A stretch of DNA of 45,928 nt, taken from a virus. Taxonomy: Duplodnaviria; Caudoviricetes. This document shows positions 1 to 45,928 of the stretch, piece after piece. The position numbers were made by a program, and so were the translations under genes. Every line of letters starts with the position of its first letter. Positions within the stretch are counted from its first letter, which is position 1. The stretch covers positions 1-45,928 of the IMG/VR virus record IMGVR_UViG_3300048848_000275, one strand, 5' to 3'. The notes under the pieces are model-generated. The model worked only from the letters and a program-made list of their open reading frames with translations. It was not told the origin of the DNA and made no database searches.

Positions 1-1335
1 ATGGTTTTGGCCGGTGCGATGGGCGTGCCCCGCGCTCCGGACTCGGTGCCGGCGGAGAGCTGTAACGCGCTTGGTTCGAGCGACGCGTTTGACGGGTTTG
101 TGGCCGGTCTCGACCGGGATTGGGCGTTTACGGCGCTTCCCGGACAGAGGCCGCCAGAGGGCGACTGGCGGACGTGGCTGATCATGGGCGGGCGCGGATC
201 CGGCAAGACGCGGGCGGGCGCCGAATGGGTGCATGCGCTGGCGTGTTCGGCCGGAGAGCGATCCAATCTCCGCATCGCGCTCGTGGCGGAAACGCTGGGT
301 GATGCCCGCGAGGTGATGGTGGATGGGGTGTCCGGCGTCTGCCGGATTGCGGTACGGCACTGGCCGGAATTCGAGATTTCACGCAAACGGCTGGTCTGGC
401 CAAACGGCACGGTGGCGCAGATCTTTTCCTCCGAAGATCCGGAAGCCCTGCGCGGGCCGCAGTTTCATTATGCGTGGTGCGACGAGATCGGCAAATGGAA
501 GCATGCGCAGGAGACGTTCGACATGCTGCAGTTCGGCCTGCGGCTGGGACGCGATCCGCGTCAGCTGGTGACGACGACGCCGAGACCTGTGCCGGTGCTG
601 AAACAGCTGATTGGCGACCCGGCCACGCGGCTGATCAAGATTTCCACTGCCGGTAACGCCGGCAATCTGGCGCCGGGCTTTATCGCGGCGCTGGAGCGAC
701 GCTATGGCGGGACGAGACTTGGTCGCCAGGAACTTGGCGGCGAGCTGATCGAGGATCGCGACGATGCGCTGTGGAAGCGCGCCGATCTCGAAGCCTGCGT
801 GACGCGGTTTACCGGGGTCTTGCGGCGCATCGTGGTGGCGGTCGATCCGCCCTCAGGATCGGGCGAAAACTCCTGCTGCGGCATTGTCGTGGCGGGTGTC
901 GAGGCCGCCGAGGGTTTAGCCGGCCGGGCGGTGGTGCTGGCCGACTGTTCGGTGACCGGCCAGACGCCGGGCGGCTGGGCGAAGGCCGTGGTGAAGGCGT
1001 ATTCGCGGTTTTCGGCCGACCGCGTCGTGGCCGAGGGCAACCAGGGCGGCGACATGGTGCCGGCGATGCTGAAAAGCATCGACGCCAACCTGCCGGTGAC
1101 GGTGGTGCATGCATCCCGCGGGAAGTTTGCCCGCGCCGAACCGGTCGCCGCCCTCTACGAGCAGGGACGGGTGGTGCATGCGGGACGGTTTGCGGAGCTG
1201 GAGGACCAGATGTGCGATTTCGGTCCCAACGGACTGTCATCGGGACGCTCGCCGGACCGGCTGGATGCGCTGGTCTGGGCGCTGACGGCGCTTGTTTTGG
1301 ACGGCCAGGGCGAGCCGCGGGTGAGGGGGATTTGA
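1..1335 (+). CDS. Large terminase subunit (RcGTA g2-like DNA packaging ATPase/nuclease)
   Basis: Walker A GGRGSGKT, LRGPQF..WCDE Walker B, VTTTP coupling motif, nuclease domain VVAVDPP and SPDRLDALVW; first gene of a head-tail cluster. Start is at the window edge, so uncertain. Confidence 0.95.
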   Translation: MVLAGAMGVPRAPDSVPAESCNALGSSDAFDGFVAGLDRDWAFTALPGQRPPEGDWRTWLIMGGRGSGKTRAGAEWVHALACSAGERSNLRIALVAETLGDAREVMVDGVSGVCRIAVRHWPEFEISRKRLVWPNGTVAQIFSSEDPEALRGPQFHYAWCDEIGKWKHAQETFDMLQFGLRLGRDPRQLVTTTPRPVPVLKQLIGDPATRLIKISTAGNAGNLAPGFIAALERRYGGTRLGRQELGGELIEDRDDALWKRADLEACVTRFTGVLRRIVVAVDPPSGSGENSCCGIVVAGVEAAEGLAGRAVVLADCSVTGQTPGGWAKAVVKAYSRFSADRVVAEGNQGGDMVPAMLKSIDANLPVTVVHASRGKFARAEPVAALYEQGRVVHAGRFAELEDQMCDFGPNGLSSGRSPDRLDALVWALTALVLDGQGEPRVRGI

Positions 1336-1375
1336 GCCTAGGCCCGGTGTGGCGCTTCTGGTGGACCGCGCAACG

Positions 1376-1399
1376 AAAAGCGGCCCGGATAGGGCCGCT
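1376..1399 (-). terminator. Probable intrinsic terminator for the minus-strand small gene
   Basis: AGCGGCCC-ggata-GGGCCGCT 8-bp stem (1379-1399) followed on the minus strand by a short T run. Confidence 0.5.
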
Positions 1400-1444
1400 C
1401 AAGCGTTCTATATCTGACAGTCGGCTACTGCCAACAGTTGCAAT

Positions 1445-1669
1445 TCAGCTTTTGGCCGGCACAGCCGGAGCGCTGTCGCGCATCTGCTTCCATTCGGATT
1501 CCATGCGCTCGAGGACGTGCTGCGGCACCGATTTCGTGGCGGCTGTCTGGGCGGTCTGCTGCATCATCATGATCTCCGGATTGTGCGCTGCACCATCATG
1601 GTGGTGCGCCCCTATGAACGTCGCATGGTTGGATTGGTTCCACATCCTTACTCCGAAGTAAATCGTCAC
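1445..1669 (-). CDS. Small hypothetical protein
   Basis: 74-aa ORF filling the gap between terminase and lysozyme genes, followed by a terminator-like hairpin; start uncertain. Confidence 0.5.
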   Translation of the reverse strand: MTIYFGVRMWNQSNHATFIGAHHHDGAAHNPEIMMMQQTAQTAATKSVPQHVLERMESEWKQMRDSAPAVPAKS

Positions 1670-1742
1670 TAACAGACTAAAACGATTTAGTTTTTTCTAA
1701 ACCGATTGAAACCTTCGAACGCGGTAAAGGGGTAGGATTAAC

Positions 1743-2372
1743 ATGGGATACGAGCGCAGTATTTTCTTCGATCGCGTGCGCCGGAACCCGTTCAGCGGGC
1801 GGTTGGCAAGTGGTCAGGTGGCCGGGTTGGCTGCTGTTTTGGAGGCATGGGAGGCGCGCAACCCCATCGAAGGCGCCGCGGCGCTTGCCTATGTGCTGGC
1901 GACCGCATTTCACGAGACGGCCGCGACGATGCAGCCGGTGCGCGAAACGCTGGCCAAGAGCGACCAGCTTGCGGTAATGCGGCTGGAAAGCGCTTACAGC
2001 GCCGGCCGGCTGCGGACGGTGAAGACGCCGTACTGGCGGTACGATGCCGATGGCCGGACCTGGCTGGGGCGCGGGCTCGTGCAACTGACCCACAGGCGCA
2101 ACTACCAGAAAATGTCGGCGCTGACAGGGATCGATCTGGTCACGGCACCTCATCGCGCCATGGAGATGGATGTGGCAGTAAAAATCCTGATCGAGGGCAT
2201 GCGGGCCGGCAGTTTCACCGGCCGCAAGCTCGGCGATTATTTCGGCCCTGGGAAATCGGACTGGGTCGGGGCGCGAAAAATCATCAATGGCAATGACCGG
2301 GCGGCGCAGGTGGCGGGGAACGCGAAAGCGTTCGCGGCAGCGCTGCGGGACGATGCGGCGATGGCGGCCTGA
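1743..2372 (+). CDS. GH19/chitinase-like lysozyme (putative endolysin)
   Basis: Motifs LAYVLATAFHET, GRGLVQLTHRRNY, ARKIING typical of phage GH19-like muramidases. Confidence 0.8.
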   Translation: MGYERSIFFDRVRRNPFSGRLASGQVAGLAAVLEAWEARNPIEGAAALAYVLATAFHETAATMQPVRETLAKSDQLAVMRLESAYSAGRLRTVKTPYWRYDADGRTWLGRGLVQLTHRRNYQKMSALTGIDLVTAPHRAMEMDVAVKILIEGMRAGSFTGRKLGDYFGPGKSDWVGARKIINGNDRAAQVAGNAKAFAAALRDDAAMAA

Positions 2373-2418
2373 ACGTCTTCAGAGGGAATTGATCCCGGAT
2401 CGAGTGAAGGATGAAACG

Positions 2419-3588
2419 ATGAGATTTCCATTCCGGCTTCCTGGGCTTTCCCGCATCGCGCCGCCTCAGGAAACCAAGGCGACGTCGGGGCTATCGTCGG
2501 GCTTTGCGATCGTATCTGGCGATGGCGCGGCGCACTGGTCCGGGCGGTCCTATGCGGCTCTGGCAAAGGCCGGGTTCATGAAGAACCCGATCGCCTATCG
2601 GGCCATGCGGATGGTGGCCGAAGCTGCCGCCGCCGTGCCGTGGCTCGCCTATCGGGGGACGAGCGAGGCAGCCGATCATCCGGCGCTGGCGCTTCTGGCA
2701 CGTCCGAACGGCCGCCAGAGCGGGCCGGATTTCTTCGAGGCGCTGTACGGGCATCTGCTTTTGTCCGGCAATGCCTATGTGGAGCCGCTGGCGCTTGGCG
2801 GCGACCTGCGGGAACTGCATTTGCTGCGGCCGGACCGGGTGAGCGTCGTCGAGGGGCGCGACGGCTGGATTGCGGCCTATGATTATCGCGCCGGGCAGGT
2901 GACACGGCGGCTTGCCGTCGATCGTGACGGGCCGGGGCTGCTGCACCTGAAGCTGTTTCACCCGCTCGACGACCATTGTGGCCTGTCGCCGCTGGTGGCG
3001 GCTGGCGCAGCGCTCGACCTTTCCAATGCGGCGGCGGGCTGGAACAAGGCGCTGCTCGACAATTCCGCAAGACCGTCCGGCGCGCTGGTCTACCAGCCGA
3101 AGGACGGCGGCAATCTTTCCGCGGATCAGTATCAGCGGCTGAAGGACGAACTGGAGGCGGGCTATTCGGGGGCGGTAAATGCCGGCCGGCCGCTGCTTCT
3201 GGAAGGCGGGCTGGACTGGAAGGCGATGGGGCTTTCGCCGAAGGACATGGATTTCATCGAGGCGAAGAACGGTGCTGCCCGCGACATTGCGCTGGCGCTC
3301 GGCGTGCCGCCAATGCTGATCGGCATTCCCGGTGACAATACCTATGCCAACTACCAGGAGGCCAACCGCGCCCTTTACCGGCTCACGGTGCTGCCGTTGA
3401 TTGCCCGAACGGCCGCAAGCTTTTCCGCCTGGCTTTCGGATACGCTCGGGGAGGGACTTCGGCTGGAACCGGATCTCGACCGGGTGGCCGGGCTGTCGGC
3501 CGAGCGTGAGGCGCTGTGGGCGCGGATCGGTGCTGCAGCCTTCCTGACCGAGGACGAGAAGCGCGAGGCGGTGGGTTATTCGGCGTGA
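2419..3588 (+). CDS. HK97-family portal protein (RcGTA g3-like)
   Basis: LLLSGNAYVE, LHLLRPDRV, GLSPL, NSARPSGAL, LEGGLDWKAMGLSPKDMDF, GVPPMLIGIPGDNTYANYQEA; ATG 2419 follows AAGGA. Confidence 0.96.
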   Translation: MRFPFRLPGLSRIAPPQETKATSGLSSGFAIVSGDGAAHWSGRSYAALAKAGFMKNPIAYRAMRMVAEAAAAVPWLAYRGTSEAADHPALALLARPNGRQSGPDFFEALYGHLLLSGNAYVEPLALGGDLRELHLLRPDRVSVVEGRDGWIAAYDYRAGQVTRRLAVDRDGPGLLHLKLFHPLDDHCGLSPLVAAGAALDLSNAAAGWNKALLDNSARPSGALVYQPKDGGNLSADQYQRLKDELEAGYSGAVNAGRPLLLEGGLDWKAMGLSPKDMDFIEAKNGAARDIALALGVPPMLIGIPGDNTYANYQEANRALYRLTVLPLIARTAASFSAWLSDTLGEGLRLEPDLDRVAGLSAEREALWARIGAAAFLTEDEKREAVGYSA

Positions 3589-3609
3589 TTGCCCGATCGC
3601 GGCGCAAGG

Positions 3610-3635
3610 TGTAATTTGTAATACGGTGTATTACA
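3610..3635 (+). promoter_or_regulatory. Palindromic operator upstream of the TA operon
   Basis: TGTAATAC-ggt-GTATTACA perfect 8-bp inverted repeat (3617-3635) plus an extra TGTAAT half-site at 3610-3615, directly before the RHH antitoxin gene. Confidence 0.65.
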
Positions 3636-3636
3636 G

Positions 3637-3924
3637 ATGGAGATCGTCATGGCAGACGCCAAATCCGAAAAGCCCGCTCTCTCGGACCCGATCACGCTGC
3701 GCGTGCCGCAGGACATTCTCGACGATATCGAGAAGATCGCCGAAACCTCGGATCGCAGCAGAAGCTGGGTGATTGTCCGGGCGCTGAAATATTATCTGAT
3801 GGCGGAGGGGAATGAAATACTCAGCATCCGTCGCGGACTGGCGGATATCGAGGCGGGGCGGACCGTGGATGCGGAGAAGTTCTTCGAAGAGCTCGATCGT
3901 CTCAACCGCGAGGATGCTGCCTGA
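3637..3924 (+). CDS. CopG/RHH-family antitoxin
   Basis: ITLRVPQDILDDIEKIAETSDRSRSWVIVRALKYYL ribbon-helix-helix; IRRGLADIEAGRTV tail; overlaps the toxin start (TGATG). Start may be 3649. Confidence 0.85.
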   Translation: MEIVMADAKSEKPALSDPITLRVPQDILDDIEKIAETSDRSRSWVIVRALKYYLMAEGNEILSIRRGLADIEAGRTVDAEKFFEELDRLNREDAA

Positions 3925-4229
3925 TGAAGGTCACCCTCTCGGAGGAGGCGATACGCTACGTCCAGAGGGAACGGGCTTACTTGGCCCAGTTCGGGCGGCG
4001 GACTGCCGTCGCGTTTTCGGATCAGATCAAGCGAACGATCCGGCTCATTTCCGAGCAGCCGCGTGTCGGCACGATGGTTGCTCCGGTCGAGGGCATCAGG
4101 CGGTTCGTCTCAACGCCCTACCACGTCGACTATGTCATCCAATCCGACCGGGTCCTGGTCGTCTCTGTCATGCATGCCAGGCAAGCCTCGTCGGCCCTTG
4201 ACCATGATGACGATGACGGTTTCGACTGA
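3924..4229 (+). CDS. RelE/ParE-family toxin
   Basis: 101 aa, MKVTLSEEA…PRVG…IRRF…PYHVDYVIQSDRVLVVSVMHARQ; coupled to the RHH antitoxin. Confidence 0.85.
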   Translation: MKVTLSEEAIRYVQRERAYLAQFGRRTAVAFSDQIKRTIRLISEQPRVGTMVAPVEGIRRFVSTPYHVDYVIQSDRVLVVSVMHARQASSALDHDDDDGFD

Positions 4230-4439
4230 GCTTTTCCGAGTTGTCGGCGCTTGAGCCTGCTCGACTCAACTTCTCAAACCCCTGACTTAACTCGTCAACG
4301 CTGTCTCTCAAGCGATTCAGGGGATTGATGAAAACCTGAAGGCCTCATGTGGCGCGTGAAGATGCGCGAGGCCCTGGCGGTTGCGGACGGATATCCGCTT
4401 TCCGGCTGACACTCTCAACATAACCCAGAAAGTTTAACG

Positions 4440-4766
4440 ATGGCTGACCTTGGGCACGATCCGGGAACGCTTGGCGTGTGGGCTGCGCGGACCGCAGGTG
4501 CGGTGGCGGGTGCGGGCGTTTCGCTGGTCTATCTCCTGCCGAAAAGCGGGCATGAGGCGGCGAGCCGGTTTCTGACCGGGGTGGCCTGCGGGCTGATCTT
4601 CGGCGGGCCGGCCGGGCTTTGGCTGATGGCACGGTTGGGGATCAGCGGGGAGCTTCCCGAGCCGGAGACCTTGCTGGCGGGATCGGCTGCCGCCAGCCTT
4701 TCGGCCTGGTGGGTGCTGGGCGCGCTGTCGCGCCTAGCCGAGCGATACGGGCGGCGTAGGGAGTAA
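4440..4766 (+). CDS. Small membrane protein of rhizobial GTA-like clusters (DUF6107-like)
   Basis: Three hydrophobic segments, SLVYLLPKS..EAASRF and LSAWWVLG; sits between portal and protease. Confidence 0.7.
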   Translation: MADLGHDPGTLGVWAARTAGAVAGAGVSLVYLLPKSGHEAASRFLTGVACGLIFGGPAGLWLMARLGISGELPEPETLLAGSAAASLSAWWVLGALSRLAERYGRRRE

Positions 4767-4842
4767 GGCGATCCCGACGACGAACGCCTTCCGCCGCGGG
4801 CGGATGGGTTCGACAGGTTCAATGACATTGCAGGAGATTCCG

Positions 4843-5436
4843 ATGCACGCTGACCGCGGGCAATGCCCACCCATGCGCCCGAATGTGCGCAAATTCGCCA
4901 ATCTGGAACTGGCCGGCATTGCCGGCGACGGCACGTTTTCCGGTTATGCCAGCGTGTTCGGCGAGGTCGATCTCGGTCGTGACCGGATCGAACGGGGGGC
5001 GTTTCTCTCCTCGCTTGTCGAACGCGGCGCACCGGGGGTGCGCATGCTTTATCAGCACGACCCGAACGAGCCGATCGGCGCCTGGAAGACGATCCGCGAG
5101 GATGGTCGCGGGCTTTACGTCGAGGGCGTGCTGTCGCCCGGCGTGGCCCGATCGAGGGAAGTGCTGGCGCTGATGAAATCCGGTGCGCTGGACGGGCTCT
5201 CGATCGGCTTTCGAACCGTACGGGCCCGCACCGACGCCAAGACGGGGGTGCGGCGCATTCTCGAGGCGGATCTTTGGGAAATCTCCGTCGTGACCTTTCC
5301 GATGCTGCCATCGGCACGGGTGTCCGACGTCAAGCATCAGCGCTTCTTCCGCGACCGCGAGACGGAGCTCGTTCGCCAGATGCGGCGGGCGGCGAAGCTG
5401 ATGTGGAGATCGTCGTTCAGGCAGAACAAGGCTTAA
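4843..5436 (+). CDS. HK97-family prohead protease (RcGTA g4-like)
   Basis: FSGYASVFG, MLYQHD..EPIG, DGLSIGF, LWEISVVTFPM; AGGAG RBS before ATG 4843. Confidence 0.95.
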   Translation: MHADRGQCPPMRPNVRKFANLELAGIAGDGTFSGYASVFGEVDLGRDRIERGAFLSSLVERGAPGVRMLYQHDPNEPIGAWKTIREDGRGLYVEGVLSPGVARSREVLALMKSGALDGLSIGFRTVRARTDAKTGVRRILEADLWEISVVTFPMLPSARVSDVKHQRFFRDRETELVRQMRRAAKLMWRSSFRQNKA

Positions 5437-5452
5437 TGGAGAAGGACAGGAC

Positions 5453-6736
5453 ATGATGACGGGACATGTGCAGGGAAGTGGCGCCGTGGCGCCGGAAGTG
5501 AAAGCCGTACCTGAGACGGTGACGGCGGCGCTCGACGAATTCATAGAGGCGTTCGAGGCGTTCAAGGACGTCAATGACCGAAGGCTCGGCGAGATCGAGC
5601 AGAAGCTGACCGCCGATGTGGTGACCCGCGACAAAGTGGACCGCATCAACCGGGCGATGGACGACCAGAAACGGGTGCTGGACCAGCTGGCGCTGAAGAA
5701 GGCGCGACCGCCGCTTGGTGGAAGAAGTGGCTACGGCCAGAGTGCCGAGCTTTCGCCTGAGGCGATGGAGCACAAGGCGGGGTTCGACGCCTATATCCGT
5801 CGCGGCGAGGATTCGGGACTGCGCGAGCTGGAGGCGAAGGCGTTCTCCGTCGGGGTCGGCGCCGATGGCGGCTATCTGGTGCCGCCGGAGACTGACACGG
5901 AAATCGGCCGCCGCGTGTCCGTCGTGTCGCCGATGCGGGCGCTGTCGACCGTGCGCACCGTCTCGACCTCCGTCCTGAAGAAACCGTTCTCGACGACGGG
6001 TCTCACCACCGGCTGGGTGGCGGAAACGGCGGCGCGGCCGCAGACCAACACGCCGCTTCTGGCCGAACTCGCCTTCCCGACGATGGAACTCTACGCCATG
6101 CCGGCCGCCACCCAGGCGCTGCTTGAAGACGCGGCTGTGGACATGGAGGCGTGGATCGCCGGCGAGGTGGACATCGTGTTTGCCGAGCAGGAGGGCGATG
6201 CCTTCGTGCGCGGTGACGGGGTCAACAAGCCGAAGGGCTTTCTCGCCTATACGGCTGTCGCCGATGCGAGCTGGGCCTGGGGCAGTCTCGGCTATATCGC
6301 AACCGGCGTTGCCGGCGGCTGGAAGGCGACCAATCCCTCCGACACGCTGGTCGAGGTGATCTACGCGCTCAAGGCCGGTCACCGTCAGAACGGCACATTC
6401 ATGATGAACCGCAAGGTGCAGGCCGATATCCGCAAGTTCAAGGATGTCGACGGCAACTATCTGTGGCGGCCGCCGGCAAGTGCGGGCCAGGCCGCCTCGC
6501 TGATGGGCTTTCCGATCGCAGAAGCCGAGGAGATGCCCGACATCGCCGCAAGCTCGACTTCGCTTGCCTTCGGTGACTTCCGGTCGGGCTATCTTGTGGT
6601 CGATCGGGCCGGTGTGCGCATCCTGCGCGATCCGTATTCCGCCAAGCCCTATGTGCTGTTCTACACCACCAAGCGGGTTGGGGGCGGGGTGCAGAACTTC
6701 GAGGCGATTAAGCTGGTGCGGTTTGCCGTGAGCTGA
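5453..6736 (+). CDS. HK97-fold major capsid protein (RcGTA g5-like)
   Basis: N-terminal coiled-coil delta domain, DGGYLVP, GDGVNKPKGFL, FGDF..GY, LRDPYSAKPYVLFYTTKRVGGGV. Confidence 0.97.
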   Translation: MMTGHVQGSGAVAPEVKAVPETVTAALDEFIEAFEAFKDVNDRRLGEIEQKLTADVVTRDKVDRINRAMDDQKRVLDQLALKKARPPLGGRSGYGQSAELSPEAMEHKAGFDAYIRRGEDSGLRELEAKAFSVGVGADGGYLVPPETDTEIGRRVSVVSPMRALSTVRTVSTSVLKKPFSTTGLTTGWVAETAARPQTNTPLLAELAFPTMELYAMPAATQALLEDAAVDMEAWIAGEVDIVFAEQEGDAFVRGDGVNKPKGFLAYTAVADASWAWGSLGYIATGVAGGWKATNPSDTLVEVIYALKAGHRQNGTFMMNRKVQADIRKFKDVDGNYLWRPPASAGQAASLMGFPIAEAEEMPDIAASSTSLAFGDFRSGYLVVDRAGVRILRDPYSAKPYVLFYTTKRVGGGVQNFEAIKLVRFAVS

Positions 6737-6768
6737 TCAGCCAAACGCACCGACGCTTGCCGGAACTG

Positions 6769-6830
6769 CCCGTCATCCGGCCATCGCCACCTTCTTCCCG
6801 CAGCGGCGGGGAGAGGGTGGGGTGGGGCCG
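6769..6830. repeat. Degenerate rhizobial REP/RIME-like palindromic element
   Basis: CCCGTCATCCGGCCATCGCCACCTTCTTCCCGCAGCGGCGGGGAGAGGG; CCTTCTTCCCG/CGGGGAGAGGG imperfect stem; a related unit lies at 14987-15022. Confidence 0.5.
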
Positions 6831-6855
6831 GATATCATCTTCGACGAGGATCCCC

Positions 6856-7425
6856 ATGACCTATGCCCAGACCACTCCGCCTCTCGCGGAACCGCTGACG
6901 CTTGCCGAGGCGAAGGCGCATCTGCGTCTTGACGGTGCCGACGAGGATGCGCTGATCGGATCGCTGATTGCGACCGCGCGCGAGCATCTGGAGCGGGAGA
7001 CGGGCCTCTGCCTGATGGCGCAGACGTGGCGCCTCTATCTCGACCGCTGGCCCTGCGATGGCGTGATCCGCATCCTCAAGTCTCCCGTGCAAGCGATTCA
7101 GACTGTTACGGTTTACGATGCCGCAGGCAACGCGGTTCATGTTTCGCTTGAAGACCATCTGCTCGACGGCAAGGGGCGACCAGCGCGACTGTGGCTGCGC
7201 TCGACGATCGCTCCCGGCCAGGTGCTGAACGGGATCGAGATCGATTTTATTGCCGGCTGTGGCGAGGCCGGGACCGATGTGCCGGATACGCTGAAGCGGG
7301 CGATGCTGATCCATATCGGCCATATGTTCGCCTTCCGCGGCGTGCTTTCGCCCGACCAGCAGCCCGCCGGGATTCCCGATGGCTACGAGCGGCTGATCGC
7401 GCCCTTTCGCATGCGGAGGCTGTGA
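6856..7425 (+). CDS. Head-tail connector/adaptor (RcGTA g6-like)
   Basis: EPLTLAEAKAHLRLD..DEDALI..LI..AR..LE..TG, NGIEIDF.AG.G, VP..LKRA; GAGGA RBS before ATG 6856. Confidence 0.92.
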   Translation: MTYAQTTPPLAEPLTLAEAKAHLRLDGADEDALIGSLIATAREHLERETGLCLMAQTWRLYLDRWPCDGVIRILKSPVQAIQTVTVYDAAGNAVHVSLEDHLLDGKGRPARLWLRSTIAPGQVLNGIEIDFIAGCGEAGTDVPDTLKRAMLIHIGHMFAFRGVLSPDQQPAGIPDGYERLIAPFRMRRL

Positions 7426-7757
7426 TGGTGGTGTTTCTCGATCCGGGCCAGATGACTGCCCGGCTGGAGCTGGAAGCGCCGGTTACCGTATCCGACGGTC
7501 AGGGTGGTGCGAGTGTGACCTGGCAATCGGTGGCGGCCGTTTGGGCGAAGATCGAGCCGGTCTCGTTCGTGGTGACGGAAGCGGCAAGCGCGGAAGTCGG
7601 CACGGTCAGTCACCGGATCTGGATCCGGTTTCGAAGCGATGTCGCAGCCGGCCAGAGGCTGACCAAGGGCGCGCGGATCTTCCTGCTGAAACTGGTGCGC
7701 GACCCTGACGAGACCGGTCGCTATCTGGTCTGCCAGTGCGAGGAGCAGGCACCATGA
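7425..7757 (+). CDS. Head closure/stopper protein (RcGTA g7-like)
   Basis: DPGQMTARLELEAP..DGQGG..W..VWAKIEP, HRIWIRFR, DPDETGRYLVCQCEE; TGATG overlap with the previous gene. Confidence 0.88.
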   Translation: MVVFLDPGQMTARLELEAPVTVSDGQGGASVTWQSVAAVWAKIEPVSFVVTEAASAEVGTVSHRIWIRFRSDVAAGQRLTKGARIFLLKLVRDPDETGRYLVCQCEEQAP

Positions 7758-8155
7758 CATCAGCCTCCAACGCGTTGATGAAGGCGGTTCATGCGCGGCT
7801 GACCGGCGACGCCGCATTGACGGCGCTGGTCGGCCAGGGCGGTGTCCACGACCGGCTGATGCCGAAGTCGAAGCTGCCGGCGATCGCCTTCGGAGAGTGG
7901 GAGACGCGCGATTATTCGACCGGTACGGAACCGGGCGAGGCGCATAGCCTGACGATCACGGTGTGGTCGCAGGCAGAAGGGCGAAGGCAGGCGCAGGAGA
8001 TCGCAAGCCGGGTGGATACGCTGCTGCACGATGCGGCGCTGACGCTGGAAGGGTTTGTGCTGGTGAGCCTGTTGCGGACGGGATCGCGCACCAGACGCGA
8101 GCCGAACACGCGGTATCTTCAGGTCGAGCTGCGCTATCGTGCGGTGACCGAGTGA
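7754..8155 (+). CDS. Tail terminator (DUF3168, RcGTA g8-like)
   Basis: ALMKAVHARLTGDAAL, HSLTITVWS..EGRRQA, C-terminal RAVTE; ATGA overlap. Confidence 0.88.
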   Translation: MTSASNALMKAVHARLTGDAALTALVGQGGVHDRLMPKSKLPAIAFGEWETRDYSTGTEPGEAHSLTITVWSQAEGRRQAQEIASRVDTLLHDAALTLEGFVLVSLLRTGSRTRREPNTRYLQVELRYRAVTE

Positions 8156-9387
8156 GAGGCAGCAAGCCGGTTGCTCTGCCGCACGAGATGCATGAGGAAG
8201 AGGATGCCGGTAAGCGCCGAGCCGGCCAGAAGGACGGTGACGACGAGAACCGTCAGAGCGCCCGAACGATCGAGAAGTGCTGTGAACACGACGGGAGCGA
8301 GCGCATTGGCAAGGTTCTGCGGCATGGACAGCCGTGCGGCCTGGCGGCCATAGTCGCGCGGTGAAAACAGGGCAAGCGGCAGAAGCGCCTTTGCGACCTG
8401 CAGGACTGCCGAGCCGATGCCGTAAAGCCCGATAAAGATCCACAGCGTTGCGGTCGACGACGGCAGGACGATGAGGCTGAGAAACCCGAGGATCATGAAG
8501 CTATTGCCGGTCACGGCCGTAATGAACGGATTGCCGCGCTTGCCGAGCAGCATATCGAAGGCACGCGCCGAAATGCCGATGACGCCACGCGCTGCGGCAA
8601 GCTGCAGGGCAAATTCCGGCGTCGCACCGGATTGCCGCAACAGTTCCAGAAGCGACGGCGACACGCCGTAGGATGCGAAGGAGGCAATGGTGGTGGCGGT
8701 GGCGACCAGCAGGAAGGCGAGCTTGCCTTGCCGCTTGGTGAAGGCGACCGGGGGCGCATCGACGCCGGCATCGGCGGTGTCCCAGGCGATCGGCTTCGGC
8801 AGGGCGAAGAGATAGAGCGGCACGCAGACGAACAGATGCACGAAAGCGCAGACCATCATCGTGGTGCGCCAGCCGATGAGATCGTTGCCGAGACTGAGCA
8901 GCGGCCAGAAGATGGTGGCGGAGAGGCCGGTAAACAGCATCAGGATGGTGATGCTGCGACGTCCCTTCGTGCCTTCACGCTCGACCACCGCGGCATAGGC
9001 CGGCGCCGAGAGACAAAAGGCGCCGCCGGCACCGAGCAGGATCCACGCGACCGCATAGAGCGGCAGGCCGTTCGCAAGCGACAGCACGAGCAACCCGACG
9101 CAGAAGAATACGGAACCGGCAGCCAGAACCTTGGCTGCGCCGTGGCGCCCGAGCAGCCGTCCCACGAGCGGGCCGCAAAACGCGCTGGCGAGCATCATCA
9201 CCGAAAGTCCGGCAAACACCATTTCGTTGGCGAGGTCGAGATCCGGCGCGATGGAGCGACCGAGAACGCCGAGACTTTCGAACGTGGTGCCCCAGCCGAT
9301 GAGTTGCGTGATGGCGAGAACGCCAATGGTCCGGGCGGACCGGAGGGGGGACTTGGTCAATGCGATATCGCGATGGGAAGCGGGCAA
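8134..9387 (-). CDS. MFS transporter
   Basis: About 12 hydrophobic segments; LAITQLIGWGTTF start; motif-A-like VGRLLGRHGAAKV; start could be TTG 9360. Confidence 0.88.
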   Translation of the reverse strand: MPASHRDIALTKSPLRSARTIGVLAITQLIGWGTTFESLGVLGRSIAPDLDLANEMVFAGLSVMMLASAFCGPLVGRLLGRHGAAKVLAAGSVFFCVGLLVLSLANGLPLYAVAWILLGAGGAFCLSAPAYAAVVEREGTKGRRSITILMLFTGLSATIFWPLLSLGNDLIGWRTTMMVCAFVHLFVCVPLYLFALPKPIAWDTADAGVDAPPVAFTKRQGKLAFLLVATATTIASFASYGVSPSLLELLRQSGATPEFALQLAAARGVIGISARAFDMLLGKRGNPFITAVTGNSFMILGFLSLIVLPSSTATLWIFIGLYGIGSAVLQVAKALLPLALFSPRDYGRQAARLSMPQNLANALAPVVFTALLDRSGALTVLVVTVLLAGSALTGILFLMHLVRQSNRLAASHSVTAR

Positions 9388-9470
9388 GGAAATCTATCCC
9401 GCGGCTGTAGCAGGTCGGCGGCGACGCCGAAAGCATCAATACTTGAAAGCGGTTGGAAAAGGATCGGGAC

Positions 9471-9878
9471 ATGGCGGCACAGAAGGGCAAGGACCTTCTC
9501 CTGAAGGTGGACAATAGCGGGACGTTTCTGACCGTGGCGGGACTGCGCTCCAGGCGGATCGCCTTCAACGCGGAAACGGTCGACATTACCGATGCCGAAA
9601 GCAGCGGGCGCTGGCGCGAACTTCTGGGCGGGGCGGGGGTGCAGCGGGCATCGCTGAGCGGTTCGGGGATCTTCAAGGACGGCACAAGCGACGCGCTGGT
9701 GCGCAGCACGTTCTTTGCCGGCACGATCCTCTCCTGGCAGATCATCATTCCCAGTTTCGCGACACTGGCCGGGGCGTTCCAGGTGACGGCGCTCGAATAT
9801 TCCGGCGAGCACAATGGTGAAATCCGGTTCGAGATTGCGCTCGAATCCGCCGGCGTCGTGAGTTTTACAGCATTGTAG
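9471..9878 (+). CDS. Major tail tube protein, TP901-1 family (RcGTA g9-like)
   Basis: MAAQKGKDLLLK, VAGLRSRRIAFNAETVDIT..ES.GRWRELL.GAG, LESAG. Confidence 0.96.
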   Translation: MAAQKGKDLLLKVDNSGTFLTVAGLRSRRIAFNAETVDITDAESSGRWRELLGGAGVQRASLSGSGIFKDGTSDALVRSTFFAGTILSWQIIIPSFATLAGAFQVTALEYSGEHNGEIRFEIALESAGVVSFTAL

Positions 9879-9898
9879 GAGCATGAAAGGGGGATTTC

Positions 9899-10249
9899 AT
9901 GGGCATGCATGGACGGGCCAACCGCCGGCGCGGCGAGGTGGAGGCTGAAATGGACGGCGAGCGGCGGATCCTGTGTCTGACGCTCGGCGCACTGGCAGAA
10001 CTGGAAACGGCGTTTGCGGCGAGCGATCTGACGGAGCTCGCCGGGCGGTTTTCCTCCGGGCGGATGAAGGCAGCCGACATGATCCGCATCATCGGGGCGG
10101 GCCTGCGCGGCGGCGGCAACCTGATTACCGACGACGAGGCGGCGGCGATGAGCGTCGATGGCGGGATCCTCTCCTGCGCGCGGATCGTCGGCGAGTTGCT
10201 GAGTGCTGCCTTCGGCACGGATGAGGGACCGTCACCGGCAAACCCCTGA
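9899..10249 (+). CDS. Tail assembly chaperone (GTA gp10)
   Basis: ANRRRGEV…LCLTLGALAELE.AF…IIGAGLRGGG. Confidence 0.92.
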   Translation: MGMHGRANRRRGEVEAEMDGERRILCLTLGALAELETAFAASDLTELAGRFSSGRMKAADMIRIIGAGLRGGGNLITDDEAAAMSVDGGILSCARIVGELLSAAFGTDEGPSPANP

Positions 10250-10464
10250 TGGCCGCAGCGGGCGGGAAGGCGCAGGAGTTTGAGCCTTTTCCATGGGACG
10301 CGGCGATGCATGCCGGTCTCTGCCTGCTGCGGCTTTCCGCACCGCAATTCTGGGCGCTGACGCCAAGAGAGCTGTTTGCTGCAACCGGTGGTCTGATCAA
10401 ACGCACAACGTCGATCGAGCGAGCCGGGCTGGAGACGCTGATGCGGGCTTTTCCGGATGGCTAG
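10249..10464 (+). CDS. Tail assembly chaperone 2 (rcc01693-like)
   Basis: FPWDAAMHAGL..LRL....FWALTPREL…LMRAFPD. Confidence 0.9.
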   Translation: MAAAGGKAQEFEPFPWDAAMHAGLCLLRLSAPQFWALTPRELFAATGGLIKRTTSIERAGLETLMRAFPDG

Positions 10465-10477
10465 TTCGCCCCGCGCC

Positions 10478-11248
10478 TCATGACATGTGACCAACCGAGG
10501 CGACCGGGTGCAGTCCTTGATCGTTGACTGGATCAATACTTTGATCGACGTAGTTCACGACCGTCCCGGCAGGTAGCCTGATCTTCAGGGTTCTTTCGGT
10601 CAGATCCTCGCCGGAGAAGATCGCTACCTTGAAGGTGATGTAGTTTCCGCGCTTTCTCGCCAGGGCGCGCGGAGCCGACTTGAGATCGAAGGCGCATCGG
10701 AACTCGACCGCGCCGGGCGTTGTCTGACGATCTATCCAGCCAGGGATGGCAACGAAATACTGCAGTTTGCCCGCTTCGACGCTGGGTGTGAGCTCCCTGA
10801 TGGAGCCATCCCCGTTCTTGCGAACGAATTTCACGCTGCCCATCGGCATGTTGCGAAACCCGACCGTCGCCTGCACCTCGACGATGTTGAAGTTTCGTCT
10901 GTTCCAGTTGATGACTCTGATCCAGTCATACTGTTGGTCGTCACGCATGACGACGCGCTCGATCGTCGGAGGCGCATCGCCCAGCATGAAGGCAGTCTGC
11001 CGGCGCTGTTGCGAAAGCTGGCCATGTGCCAGAAAGGTTCCGATGATGGCAGCCACCAGAGCTGCCCAACCGCTGGTCGCGCTTGCCCAGTCCTGAGCGG
11101 TGCATCTGGTCTGCTCGCACAGGGCGAAAGTGAGTACCGGGAGGTGGATGCTGCCGTAAACCATGACCCAGGCTGCAGCCGGTAAGACAGCTAGAAACAG
11201 AATGATCCATCCGAGATTTTTGCGGAACCATGTTCGATCGATCAGCAT
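10478..11248 (-). CDS. Membrane-anchored hypothetical protein (moron-like insertion)
   Basis: Two N-terminal hydrophobic helices then a soluble beta-rich domain; GGAGGAGG RBS upstream; opposite strand and lower GC than flanking genes. Confidence 0.75.
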   Translation of the reverse strand: MLIDRTWFRKNLGWIILFLAVLPAAAWVMVYGSIHLPVLTFALCEQTRCTAQDWASATSGWAALVAAIIGTFLAHGQLSQQRRQTAFMLGDAPPTIERVVMRDDQQYDWIRVINWNRRNFNIVEVQATVGFRNMPMGSVKFVRKNGDGSIRELTPSVEAGKLQYFVAIPGWIDRQTTPGAVEFRCAFDLKSAPRALARKRGNYITFKVAIFSGEDLTERTLKIRLPAGTVVNYVDQSIDPVNDQGLHPVASVGHMS

Positions 11249-11404
11249 TCGGCCTCCTCCATCTTAAGGTGCAAATAGTATTAATTGCAATCTAGCATTG
11301 TTCCTGCCCGCCGCAAGGTGGCTGGTCGGCGAAATTTGAACGGGAGCTGAGGCTGTGGATCCAGATGACGAGACGTTTGGTGCGGCCGTGACGGGGCTGA
11401 AGCC

Positions 11405-11890
11405 TTGTCCGGCGTGATGGCGGATCTTGAGGCGCGTTCGGACCGGTTCGGCCGGGCTTTGACCAGTGCACTGAGCACGGCGACGACCGGGGGCAAGGGG
11501 TTGGACGACGTGCTGAAGGGGCTCGGCAACCGGCTGGCGGATATTTCGCTATCGGCAGGGCTGAAGCCGCTCGAAAGCCTGCTCGGCAATGCAGTGAGCG
11601 GGCTGATCGGTTCGGTGACGCCGTTTGCCGATGGCGGTGTCGTGCGGGCGCCGACTTTCTTTTCGATGGGCGGCGGCACCGGGCTGATGGGCGAGGCGGG
11701 TGCCGAGGCGATCCTGCCGCTTCGGCGCGGCGCGGACGGGGCGCTCGGCGTGGCGTCAGCTGGCGGCGGCGGGGGAGCGCAGGTGGTGTTCAACGTGACG
11801 GCGACCGATGCGGCAAGCTTCCGCAAAAGCGAGGGCCAGATTTCGGCCATGCTGGCACGCAGCGTTTCGCGCGGAAACAGAGGATTGTGA
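11405..11890 (+). CDS. Short tape measure protein (RcGTA g11-like); 5' end possibly frameshifted
   Basis: PFADGGVVRAPTFF, GLMGEAGAEAILPLRRGADGALGV, DAASFRKSEGQI, RGNRGL. Confidence 0.9.
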   Translation: MSGVMADLEARSDRFGRALTSALSTATTGGKGLDDVLKGLGNRLADISLSAGLKPLESLLGNAVSGLIGSVTPFADGGVVRAPTFFSMGGGTGLMGEAGAEAILPLRRGADGALGVASAGGGGGAQVVFNVTATDAASFRKSEGQISAMLARSVSRGNRGL

Positions 11891-11899
11891 GGAGCAGCG

Positions 11900-12538
11900 A
11901 TGAGCGGATTTCATGAAGTGCGCTTTCCCCTGCGGGTGGCGCTTGGCGCCTCCGGCGGGCCTATGCGGCGGACCGATATCGTCAATCTGTCCAATGGACG
12001 GGAGGCCCGCAACCAGCGCTGGAGCGATTCGCGGCGAAGCTATGAGGCTGGATCCGGGGTGAAATCGGTTGCCGATCTCTATGCGGTTCTGGAGTTCTTC
12101 GAGGCACGCGGCGGCCAGCTCTACGGTTTTCGGTTTCGCGATCCGGTCGACTGGAAATCCTGCGGTCCGGGCCAGGCGATCTCGGCGAGCGACCAGCAGA
12201 TCGGGGTCGGCGATGGGGCGACCTCCGCGTTCTCGCTGACGAAAACCTATGCGGATGCGGCCGGCGGCTGGGAGCGACGGATCACCAAGCCGGTGGCGGG
12301 AACGGTGGTCGTGTCGGTCGGCGGCGTGGCGAAGGCAGCGACGTCCTTCATCGTCGATACGACGGCCGGCATCGTGACCTTTGCGGCAGGGCAGGTGCCT
12401 ACGGCCGGCCAGATCGTGCGGGCCGGGTTCGAATTCGACGTGGCCGTGCGCTTCGATACCGACCGGATCGAGATCAATCTGGCGCATTTCGATGCCGGGC
12501 GGATCCCGGCCATTCCATTGACGGAGGTGCTGGCATGA
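11900..12538 (+). CDS. Distal tail protein (DUF2460, RcGTA g12-like)
   Basis: FHEVRFP…GGP..RTDIV.LSNGRE.RN.RW, FFEARGGQLYGFRFRDPVD, AGFEFDVAVRFDTD. Confidence 0.95.
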   Translation: MSGFHEVRFPLRVALGASGGPMRRTDIVNLSNGREARNQRWSDSRRSYEAGSGVKSVADLYAVLEFFEARGGQLYGFRFRDPVDWKSCGPGQAISASDQQIGVGDGATSAFSLTKTYADAAGGWERRITKPVAGTVVVSVGGVAKAATSFIVDTTAGIVTFAAGQVPTAGQIVRAGFEFDVAVRFDTDRIEINLAHFDAGRIPAIPLTEVLA

Positions 12539-13410
12539 GGGCGATCCCGGCGGGTCTGGCGGGCCATCTGAGCGGCGAGGCAACGACGATCTGCTATTGC
12601 TGGCGCGTGACGCGACGCGACGCGGTGGTGCTTGGGTTTACCGAGCATGACCGCGATCTGGTATTCGACGGCACGACATTTCTGGCGGCGAGCGGTTTTG
12701 CGGCGAGCGAGGCGGAACAGGCGCTCGGCATGGCTGCCAGCGTGGAAGAGGTGGAAGGCGGGCTCGCCAGCGCTGCGATCGACGAGGCGGATCTGGCTAG
12801 CGGGCGCTATGACGGCGCGCGGGTCGAGCTGTTCGTGGTGAACTGGGCGGATCCGGCTCAGCATATGCTGCTGAACATTCGCGAGATCGGCGAAGTTTCC
12901 AGATCGGGCGGCGCCTTCAAGGCAGAGCTGCGCAGCCTTGCGCATCGGCTGGGCCAGCCACAGGGGCGGGTCTATGGCAGGCGCTGCGACGCGAGCCTTG
13001 GTGATGCGCGCTGCCGGGTCGACCTCTCGGCCTGGCGCGGGAATGGCTTGGTGGATGCGGTGATCGATAAAAGCCGCATCGTCGTGTCGGGTCTGTTCGG
13101 TTTTGCGGAGGGATTTTTCGGCCGTGGCGTCGCACAATTTGCGGGAGGGGCGCAGGTGGATATCGAGGTTCACGAGCGACGCGCCGACGGCAAGGCGGGG
13201 CTGACATTCTGGTTGCCGCTGGAGCAAGCGGTCGTTCCCGGGCAGGCGGTGACGCTGACGGCCGGTTGCGACAAGACGGTTTCGACGTGCGGCGGGCGGT
13301 TCGCGAACCTCCTCAATTTCCGCGGCTATCCGCATGTGCCGGGCTCCGATTTTGCCTATTCCTATGTGGATGGCGAGCGGCTGCATGATGGCGGAGCGCT
13401 GTTCGAATGA
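12535..13410 (+). CDS. Baseplate hub protein (DUF2163, RcGTA g13-like)
   Basis: CWRVTRRD..LGFTEHDRDL, CDASLGDARC, AGCDKT..TC..RF.N..NFRGYPHVPG. Confidence 0.95.
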   Translation: MRAIPAGLAGHLSGEATTICYCWRVTRRDAVVLGFTEHDRDLVFDGTTFLAASGFAASEAEQALGMAASVEEVEGGLASAAIDEADLASGRYDGARVELFVVNWADPAQHMLLNIREIGEVSRSGGAFKAELRSLAHRLGQPQGRVYGRRCDASLGDARCRVDLSAWRGNGLVDAVIDKSRIVVSGLFGFAEGFFGRGVAQFAGGAQVDIEVHERRADGKAGLTFWLPLEQAVVPGQAVTLTAGCDKTVSTCGGRFANLLNFRGYPHVPGSDFAYSYVDGERLHDGGALFE

Positions 13411-13850
13411 GCGCCGCCGGAGAGCGGATCGTCGCGGTGGCTGAGACCTGGATCGGCACGCCCTATCGGCATCAGGGGGCAACGCGCGGCATCGGCTGCG
13501 ATTGCATCGGCCTGATCCGCGGCATCTGGCGGGAGCTTTATGGCGAGGAGCCGGAACCGGTGGCGCACTATGCACCCGATTGGGCGGAACGGGGCGGTGA
13601 GGACCGGATGGCGGAGGCTGGCATCCGGCTGTTCGGACCGGCACTTGGCGTCGGGCAGATGCAGCCGGGCGATCTGCTGCTGTTTCGCTGGCGACCGGAC
13701 ACGATGGTGAAGCATGCGGGCATCTTCGTCGGGCCGTCCCATTTCATTCATGCCTACGAGCAGGTGGCGGTGACGCGCTCGGTTCTCGTGCCCTCCTGGC
13801 GCCGCAAAATCGCTGCCGTGCACCGGTTTCCGCCGGCAAGGGATAGTTGA
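13407..13850 (+). CDS. NlpC/P60 cell wall peptidase (RcGTA g14-like)
   Basis: WIGTPYRHQ, GCDCIGLIRGIWR (catalytic Cys), PGDLLLFRW, KHAGI..FIHAY. Confidence 0.95.
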   Translation: MSAAGERIVAVAETWIGTPYRHQGATRGIGCDCIGLIRGIWRELYGEEPEPVAHYAPDWAERGGEDRMAEAGIRLFGPALGVGQMQPGDLLLFRWRPDTMVKHAGIFVGPSHFIHAYEQVAVTRSVLVPSWRRKIAAVHRFPPARDS

Positions 13851-13875
13851 AAGTTGGCAAGGACCGGCGTATAGT
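13847..13875 (+). promoter_or_regulatory. Sigma70-type promoter facing a minus-strand small ORF
   Basis: TTGAAA (13847-13852), 17-nt spacer, TATAGT (13870-13875). Confidence 0.55.
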
Positions 13876-13918
13876 CATGGAGTAATGGATGGGGCTGGAA
13901 CCCCATCCATCGGTATGC

Positions 13919-14008
13919 TTACATTACGGATGAGATCCGGTCGGACAATGACCAGCCCGTCCGGGTCACCCTCAAGATAAGCGTCATGCCAATTGGCCAA
14001 AGCCTCAT
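13919..14008 (-). CDS. 29-aa small protein MRLWPIGMTLILRVTRTGWSLSDRISSVM (not in the ORF track)
   Basis: Strong Shine-Dalgarno GGAGGTGA just upstream of the ATG; TAA at 13919-13921; followed by a 10-bp hairpin at 13885-13910. Confidence 0.6.
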   Translation of the reverse strand: MRLWPIGMTLILRVTRTGWSLSDRISSVM

Positions 14009-14415
14009 GACATCACCTCCATGGTTGTCTATACGGGGCGCCAGCGTTTACCCAAACTCGACTAACGCGTATGGCGAAACCGCTATGCCATTTTAGTCAG
14101 CTGAAACCAGAGCCCGAGCAGTCGTCGAGAGGGTCTCGGCGTACCGAGGCTTCAAGCCAGTGCCAATTCCGTCGGTAGAGGTTATTAAGCGCTGGTTGCC
14201 AAGCCTCACTGCAGAGGGAGTGACATGCGGACTGAACTGGTCACGACGAGATGCGACGGGGTACGACTTTGCACCTTCCGATGTCCTCGTTCGATTGCTT
14301 ACTAGGTCGTGAACTCCATAAAATGAGGATCGGGAAAGCTGGGTCGCCGTCGCTATTTGCGCCTGACACCTGATGATCATACCCAAAGCGGAATAGTTGG
14401 GACGGATAGGATTTA

Positions 14416-14814
14416 ATGATCGAAAATCAGCGTTCGAAGATAAATTATATTGGAATATTCGCCACGAATGCATCCACGATGCTGTTCTCTCTCTTTCTGT
14501 TGTTTTTCCTCAGTGAGGATCTTTTTAAAACCCATCTTTTTCCTCTGGGCACTATTTTAGGCGCTATTGTTGTTTCGCTAGCTTTTATTCCTCGGTTTCT
14601 CGACGACATACGAGGGGCCTGCAATGCGATTGCAGCAGGTATAATCAGTGAGGCAGTAATAATATCTCTGTTTATATACGCTACAGGCATCCGCCCCGGG
14701 ATGTTGGTAGTCGAAAAAGGAACTGCATTGGATGGTATAATGGTGTTCTTGGCGATTTATACGTTTATTTTTTTTCTTTTATACGTTCCAGGTCAATTTT
14801 CTCGGTCGTCTTAA
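14416..14814 (+). CDS. AT-rich four-helix membrane protein, hypothetical
   Basis: 132 aa with four hydrophobic segments; AGGA upstream; markedly lower GC than neighbours. Confidence 0.65.
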   Translation: MIENQRSKINYIGIFATNASTMLFSLFLLFFLSEDLFKTHLFPLGTILGAIVVSLAFIPRFLDDIRGACNAIAAGIISEAVIISLFIYATGIRPGMLVVEKGTALDGIMVFLAIYTFIFFLLYVPGQFSRSS

Positions 14815-14986
14815 AGTGGGGATCATTCGTTCACCGGCGTGATGACATTGATCGCATCGCGGCCGAGACGATTGAGCTTAGTGCGATCAAAACATCGCTG
14901 GCTCCTAGCTTATCCACGGGCCGGGAAAACTCTCGACGCCGCCTTATGAAGGGTAGCAGCTTGCTCCTGCCCCAATCGAGGCACGT

Positions 14987-15022
14987 CCTCTCTCCCCGCA
15001 GGCGGGGTTAGGGTGAGGGGCA
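14987..15022. repeat. Degenerate REP/RIME-like palindromic element
   Basis: CCTCTCTCCCCGCAGGCGGGGTTAGGGTGAGGGGCA, with GTGAGGG(G)CAGCC repeated twice more downstream. Confidence 0.45.
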
Positions 15023-15151
15023 GCCTCCAACGAGCAAGTGAGGGGCAGCCACCTAGGAGTAGTGAGGGCAGCCACCTCCATCCGACAATCCGATAGTTTC
15101 ACTATTTTAGCGCGCATCCAGTTCACGACTGGTTCGGCGTGAGGGGGTTTT

Positions 15152-17286
15152 ATGGCTACGATCCTGTTTCAGGCGGCGGGTGCGGCACTTGGTGGGGTTT
15201 TCGGTCCTGTCGGGGCGATCCTTGGGCGGGCGGCGGGGGCGTTGGCGGGGAGCGTTGTTGATCGGGCGTTGCTCGGCGGTTCCTCGACCGTCTCGGGTGC
15301 GAGGCTCGCGACGGCGCGTATTCCGGGGGCGGACGAAGGGGCGCCGGTCAGCCGGGTTTATGGGACCGCGAGGATCGGGGGCACGCTGATCTGGGCGACG
15401 CGGTTCGAGGAGGAGGCGACGCGGGAGCGGAACGGCGCCAAGGCGACGGGCAGGTCTCAGACGGAAACGTTTCAGTATTTCGCCAACTTCGCCGTCGGGC
15501 TCTGCGAGGGTCCGATCGCCTGCGTGCGGCGCGTCTGGGCCGATGGCCAGGAATTGGACCTGACGGCGATCGAGATGCGCGTTCATGCCGGCGACGAGAC
15601 ACAGTTGCCGGATCCGCTGATCGAGGCGAAGCAGGGGGAAGGAAAGGCGCCGGCCTATCGTGGGCTTGCGTATGTCGTGTTCGACCGGTTGCCGCTCGAA
15701 GCGTTTGGCAACCGCATTCCGCTGCTGCAGTTCGAGGTGGTGCGGCCGGTCGGGACGCTGGAGAGGCAGATCCGGGCGGTGACGATCATTCCCGGTGCGA
15801 CGGAGCATGGCTATCACACGGTCCAGGTGACCGAGAAGACGGCGGAGGGAAGCGCCCGCATTCTCAACCGCAACACGATGGTGGCTGAGACGGACTGGCA
15901 GGCTTCGCTCGATGAATTGCAGGCGCTTTGCCCCAATATCGAGAGTGTGGCGCTGGTCGTAGCCTGGTTCGGGACGGATCTGCGGGCCGGGCAATGCCGC
16001 ATTCTGCCGGGCGTCGAGGTCGAGACGCGGCGCGACGAAAGCACGCCATGGTCGGTTGCAGGCGTGGTCAGGAGCGCGGCGCATCGCGTCAGCTCGTCGG
16101 GAGGCGGCCCGGCCTATGGCGGCACGCCTGGGGATGCGAGCGTGCTGGCGGCGATTGCCGATCTCAAGGCGCGCGGGCTGAAGGTGTTTCTCTATCCGTT
16201 CGTGATGATGGACATCGCGCCGGGCAATGGTCTGGCCGATCCCTATGGTCAGGCGGAACAGGCAAGCTACCCGTGGCGCGGGCGGATTACCTGTCATCCG
16301 GCAGCGGGACTGGCGGGGAGTGCTGACAGGACGGCGGTTGCGCGCACGCAGGTCGAGGCCTTTGCCGGCGGGGCGGACGGCTATCGGCGGATGGTGCTGC
16401 ATTATGCGGGTCTCGCCAATACGGCCGGTGGCGTCGAGGGGCTGGTGATCGGATCGGAACTGCGGGGGCTGACGCAGATCCGCGATCAGACCGGTGGGTT
16501 TCCGTTCGTCGAGGCGCTGGTGACCTTGGCATCGGATGTGCGGGCGCTTGTCGGACCGGCGACGGCGCTGACCTATGGCGCCGACTGGAGCGAATATTTC
16601 GGCTACCATCCGCAGGATGGCACAGGCGATGTGTTGTTCCATCTCGATCCGCTCTGGGCGTCGCCTCATATCGATGCGGTCGGGATCGACAATTACATGC
16701 CGCTCTCCGACTGGCGCGACGAGGATCTGGCATCGACAAATCCTGATGGGTTCCGGTCCAGCGAGGACCGGTCGGCAATGACGGCGCAGATTGCGGCGGG
16801 CGAGGGGTTCGACTGGTACTACGCAAGCGAGGCCGACCGGGCGAACCGGCTGCGCTCGCAGATCAGCGACGGGCTGGCGGGCAAGCCCTGGGTGTTTCGC
16901 GCCAAGGATCTCCAGGGGTGGTGGGGCAACCGTCACTATAACCGGGTGGGCGGCGTCGAAAGCGCCTCGGCGACTGCCTGGTTGCCCGGGATGAAGCCGA
17001 TCTGGTTTACCGAACTGGGGTGCCCGGCGGTCGACAAGGGCGCCAACCAGCCGAATGTGTTTGTCGATCCGAAATCGGTGGAAAGCATTCTGCCGTATTT
17101 CTCGTCCGGCGGGCGGGCCGACAGCCAGCAGCGTCGGTTTCTCGAAGCGCATCATGGCTGGTGGCAGGGCGAGGCGGCACCCGCCGGCATGGTCGATCCG
17201 GATCATGTGTTTGTCTGGACCTGGGACGCGCGGCCGTCGCCGGCCTTTCCCGATGACCTGACGATCTGGAGCGACGGCGAGAACTG
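15152..17286 (+). pseudogene. Megatron/baseplate multidomain protein (RcGTA g15-like), 5' part, interrupted by the island
   Basis: MATILFQAAG, PAYRG.AYVVF..LPLE.FGNRIP, YGADWSEY, GIDNYMPLSDWR, WFTELGCPAVDKGANQPNVF.DPKS, WTWDARP; similarity stops at DGEN and the frame runs a few codons into island DNA to a stop at 17305. Confidence 0.93.
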
Positions 17287-17330
17287 TTTTCACGTTTCGA
17301 CCTAAAACAGTGAAAAGAGGAGTAGTCCGA
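17287..17330 (+). repeat. Left end of island: terminal inverted repeat plus GAGTAGTCCGA motif
   Basis: TTTTCACGTTTCGACCTAAAA (17287-17307) vs reverse complement of 43954-43974 TTTTGACGTATGGAGCTGAAA; GAGTAGTCCGA at 17320-17330. Confidence 0.75.
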
Positions 17331-17364
17331 TGGTCAGGTTTTTCGCATCATTGCTCCGCCGGTA

Positions 17365-17415
17365 GTCAGACCGATCCGTGTAGCGGAGCCAATACTCGGA
17401 GCGGATCGGTCTGAC
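17365..17415. repeat. Perfect 14-bp inverted repeat near the left end
   Basis: GTCAGACCGATCCG (17365-17378) / CGGATCGGTCTGAC (17402-17415), 23-nt spacer. Confidence 0.8.
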
Positions 17416-17690
17416 GGACTATATTAGCGCTCCGTTGCTTTAGCTTTGGAGATTGGTAGACCGGGCCGTTCGCGCCGAGGGGGCGAACTTGGTGGTGGCT
17501 TGTTCGCCTCAACGTGCTCGCTGACATCGAAGCAAATAATTTAACCGGCCCAGTTCCGGGCCAGTCGGGCTCACGGTCTGGCACAAGTTGTGTGGACGAG
17601 CAGCATTGAGCGCCTTGACAAAGACTCAACTAAACGTACAAAAAGGCTACAGAGTGAACATAATGTGCTCGTGATGATCAAAATGGTGGA

Positions 17691-17996
17691 TTGGAGACAT
17701 TCTTGACCAGTATTTTTACTGACGTAGCCGCTGTCGCTGCCCTCGCTCGAGATTTGCAACATCTCGAAGACGGCACGTACGATTTTTCCGCAATTGGATC
17801 GGCTCCTGTAATAGATGAATTCTACATCGCCCATCGGACAATCCCGTGCCTCGCTGGCCGGGTCTCTGATCACCCTTTGCTTAAAGATGGGAAGTCGTCG
17901 GTAACCAGTCAGATATTCTACATGGATCCTCACAAACGGGCAGCGCGGACGTTCAGTCGCTGGTACCGGTTGGGCACCCTAGAGTACACCAAGTGA
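17691..17996 (+). CDS. DUF6634-like hypothetical protein
   Basis: CLAGRVSDHPLL.DG..VTSQIF…ARTFSRWYRLG pattern; upstream of an FtsH-like remnant. Confidence 0.6.
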   Translation: METFLTSIFTDVAAVAALARDLQHLEDGTYDFSAIGSAPVIDEFYIAHRTIPCLAGRVSDHPLLKDGKSSVTSQIFYMDPHKRAARTFSRWYRLGTLEYTK

Positions 17997-18057
17997 GATC
18001 TTTGTTGCTCATGCTACATGCCTCGCGGTTGAACTCGGTAGCTGCCGAGATTTCGGC

Positions 18058-19640
18058 GTGCACATGAAGTTCATCTCGCGGGTGCGGCCGAACTTCGGCT
18101 TGGCGGATTATCTCGCATACTGCGGCGTCGCAGCCGCCGTACGTAAGATCCGACATGCACCGCACTTCGCGGTAGGCCTCGTCATCGGCCACTGGGCCGA
18201 AATCGACACATACTACCGCGCCGCCCACGCCGTCTTGCAACCTGGCAACGGTCGGGACGGCTTCAATATGTGTACTCTCCCGATCATTTTCAAAGATGCG
18301 CAGCCTAAAACGTCCCATGGGAATGTTGTAGAAGCACTCGGGTACGATAGGGCAATCCTTCTCTTCGAGCGGGAGGAAAGCATCCCTCATGACATCCGCC
18401 TCGCGCTGGACCTCGTCGTGCGCGTGGAGATGCCAACTGCCGGACAGGCGAGAGGCGTGATGCGCTGGCTTTATGGGACTGAGATTTCAGATTCGCAGGC
18501 CGAAATGCTTCTTGCTCATAGTTGGGACACGCTGCGGTACATAGTGCGCCCAGGGCGGCCGACTTCGCGTGTTTTGTCGACGCTCATGAACACCGATGAG
18601 GCATCAGGTCATCGTCGTCCGAGAGTCCGGCTTTGACCCGCCAGAACATGGCTGGATACGGCGAAGCCCGCGACTGGGGTCTGGCATTGGTCAACGATAT
18701 CCGCGATTGGAAGGCGGGGGCGATTACGTGGAAAGACGTCGACGACACCGATGCCCGCGAGCGAAAATTTGACAGGAAGGACATCAACGGGTTTCTCGAA
18801 TGCTTGGACGGATCACAAGACCGCGACAGCGTGGTCGTCGTGGCCGCTTGTAATTTCCCTGAGAGGTTCGACGATGCCGTCCTCCGCTCCGGTCGGATTG
18901 ACAGACATTTTAAAGGTCAAACCTCCGCATGCTGAAGCACGAGAGTCAATCCTGCGTTTTCACCTTCCTAGCGACCTTACACATCAGGACAGGACTGAGT
19001 TTGCTAATGCTTCGGAAGGCGCATCGGATGCCGATATCGCACGTATGATACGTGGTGCGCGCCGCCTTGCTCGGCGGCAGGAAGGCAAGTCTTCTGCAGG
19101 ATTTGCGAGCGGTGATGCCAAAATCAGTTGTGGTTCCGAAGGCGAACCTTCATCCAAACGCAGTGCACGAAATCGTCCATGCTGTTGTTGGTCTGAAGTC
19201 GGGCCTTCACCTACATCACGTGACCATTTCTCCCGTTGCTCGAATTATAGCGGATGTGCAGTCGCTGAGCGGTACCCGGTTCACGTCTCATCCGTGGTTG
19301 CGGCGAACCAGACCACTACCTCGACACGATCGCCGTCTACATGGCCGGATCTGCAGCCGAGGACCTCTTCTTGGGCGATCACGACAACGGATGGGCAGAA
19401 GGCGAAGGATCTGATCTCCATAGGCTACGAGGGTTGCTACTGAGATGGAGTATTCCCTTGGTATGGGCATGCATCTGGCCGTTTTTGGAGATGTTGGAGA
19501 CCGTAGGATTGACACGATCGGACATCGCGATCCAGACATGACGGAGATGATCGACAAAACCTTCGAGCAACTGGCGTGAGTTACCGAAATCATCGAACTA
19601 CATCGATGCGTTTCAGCCCGTTTCACGCTGAGTTATTAAA
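18058..19640 (+). pseudogene. Decayed FtsH-like AAA+ ATPase/M41 peptidase
   Basis: Fragments in several frames: GYGEARDWG..W, INGFLECLDG..VVVVAACNFPE..D.AVLRSGRIDRH (second region of homology), HEIVHAVV (HExxH), MAGSAAEDLFLG..G..SDL; the Walker A/B segment is missing. Confidence 0.75.
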
Positions 19641-19700
19641 CCGCAAGGAACTGCCTGGCAACGAGATCCAATCTTATCTCGAAACTGCTGCAACATTGGT

Positions 19701-20075
19701 TTGAAGGCATTTTCCCTGCATAGCTTAGGAATGAATGTGCCAGATTTTCACGTACCCAAAGGGTGGCTACCCATCGTTACTGACGCAATCAAAGAGTCGG
19801 CAGGCTTTCCGGAAACCTGGCTATTCGAAATCACTGGATCAAAGCAATCTGGCGGAGCTTTGCTTCTCGAAGCAGCCTATCATTCTCCCGACATTCTGGT
19901 CGGCAGTAAAGAGCCGCATCCTTTTAAAGCGTTCGTGGATCTTCGCGAACGTGCTCGTGCGAGATCACTTGAGACATGTGAGATCTGTGGCAAGACTGGG
20001 CGGCTTTGCGATGAGAAGACGAATGCCCGTGTGCGATGTGAAGAGCATCTAGGCATCCGATCAACTGCCGTATAG
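19701..20075 (+). CDS. Hypothetical protein with C-terminal zinc-binding motif
   Basis: CEICGKTGRL…RVRCEEH; PKGWLPIV N-terminal motif; start may be ATG 19731. Confidence 0.6.
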   Translation: MKAFSLHSLGMNVPDFHVPKGWLPIVTDAIKESAGFPETWLFEITGSKQSGGALLLEAAYHSPDILVGSKEPHPFKAFVDLRERARARSLETCEICGKTGRLCDEKTNARVRCEEHLGIRSTAV

Positions 20076-20140
20076 GAACCTCTGCCCATTCTAACACAAA
20101 GGTACCAGCATGATATCTCGTTCCCCTAGAGGGATTCAAT

Positions 20141-20830
20141 ATGAATGGAGATGATCTGCTCAAGGAATTTGAGCGTCGCATCATGAAAGAAAAAGGCACT
20201 AAGTCGGTCACGACTTCTGTCCTTGCCAAAACCATTGGGGTCACACCGCCGCAGCTTGCAAATTATAGGGGGAAAGAGCTCACCCCTCGTCAAGTCGTCA
20301 ACCTAATTGAGAAGTACTCGAAGGCCATTGAGCGTCAGTTGGTTGAAAACACAGTTGTTCCAATCGTGGAGTTCCTTCACATCGATCTAACTGAATCACG
20401 TCGTGGCGCCCGTTGGGAGATATTCCGAAGTAAGGATGACCAGGGTGTGGAACATCCTTACTTCTCTGGCTTGCGGCGAAGCCTCGAAAGCAAACATGGC
20501 ATATATATCTTCCACGACAGTCGAGGTCGCGCGATTTACGCCGGCAAGGCACAACGGCTGTCTCTATGGAAAGAAATGAACAACGCCTTTAATCGAGACC
20601 GAGGGGAGGTGCAGAACATTAAACGCGTGGCGCATCCTTTCAACCGCGTGGAATACCGTGCTCCCCAAGAGCAGCACCGACAGATAATGAAGCAGGCTGT
20701 TCCGCTACACGACGTAGCGAGCTACTGCAGCGCCTATGAGGTTCCCGACCAGTTGATTGGAAAGTTCGAAGCTCTTATCGTTCGCGCGTTTGCTAATGAC
20801 TTGCTTAATGTACGCATGGAGAACTTCTGA
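20141..20830 (+). CDS. GIY-YIG nuclease with N-terminal HTH-like domain
   Basis: HGIYIFHDSRGRAIYAGKA (GIY…YxG); candidate catalytic Glu in KFEALIV and Asn in DLLNVR; N-terminal SVLAKTIGVTPPQLANY. Confidence 0.75.
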   Translation: MNGDDLLKEFERRIMKEKGTKSVTTSVLAKTIGVTPPQLANYRGKELTPRQVVNLIEKYSKAIERQLVENTVVPIVEFLHIDLTESRRGARWEIFRSKDDQGVEHPYFSGLRRSLESKHGIYIFHDSRGRAIYAGKAQRLSLWKEMNNAFNRDRGEVQNIKRVAHPFNRVEYRAPQEQHRQIMKQAVPLHDVASYCSAYEVPDQLIGKFEALIVRAFANDLLNVRMENF

Positions 20831-21202
20831 TAGGAGTATCGTTTGTTCCATGATTACGGTGCCAAATTGACCTCCAGCCTGTAAATCACTGGACACTACG
20901 AGTGACTACAGTAGACGCTGCACAACGATCCAGATGCCAGTCTTATTGCGACGAAACGCGCGACGACACTTAGAGACGGCACGGCGAAAGTAAATAAGCT
21001 ATCATTTTATGTTGCCTCCGAGACCTAACGAAAGGTCTAAAAACCAAACGATTGCGCCCGTCGGAGCGGAATCGTGGCAGCCAACAATCGAGGCACCAAG
21101 GATTCGTCCGCAGTTGCTTTATGAGCAAGGACGTGAAAGCAGTCACACCGCCTTGGAGGATAAACACGTCTTCCTGCTGAACGATGGGGCCTCCGCAGCC
21201 CA

Positions 21203-21493
21203 TCAGACATCCTCCACTTTCGTACGGCGGTACATTGCTACTGCTGGTCCATGATTTTCGTTTCCATCTATGAATATAACGCCTTCTCGCTCAAGCGCAG
21301 TACGTGTCCTCTGGACTGCGTCCACCAGAACGTTGCCATCTCCTTTCTCGAGCCTGACTATGATCTGCCGGCTTAAACCAGCACGCTCAGCCACCTCTTC
21401 CTGGCTGAGTCCTACCAAGGCTCTTCCAGCCCTCAAAGCTTGCATAATTTCGGAAAGCGAATCCATCCGTCGAAAAGGCTTTAGTTTACGCAT
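21203..21493 (-). CDS. XRE-family HTH transcriptional regulator
   Basis: LRAGRALVGLSQEEVAERAGLSRQIIVRLEKG…ALEREGVIFID. Confidence 0.88.
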   Translation of the reverse strand: MRKLKPFRRMDSLSEIMQALRAGRALVGLSQEEVAERAGLSRQIIVRLEKGDGNVLVDAVQRTRTALEREGVIFIDGNENHGPAVAMYRRTKVEDV

Positions 21494-22023
21494 ATTGTCA
21501 ACAATTGCAGCTCAGAGGCGTCAGCCGTGAAATGGACTCAGACATGGGTGTAGTCGTGTAGTTACAGTCTTTGAATTTGGTTTTTCAGACCCTCGATGAG
21601 GTGATTTCAGCTCCCACCGTTGAGTCGAAAAGTTTCCGGATTGGTGTCTGCAAAGCCGCGGCTAAACCGGAAGCGATCGGCTAATCCGACCTTGGTGGAT
21701 AATTCCCAGCTCGCGTATGAGCTTCACTATTGTAGAGCGGCTACAGCCGAATTGCTCTAATACCGTTCAAAAACACCTATCGATCTTTGGTTCTCAACCT
21801 ATGACGAGGTTGCGCAAAACGGGGAACGCTATGGAGCGCCTTAGGCGAGCCACTCATATGCCTGGGCAAGGGCGGTGGCGGCCTGAAGCGAGCTTTTGGA
21901 GAAGCGTTGAACGCGTTCTGGTCGCCATTGTACCAATGGTCTTATTCCCGGTGCTTTGCGTGATTGTTGCCGTCAATGTACGGCGTGCTTCAATCGTCAC
22001 ATTGATTTGCGGATGATTGAGCG

Positions 22024-22425
22024 ATGGGATGTCAGAAAGCTCCGACGCAACTCTTCTATGACTTCTGCCTAGATGATTACGCTCCTGCCGACCACTTGCT
22101 ACGCGGGATCGACCGTCATCTCGAACTCGAAAGCGTACGAACGCAGTTGAAGCCGTTCTACAGCGCCACGGGTCGCATTCTATCGATCCCGCGGTTATGA
22201 TGCGAATGCTCATCACTGGCCAAGCCGTAGGTATCCGCTCATAACGCCGGCTGTCCGAGCATGCCCACCTTAATCTCGCCTATTGCGGGTTTTGCCGCCC
22301 CGCTGTTGATGGCAAGATCCCAGATCACTCTCGTTTCAAAAAAAACCGCCTCGGCCGGTCCGGCGGAGCGGCGTACTGCGCCATATGCTTGAAACGGTAG
22401 TGCAACGCTGCCTCGCCGGAGGGAG
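22024..22425 (+). pseudogene. IS1182-family transposase N-terminal remnant
   Basis: Manual translation: MGCQKAPTQLFYDFCLDDYAPADHLLRGIDRHLELESVRTQLKPFYSATGR / SIDPAVMMRMLI..GIRS*RRL…NLAY..FC…DGKIPDHS..KNR; frameshifts and a stop. Confidence 0.75.
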
Positions 22426-22702
22426 CTTTCGAGAGTACCATCAAGTTGTGCAGCCCTTCGGCTTCCAAGCAAATCCTAGTCGTCACTTGGCATTCGAATG
22501 GAATCTATGATCAGCACCCCATGTATCGGCACGCGTGAATACACCTCCGCGCGCTGGCCTAGATACCGCGTCGGATCCCAGCCGTGGTTCGAACACCGAA
22601 TGGCAGGAGTACTGCCCACGTTTTCGATCGGAGTAACCCGAGTTTCTTACCGGCCATGCGGAACCATGCACTTCGCCGTCGTCTTGATCTCCTGCGCTCG
22701 GC

Positions 22703-23905
22703 TCAGCCGTGTTTGGGGTCATTGGCCGCGAAGAGCTGAACCAGAGACTCGTAGGCGTGATTTCCAAAGTCCATCGCTAACTTGCGGTGACCTGGTCCCG
22801 CGAATACGTTTGACAACGACATATATGGAAGGAAGCCTGATTTGATGGTATCTACGGGCCTGTCATTCTCTAGCACAGTGTCCGCCACAGTCTCGAACAG
22901 ACCCGTCGGCACGGGATACAGGGCGTTAGGATTATGTATTAGCATTGCCTCCTGCCCCCACGTCTCCTCCGGCGTTCCCGGATCTCCTACGATGTACGCG
23001 AAGGGTAGAGGTTGATGGGCATCGGGATCAGGATCGTTCATAGTGCCAAAGCGGAGTACCGTCACGTCCTCGTCCGGGTAGGGTCCGGCCAGGCCAACCC
23101 GAGTGAATTTAGGTATTGTTCCGGCGTTCGTCCAAAGCACTGCCGAGACGTGTTCGGTTCCCTCGAGGTTGAAAAAGCCAGATGGAATTTCCTTGTCACC
23201 GCTGATGTGGCGGGCAACCTTCTCCTGTTCGATGACAAGCCGGCCACCGCCGTCCCAACTCGGCGATTGCCTGATCCCATATAGATAGAAAGCAGTGGCC
23301 GCGCCGCCGAAGCCAAGCGAACCATGTTCGTGGAAACATTCTACCGCGATCACGAACGGCTGTCCCGCGACGTGGGGCAATTCCCAGTAGGCTTTGGGAT
23401 CCTTTTTTTTGTCGATCCGATGCAGAAGCTTGTTCCGCAGCGCGCCCCCGATGCGCACTGGGATGTCATTCTCGGATCGGTCGCGGATGTCTTGAAGATC
23501 TAGGTCGCTGTCGTTTGTCGGCTCGTAGGGAATGAGCCTGCTGCCGCCTGTGTCCTTGCGGTTTGCGGTGGTGCATTCGATATGGATTCGAACACCATTT
23601 TTCTCGACGCTGAAGTCCGGATGGGGAGCGTCGCTGACTAGCGCGAACCCCTCGGAATGGAGTAATTCGCTGACGTAGAGTTCGAACGTCCTGTTGTCGA
23701 AGCCGGTCGTCTGGAACTGTTCTACGAAATTACCGTCACGATCAGCGAAGCGAGCGAAGGCTTCGTTCATCATCGCTCGTGTCGAGCGGTTGCTTGGCGA
23801 CTGCTTAAGGAACCTGAAGGACGGATGCATCAGCTTCTTAGGTGGGAGCTGCCCGAACAGGCCTCTCGGTGCGACGCCTGCTTTAGCTAGTTTCATCTTC
23901 GCCAT
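22703..23905 (-). CDS. Hypothetical protein with PD-(D/E)XK nuclease-like motif
   Basis: FELYVSELL…HPDF…IHIECTTAN fits the E…PD…ExK-like arrangement (Lys replaced); 400 aa, divergent from the GHKL gene. Confidence 0.55.
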   Translation of the reverse strand: MAKMKLAKAGVAPRGLFGQLPPKKLMHPSFRFLKQSPSNRSTRAMMNEAFARFADRDGNFVEQFQTTGFDNRTFELYVSELLHSEGFALVSDAPHPDFSVEKNGVRIHIECTTANRKDTGGSRLIPYEPTNDSDLDLQDIRDRSENDIPVRIGGALRNKLLHRIDKKKDPKAYWELPHVAGQPFVIAVECFHEHGSLGFGGAATAFYLYGIRQSPSWDGGGRLVIEQEKVARHISGDKEIPSGFFNLEGTEHVSAVLWTNAGTIPKFTRVGLAGPYPDEDVTVLRFGTMNDPDPDAHQPLPFAYIVGDPGTPEETWGQEAMLIHNPNALYPVPTGLFETVADTVLENDRPVDTIKSGFLPYMSLSNVFAGPGHRKLAMDFGNHAYESLVQLFAANDPKHG

Positions 23906-24072
23906 AGATCCTTTTCATCCAGTTGAACTCTGCCGGCGCGGAGGCGCGGCCGCAAGGAATCTACTATAGGTACTTTATCAAAAACTGGCTCCGGAAATAA
24001 GAATAAGCCGAAACATTGTCGACAAGTGTTTCAGCCTCTCCCACATCGCTAATTCTCGCGTATAAGGAGCAA

Positions 24073-26397
24073 ATGTCGACCAAAGAAACGTTCAGAATCA
24101 GCTCTCATCTAAAGGACATCATCGGGCGCGACCTCGTGACCAACGAGTTCATTGCGATCTTCGAGCTCGTAAAGAACTCCTTCGACGCTGGAGCAACGCG
24201 CGTCGACATCGAATTTGAGCCTTCAGAACGCACGATCGCGATCGTCGACGACGGCAAAGGGATGACTCAGGACGACATCAAGAAGAAGTGGCTGTTCGTC
24301 GCGTTTTCTGAGAAGGCACAGTCGGAGCCAGACTCCTACCGTGACAAGATCAGGTCAGCAGGCCAGTATGCCGGTAGCAAGGGTATCGGCCGTTTCGCCT
24401 GCGACACGCTTGGAGAGAAGCTGTCGCTCTATTCCCGAGTGCGGGGCGAAGCGAAGGTCGAGTTGCTTTCGATCGACTGGACGCAGTTCGAGCAGAGCAG
24501 CCGGAAGGAGTTCAAGGATGTCGCGGTAGAGATCGACCGGGTCGTGTCATTTCCCGAGATCGGAAACTCCAACACGCCGAGCGAGCATGGAACCGTGCTG
24601 CTGATCAGGGATACGCGCCACGAATGGGACGTTGAGCGTATCAAAAGGCTAAGGAGAGACCTTGCGAAGCTCATAGACCCGTTCGGAACTACGACAAACG
24701 TCGCGGTCTCGACTTGGCTTTTGGATGGATCCGACGTCCGGATTAAGGACGTCGACGGGCCGGTCGGAAACCAGATTGCTGATCTCCTCCGGGAAAAGAC
24801 GAGCAGGATCGAGGTTACAATCGAAGGTGGTCGGATTAGTACGCTCCTTTTTGATCGCGGGAGAAAAATCTACGAGGTCAGGGAAAAGTCGCCGTACGAA
24901 GAGCTTGAGGACTGCAAGGTCGAAGGGCAGATCTTCTTCCTCAACCGCTCGGCGAAAAAGACCTTCACGGGACGCATGGGGGTTCGCCCGGTTGAGTTCG
25001 GCAGTGTCTTCCTGTTCCTTAACCGCTTCCGGGTCTCCCCTATCGGCGACGAGCTTGACGACACACTTGGGTTGAACAGACGGAAGCAGCAGGGCACGTC
25101 CCGCTATCTGGGGACCCGTGACATCATTGGTCGCGTCGACGTCACGGCCAGGCCTAAGGTCTTTCGCGAGGTATCAAGTCGCGATGCTGGACTGGTCGAG
25201 GACGCCCGCAGCCGAGCGTTGTACGACGCAATCCTGAAGCATATGATTTTGCGCCTTGAACGATATGTTGTAGGGGTGAACTGGCAGGACTCATTCGATC
25301 AGGACCGCGACACGCCTGAAGGCCTCGAGAACGACAGGTCGCGCGATCGAATCCTTTCGATCATCGGGGGACTAGCTCGCTCCAAGGATTTAGAAGTCAT
25401 ATACTACGACAAGGAGATCGTCAGGATCGCGGACGATCCTGACCAGATCACAGATAGCGCGCTTAAGGCGATGTCTGACTTGGCGGAGCGCCGGGGCGAC
25501 GCGTCGCTCCTCAACCAGATCGAGGACGCGCGGCGACGCATCGAAGAATTGAAATCGTCACGGCTAGAAGCACGCCAGCAGGCCGAACGGGCCGTCGAAG
25601 AGCGGGTTCGCGCTGACGCGATGATAGCCAGGCTTGAACAACAGGCGCGGTTTCTCGGCAGCAGCCGGGACGTAGATGTGGAAAGGGTGCAACTGCTGAT
25701 GCACCAAGCCATAATTCACCTCGGCCATATTCGGTCAGCAATCACTAACGCCGCACATGAAGTCCGAAGCGTCCTTTCCATCGCATCGGCCACAGGAGAA
25801 GTCGACAGCGAGGAAGTCGCCGACCTGCTTGCGACCGTCAGGCAGTCGGCAAGGAGAGCATCGGCTTCCATTGCGGGCGCGCACCTGTCCAGCGACAGGC
25901 TTGGCGCAGTGCTCTCATTCGCGCCTAACATCCGTGTCGATCTTCAGACCGACAAAATGAGCGGCGACCTCCTTCGTTTCCTTGACGAGTATCTCAACGT
26001 ACGTGTCGCAGGGCTTCCCGGAATGCCGAAGGCGGCCCTTGACGCCTCAAACCTAACACTCGAGCGAGAGTTCTCTCCCGTAGACATAGCCGTATTAATC
26101 GACAACCTGATGGATAACGCCAGAAAAGCCAAGGCTACCAAGGTTGACTTCAAGGCCTCGGCTAAAGGCGCGAAAGCGATTACTATCAACGTCAGTGACG
26201 ACGGGCTCGGGATCGATCCCGAGCGGGTAGATGTCACCAAGCTGTTTGAGCGGGGTTACTCTGGCTCGACTACGGGAACCGGACTGGGTCTGTACAGCGT
26301 ACGCCAAATCCTCGCGGAAATGAATGGAAGCGTTGCGCTCGCGGGAGATGGCACCCGAGCAGACTTCGAAATTGTGATTCCAGTGGAGGATGCATGA
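24073..26397 (+). CDS. GHKL/MORC-type ATPase fused to coiled coil and C-terminal histidine kinase
   Basis: N-term ELVKNSFDA, DDGKGM, GSKGIGRF, HGT; long coiled coil; H-box-like LMHQ; C-term NLMDNARKA, VSDDGLGI, LFERGYS, GTGLGL; AAGGAG RBS before ATG 24073. Confidence 0.88.
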   Translation: MSTKETFRISSHLKDIIGRDLVTNEFIAIFELVKNSFDAGATRVDIEFEPSERTIAIVDDGKGMTQDDIKKKWLFVAFSEKAQSEPDSYRDKIRSAGQYAGSKGIGRFACDTLGEKLSLYSRVRGEAKVELLSIDWTQFEQSSRKEFKDVAVEIDRVVSFPEIGNSNTPSEHGTVLLIRDTRHEWDVERIKRLRRDLAKLIDPFGTTTNVAVSTWLLDGSDVRIKDVDGPVGNQIADLLREKTSRIEVTIEGGRISTLLFDRGRKIYEVREKSPYEELEDCKVEGQIFFLNRSAKKTFTGRMGVRPVEFGSVFLFLNRFRVSPIGDELDDTLGLNRRKQQGTSRYLGTRDIIGRVDVTARPKVFREVSSRDAGLVEDARSRALYDAILKHMILRLERYVVGVNWQDSFDQDRDTPEGLENDRSRDRILSIIGGLARSKDLEVIYYDKEIVRIADDPDQITDSALKAMSDLAERRGDASLLNQIEDARRRIEELKSSRLEARQQAERAVEERVRADAMIARLEQQARFLGSSRDVDVERVQLLMHQAIIHLGHIRSAITNAAHEVRSVLSIASATGEVDSEEVADLLATVRQSARRASASIAGAHLSSDRLGAVLSFAPNIRVDLQTDKMSGDLLRFLDEYLNVRVAGLPGMPKAALDASNLTLEREFSPVDIAVLIDNLMDNARKAKATKVDFKASAKGAKAITINVSDDGLGIDPERVDVTKLFERGYSGSTTGTGLGLYSVRQILAEMNGSVALAGDGTRADFEIVIPVEDA

Positions 26398-27338
26398 ACC
26401 TTGATCTAGGCATCCTCTGGATCGAGGATTCGTTCAGCGGCGAAGAAGAATCTAGCCTGAAGCGTCGAGTCTACGAGGCAGGTTTCGTGGCACGGATCCA
26501 CGTTATCCCTAATAGCAGCGATATCGCTGAACTGGCACGGCTCCACAACCTGTACCATCGCTTCGACCTGATCCTTCTCGACTATCGCCTTAAAAACGAG
26601 AACGGGGACGAGCTCGCCCCAACTGTTAGAGCACTGTTTCCCTCGGTCACCATACTCTTCTATTCTGGCAGCGTAGAGGAGGCTGAACTCCGGAAGTTGA
26701 TCGCCGCCAAAGAGGTCGAAGGAGTCTATTGCAGTCACCGGAATCGATTCATCGAACGAACCGGCACGCTCATCGATCAAACAGCTCGGGCCCTTGACCG
26801 GTTGTCCGGCATGCGGGGACTTGCAATGAAGGTCGTCGCTGAATGCGACGACCTGATGAAAAACGCAGTTTTGGGGATGACACTGCGCGAGCCCAAGTGC
26901 GCCGCGAAGGTGGCAGAGATGGATGACGACGTCTTCACATTCTTGAGCGATATGAGAGGCAAGTACGAAGCCGCCGTACCATCGGGCATGCAGGAGCGCT
27001 TCGATACCCGCGCAGTTGATAGCACAAAGCTATTCAAGCACTTTCGGCGCCTGACACAGATAGTCACCGCGAATCCGACGTCGTTTGGACTAGGGGAGGA
27101 TCAGGTGGACCGACTTCGCGAACTTCGGAACATGAATGTCCAATATGACAAGGTGGTCTTGAAGAAGCGCAATATCCTTGGACACGTTACCGAGGTCGAA
27201 AGCAAAGATGGATGGGTTCTACAAGGCAGCGACGAGATCAGCGTCGCCGATTTCGCGGAAATCAGGCGAGGATTTGCGACGCACATCGACGCTATCCGCG
27301 AGATGAGCGATCTTGTTCTGCTGTTGGACCGCAAGTAG
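26394..27338 (+). CDS. Response-regulator receiver protein with C-terminal helical domain carrying RxxxxH (HEPN-like)
   Basis: ILWIEDS, FDLILLDYRL (phospho-acceptor Asp), ILFYSG; C-terminal KKRNILGH; ATGA overlap with the kinase. Confidence 0.8.
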   Translation: MNLDLGILWIEDSFSGEEESSLKRRVYEAGFVARIHVIPNSSDIAELARLHNLYHRFDLILLDYRLKNENGDELAPTVRALFPSVTILFYSGSVEEAELRKLIAAKEVEGVYCSHRNRFIERTGTLIDQTARALDRLSGMRGLAMKVVAECDDLMKNAVLGMTLREPKCAAKVAEMDDDVFTFLSDMRGKYEAAVPSGMQERFDTRAVDSTKLFKHFRRLTQIVTANPTSFGLGEDQVDRLRELRNMNVQYDKVVLKKRNILGHVTEVESKDGWVLQGSDEISVADFAEIRRGFATHIDAIREMSDLVLLLDRK

Positions 27339-28523
27339 GCCGATCAAAGTCTCCCCCAGCGCCTCAGCGAGCAGCGGTGGCACCGCGTTCCCCACCTGTG
27401 TGTAGCGCGGGCAAGCATCCTTGCGGCGAGATCCACCCGTCGTATACGGCCCACGGAACGAGAACCAGTCTGGAAATGACTGCAGCCGTGCGTGTTCACG
27501 AACGGTCATGGAGCGAGGCTCCGAGTAATGTATTAGATCGTCGGGCAATGTGCTGATCGTCGGAGCGATGTCGTTCGGATCCAGTGCAGTGGTGCTCCGT
27601 TTCTTGATACCGAGGCGGGCCCGGTCCTGCGGTCGCAGGCATACGCCGCGCTCGCAGTTGTCGAGGATTTCCTGCATCCGACGAACGGAAGCGTCGCCGT
27701 GGCGAGGCAGCCGCAGATCCTCCGGTTGGCCTCTGCTACCCAGCCGCATTAGCAACTGGTATGGCGTCTTCCCCTTCGCAGCCCTGCTCAAAGCAACAAA
27801 GCCCTTGTGTCCCCATTCCTTGTCTGCACGTAGATCTGACAGGCCCTCAAGGTCCGACAATGCGGCTTTGCTGTCGGTGGTTCCGGGCCCGAGACCGCGT
27901 TTATGAAGGAATGCCCTTCGGGCAACCTTCAGTCGCTGGACTGGATCGATACCAGGAAGCGTGCCCTTAAGAGCTGCGATAAGGACAAAACGCGGCCGAC
28001 GTTGAGGAACTCCCCAATCAGAAGACCTGACGACTTCGGTCCAGCAGTCGTAGCCTAGGCGAACCAATTCACGGACTGCGTAATCGCGGTAGGTGCCGCC
28101 AGCGCGGTGCTTCATCGACTGAAACCCGACTACGTTTTCAAGCAAAACCAGACGGGGCCGTAAAACGTGTACGTATTCTAGGTAAACGTCTACCATCTGG
28201 CTTCGTGGATCGTCAGGACGCCGTAAGCCATTCATGCTAAAGCCCTGGCATGGTGGACCTCCTGCGACAAGATCCACTGATCCTTTGAGTTCGGCAAGTC
28301 TGTCGCGATGGCAACGGAGGAGCTCTTCGGCCTTCCAAGGCTGCTTTTCAAGCCACGAAGGCCACAGATGCCGGTCTCTGTTGCGATCAAGGAGGTTAAG
28401 CTTATACGTCGAGAACGGATCCGCATGCGCTTCCACTCCAAACAAGGTAGAGAACCCCGCATTTCCGAGGCCGAGCGACAGTCCGCCGCATCCGGCGAAA
28501 AGATCAACGCAGTTTGGAATCAT
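27219..28523 (-). CDS. DNA (cytosine-5)-methyltransferase
   Basis: Motif I DLFAGCGG, IV GGPPCQGFS, VI LENVVG, VIII PQRRPR, IX REHARLQSFPD, X QVGNAVPP. Confidence 0.96.
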   Translation of the reverse strand: MIPNCVDLFAGCGGLSLGLGNAGFSTLFGVEAHADPFSTYKLNLLDRNRDRHLWPSWLEKQPWKAEELLRCHRDRLAELKGSVDLVAGGPPCQGFSMNGLRRPDDPRSQMVDVYLEYVHVLRPRLVLLENVVGFQSMKHRAGGTYRDYAVRELVRLGYDCWTEVVRSSDWGVPQRRPRFVLIAALKGTLPGIDPVQRLKVARRAFLHKRGLGPGTTDSKAALSDLEGLSDLRADKEWGHKGFVALSRAAKGKTPYQLLMRLGSRGQPEDLRLPRHGDASVRRMQEILDNCERGVCLRPQDRARLGIKKRSTTALDPNDIAPTISTLPDDLIHYSEPRSMTVREHARLQSFPDWFSFRGPYTTGGSRRKDACPRYTQVGNAVPPLLAEALGETLIGLLAVQQQNKIAHLADSVDVRRKSSPDFREIGDADLVAAL

Positions 28524-28880
28524 TTTACCAGCATCTCATAGTAGCACCAGATTGTCCAGGGCGAAGCCGACCTGAATATTACGAAGTCAATGGCTTAAGT
28601 AGCAGATCATGGTTTCTCTCTAATTAAAAAGCAGCGACCCGCAGCGCGCAGCGGATATAGACACCGAGGCGGTAGCTCATCCGCTTCTGAGTGCGACGAT
28701 GACCACTAGGACTGACATGAAGGCACGTAGGGAAGGCGCTGACTTTCTGGTTGCATGATCCTGCGCTTCTCGATCTACGCCTCCCGGAATAAGGCCACCA
28801 TTGCTAAGCCAGTTTAAAGCGCGCCATTATGCGACTGACCGCAGGAGGAAGCTGATGAACGCGGAAAAGAGCCAGCGAAG

Positions 28881-29837
28881 ATGACAATCGAAGGACCGCA
28901 GATCGAGATTCCTAATTTCAAGATAATGCGAGAGATCGGCAGCGGTGCGAACGGCACCGTCTACGAGGCGCGGGATGCTCTACTTGGTCGACTTGTTGCA
29001 GTAAAGGTCTGGAATGTGCGCGGACGATTGAGAGCACAGTCCGAAACAGCTAAAATCGCAGGTCTGAGCCACCCGCTTGTTGTAACTACGCACTTGTTTG
29101 GGTTGGTGGACGAACATCCCTATGCAGTGATGGAGCTTGTACCGGGGATGTCCGGAAAGCAGTGGGTTCGAAATGCGCCAGCGGTTCAGACCCGAGTGGG
29201 AGTGTGGAAGATGTACGTTCGCGCGCTCCGCCACATCCATAGCACCGGTATCATGCACGGCGACCCTCATCTCGGGAATCTCATTGTCTTCACGGACGAG
29301 AGCGCGGCTTTTATGTCACGCAACTGGCGTGGAGAGCCCTCAGTAGCCATGAAGCTGGCGGACATCGGCACAAGCGAGTTCTGGCAGACGTCTAGCGACT
29401 TCGCAGACCGCGAGGCGCGGCTAATACTCGAGACAGCCACGAGGTTGTTCAAAGCAGAGCGGTTCAACGCGCTGGCGGACGGCCTTGGCGGACTCGGGTT
29501 TGTCGAGATGCTGACCGTGTGCGACTCAATAGTCGAGTGCATCTCAACGCTCAATGGGTTGCCGGATAGCTATGCATACTCTCTTGTAGCAGGATTGCTT
29601 GTCGATATCCTCATGAAGACACCGATGTTCGACTTGGACGAGTTGTATCGACAGGCATCTGAAAGTCCAGTGACTCAGGTCCGTCGTGTCATAACGCGGT
29701 TGAATGGGGCGCTTCTGGGATCTAACGAGCAGTATTGGCACAATGGCAACGAAGAGATCACCGACGAGACGCGGCTTCTCTACTTGAAGTGGCGTGAGGA
29801 ATGGCGCTCTGGGAGACGAATTGGACGCAGGCGGTAG
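28881..29837 (+). CDS. Hanks-type Ser/Thr protein kinase
   Basis: IGSGANGTVY Gly loop, VAVK, VMELV, HGDPHLGNL catalytic loop, LADIG; no transmembrane segment. Confidence 0.85.
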   Translation: MTIEGPQIEIPNFKIMREIGSGANGTVYEARDALLGRLVAVKVWNVRGRLRAQSETAKIAGLSHPLVVTTHLFGLVDEHPYAVMELVPGMSGKQWVRNAPAVQTRVGVWKMYVRALRHIHSTGIMHGDPHLGNLIVFTDESAAFMSRNWRGEPSVAMKLADIGTSEFWQTSSDFADREARLILETATRLFKAERFNALADGLGGLGFVEMLTVCDSIVECISTLNGLPDSYAYSLVAGLLVDILMKTPMFDLDELYRQASESPVTQVRRVITRLNGALLGSNEQYWHNGNEEITDETRLLYLKWREEWRSGRRIGRRR

Positions 29838-31549
29838 GAACATACAGCGCAAGTTCAGCGCGGCATCAAACCAGCATTATATGCTGCGATGCCGATTTCA
29901 TGGTCGCAACGGCCGTACCTATTTGAGGCTGGCCGAACCCAAAGACCACATCATTCGCGCAGAGTCCTTTGTTGAGGCGACATTGCCCTCGGCTCACAGG
30001 ATCGATGCAGCCCTCCGCGTTTTGACCGAGTCTCAGACGCGAGCGCCGCGGACAACGCCGGCGCCGAAGACCTGCTTAAGATACTAGATGCGGTAAGGGA
30101 CGGCGGTATGGCTCTCGCTGCGTTCGCCGCCCGTTTGACACGTCCGGACTACGGTTCTGGACCCTGGATTACTACCATCTGTTCTCGCGCAACGCCCATA
30201 TTCTAGTGAAGCAGTTCCGGACTGCCTTGCTCCGGGCGTTCGCGAACAGGGCCGCATGATGGAGCAGGCGGGGTCGATGATCGAGAATAATGACCATCGT
30301 TATTTGCACTATTAGCGATGGTGATGAGGTAAATCAAACGTCGGTGGGAGCGGAAAGCCTGCACGAATCATTCGTCGATGGGGCGCCTCGGTAGCCACGG
30401 CCCTTGACCTGCTGTGTAGGCTTTTCGTCTTCCTGGTACGGGAGGGTTGGCCGTGCTGCCTCAAGAGCTATACTTCCCGTACCACGAGGCCGGTCGGACC
30501 TCTGCAGCGCATACAAAGGGAGTTGGTCCTGAGGACGCAGACATGACGACCGTAGCTTTGCCATATGCCCTTCCTGACGCGCAGGAAGGGAACTCTTCGC
30601 CCTGTGAGGGATGCGCATTGATCTTACCCACTACATGACTTCTGGTCATATCCAGCCCAACTGCTGGATGGGCAGGGGGAGCGGGACAGGTACATTTATA
30701 TGCCGATCATGTAATGGTATGTATTCGCTAACGCGCCGGACATCGACCAAGACGGCAAGCATTTAGAAATCCCTATATTGAGCGGTTATACATTCAGCAG
30801 CGCGATGCAGCAGTACTCTACCGCGATCTGAACTGTGAACTAGCGGTCACGCCGGACTACCCGTTGCCGTGGCTTGCCAATCGACTCGAGCAACGCATCG
30901 TCCGTTACGGAAGCTTAAGCAAACACTGTATTCCACGCAGTTCTAGGTGATGACCGTACCGGCCACCTAGGATGCGGCGGATCGTGTAACCTGAAAGTCG
31001 CATCCTGTTCCTGTCGTGTTTACATTTTCGAATATCGGCCGAACCTCAAGAACACGCGCAGTAGGCATTTCTTTCGACAATCCGGCTGGCCTTCTTGAGA
31101 TTCCATCGCATGCAGAGATGGGCAAAAAAGCGCACTGGGCACTCGCGGTATTGTGAGTCCTATTAGGGCAAAATCAGTTCGCAAAAACAGTCATTTAAAT
31201 TGCGAACCATCCATACGGAAAGTCGAATCGATTCTTGATTTTTAGTAAATCGATAAGCGTATTGAGCAGGATTGGATTATCCAAAAATAACGCTGGAATA
31301 AGTTTTTGTCAACAATTAGTATAGACTAGCACGCCGTAGCATATTCTATCAAAAAGCGCAATCGAAATATAGTAATAGCCGGAATTTATGTCGAGTTGCA
31401 ACGCACGGATGGATCTGCTTACTCAGTTTCACTGATGTGGAATAAGGAGAGCAGTCGATGCGCGTCAACGGCGGCCTAAGTCGAAACGCCCTGTTTGTTC
31501 GCAGGGCTTCAGCAAGGTGCATACCTGTCGGTGAACTGAAGGCGGTAAG

Positions 31550-33442
31550 ATGTCGATAAACGACGCTGAGTCGCTAATATGTGCCGATGGCCTCGCGAAT
31601 AAGGCGCCGAGCTGGAGGCATATCGGGCCTTCGCTCGGAAATGACTTCTACAAAGATCTTACTGAAGTCGCGACGCAGTTGATAACAGATGCCCCCCTTC
31701 GACGCTTCTGGAGTTGGATGATCTCGCCGGGATCAGACGATCGTTCCGAAATCATAGATTTCTTCTCGTATGGTTCCTGGGCTCCGCACGGTCCGCACGT
31801 TGCTGCGATGAAGGTCGCGGCGCAAGTCGCCCGTTACATTGAAATCCATAATAAGAACTACAAAAAAGACTGGAGCCGAAGAGCGCAAGGGGTAATAGCA
31901 AGTTCTTTTGTGTCGTTAGCAAATTTACCTGGCGGAAAGTATCCAATTTTCGACAAAAGTTTACTTATGACCCAAGAGAGCAGCAAGCCGGGTAATCGTT
32001 CTTCTTTAGGTGCACTAGAATGGCCAGAACTAAAAGGCCTCAGGCCAGCGGAAAAAGATGAGGTCGCCCTTGAGCTTGTTGTTCAGGCAGCTCTTGCCAT
32101 TCTTGCAAAAGCAGAGGGGATATTTGCGTTTGGGCAGTCAATTTTATCGACCAATAGGCCTCCAAGGAAAGTTGATAAGGATTGCTGGTGGGCGGTAAAG
32201 AGATATCTGGAGGGAATGACGGGCCATCTTTCCAAAACTGGAAAGCTGTCGCAATCGGTCGTCGTGAGTGAAGTTAATCAGTCTGACGTCTGGGTCGTTG
32301 CCGGCCTTCGACCTGAACTCGTCGAAACCGGTTATCTCAGGGCGTATCAGGTACATGCAATCGGTCGTGCCTGTCTGGGTGCCAGCAGCGACGTCACCGT
32401 CGCAGTGAAGGCGGCTTTCTGCGTCGCGTCGGGTTGGAACAAGGAGCAGATCCAAACCCTTCCCCGAGACCCTTATGCTTTCCGATACGAGGACGCCGCA
32501 GGCATTTGCCAGGAAGCGTTCTTGGTCTCGTTTAAAAATAGAGCTGGGCATTTCGTCAACGCTCTTTTTGAGCGCGGCTTAAAGTTCCTGAAGCTGACGA
32601 AGGACCAAAATATAGCGTTCTGGGAAGAAACAGATCGCGAAATCAATGAAGCCGCCCATCTTCTTGTTCTAGGAGACGCATCCATCATGGATATGATGGA
32701 TCGCTATCAAGTGCTTACAGATGCAATACGCGGTTTTGACTTATTTGGAGATTTCTCCGACAGTTTTTTCGTATGTCTCGGCCAAGAGGAGCTTACCGGC
32801 GCCGAATACAATATCAAACTGTATGGGCTGGATAGTTACTTAGGAAGAGCGGGAGTTACATACCGATCCATAAGACAAAGCTACGTCAACGTAACACGGC
32901 GAGCTACTGGCTCGCTTGCGTCAGCGCGACATCTGACCAACAACGCAGACGTCGGAGTCATCCTAACGCACTACGACGATCCCGTCATTCAAGCTGAGCT
33001 AGATGAAGGTGTCGCCTTCTGGCAAAATTGCATACAGGCTCGTGTCGTTGAGAGTGAGCCGTCGCTATCCATTCATCTGGCTATTCCGGAAGTAGAGCTA
33101 GAGTGGTTTAGAAACCTATCGGTGGCAGCCGGAATTTCGGCTTCTCTCCAAATATCCAGCAGGAATGTCAACTTGTCCGAGCCGGAAATCCTCGAGGTCG
33201 TACCAACTCCTGAATTTTTTCAGGAACTGTATCTCATAGGCCTTAGCATATTTGCGGCCCGCAGCCGTATCGGCAACGATCGATGGCGAGTTCAGGCGAT
33301 ACCCATCCTTGCCTACGTGAAAGCCTTAAAGAGGCATATCCGCGAAAGCGGTCTCGTGGATCGATACGCAGGTGCCGTTAGGATCGCAATGAGAAAATTA
33401 CGGGCAGGAGAGATTGTTCCGCCCGCCGTTCTGATCAGCTAA
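31550..33442 (+). CDS. Tyrosine-recombinase-fold protein with degenerate catalytic motifs
   Basis: SGWNKEQIQTL (Asn where box-I Arg is expected), SFKNRAG, YRSIRQSY, LTNNADVGVILTHY; first gene of the recombinase operon. Confidence 0.6.
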   Translation: MSINDAESLICADGLANKAPSWRHIGPSLGNDFYKDLTEVATQLITDAPLRRFWSWMISPGSDDRSEIIDFFSYGSWAPHGPHVAAMKVAAQVARYIEIHNKNYKKDWSRRAQGVIASSFVSLANLPGGKYPIFDKSLLMTQESSKPGNRSSLGALEWPELKGLRPAEKDEVALELVVQAALAILAKAEGIFAFGQSILSTNRPPRKVDKDCWWAVKRYLEGMTGHLSKTGKLSQSVVVSEVNQSDVWVVAGLRPELVETGYLRAYQVHAIGRACLGASSDVTVAVKAAFCVASGWNKEQIQTLPRDPYAFRYEDAAGICQEAFLVSFKNRAGHFVNALFERGLKFLKLTKDQNIAFWEETDREINEAAHLLVLGDASIMDMMDRYQVLTDAIRGFDLFGDFSDSFFVCLGQEELTGAEYNIKLYGLDSYLGRAGVTYRSIRQSYVNVTRRATGSLASARHLTNNADVGVILTHYDDPVIQAELDEGVAFWQNCIQARVVESEPSLSIHLAIPEVELEWFRNLSVAAGISASLQISSRNVNLSEPEILEVVPTPEFFQELYLIGLSIFAARSRIGNDRWRVQAIPILAYVKALKRHIRESGLVDRYAGAVRIAMRKLRAGEIVPPAVLIS

Positions 33443-33458
33443 ATTAAGAGTCCATATC

Positions 33459-35834
33459 ATGATCGGCAAATCGCAGTACCGAGAAGCGCTTTCAGCGATA
33501 ATTATTCCGGCAAACATTATAGCTACTTCCGATGAGCTTGGGTTGGCGAAAAACGTGAGATGGTTCAACGGAGCGGATAGGGACCTAGCCCACGTCCAAT
33601 GGCACATCCGGACAGCTAATCCTGAGAAGCTACGCAAGGCCGATCAGTATGTGTCGTTCAATGCTGCACTTGATTTCAGACACGGCTGGACCGGCGGCGT
33701 TACGACGTTCCAAGATGCTTTGACGATGCGTGTTGTTTGTGTCGAGCTTCTCAAAGGCAATGGAACGGCGAAGCCTGTAGCGGCCGCCCAGATCGTGAAA
33801 ATCGCAGGATCTCTCGAGTGGTTGATAAGATGGAGAAACGCCGTAGGCATCCACTCAATTCGAGATCTGACTGAACAACATTACAGGCAGTTTGTCACAG
33901 ATGCCAGTACAACGGACATCACAGACTTAATTCCCCTCGTCGAGCGCATCGAGATCCTCGCGGAAGATCCAGACTACAGGCTTCCGCTATATGAGCATGG
34001 CAAAAGATACCGAATGCACTGGGAAACTTTTGCACATACGCTGGGTGTGACACGCTGGAACCTCGGCCAATCTCGGAAATTCCACGAGGCATTTAGACGC
34101 AACATTGCCGGGTTCCTCTGCAAAGGCGATATCGAGCCTGGCGTGGTAGATTTTTACGTCAAACCTACTCAGGGCAGGCCTTCTGTTAAGGCGAGGCCTT
34201 TCTCCAGGGTGGGTGCTTGGGACACATTAGAACGCCTTTCGCTCAGAGGGCGATTAGAGCAAGACTATCTCTAGTTCCAACCGTCGAAGGTGGACGTCAA
34301 GCGGGATAAGTATGATGGCAAGCGCACTAAATCCCTGTTTCCAGCCGACCTTTTAAAGCTTTTTAGGCTGTCGTCCGTCTGGGTGCTCGAGTACGCACCC
34401 TACATTCTAAGATGCTTGCGAGAAAGGCAGCTCATCAACCCGGATGGAAGTAGATTTCTTAACGTGCCACTAATCGCAAGTCTAATGGCGAAAATGGATC
34501 CTCTCAAGCCTGACGGAATGCCGCTTCTAAGTCTTGGCCTCGGGCCATCATTCCCGCTCCACGAAGGTCGCCTTGCTCTTACTACCGCGCTTAAATATCT
34601 GTTTGTAGCCGCCAGTATTCTAATAGGTGGTTTTGCTGGACGCCGTCGCGAAGAAGTTGCCTCTTTGCGAGAGGAGCCGCTTTTTAAACTCAACGGCATT
34701 ACTTACTTTACAATATACATTGAGAAAAGCTTAAGAGACGTCGACGGAGTACCTGTGCCAGCGTTAGTTGAAAAGGCGGTGGCGCTTTTGGAAGAGCTGT
34801 CCGCATTCGCACGAGAATGTCACCAAACTAAATGGCTTTTTCAGTTTAAGGCGGATCTTGCAGACGGCCAGCTACTCGCGGTGAATACGAATTTCGGCAA
34901 TAATCTGGTTGAGTTCGTAACGTTTTGTGGCCTTGAGGCACCCCAAGGGGAACCACTTTGGAAACTCACTTATCATATGTTGCGTAAGGGCTTCGTCATT
35001 AGCTCGTATCACGGAAATATCTGGGGTAGTTTCGATGCGACGAACCGCTCCCTCCGTCACAAAAGCTCTGATCAAAGCCGCCATTATATGGACGATGAGG
35101 AAACCGGTGCCCTTTCCTATCTGCGCAACGAGGTGCTTCGTCTGGCAAGGGTTGAGGTCGAGAACTTGTCGCCTCACGACCAGAAGTATCTTGCGGATGC
35201 GAAGGAAGCCCTGACGGGACACGACAGACGACGAAGACTTTGGAATGAAGGACGGCAAGAGTTTTTTGTCAGCAAGATGATGGAGATTTACGATGGGTCT
35301 GAACGACCCATTGGCAGGGGCGCCGCCGCACTGCTTGGCCAGTTGCAGGATATGGAAGCTAAAGCCTACGCCCGAATACGCATAGCGAGCATCCCTACGA
35401 ATGGGCCCGCGGACGTTCGGCAGGACATTTTGAAAGATCTTCAGACCGCAGCGGCGCACCAATTTCTGGAGCCGGTACCCGGCCTCCCTCTCTACTGCAC
35501 CTTCAAGAAAGGGCAGATTGGACAGTCGCATCTAGCAAATTGTTTGGTGCGACAGGAAGAGGATCGGTCACCTTGGGGTAAGGACACGCGTGTTTCCTCC
35601 GTTGCATGGCCTGCGTACGCATTCTCGGGAGTATTTCCCTGCCTACGTTGTAGTTTTTGCGTTCTCTTTAACTCCAATCAGCAGGACGTCGAGCTCACTA
35701 TAGAAGAGAGCAAGCAGGCGATTTCTAAAGCGGCAACCGCAGGCCTCGCGGCAGACGCTCAGGCATATGTTTCTAATCTCGTTCAACTGATCATCGATGC
35801 CGAGGAGGCGGTCAGTGGCAAGAGTCGTTCCTAG
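33459..35834 (+). pseudogene. Large tyrosine recombinase (~791 aa) interrupted by one in-frame TAG at 34272-34274
   Basis: ORFs 33459-34274 and 34290-35834 share a frame with only TAG between them; C-terminal half has GRRREEV (R), IEK (K), YHMLRK (HxxR), LRH…RHY (H,Y) and a Cys-rich tail (CLRCSFC). Confidence 0.82.
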
Positions 35835-36360
35835 AAAACGTACGAAGAATATACTCCCTGAGCTTAATAAGGTTACGCGAGATCCTATCGTCGCTAAGCG
35901 CTTTCCTACCAGCGAGAAATGGGACGTCGATTTAACGACTGATCAAGTCAAAGCCCTTGGTCCAAAGGATAAGAAAGCCCGCGTTTTCGAGGCGATGTGT
36001 CGAAAGGTCGAAATCCTCGAAGACTGCGCTCGTAACCCCCAATGCTTACTGCGAGAGCCGTCTATCCCGACTAATCGCAAAGGGCTACGTGAGTGGTCCG
36101 ACCCGGCAAGGGGGCTGTGGAGCTGGGTTTGGGTATCACTCGACAGTCCGTCTCATGGAAAAAACGGCGCTGTCATCGATGCATTCTTTGACGCTGTTCG
36201 AGACATAGAGAAAGCCACAGCGAGTAAGCAGTCTGGACTGAAGAGAGAGTTGAATGATCGAGATTTAATTATTCACCGTTATGAAAAACGTCTCGCCGAA
36301 CTACTCCATGAGGTTCTTGAACTACGAATGCAGGTTCACACGAAGAGAGACCGGACATGA
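35797..36360 (+). CDS. Small accessory protein with C-terminal coiled coil (TnpC/Srap/GmtX-like position)
   Basis: 187 aa; LKRELNDRDLIIHRYEKRLAELLHEVLELRMQV; overlaps both neighbouring recombinase genes. Confidence 0.6.
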   Translation: MPRRRSVARVVPRKRTKNILPELNKVTRDPIVAKRFPTSEKWDVDLTTDQVKALGPKDKKARVFEAMCRKVEILEDCARNPQCLLREPSIPTNRKGLREWSDPARGLWSWVWVSLDSPSHGKNGAVIDAFFDAVRDIEKATASKQSGLKRELNDRDLIIHRYEKRLAELLHEVLELRMQVHTKRDRT

Positions 36361-37952
36361 CGGAAACGACATACTCAACTGCCGACTTCCAGCTTACCTT
36401 TGCAGGGAAAGATTTTAGCTGGTCGAAGCAGGTGATGAATGGCCTTCCATTATTGCGATGTCCAAATGGCCTTTTGTTTGAACCTGTATTGGCGTTTTTT
36501 GCCTTTTCTGAGTTAGAGAGCCGGGTTGCAATCAGGTCGATGAGGTTGGAGGCGTACTCCATAAGGCAATGGATGGTTTTTCTTCAAAACAAGGGGTTGT
36601 CGATTTTTGATGCTACCGACAAGCTCATGACTGAATGGAGGACAGTTCTTGGTTGGCCGGATGAACCCTTGTCAATCAGGACTAAGAAAAACAAGAAAGA
36701 TACCGGTACAAAAGTTCGTATCGAACGAAAGCTGCATCATGTTTTTGAATTCTACAGGGTGCTGCCGCAGGCGATGCCGTTCATGGACGGCGGCCGACCT
36801 ACGCCGATAATGGTTGCTCCGAGCAAGGGGACAATAAACTACCCTATTACCTTTGAGTTGGTTTGGAATAGTCGCAAAAAGCAACACACAGCAAGATGGG
36901 CACGCGCCACTGGCATCGCTCTGATACCAAAACCTCCAATCGCTGCTACTGAAAAAGAAGTAAATCGCCTCTATACTTACTTGAGGGGATACGCTTTCCG
37001 CGTACAGAAGCGACTAAAAAATTCACCCGAAGCACTGAAGAAGGCCGAGGTTCTTTCTGACCGGAACTGGCTTATGGCGAAAACCATGGCCGAAGGAGGT
37101 TTGCGATGTGAAGAAGTTAGTATGTTGACCGTCGATCATTTGTCGGAAGCCCTGACTGAGGCCGGAATTACAGAAGAAGTTCTCGATCTCGATCGCTTGG
37201 CGGACGACGACCATCTTAAGAGGAAGATCAAGGCTCGGATATTGTCCCTTCGAGAGGGGAAGGAATACTCATTCGTATCAGTGGCGATAACGGGAAAGGG
37301 AAGGAAGACCCGATACGTACCCTTCCCGCCGCAAACAGTATGTGATTTGTTGGACGTCGGCGTTTGGACCTGTCGAAGAAGGCAGGTGGCTGTCTGGACG
37401 GAGTTCGATAGTGAGTATCGCGCTCCCCCCTATATCTTCCTCTCATATCAGTCAAAAGGTGAGCTCGACGAGGGGTCAATCGGCGATATCATTGGGAAAG
37501 CATTCCGGAATTTAGGTATTAAAAAGAGCGCCCACAAGCTGCGAAGTTTTTTCGCTACAGTGACCGCCGCTGCTCTGCGGCGACAATATTTCGCGCAAAA
37601 TCAGTATCGATTTGATCAAGCCTTAGTTAACAGGGTCATGGATGATCTTGCCAGAGCGCTTGGTCACGCAACGATTGATACCACCGTAAAATTTTACGTC
37701 GACAAGCAACTATTTGCGCATCTCACGAAGCTTGGAACGGCCGAAGCTAAGCTGTTTTCCCGCCTTTGGGACACTGTCGTCATGGGGAGGATGACTATTT
37801 CGCCTAAGCAACAGGAGATACTTCTGGGAATAGTTGAGAGATTTGGGCAGGTCGATGATCAATCATTCTTCACTTTGGCTCAGGAGGCGCTGCTTAATGA
37901 TCAGCGTCTCCGCGCAGAAATAGGCGACAAGCCGGGCCTAAGGCTGGCTTAG
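36357..37952 (+). CDS. Tyrosine recombinase/integrase (intact)
   Basis: DRNWLM…GGLRCEEV (R), ITGKGRKTRYV (K), AHKLRSFFA (HxxR), ALGHATIDTTVKFY (H,Y). Confidence 0.92.
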   Translation: MTETTYSTADFQLTFAGKDFSWSKQVMNGLPLLRCPNGLLFEPVLAFFAFSELESRVAIRSMRLEAYSIRQWMVFLQNKGLSIFDATDKLMTEWRTVLGWPDEPLSIRTKKNKKDTGTKVRIERKLHHVFEFYRVLPQAMPFMDGGRPTPIMVAPSKGTINYPITFELVWNSRKKQHTARWARATGIALIPKPPIAATEKEVNRLYTYLRGYAFRVQKRLKNSPEALKKAEVLSDRNWLMAKTMAEGGLRCEEVSMLTVDHLSEALTEAGITEEVLDLDRLADDDHLKRKIKARILSLREGKEYSFVSVAITGKGRKTRYVPFPPQTVCDLLDVGVWTCRRRQVAVWTEFDSEYRAPPYIFLSYQSKGELDEGSIGDIIGKAFRNLGIKKSAHKLRSFFATVTAAALRRQYFAQNQYRFDQALVNRVMDDLARALGHATIDTTVKFYVDKQLFAHLTKLGTAEAKLFSRLWDTVVMGRMTISPKQQEILLGIVERFGQVDDQSFFTLAQEALLNDQRLRAEIGDKPGLRLA

Positions 37953-38744
37953 CTTCAGAGGTCTGCACTCTATCAAGAGCGCAAGGTTCATCAAGCGCGT
38001 TCGGTACAAACTACCAAATCTTTGACAAACTCTCCTCCGTAACTGAGCTTCCCCGTCTCGGGCTGTCGCGGGGGTAAGTTGCGATTGGCTTCGATGATCT
38101 CAAGCAGTTCGGTTTTGTTTGAGCAAACTTGATACCGCAGTTGCGGCCGTCCGCGCGTAAGCGGTTTTTTCCTCGCACATTGACCAATCTCGATTGGGCT
38201 TCCCGAAAAATGCCGCTACAACATTGATGGCGAGAATGCGCCGACAGCGGTCATTCGGGTTAGCGCAAAACTTCATTTTCCCGCTCGTCGTGATTTGAGG
38301 CCGTCTTTGGAGATAGGCAGACGTTCGCAAGCTCGTTGCGACCTCCGCAGCCCGTATCACACTATGGCGAACGTTTGTCAGGAACGAGCCTCATATCGGC
38401 GGATCTTGCGAGAAACGCCTCAATCACTTTTGGAAGCTGCTGCAGCATCTTTGCTTGCGGCAACCCAAAGCGCGGCTCTGAGCGCGGCTCCGCCGAGGAG
38501 ACGTGCAGCTTCGGCATAGACGGACTTCATGATCATGCCTGCGAATTTGGATATGCCGAGTCGATAGTATGCCTGTGGGGAGAGATTAAAAGTCAAACTC
38601 TTTGCACCAGTCATCGTTAAGCTGGCTTTATTGAACTGCGTGTTAGGGTCGCCATTCATGCGTGTTGGTGTTAATGGAACCAGCGTGCTCGAACGCCCTA
38701 TGTTGGTGACGCGTTGAAGCCACAGACCTAAGAGAGAACTGGCC

Positions 38745-39914
38745 TTGCGCCCACCTTTGACTGATTTTTTTGTAGAGAGCTTTAGAGACCTGCGATCGGT
38801 CGAACTGCCCAATCTTGAGCAGGTAAATTTGATCGTGGGCGGTAACAACAGCGGTAAGACATCCGTGCTAGAGGCAATAGCAATTGCGCTTTCGCCGGTA
38901 GACGTTGTTGACTGGTCTAGCACAGCTCGAAGCAGAGAAGTACGCTCGACCTTCCCTCACGGTGATGCTCTAAATGCGCTCGACGCAATAAAATGGATGT
39001 TCCCCCATGACCCCCAGCGAGGCTTGGACCGGCCTGACCGAATTGCTCTTCACATGCGAGGGGACTGGATCGTTGACAAGCTAGTTGCTCATTGCACTTT
39101 AGTCAGAGGTATCCCGCCCGAGGAACTGTTTAGCAGTACAAGTCGTCGTAGCCAACGCAGCCGCGAGGGCACATTCGATATGGAAGAGACGGGATTGCAT
39201 CTTGAGATTTCTGCCGATTTAAACCGCTCTTCAAAAAACAACTTTGAGCCATCGCTGTTCGATCCTGAGAGTCAGGTCCTTTATAACGATGTTTTTCTTT
39301 GGCCTTCCGTGGGGTTGACGCAAAAACGACGAGCGCCCCCTCGACTAAGGAAAATGTTACTTGGCCCTTACTCGCACAGAAATCAGCCTCTACTTCTGCA
39401 AAGTCTTTCAAGACTAACTGAAATGGGATTGAAAGACCGCTTGATCGGCCTACTCGTAAGTATTGACCCGGATTTGTTGGACTTCGATATCATTACGTCT
39501 GAGCCATTCGGTAAGCCGACGTTGCTGGTCGAACGAAGAAATGCAGGATTTGTGCCGATCAGCGTGCTCGGTGACGGCTTCAGGCGAGCGCTATCTATAG
39601 CCTTGGCCATGGTCGAGGCCCGAGCCGGCGTTCTGCTAATTGACGAGATTGAGACCGCTTTTCATGTGAGCGTACTTGATCGCGTCTTCCCATGGATGAA
39701 CGAAATTGCAAGAGATTTGGACGTTCAAATTTTTGCAACCACACATAGCCTTGAAGCTATACAAGCAATGTCAAACGATAGGGCGTTTAAAGGAAGCCAG
39801 TCGTTGGCTGCTTTCCATCTGAGCTCCGATGGCCCTGCAAGGCGTATGTCGAAGCGATACAGCTTAGACATGTTGCGCCGATTGGTCAGGGACCGTGGGT
39901 TGGATATCAGGTAG
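38745..39914 (+). CDS. ABC-type (AAA_15/AAA_21-like) ATPase
   Basis: VNLIVGGNNSGKTSVLEAI Walker A, LGDGFRR signature, LLIDEIETAFH Walker B/D-loop, FATTHS H-loop. Confidence 0.9.
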   Translation: MRPPLTDFFVESFRDLRSVELPNLEQVNLIVGGNNSGKTSVLEAIAIALSPVDVVDWSSTARSREVRSTFPHGDALNALDAIKWMFPHDPQRGLDRPDRIALHMRGDWIVDKLVAHCTLVRGIPPEELFSSTSRRSQRSREGTFDMEETGLHLEISADLNRSSKNNFEPSLFDPESQVLYNDVFLWPSVGLTQKRRAPPRLRKMLLGPYSHRNQPLLLQSLSRLTEMGLKDRLIGLLVSIDPDLLDFDIITSEPFGKPTLLVERRNAGFVPISVLGDGFRRALSIALAMVEARAGVLLIDEIETAFHVSVLDRVFPWMNEIARDLDVQIFATTHSLEAIQAMSNDRAFKGSQSLAAFHLSSDGPARRMSKRYSLDMLRRLVRDRGLDIR

Positions 39915-39916
39915 TT

Positions 39917-40714
39917 ATGGGAAACTCACTGCTCGTAGTTGAAGGCGTTCATGACGCCACCTTTTTTGGTCTCCTACTTGCTGAGCATGGCTTCACCAAG
40001 GTTGTGGACGTTGGTGATGTGCCGGCCGTTTGGCAGAGACTCATCCCCAGTAAGTTTCCCGTAAACGATCGGCTGGATCACGTCGTTCACTACCCGGATA
40101 TGTATATTCATCCACAGAGAGCTAATAACTCTGTTGCGATCCTTGTCGCACAGGGCCAATCGCTTATCAAAGACGAGCTTAAAGACGCGATTGGTATCCT
40201 GAGATTAGATTTAATCGATAAAATCGCCATCTGCGTTGATGCCGATTTGGATGCTGCGAACGCTTTCACCGAAGTCGTTGCAACCTTTTCTGATGTTAAT
40301 GACTGGGGACTCGAACAAGGAGTTTTAACTGAGGCCCTGAAGTTACCTGACCAGCCAAGCACTTTTTCCAACAGCGCGATAAGCCTTGGAGCTTTCGTAT
40401 TTCCGAATAATGCTTCAGCAGGCGCGTTAGAAACTCTGTTGATTGATCTGGCGAATGAACACTTTCCAGAGATCAGCAAGCGTAGCTCCACCTTCGTAGC
40501 TGAAATAGATGCAGCTCACGACGTGTCAGATAAGCTCATGAAAAAGTTTCGGAAGGGCGGCAATCGGTTAAAAACTCACGCCGCAATAGTAAGTAATTTT
40601 CTTCGTCCTGGTTCAAACTTAGCGGTCGCAATTGAGCAGTGCGGCTGGTTGCCAGGTCACGAACACGATAGCTTGGTTCGAGTACGCGGTTTTGTTGGCG
40701 ACTTCGTACGCTAA
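39917..40714 (+). CDS. TOPRIM-like protein (DUF3226-like), partner of the ABC ATPase
   Basis: LLVVEGVHD, ICVDAD (DxD), FVFPNN..GALETLL; starts 2 nt after the ATPase stop. Confidence 0.75.
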   Translation: MGNSLLVVEGVHDATFFGLLLAEHGFTKVVDVGDVPAVWQRLIPSKFPVNDRLDHVVHYPDMYIHPQRANNSVAILVAQGQSLIKDELKDAIGILRLDLIDKIAICVDADLDAANAFTEVVATFSDVNDWGLEQGVLTEALKLPDQPSTFSNSAISLGAFVFPNNASAGALETLLIDLANEHFPEISKRSSTFVAEIDAAHDVSDKLMKKFRKGGNRLKTHAAIVSNFLRPGSNLAVAIEQCGWLPGHEHDSLVRVRGFVGDFVR

Positions 40715-41158
40715 ATTTAGGCGGTTACTGCGAGTAGTCTACTGAATGAGAAGGCGGGATCGGCGCTTTCTCCATTCCCAATCGCGTTTACGGTTCAGTG
40801 ATAAAGGTTTCGCACGCGCTAATAGCTATCTACCAAAACGGCATGACGCGTAGGGCATGCGGTCCCCACTCCCACGCAGACCATCGGCTTCGGTCAACTA
40901 AGTAGGTCGCACGGAGCGACCTCAAAAGTTCGGTAAGCATTTCAGATCGGAACGACCGCTAAGGGCCGATACGTTAAATCACATTTCGCTCGACCTCGTC
41001 GAGCGTAGTGTCAACCGCCGGTCCGATAAAGAGGAAAGTTGGACAAGTGATCTGACTGTTCCACCGTCTAGCCGGACCAAGTGGTACCCCCTTTGCTGAT
41101 ATGCGAACTAATATGTATTTTGTCCAGAAATTGGTAGAAATCTGAAGAAGTTTAAAGG

Positions 41159-41938
41159 GTGGCGGCTGTGGCTTTTTCTATAGATGAAACGAACCGGGTC
41201 CGGCAACTGGTTGAACTTTCTGCAACAGTTGAGCCGACGGACGACCCTGACAGGTTCGATTTAAATGTCACGTTGCTCCTCCAACCGGACGAAATCGAAG
41301 TTGGAGATTATACGGTATTGGTCGGATTCTCCGAAGCGTTCGTATCGCTCGAAACTTTCGGATGTGAAGCGGACCGCGCTACAAAATTCGGTATGCGTCG
41401 CGTTGCGGAAAGCGGCGTTAGAACACAGTCAACGGAGAAATCAGTTAAGGCGACGGTAAGCAGGCAGGTTGCGCATGAGGCTGTCGTGAAAGGCAAGATA
41501 TCGCTCGTCGATAACGCTCTGGAGCTCGGAGGAAAGGCAAGTGAAACGAGTTCGCAGACAACCGACGTGACACTTACAGTGAAAGAGGAGCATTCAAAAC
41601 TCCATATCCCTGTTGAATCTATAGGTAACGATCGTTGGCTGATCTCGGAGGAAACGGGGAGCAACCTCACGGGTTATTATCTCAGTTACCAGCGGCTTTG
41701 CCACCTCGTGAAAAGACGAGCAGCGTCTAACCGGTTCGGGGCAAGTCTATCGTTTCGGGTTAAGAGGCGGGATATAGAGATACAGGTTGTTGATAACCGG
41801 TCCTATTTAAAGTTGAACAAAACCAAAGAAAAATTACTGGCTATTTTATTGGGTAAATTTTTCGACAGTTCGAAGGCTGAACGAGACAATCAAGCCATAA
41901 CGTTTTCCGAGACGGTGATCGATGATCAAGGACAATGA
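41159..41938 (+). CDS. Hypothetical beta-rich protein with Ser/Thr-rich amphipathic segment
   Basis: 259-aa ORF after an AT-rich upstream region; overlaps the next gene by 17 nt. Confidence 0.7.
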   Translation: MAAVAFSIDETNRVRQLVELSATVEPTDDPDRFDLNVTLLLQPDEIEVGDYTVLVGFSEAFVSLETFGCEADRATKFGMRRVAESGVRTQSTEKSVKATVSRQVAHEAVVKGKISLVDNALELGGKASETSSQTTDVTLTVKEEHSKLHIPVESIGNDRWLISEETGSNLTGYYLSYQRLCHLVKRRAASNRFGASLSFRVKRRDIEIQVVDNRSYLKLNKTKEKLLAILLGKFFDSSKAERDNQAITFSETVIDDQGQ

Positions 41939-43043
41939 TTTTATCGAAATTTGCTCCGATGATACGTTCGGTAGGGCTGTCGAAAGAGTTGCAGTCAACT
42001 CCGGCAGTTTCACAGAACTCGTACACGATTGCGGACTAAATCCGCTCGAGGATTTTCGGTTCGTCAACCTCGACGAAGTTGATTTCTCGGGAGCCGATCT
42101 ACGTGGCTTCGACTTTACGGGCTCGTCGCTGCGGGACACTCGCTGGACTGGTACCAAATTCGACGAAACAACGGTCACGCTCGGTGCAGATCTTACTGGT
42201 TCGGGTTTTGAACGTGAAGTCACCATTGATGAGGTAATTATTCATCCAGATGAAATTCTACGCCGGCATTGGACCGAAGTTGTCATGTGGATGGACGGCA
42301 TACAGCCTGAACAGATAGACACGACGGAAAATCTTGAGAAGGTCTTAGTAACGTTTGTCAGTGCAAAAGATTCATTCATCCGTAGGACGGCACTCCGAAC
42401 GCTTTCACGCTTCATGTCATTCACACAGTTACTCGCTATCCTGAGAACTGCCGTATTTGACAAGGACGACAAACAACTAATTAGTACCGCATTCGATTTG
42501 TTGAGCCAGTTCTTTCCTACTCATCAGCAGGAAGTCGTTAAGTTCACCACTCCTTTTCTGGCCGGGGAGTATGCTGCAGAAGCTGCGTCGTTCCTGGCAA
42601 CGCATTTGCAGTCGCGCTTTGCGGTGCGCTCCCTAATCGAACTTATGTCTCGGAAACCCGAGCGCATTGATCGTCTACGTTTCATATCCGCTTACGTCCG
42701 GAGCAGAGGCGCGGTCTCCATGTTGATTGTAAGGGATCCTATCGAGGGGGATCCGTTTGACTTCGGATCGACGATCGATCCTTTGCGAGTGGCGCTTAGA
42801 AGTAGAGCAATCGCTAGAATGGCGTCAGAAGAGCGCCGAAATTCCCGCATTCAAGGAGAATTTCTTAGTTTCTTCAACGTGCCGCGAGAGGAAGTTGAAT
42901 TTCAGGTTCTGCGTGTCCTTCGTGAGTTGAGCGCATTTGGTTTCAACTGGCAAATTCCCCGCACGGCGGAGATGTTCAGATATCAAGAAGAACGCAGGCG
43001 GGTTGAAGCTAGAGAGGGCAGGTCATACAGGGACTTCTTATAA
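41922..43043 (+). CDS. Pentapeptide-repeat protein with C-terminal helical (HEAT-like) region
   Basis: EDFRF-VNLDE-VDFSG-ADLRG-FDFTG-SSLRD-TRWTG-TKFDE repeats, then helical repeats such as DSFIRRTALRTL. Confidence 0.75.
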   Translation: MIKDNDFIEICSDDTFGRAVERVAVNSGSFTELVHDCGLNPLEDFRFVNLDEVDFSGADLRGFDFTGSSLRDTRWTGTKFDETTVTLGADLTGSGFEREVTIDEVIIHPDEILRRHWTEVVMWMDGIQPEQIDTTENLEKVLVTFVSAKDSFIRRTALRTLSRFMSFTQLLAILRTAVFDKDDKQLISTAFDLLSQFFPTHQQEVVKFTTPFLAGEYAAEAASFLATHLQSRFAVRSLIELMSRKPERIDRLRFISAYVRSRGAVSMLIVRDPIEGDPFDFGSTIDPLRVALRSRAIARMASEERRNSRIQGEFLSFFNVPREEVEFQVLRVLRELSAFGFNWQIPRTAEMFRYQEERRRVEAREGRSYRDFL

Positions 43044-43141
43044 TTGCGGTGCATCGCATTCTTCGGTCGCAACGGCAACCAGAAGGCTATTGAAAGACCA
43101 GTACGGCAGCAACGGTGCTGCCGGTACAAGGTAGGCCGAAA

Positions 43142-43524
43142 ATGACGAACGCACTGGAACTTCTCAAGTCGGCAGCAACCACCGGCAACGTTGGTGGCAA
43201 GAACCCACTCGATCTTTTTTACAGCAAAGTCGATACGCAGATTGCTTTCGCCAAGCTGGTTAGAGAAGGCAAGGCGATTAACACCCGCAGCCTGTGGTTC
43301 CGCAAGGACGGTGCAACGTATGTTGTGAGCGTCGGACGCAATGCGCTTGAGATCGCGGGCAGCAAGTTGTTCCGCGCAACGATCTCGATGGCGTTGTTGA
43401 ACTCCTGACAGCGGCTAAGATGGCCGTGCAGCAGGACAAGAAGCTTCAAGCCGCCATAGCAGTCCACAGCATGGAGCGCAGCGAGCGGTTGAAGAAGGGT
43501 CGGGCGAAAGCCAAAACCCAGTAA
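43142..43524 (+). pseudogene. Frameshifted small hypothetical protein (DUF6641-like)
   Basis: MTNALELLK…SLWFRKDG.TYVVSVGRNALEIAG continues after ~43380 in another frame as DLDGVVELLTAAKMAVQQDKKLQAAI…KAKTQ* (TAA 43522-43524). Confidence 0.5.
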
Positions 43525-43867
43525 CCAAACGGTCTGATTGCGCAATCGGACTTAGCGTCACCGGAAACAGTGGGGCTTCTCCGTGTCTGGCATTCTCGCG
43601 CAGCCACACAGAAGTCGTGTACGCCGCTCGTCAGGCCCAGAGACTTATGCCGAAGCTGTCCGTGCAAGGACGCCGCGGTTAAGTATGAATAAACGGCCGG
43701 AGCGCAAGTCATCCCGCGTAGATTGGGATCTCCGAGCTCGCATGTCCCGCAAACATTGAGATCATCACGCAGGAAGGACTCATCTAGCTGTGTAGCCAAA
43801 GTCTGGATCGTGTTTTGTCGCCGTGCCGGAGAGGTTGAATGACGCTGCGCGACGGACGGCGCGCATC

Positions 43868-43980
43868 ACTCTTTAAAGAGTAGTCCGAACCATTCCGCAA
43901 AAATCCGCAGTACACTGAAATTATTGAGAGTTTTGCAACTTCTCGACTACTCTTTTCAGCTCCATACGTCAAAACGCGAG
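43868..43980 (-). repeat. Right end of island: palindrome, two GAGTAGTC motifs, terminal inverted repeat and 6-nt footprint
   Basis: ACTCTTTAAAGAGT palindrome 43868-43881; GAGTAGTCCGA 43878-43888; TCGACTACTCTTTTCA 43943-43958; IR 43954-43974; CGCGAG 43975-43980. Confidence 0.75.
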
Positions 43981-45643
43981 GCGCACGGGGCATTGGCTGA
44001 ACGGCAGGCTGGGAGGCACGACCCTTGCCGACGCGATCGCGGCAATCCTCTCCGATCACGGCTTCGACGACTTCGACGTGTCCGGCGTGACCGGCGATCT
44101 GACCGGCTATGTGCAGGCCGACGTCACCCCGGCGCGCTCGCTGCTGGAGCCTCTGTTCAGCGTGTTTCAGATCGACGTCAGCGAGGATGCCGGACGCTTG
44201 CGGTTCCGCTCACGGCAGGGTGCAAGCCTTGCTGCGCGCGAGATCGGGATCGTGGCGGAGGTGGAGGGCGAACCGCTGTGGTCGGAAAGCCGGGGACACG
44301 ACAGCGATTTTCCGGCGGAAGCGGTGCTCGGCTTCTACAATCCGGTTCTGGACTACGAGCAGGCGAGCGCACGGTCGCGCCGCGCTACGGCCGAAAGCGA
44401 GCGGGTGGCAAGCTACGACCTGCCGGCGACGCTGTGCGAGGAGGCGGCGCTCGGGGCGGTGGAATCGGTGCTGCGGGCGCAGCGTGTGGCACGGCGCTCG
44501 ATCTCCTTCACACTGCCGCCACAGGATCTGGCGCTTGAGCCTGGCGATGCGGTGCACCTTACCGATGGCCCCGACGGTATGTTCGTCGTCCAGCGGGTCG
44601 AGGACGGGGCGGTGCGGCGGATCGAGGCAGAGAGCCATGCGCCGCTTCCGCCTGGCCGGTATGACGCGGTGACGACGCGGCGCGACAGCGGGCGTTCGGC
44701 GAGCGACGCCTTTGCGCCGGTCCTCCATTTCCTCGACCTGCCGCACCTGACCTCCTCTGATGATGAAGGGTTTGCGGCGGTGGCAGCCTATTGCAGGCCC
44801 TGGCGGCGGATCGCCGTTTCGTCCTCGGCAACGACCGATGGATATCGCAGGCGGGTGATGGTCGATCGCCCAGCAAGGCTCGGCTTGCTGGTTTCGGCGC
44901 TCGATCCCGGTGTAACGGGACGGTTCGACCGCTCAAAGGTGCTCGATCTCGACCTTTATTTCGGCGGTCTCTCGTCGGCGCAGACGCTGGCGGTGTTGAG
45001 CGGCGACAACCGGCTAGCCATCCGCGCGTCAAACGGCATCTGGGAAATCGTCGGGTTTGCCGAGGCGCAGGAAATCGCGGCGGGGCGATGGCGGCTGTCC
45101 GGATTGCTGCGGGGACTGGCGGGAACCGAGGATGCGATGGCGGCCGGGAGCGCTGTCGGTGGGGCCTGCGTGGTGCTGGACGATGCCGTGAAGCCGCTCG
45201 GGCTGACCGGTGACGAGCAGGGACGGAGGCTGAATTTCCTGGCCGAAAGCCTGGGCGCCGTCGGAGGCCGATCCGGACCGCATGTGTTTGCCGGTGGAGA
45301 AAGGGCGCAGACGCCGCTTTCGCCGGTGCATATCCGCGGCGTCCGGTTGGCCGATGGCGCTGCCCAGTTCCACTGGATCCGGCGCGGGCGCGTCGATGCC
45401 GACGGCTGGGACGGGCGCGATATTCCGCGAGACGAGCCGGACGAAGGCTACCGCGTCGAGATCCTCGGGACCAGTGGCGTCGTGGTGCGGCGGGTGGATG
45501 TCGAGGTTCCGCTGTTCCTTTATCCGGCGAGCGACGAGCTTGCCGATTTTGGCTCTCAGCAGCCGAGCCTCACCCTGCGCATCCGCCAGATCGGGCAAGC
45601 CGTGCCGCTGGGCATTGCGGCGCTCGCGACGATCCACTTTTGA
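43981..45643 (+). pseudogene. Megatron (RcGTA g15-like), 3' part
   Basis: From 43982 reads RTGHWLNGRLGGTTLADAIAAIL…, in frame with ORF 44078-45643 (LEPGDAV, FLDLP, WEIVGFAEA, LSGLLRG..GTE, WIRRGRVDADGW). Confidence 0.93.
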
Positions 45644-45706
45644 CGGCCCGGTTTGGGTGGCAAGTTTGGATGCCAAGTTCTGACAATTTCGTGATGGGAG
45701 ACAGCT

Positions 45707-45928
45707 ATGGACGGGACAAAAGCCTGGTATCAATCGAAGACCATCTGGGGCGCGCTGATTGCCGTTGCAGCCCCGCTTGCGCATGCGGCGGGACTGGAGC
45801 TTAACGCTGAAACGCAAGGAGAGCTTACCGACATCGCGGTCACCTTTGCCGGTGCTATCGGAGGGTTGCTGGCGCTCTATGGGCGTATCGTCGCGAGCGC
45901 GCCGATCCGTCCGACGGGCAAGGGATGA
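45707..45928 (+). CDS. Small two-helix membrane protein, holin-like
   Basis: KAWYQSKTIWGALIA…GGLLALYGRI; GGGAG RBS; directly after the tail genes. Confidence 0.6.
   Translation: MDGTKAWYQSKTIWGALIAVAAPLAHAAGLELNAETQGELTDIAVTFAGAIGGLLALYGRIVASAPIRPTGKG

Follow-up and report, generated by a model that had tools for sequence, protein, structure and literature searches.

Four adjacent genes in the stretch of DNA analysed here (the window, 45,928 nt) probably constitute the recombination engine of a 26.7-kb island and belong to a reordered alphaproteobacterial sister lineage of the integrative elements that circularize with strand bias (SEs; intA-tfp-intB-srap; PMC9345347, PMC10214605), likely acting via a circular intermediate. 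The island ends, a 6-bp footprint, an empty site, the gene order, the catalytic sets of genes 2 and 4 and a stop codon within gene 2 were all observed directly. By sequence comparison the module, whose hosts are Alphaproteobacteria, appears distantly related to SE elements, with its genes rearranged and only faint homology to them. The initial annotation had proposed an alphaproteobacterial branch of the SE/GMT class; the SE part of that proposal stands, as the proteins form a family of their own with faint gene-for-gene SE matches, whereas GMT gave no match.

Results

The island (17287-43974; 26,688 bp) has imperfect inverted ends and cuts a host gene-transfer-agent (GTA) megatron (baseplate) gene in two. 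The 5' part of this gene (15152-17286, + strand) matches positions 1-745 of the NF048004 megatron model with 1163 bits, and the 3' part (43981-45643, + strand) matches positions 747-1298. When the right end is reverse-complemented, the left 23 nt agree with it at 17 of 23 positions, more than any other such pairing in the window (the runner-up agrees at 15). The imperfect terminal inverted repeats lie at 17286-17330 (+ strand) and 43944-43975 (- strand). The left repeat contains an inner motif, AAAGAG..AGTAGTC, also found at 43876 and 43954, which is possibly a second binding site.

At the left junction lies a hexamer derived from the target and ending in G (17281-17286, + strand), and at the right junction lie six foreign bases (43975-43980, + strand). 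The empty site was found in a contig of run X2 from a relative (~96% identical, 11 differences in 275 nt), which joins 17286 directly to the sequence of 43981 onward and was seen from both sides. The six foreign bases are missing there, as expected of the 6-bp footprint anticipated in the initial annotation. No circle junction was present among the contig ends listed for three runs, no flanking direct repeats of the GInt type (10-17 nt, imperfect) were found at the island's junctions, and by eye no inverted repeat surrounds the empty target site. The small shares of the sequence in runs X2 and X3 carry no information on habitat, and its short pieces in X3, an RNA run, do not show that it is expressed.

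The predicted cargo of the island includes anti-phage genes. The cargo comprises a PD-T7-1-like candidate anti-phage protein (22703-23905, - strand; PADLOC E 3e-95), a group comprising a 793-aa HATPase/restriction-enzyme-like protein, a receiver-domain protein and a C5 cytosine methyltransferase (- strand) (24016-28523; Pfam, NCBIfam and PADLOC), a PD-T4-6-like Ser/Thr kinase (28881-29837, + strand; profile matches, PADLOC) and an AAA ATPase paired with a DUF3226 protein resembling PDC-M38 A/B, a candidate defence system (38745-40714, + strand; profile matches, PADLOC). A pentapeptide-repeat protein follows (41922-43043, + strand; Pfam). In line with the earlier reading of the island, scans of its ORFs (Pfam, 29 of the 145 listed; NCBIfam, 28) revealed no family of relaxase, conjugation or phage proteins. 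Spread would therefore depend on plasmids, chromids or transduction.

The module itself lies 14,263 and 6,022 nt from the island ends, matching the 14 kb and 6 kb given before. Its four frames are on the + strand and, as first described, tightly coupled, with spacings of +16, -38 and -4 nt. The profile comparison with SE proteins that the initial annotation had suggested used 18 reference proteins and a threshold of E<0.05, and gave local, faint matches that are nevertheless gene for gene: gene 1 to one of three Tfps, gene 2 to all three IntBs and gene 4 to two of three IntAs. Gene 3 matched none of the 18, including the three Sraps.

Gene 1 (31550-33442, + strand) encodes a Tfp-like tyrosine-recombinase-fold protein of 630 aa, identified from alignment, profiles and fold. 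It had been described as lacking the catalytic Arg and His, and indeed the first Arg is replaced by Asn297 and the His of HxxR is missing; however, K329, R442 and Y475 are kept in 70/70 aligned relatives, in which N297 is also invariant. Since its Tyr is invariant, the protein is not simply non-catalytic. The one matching SE Tfp (E 2.4e-8) has the same G-x-N replacement of the first Arg, and a profile-profile comparison with Tfp was not significant (P 0.26). The fold assignment is based on the ESM Atlas, where TM scores to phage-integrase clusters are 0.58-0.61 by target, and on a weak sequence match in the PDB to integrase 3NKH (E 0.078). The ESM Atlas also places a GmtZ cluster, weakly, among the feature neighbours of gene 1 (0.93), which serves as a lead only.

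Gene 2 (33459-35834, + strand; 791 codons), assigned by alignment and profiles as the IntB-like large recombinase, has the catalytic set R396, H506, R509, H534 and Y543 and a single internal stop, TAG at codon 272. Neither read-through nor a conserved split explains it, as five of nine non-self homologs align unbroken across codon 272 (40-62% identity); of the other four, one is so distant that no judgement is possible and three cover just the C-terminal part. Nor is an error of sequencing likely, since a 27.7-kb contig of run X1, which may be the source sample, is identical at this place. With one recombinase gene broken, the window's copy probably cannot move unless another source provides gene 2.

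Gene 3 (35797-36360, + strand) would encode a small helper of 187 aa, recognized from the alignment of its relatives. These are about 150 aa long, and their alignment begins at about residue 36-42, which makes a later true start probable; the C-terminal end has a heptad-like stretch. From its size and place, gene 3 may have the role of Srap, GinD or TnpC. Gene 4 (36357-37952, + strand; 531 aa) encodes the IntA-like recombinase, assigned by motif alignment and hhalign, with the full set R250-K314-H393-R396-H437-Y447 invariant in 19/19 sequences. Its comparison with IntA by hhalign gave P97 across 328 columns, and it also matches an unrelated integrase (E 6e-5).

The survey of homologous loci bore out the placement of the intA-like gene at the end of the module, as the order Tfp-like, IntB-like, small helper, IntA-like is found in 6/6 complete relatives at 23-35% identity. 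One of these has four extra genes ahead of the last gene, the IntA-like gene of L002 is separable from the rest of the module, and genes 1 and 2 are adjacent in both partial loci as well (2/2). The position of the module varies between internal and either end of the element: in L013 an element end follows the module at about 60 nt, and in L014 one precedes it at about 70 nt. The internal position noted in the initial annotation thus holds for the window's copy and not for the family.

Clustered at 50% identity and with fragments counted, the family comprises about 100 clusters; its tree was built quickly and carries warnings of long branches. Among 30 gene-1 clusters looked up, ten name an organism and all ten are Alphaproteobacteria, as had been proposed for the hosts. 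Azospirillum argentinense Az39, a strain beneficial to plants, has an intact copy of the module (NZ_CP007794.1, about 899,000-905,400). An inverted repeat of 12 bp next to tlyA was considered as one of its ends and rejected, the same left sequence being found in 4/4 related plasmids, and a motif search for the Az39 ends gave no convincing pair. Pattern scans for gene 4 in species genomes gave no match; as the patterns were narrow, this is no evidence of absence. No relative of the module was found in the viral contigs scanned.

Junctions were counted where a break in a host gene located them. At all five (window left and right, L010, L013 and L014) the motif (A/G)AAAC lies 0 or 6 bp from the break, and at three of the five a foreign hexamer is present. 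The footprint is downstream of the operon in the window and L013, and L010 has none upstream; these three fit the SE rule, by which the footprint is downstream of the operon and the target hexamer at the other end. L014 is the opposite, its foreign hexamer (one of the three footprints) being upstream of gene 1, against SE polarity relative to the operon. L013 and L014, two distant relatives at 27-30% identity, are both inserted in recQ, at one identical base but facing opposite ways. Both ends are located for the window's island only, and the ends of L001, L002, L011, L012 and L015 are unplaced.

Discussion

The likeness to SEs extends beyond the protein matches. Both have two catalytically complete recombinases, one ordinary and one large, with a degenerate recombinase-fold protein and a small helper, all tightly coupled. 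Both have imperfect terminal inverted repeats (13-19 bp in SEs), a 6-bp footprint, intragenic targets and no transfer genes. The differences are in arrangement and host: the order here corresponds to tfp-intB-srap-intA, the SE module is at the left end whereas this one is internal or at either end with a separable IntA-like gene, and SEs were described mainly from Gammaproteobacteria.

GInts (ginABCD), the other close precedent, were omitted from the initial annotation, which named SE and GMT. Like the module, GInts combine three recombinase-fold genes with one small gene, the first Arg is missing from GinC too, distant members have a common target gene, defence genes are carried and one alphaproteobacterial example is listed (Mpop_3234, Table S3; PMC5385486). 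In contrast, ginABCD is ordered Int-Int-degenerate-small at the 5' end, and GInts are flanked by direct rather than inverted repeats.

GMT did not hold up as a close model, no NCBIfam GMT match being found in the module: models for GmtY-GmtZ-GmtX were absent among the NCBIfam matches at E<=1, and PF13009 is absent from the window, although control genomes gave no match to it either. GMTs resemble the island in having several recombinases, defence cargo and a circular intermediate (here proposed). However, they consist of three genes (gmtY-gmtZ-gmtX) at the 5' border (bioRxiv 10.1101/2023.03.28.534373), and their inverted repeat belongs to the target instead of the island. The view that SE and GMT are mainly gammaproteobacterial needs amending for GMT, for which Gram-positive hosts are reported too (bioRxiv 10.1101/2023.03.28.534373). 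Compared by description only, Tn554 (tnpABC) combines an ordinary recombinase with a large one and a small helper and leaves a 6-bp footprint (summary in PMC10214605) but has no Tfp counterpart, and RIT elements have three catalytic recombinases of 315-410 aa and 34-bp inverted repeats, whereas the module has proteins of 630, 791 and 531 aa and a fourth gene.

As we picture it, the products of genes 2 and 4 would make 6-bp staggered cuts at the two island ends; gene 1 would contribute a partner with the recombinase fold, and gene 3 a helper. The ends would then join into a circle, taking a 6-bp spacer from one junction. For the circle to enter a new site, hardly any homology would be required, a single G:C pair beside the T-run at the terminus, and the target hexamer would be kept at one junction and the spacer left at the other. 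Circles have been shown for SEs and GInts, in which the core genes are needed (PMC10214605, PMC5385486).

How strands are exchanged could differ from this outline. A true SE mechanism with shuffled genes, that is, strict top-strand copy-out with no empty donor site and L014 explained by inversion of the module within its element, is possible but somewhat unlikely. The gene-for-gene match to SE and not to the GInt tested argues for it, as does the footprint downstream of the operon in two loci. The hexamer upstream of gene 1 in L014 argues against it, as does the SE definition, which places intA-tfp-intB-srap at the left end, together with the lack of Tfp or Srap in Alphaproteobacteria by PSI-BLAST (PMC10214605). 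Just as possible, and likewise somewhat unlikely, is that both strands are exchanged in a cut-out of the GInt/Tn916 type, with a heteroduplex spacer resolved either way and the empty site restored. This would accommodate a foreign hexamer at either end of the operon, and GInts have 6-nt staggered cuts and a variant attI, with distant GInts sharing one target gene (PMC5385486) as L013 and L014 share recQ. Speaking against it are the gene order, the inverted ends and the absence of any match to GinA-D of one E. coli GInt (E<0.05; hhalign P<3).

It is rather doubtful, taking all its parts together, that the family is an independent lineage, the third, of recombinase transposons with four proteins, and that polarity in it is set by the target and not the element. 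In that case, a single G:C pair in a conserved host codon would complete whichever end lacks one, so that insertion occurs at one base whichever way the element faces; the invariant tyrosine of the gene-1 protein would form part of a composite active site; and the engine would work from the middle or either end, capturing cargo on both sides. Very improbable is that the module is a passenger on an island moved by another integrase or a prophage: it is internal in the window, gene 2 is broken and the record is classed as a provirus, but the surrounding GTA cluster is the most likely source of that class, the island ORFs scanned include neither a further integrase nor a phage gene, the scanned viral contigs hold no relative, and in L010, L013 and L014 this end motif is also present, at 60-410 nt from the module.

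For the preferred reading, a reordered sister lineage of SEs, the distribution of such elements is of interest. SE and GInt synteny blocks were absent from Alphaproteobacteria in a previous survey, and host-dependent movement was proposed (PMC10214605). A family with a third gene order argues that this gap is partly one of detection, and that such machines do not depend on a particular gene order or on a terminal position. Its natural variants, permuted, split, at either end of the element and in two orientations at one base, may help to address why three recombinase-fold proteins are needed.

The island and its insertion site

The island at 17287-43974 splits a single host gene, the GTA megatron: its left flank matches the model at positions 1-745 and its right flank at 747-1298. 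The island has a GC content of 50-55% and its flanks 64-67%. The outermost 23 bases at its two ends are inverted copies of each other, though imperfect ones, with 17 of 23 positions matching; this is the top reverse-strand match within the window (the runner-up has 15). An inner motif recurs at 17318, 43876 and 43954. In X2, an independent plant-metagenome run, a contig passes from 17286 straight to the sequence at 43981, with 11 differences in 275 nt. Because this contig joins 17286 to 43981, the insertion comprises 26,688 bp plus 6 foreign bases. The inverted-repeat ends and 6-bp footprint implied in the initial annotation are supported. From a single locus, the edge bases G 17286 and C 43975 can be read as either element or flank. 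Directly inside the left end, the sequence at 17341-17420 (GTCAGACCGATCCG ... CGGATCGGTCTGAC) is an inverted repeat resembling a hairpin.

The record carries a provirus classification, and the megatron was the sole flanking gene scanned. The flanks (1-17286 and 43981-45928) are most likely a GTA cluster, and splitting of the baseplate gene would likely disable particle formation.

The four genes and their residues

The four plus-strand frames are where and as first described: gene 1 (Tfp-like, 31550-33442), gene 2 (IntB-like, 33459-35834), gene 3 (a small helper, 35797-36360) and gene 4 (IntA-like, 36357-37952), with intergene spacings of +16, -38 and -4 nt. Among the module genes scanned, gene 4 alone is recognized by Pfam and NCBIfam, weakly. 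Its R-K-H-R-H-Y set is complete and invariant in 19 of 19 sequences. Gene 2 has R396, R509, H534 and Y543 in all 11 sequences and H506 in 10. The gene 3 product of relatives has a length of ~150 aa and resembles none of the known helpers compared.

Gene 1 was thought to lack the catalytic Arg and His. Judged by its sequence, it no longer has the first Arg or the box His but retains the tyrosine, which had gone unremarked: N297, K329, R442 and Y475 are invariant in 70 long members of the family. The family has 104 representatives at E≤0.001 and 80 at 1e-30 (1.84 billion searched, fragments counted). A weak profile match (E 0.078) sets R442, a G-H motif and Y475 on the catalytic box of integrase 3NKH. 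The AlphaFold model of gene 1 has a pLDDT of 85.5, and phage-integrase folds surround the gene 1 model in the ESM Atlas.

Relatives, gene order and hosts

Of 72,556 plasmid records searched by tblastn with four queries, two carry the module: p1 of Azospirillum argentinense Az39 and a plasmid of Rhodovastum. One metagenome scan added six loci. These relatives are 23-35% identical to the window. The module is complete in six of the eight loci, each with the order 1-2-3-4, so that gene 4 comes last as the initial annotation had it; the remaining two stop after gene 1-gene 2. Agrobacterium tumefaciens locus tags G6L35_05995 and _05980 are consistent with the same gene order. Of 30 gene 1 clusters looked up, the 10 with an organism name are all from Alphaproteobacteria (Agrobacterium, Rhizobium, Neorhizobium, Pseudorhizobium, Sinorhizobium and Sphingobium), as had been proposed for the hosts; the other 20 may include hosts outside this class.

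In the Rhodovastum plasmid, four genes sit ahead of gene 4, between it and gene 3 (24488-29166). Two of them are hypothetical and the others code for a RepB primase and an AAA ATPase; together they are possibly a replication module within the recombination operon. A further integrase follows at 32577. Two metagenome loci, L011 (7099-7791, minus strand) and L012 (7376-8029, minus strand), share a convergent gene behind gene 4 that we take to resemble a KfrA-type DNA-binding coiled-coil protein. In Azospirillum, a fragment downstream of tlyA (14881-15552), presumably Cas5-like, is partly common to other strains.

Relationship to SE, GInt and GMT elements

The module proteins were compared with 18 proteins from SE-type and GInt loci. 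These came from two SEs of pSEA1, whose Tfp and Srap protein ids agree with Additional file 8 of PMC10214605; a four-gene module of pHNAH8I-1, taken as SE-type from its order and size; and a single GInt from E. coli that appears in Additional file 10 of the same paper. The suggested kinship with SEs shows faintly and locally in three genes: gene 2 matched all three IntB proteins, gene 4 two of three IntA proteins along with one unrelated integrase, and gene 1 one of three Tfp proteins (E 2.4e-8, with G-x-N, R and Y in common). It did not extend to gene 3, which matched none of the 18. The Gin proteins of the single E. coli GInt were unmatched by genes 1-4. Profile-profile comparison paired gene 4 with IntA (P97 over 328 columns) and gene 2 with IntB (P91); that of gene 1 with Tfp was not significant. 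In a quick tree, genes 2 and 4 form separate, well-supported clades, and IntA adjoins gene 4 with a support of 86, subject to long-branch warnings. The supposed resemblance to GMT islands was not borne out, as no GMT model matched the module proteins.

The module belongs to neither SE nor GInt as those are defined. PMC10214605 reports that Tfp, Srap and ginC-ginD blocks were all absent from 1221 genomes of Alphaproteobacteria, and PMC5385486 has one alphaproteobacterial GInt on record. We found no published description of the module's gene order or family in a search whose coverage leaves out most subscription journals.

Junctions and footprints

Besides the window, one end each could be placed, where a host gene breaks, in three of the eight loci, L010, L013 and L014. 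The L013 end lies ~60 nt behind gene 4, where GAAA is followed by a foreign hexamer and the 3' part of recQ. At L014 the end is upstream of gene 1, and AAAA is followed by a foreign hexamer and recQ. The target is presumably recQ-like, judging from motif VSQWGHDFRPEY. These two elements, only 27-30% identical, share both a target and the exact base of entry, and they face opposite ways there (L013:16304-16320; L014:9864-9845, minus strand). The L014 hexamer makes an in-frame ATG before the recQ 3' half. The L010 end (region 9100-9602), upstream of gene 1, abuts without foreign bases the 3' part of a gene that we assume from its motif to be dcm or cytosine-methyltransferase-like.

Read from inside outward, (A/G)AAAC is present at all five junctions, two of them in the window. 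A foreign hexamer, with C as its first base, is found at three, each time preceding the 3' part of the host gene. The window and L013 footprints are downstream of the operon, as in SEs, whereas that of L014 is upstream. On one reading, orientation is set by the G:C pair of the target; on another, the module is inverted at L014.

Proposed mechanism and state of this copy

The module would resemble SEs or GInts in its mode of working. Going by the junctions and by experiments on those elements, the four proteins most likely cut both island ends with a 6-bp stagger, the cut ends most likely form a circle, and the circle is then most likely inserted, leaving the 6-bp footprint. As to strand bias, an SE-like and a GInt-like route are about equally likely.

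The cargo is mostly defence-like (16 ORFs scanned): a PD-T7-1-like gene, a methyltransferase whose partner is HATPase/restriction-like, a kinase and a pair resembling PDC-M38. Behind gene 4, ~100 nt at 38156-38257 recur at 85-90% in several unrelated contigs of X2 and X1 (the latter perhaps the source sample), one of them of high depth; the stretch may be a conserved site or a short repeat element.

Gene 2 has a stop at codon 272. Five homologs align across it, among them the nearest one of full length (795 aa, 58%); the stop is therefore a lesion, and this copy of the island is likely stuck. Gene 2 also appears truncated or frameshifted in three of nine non-self homologs (P0146, P0150 and P0152), so inactivation of these elements via gene 2 may be common.
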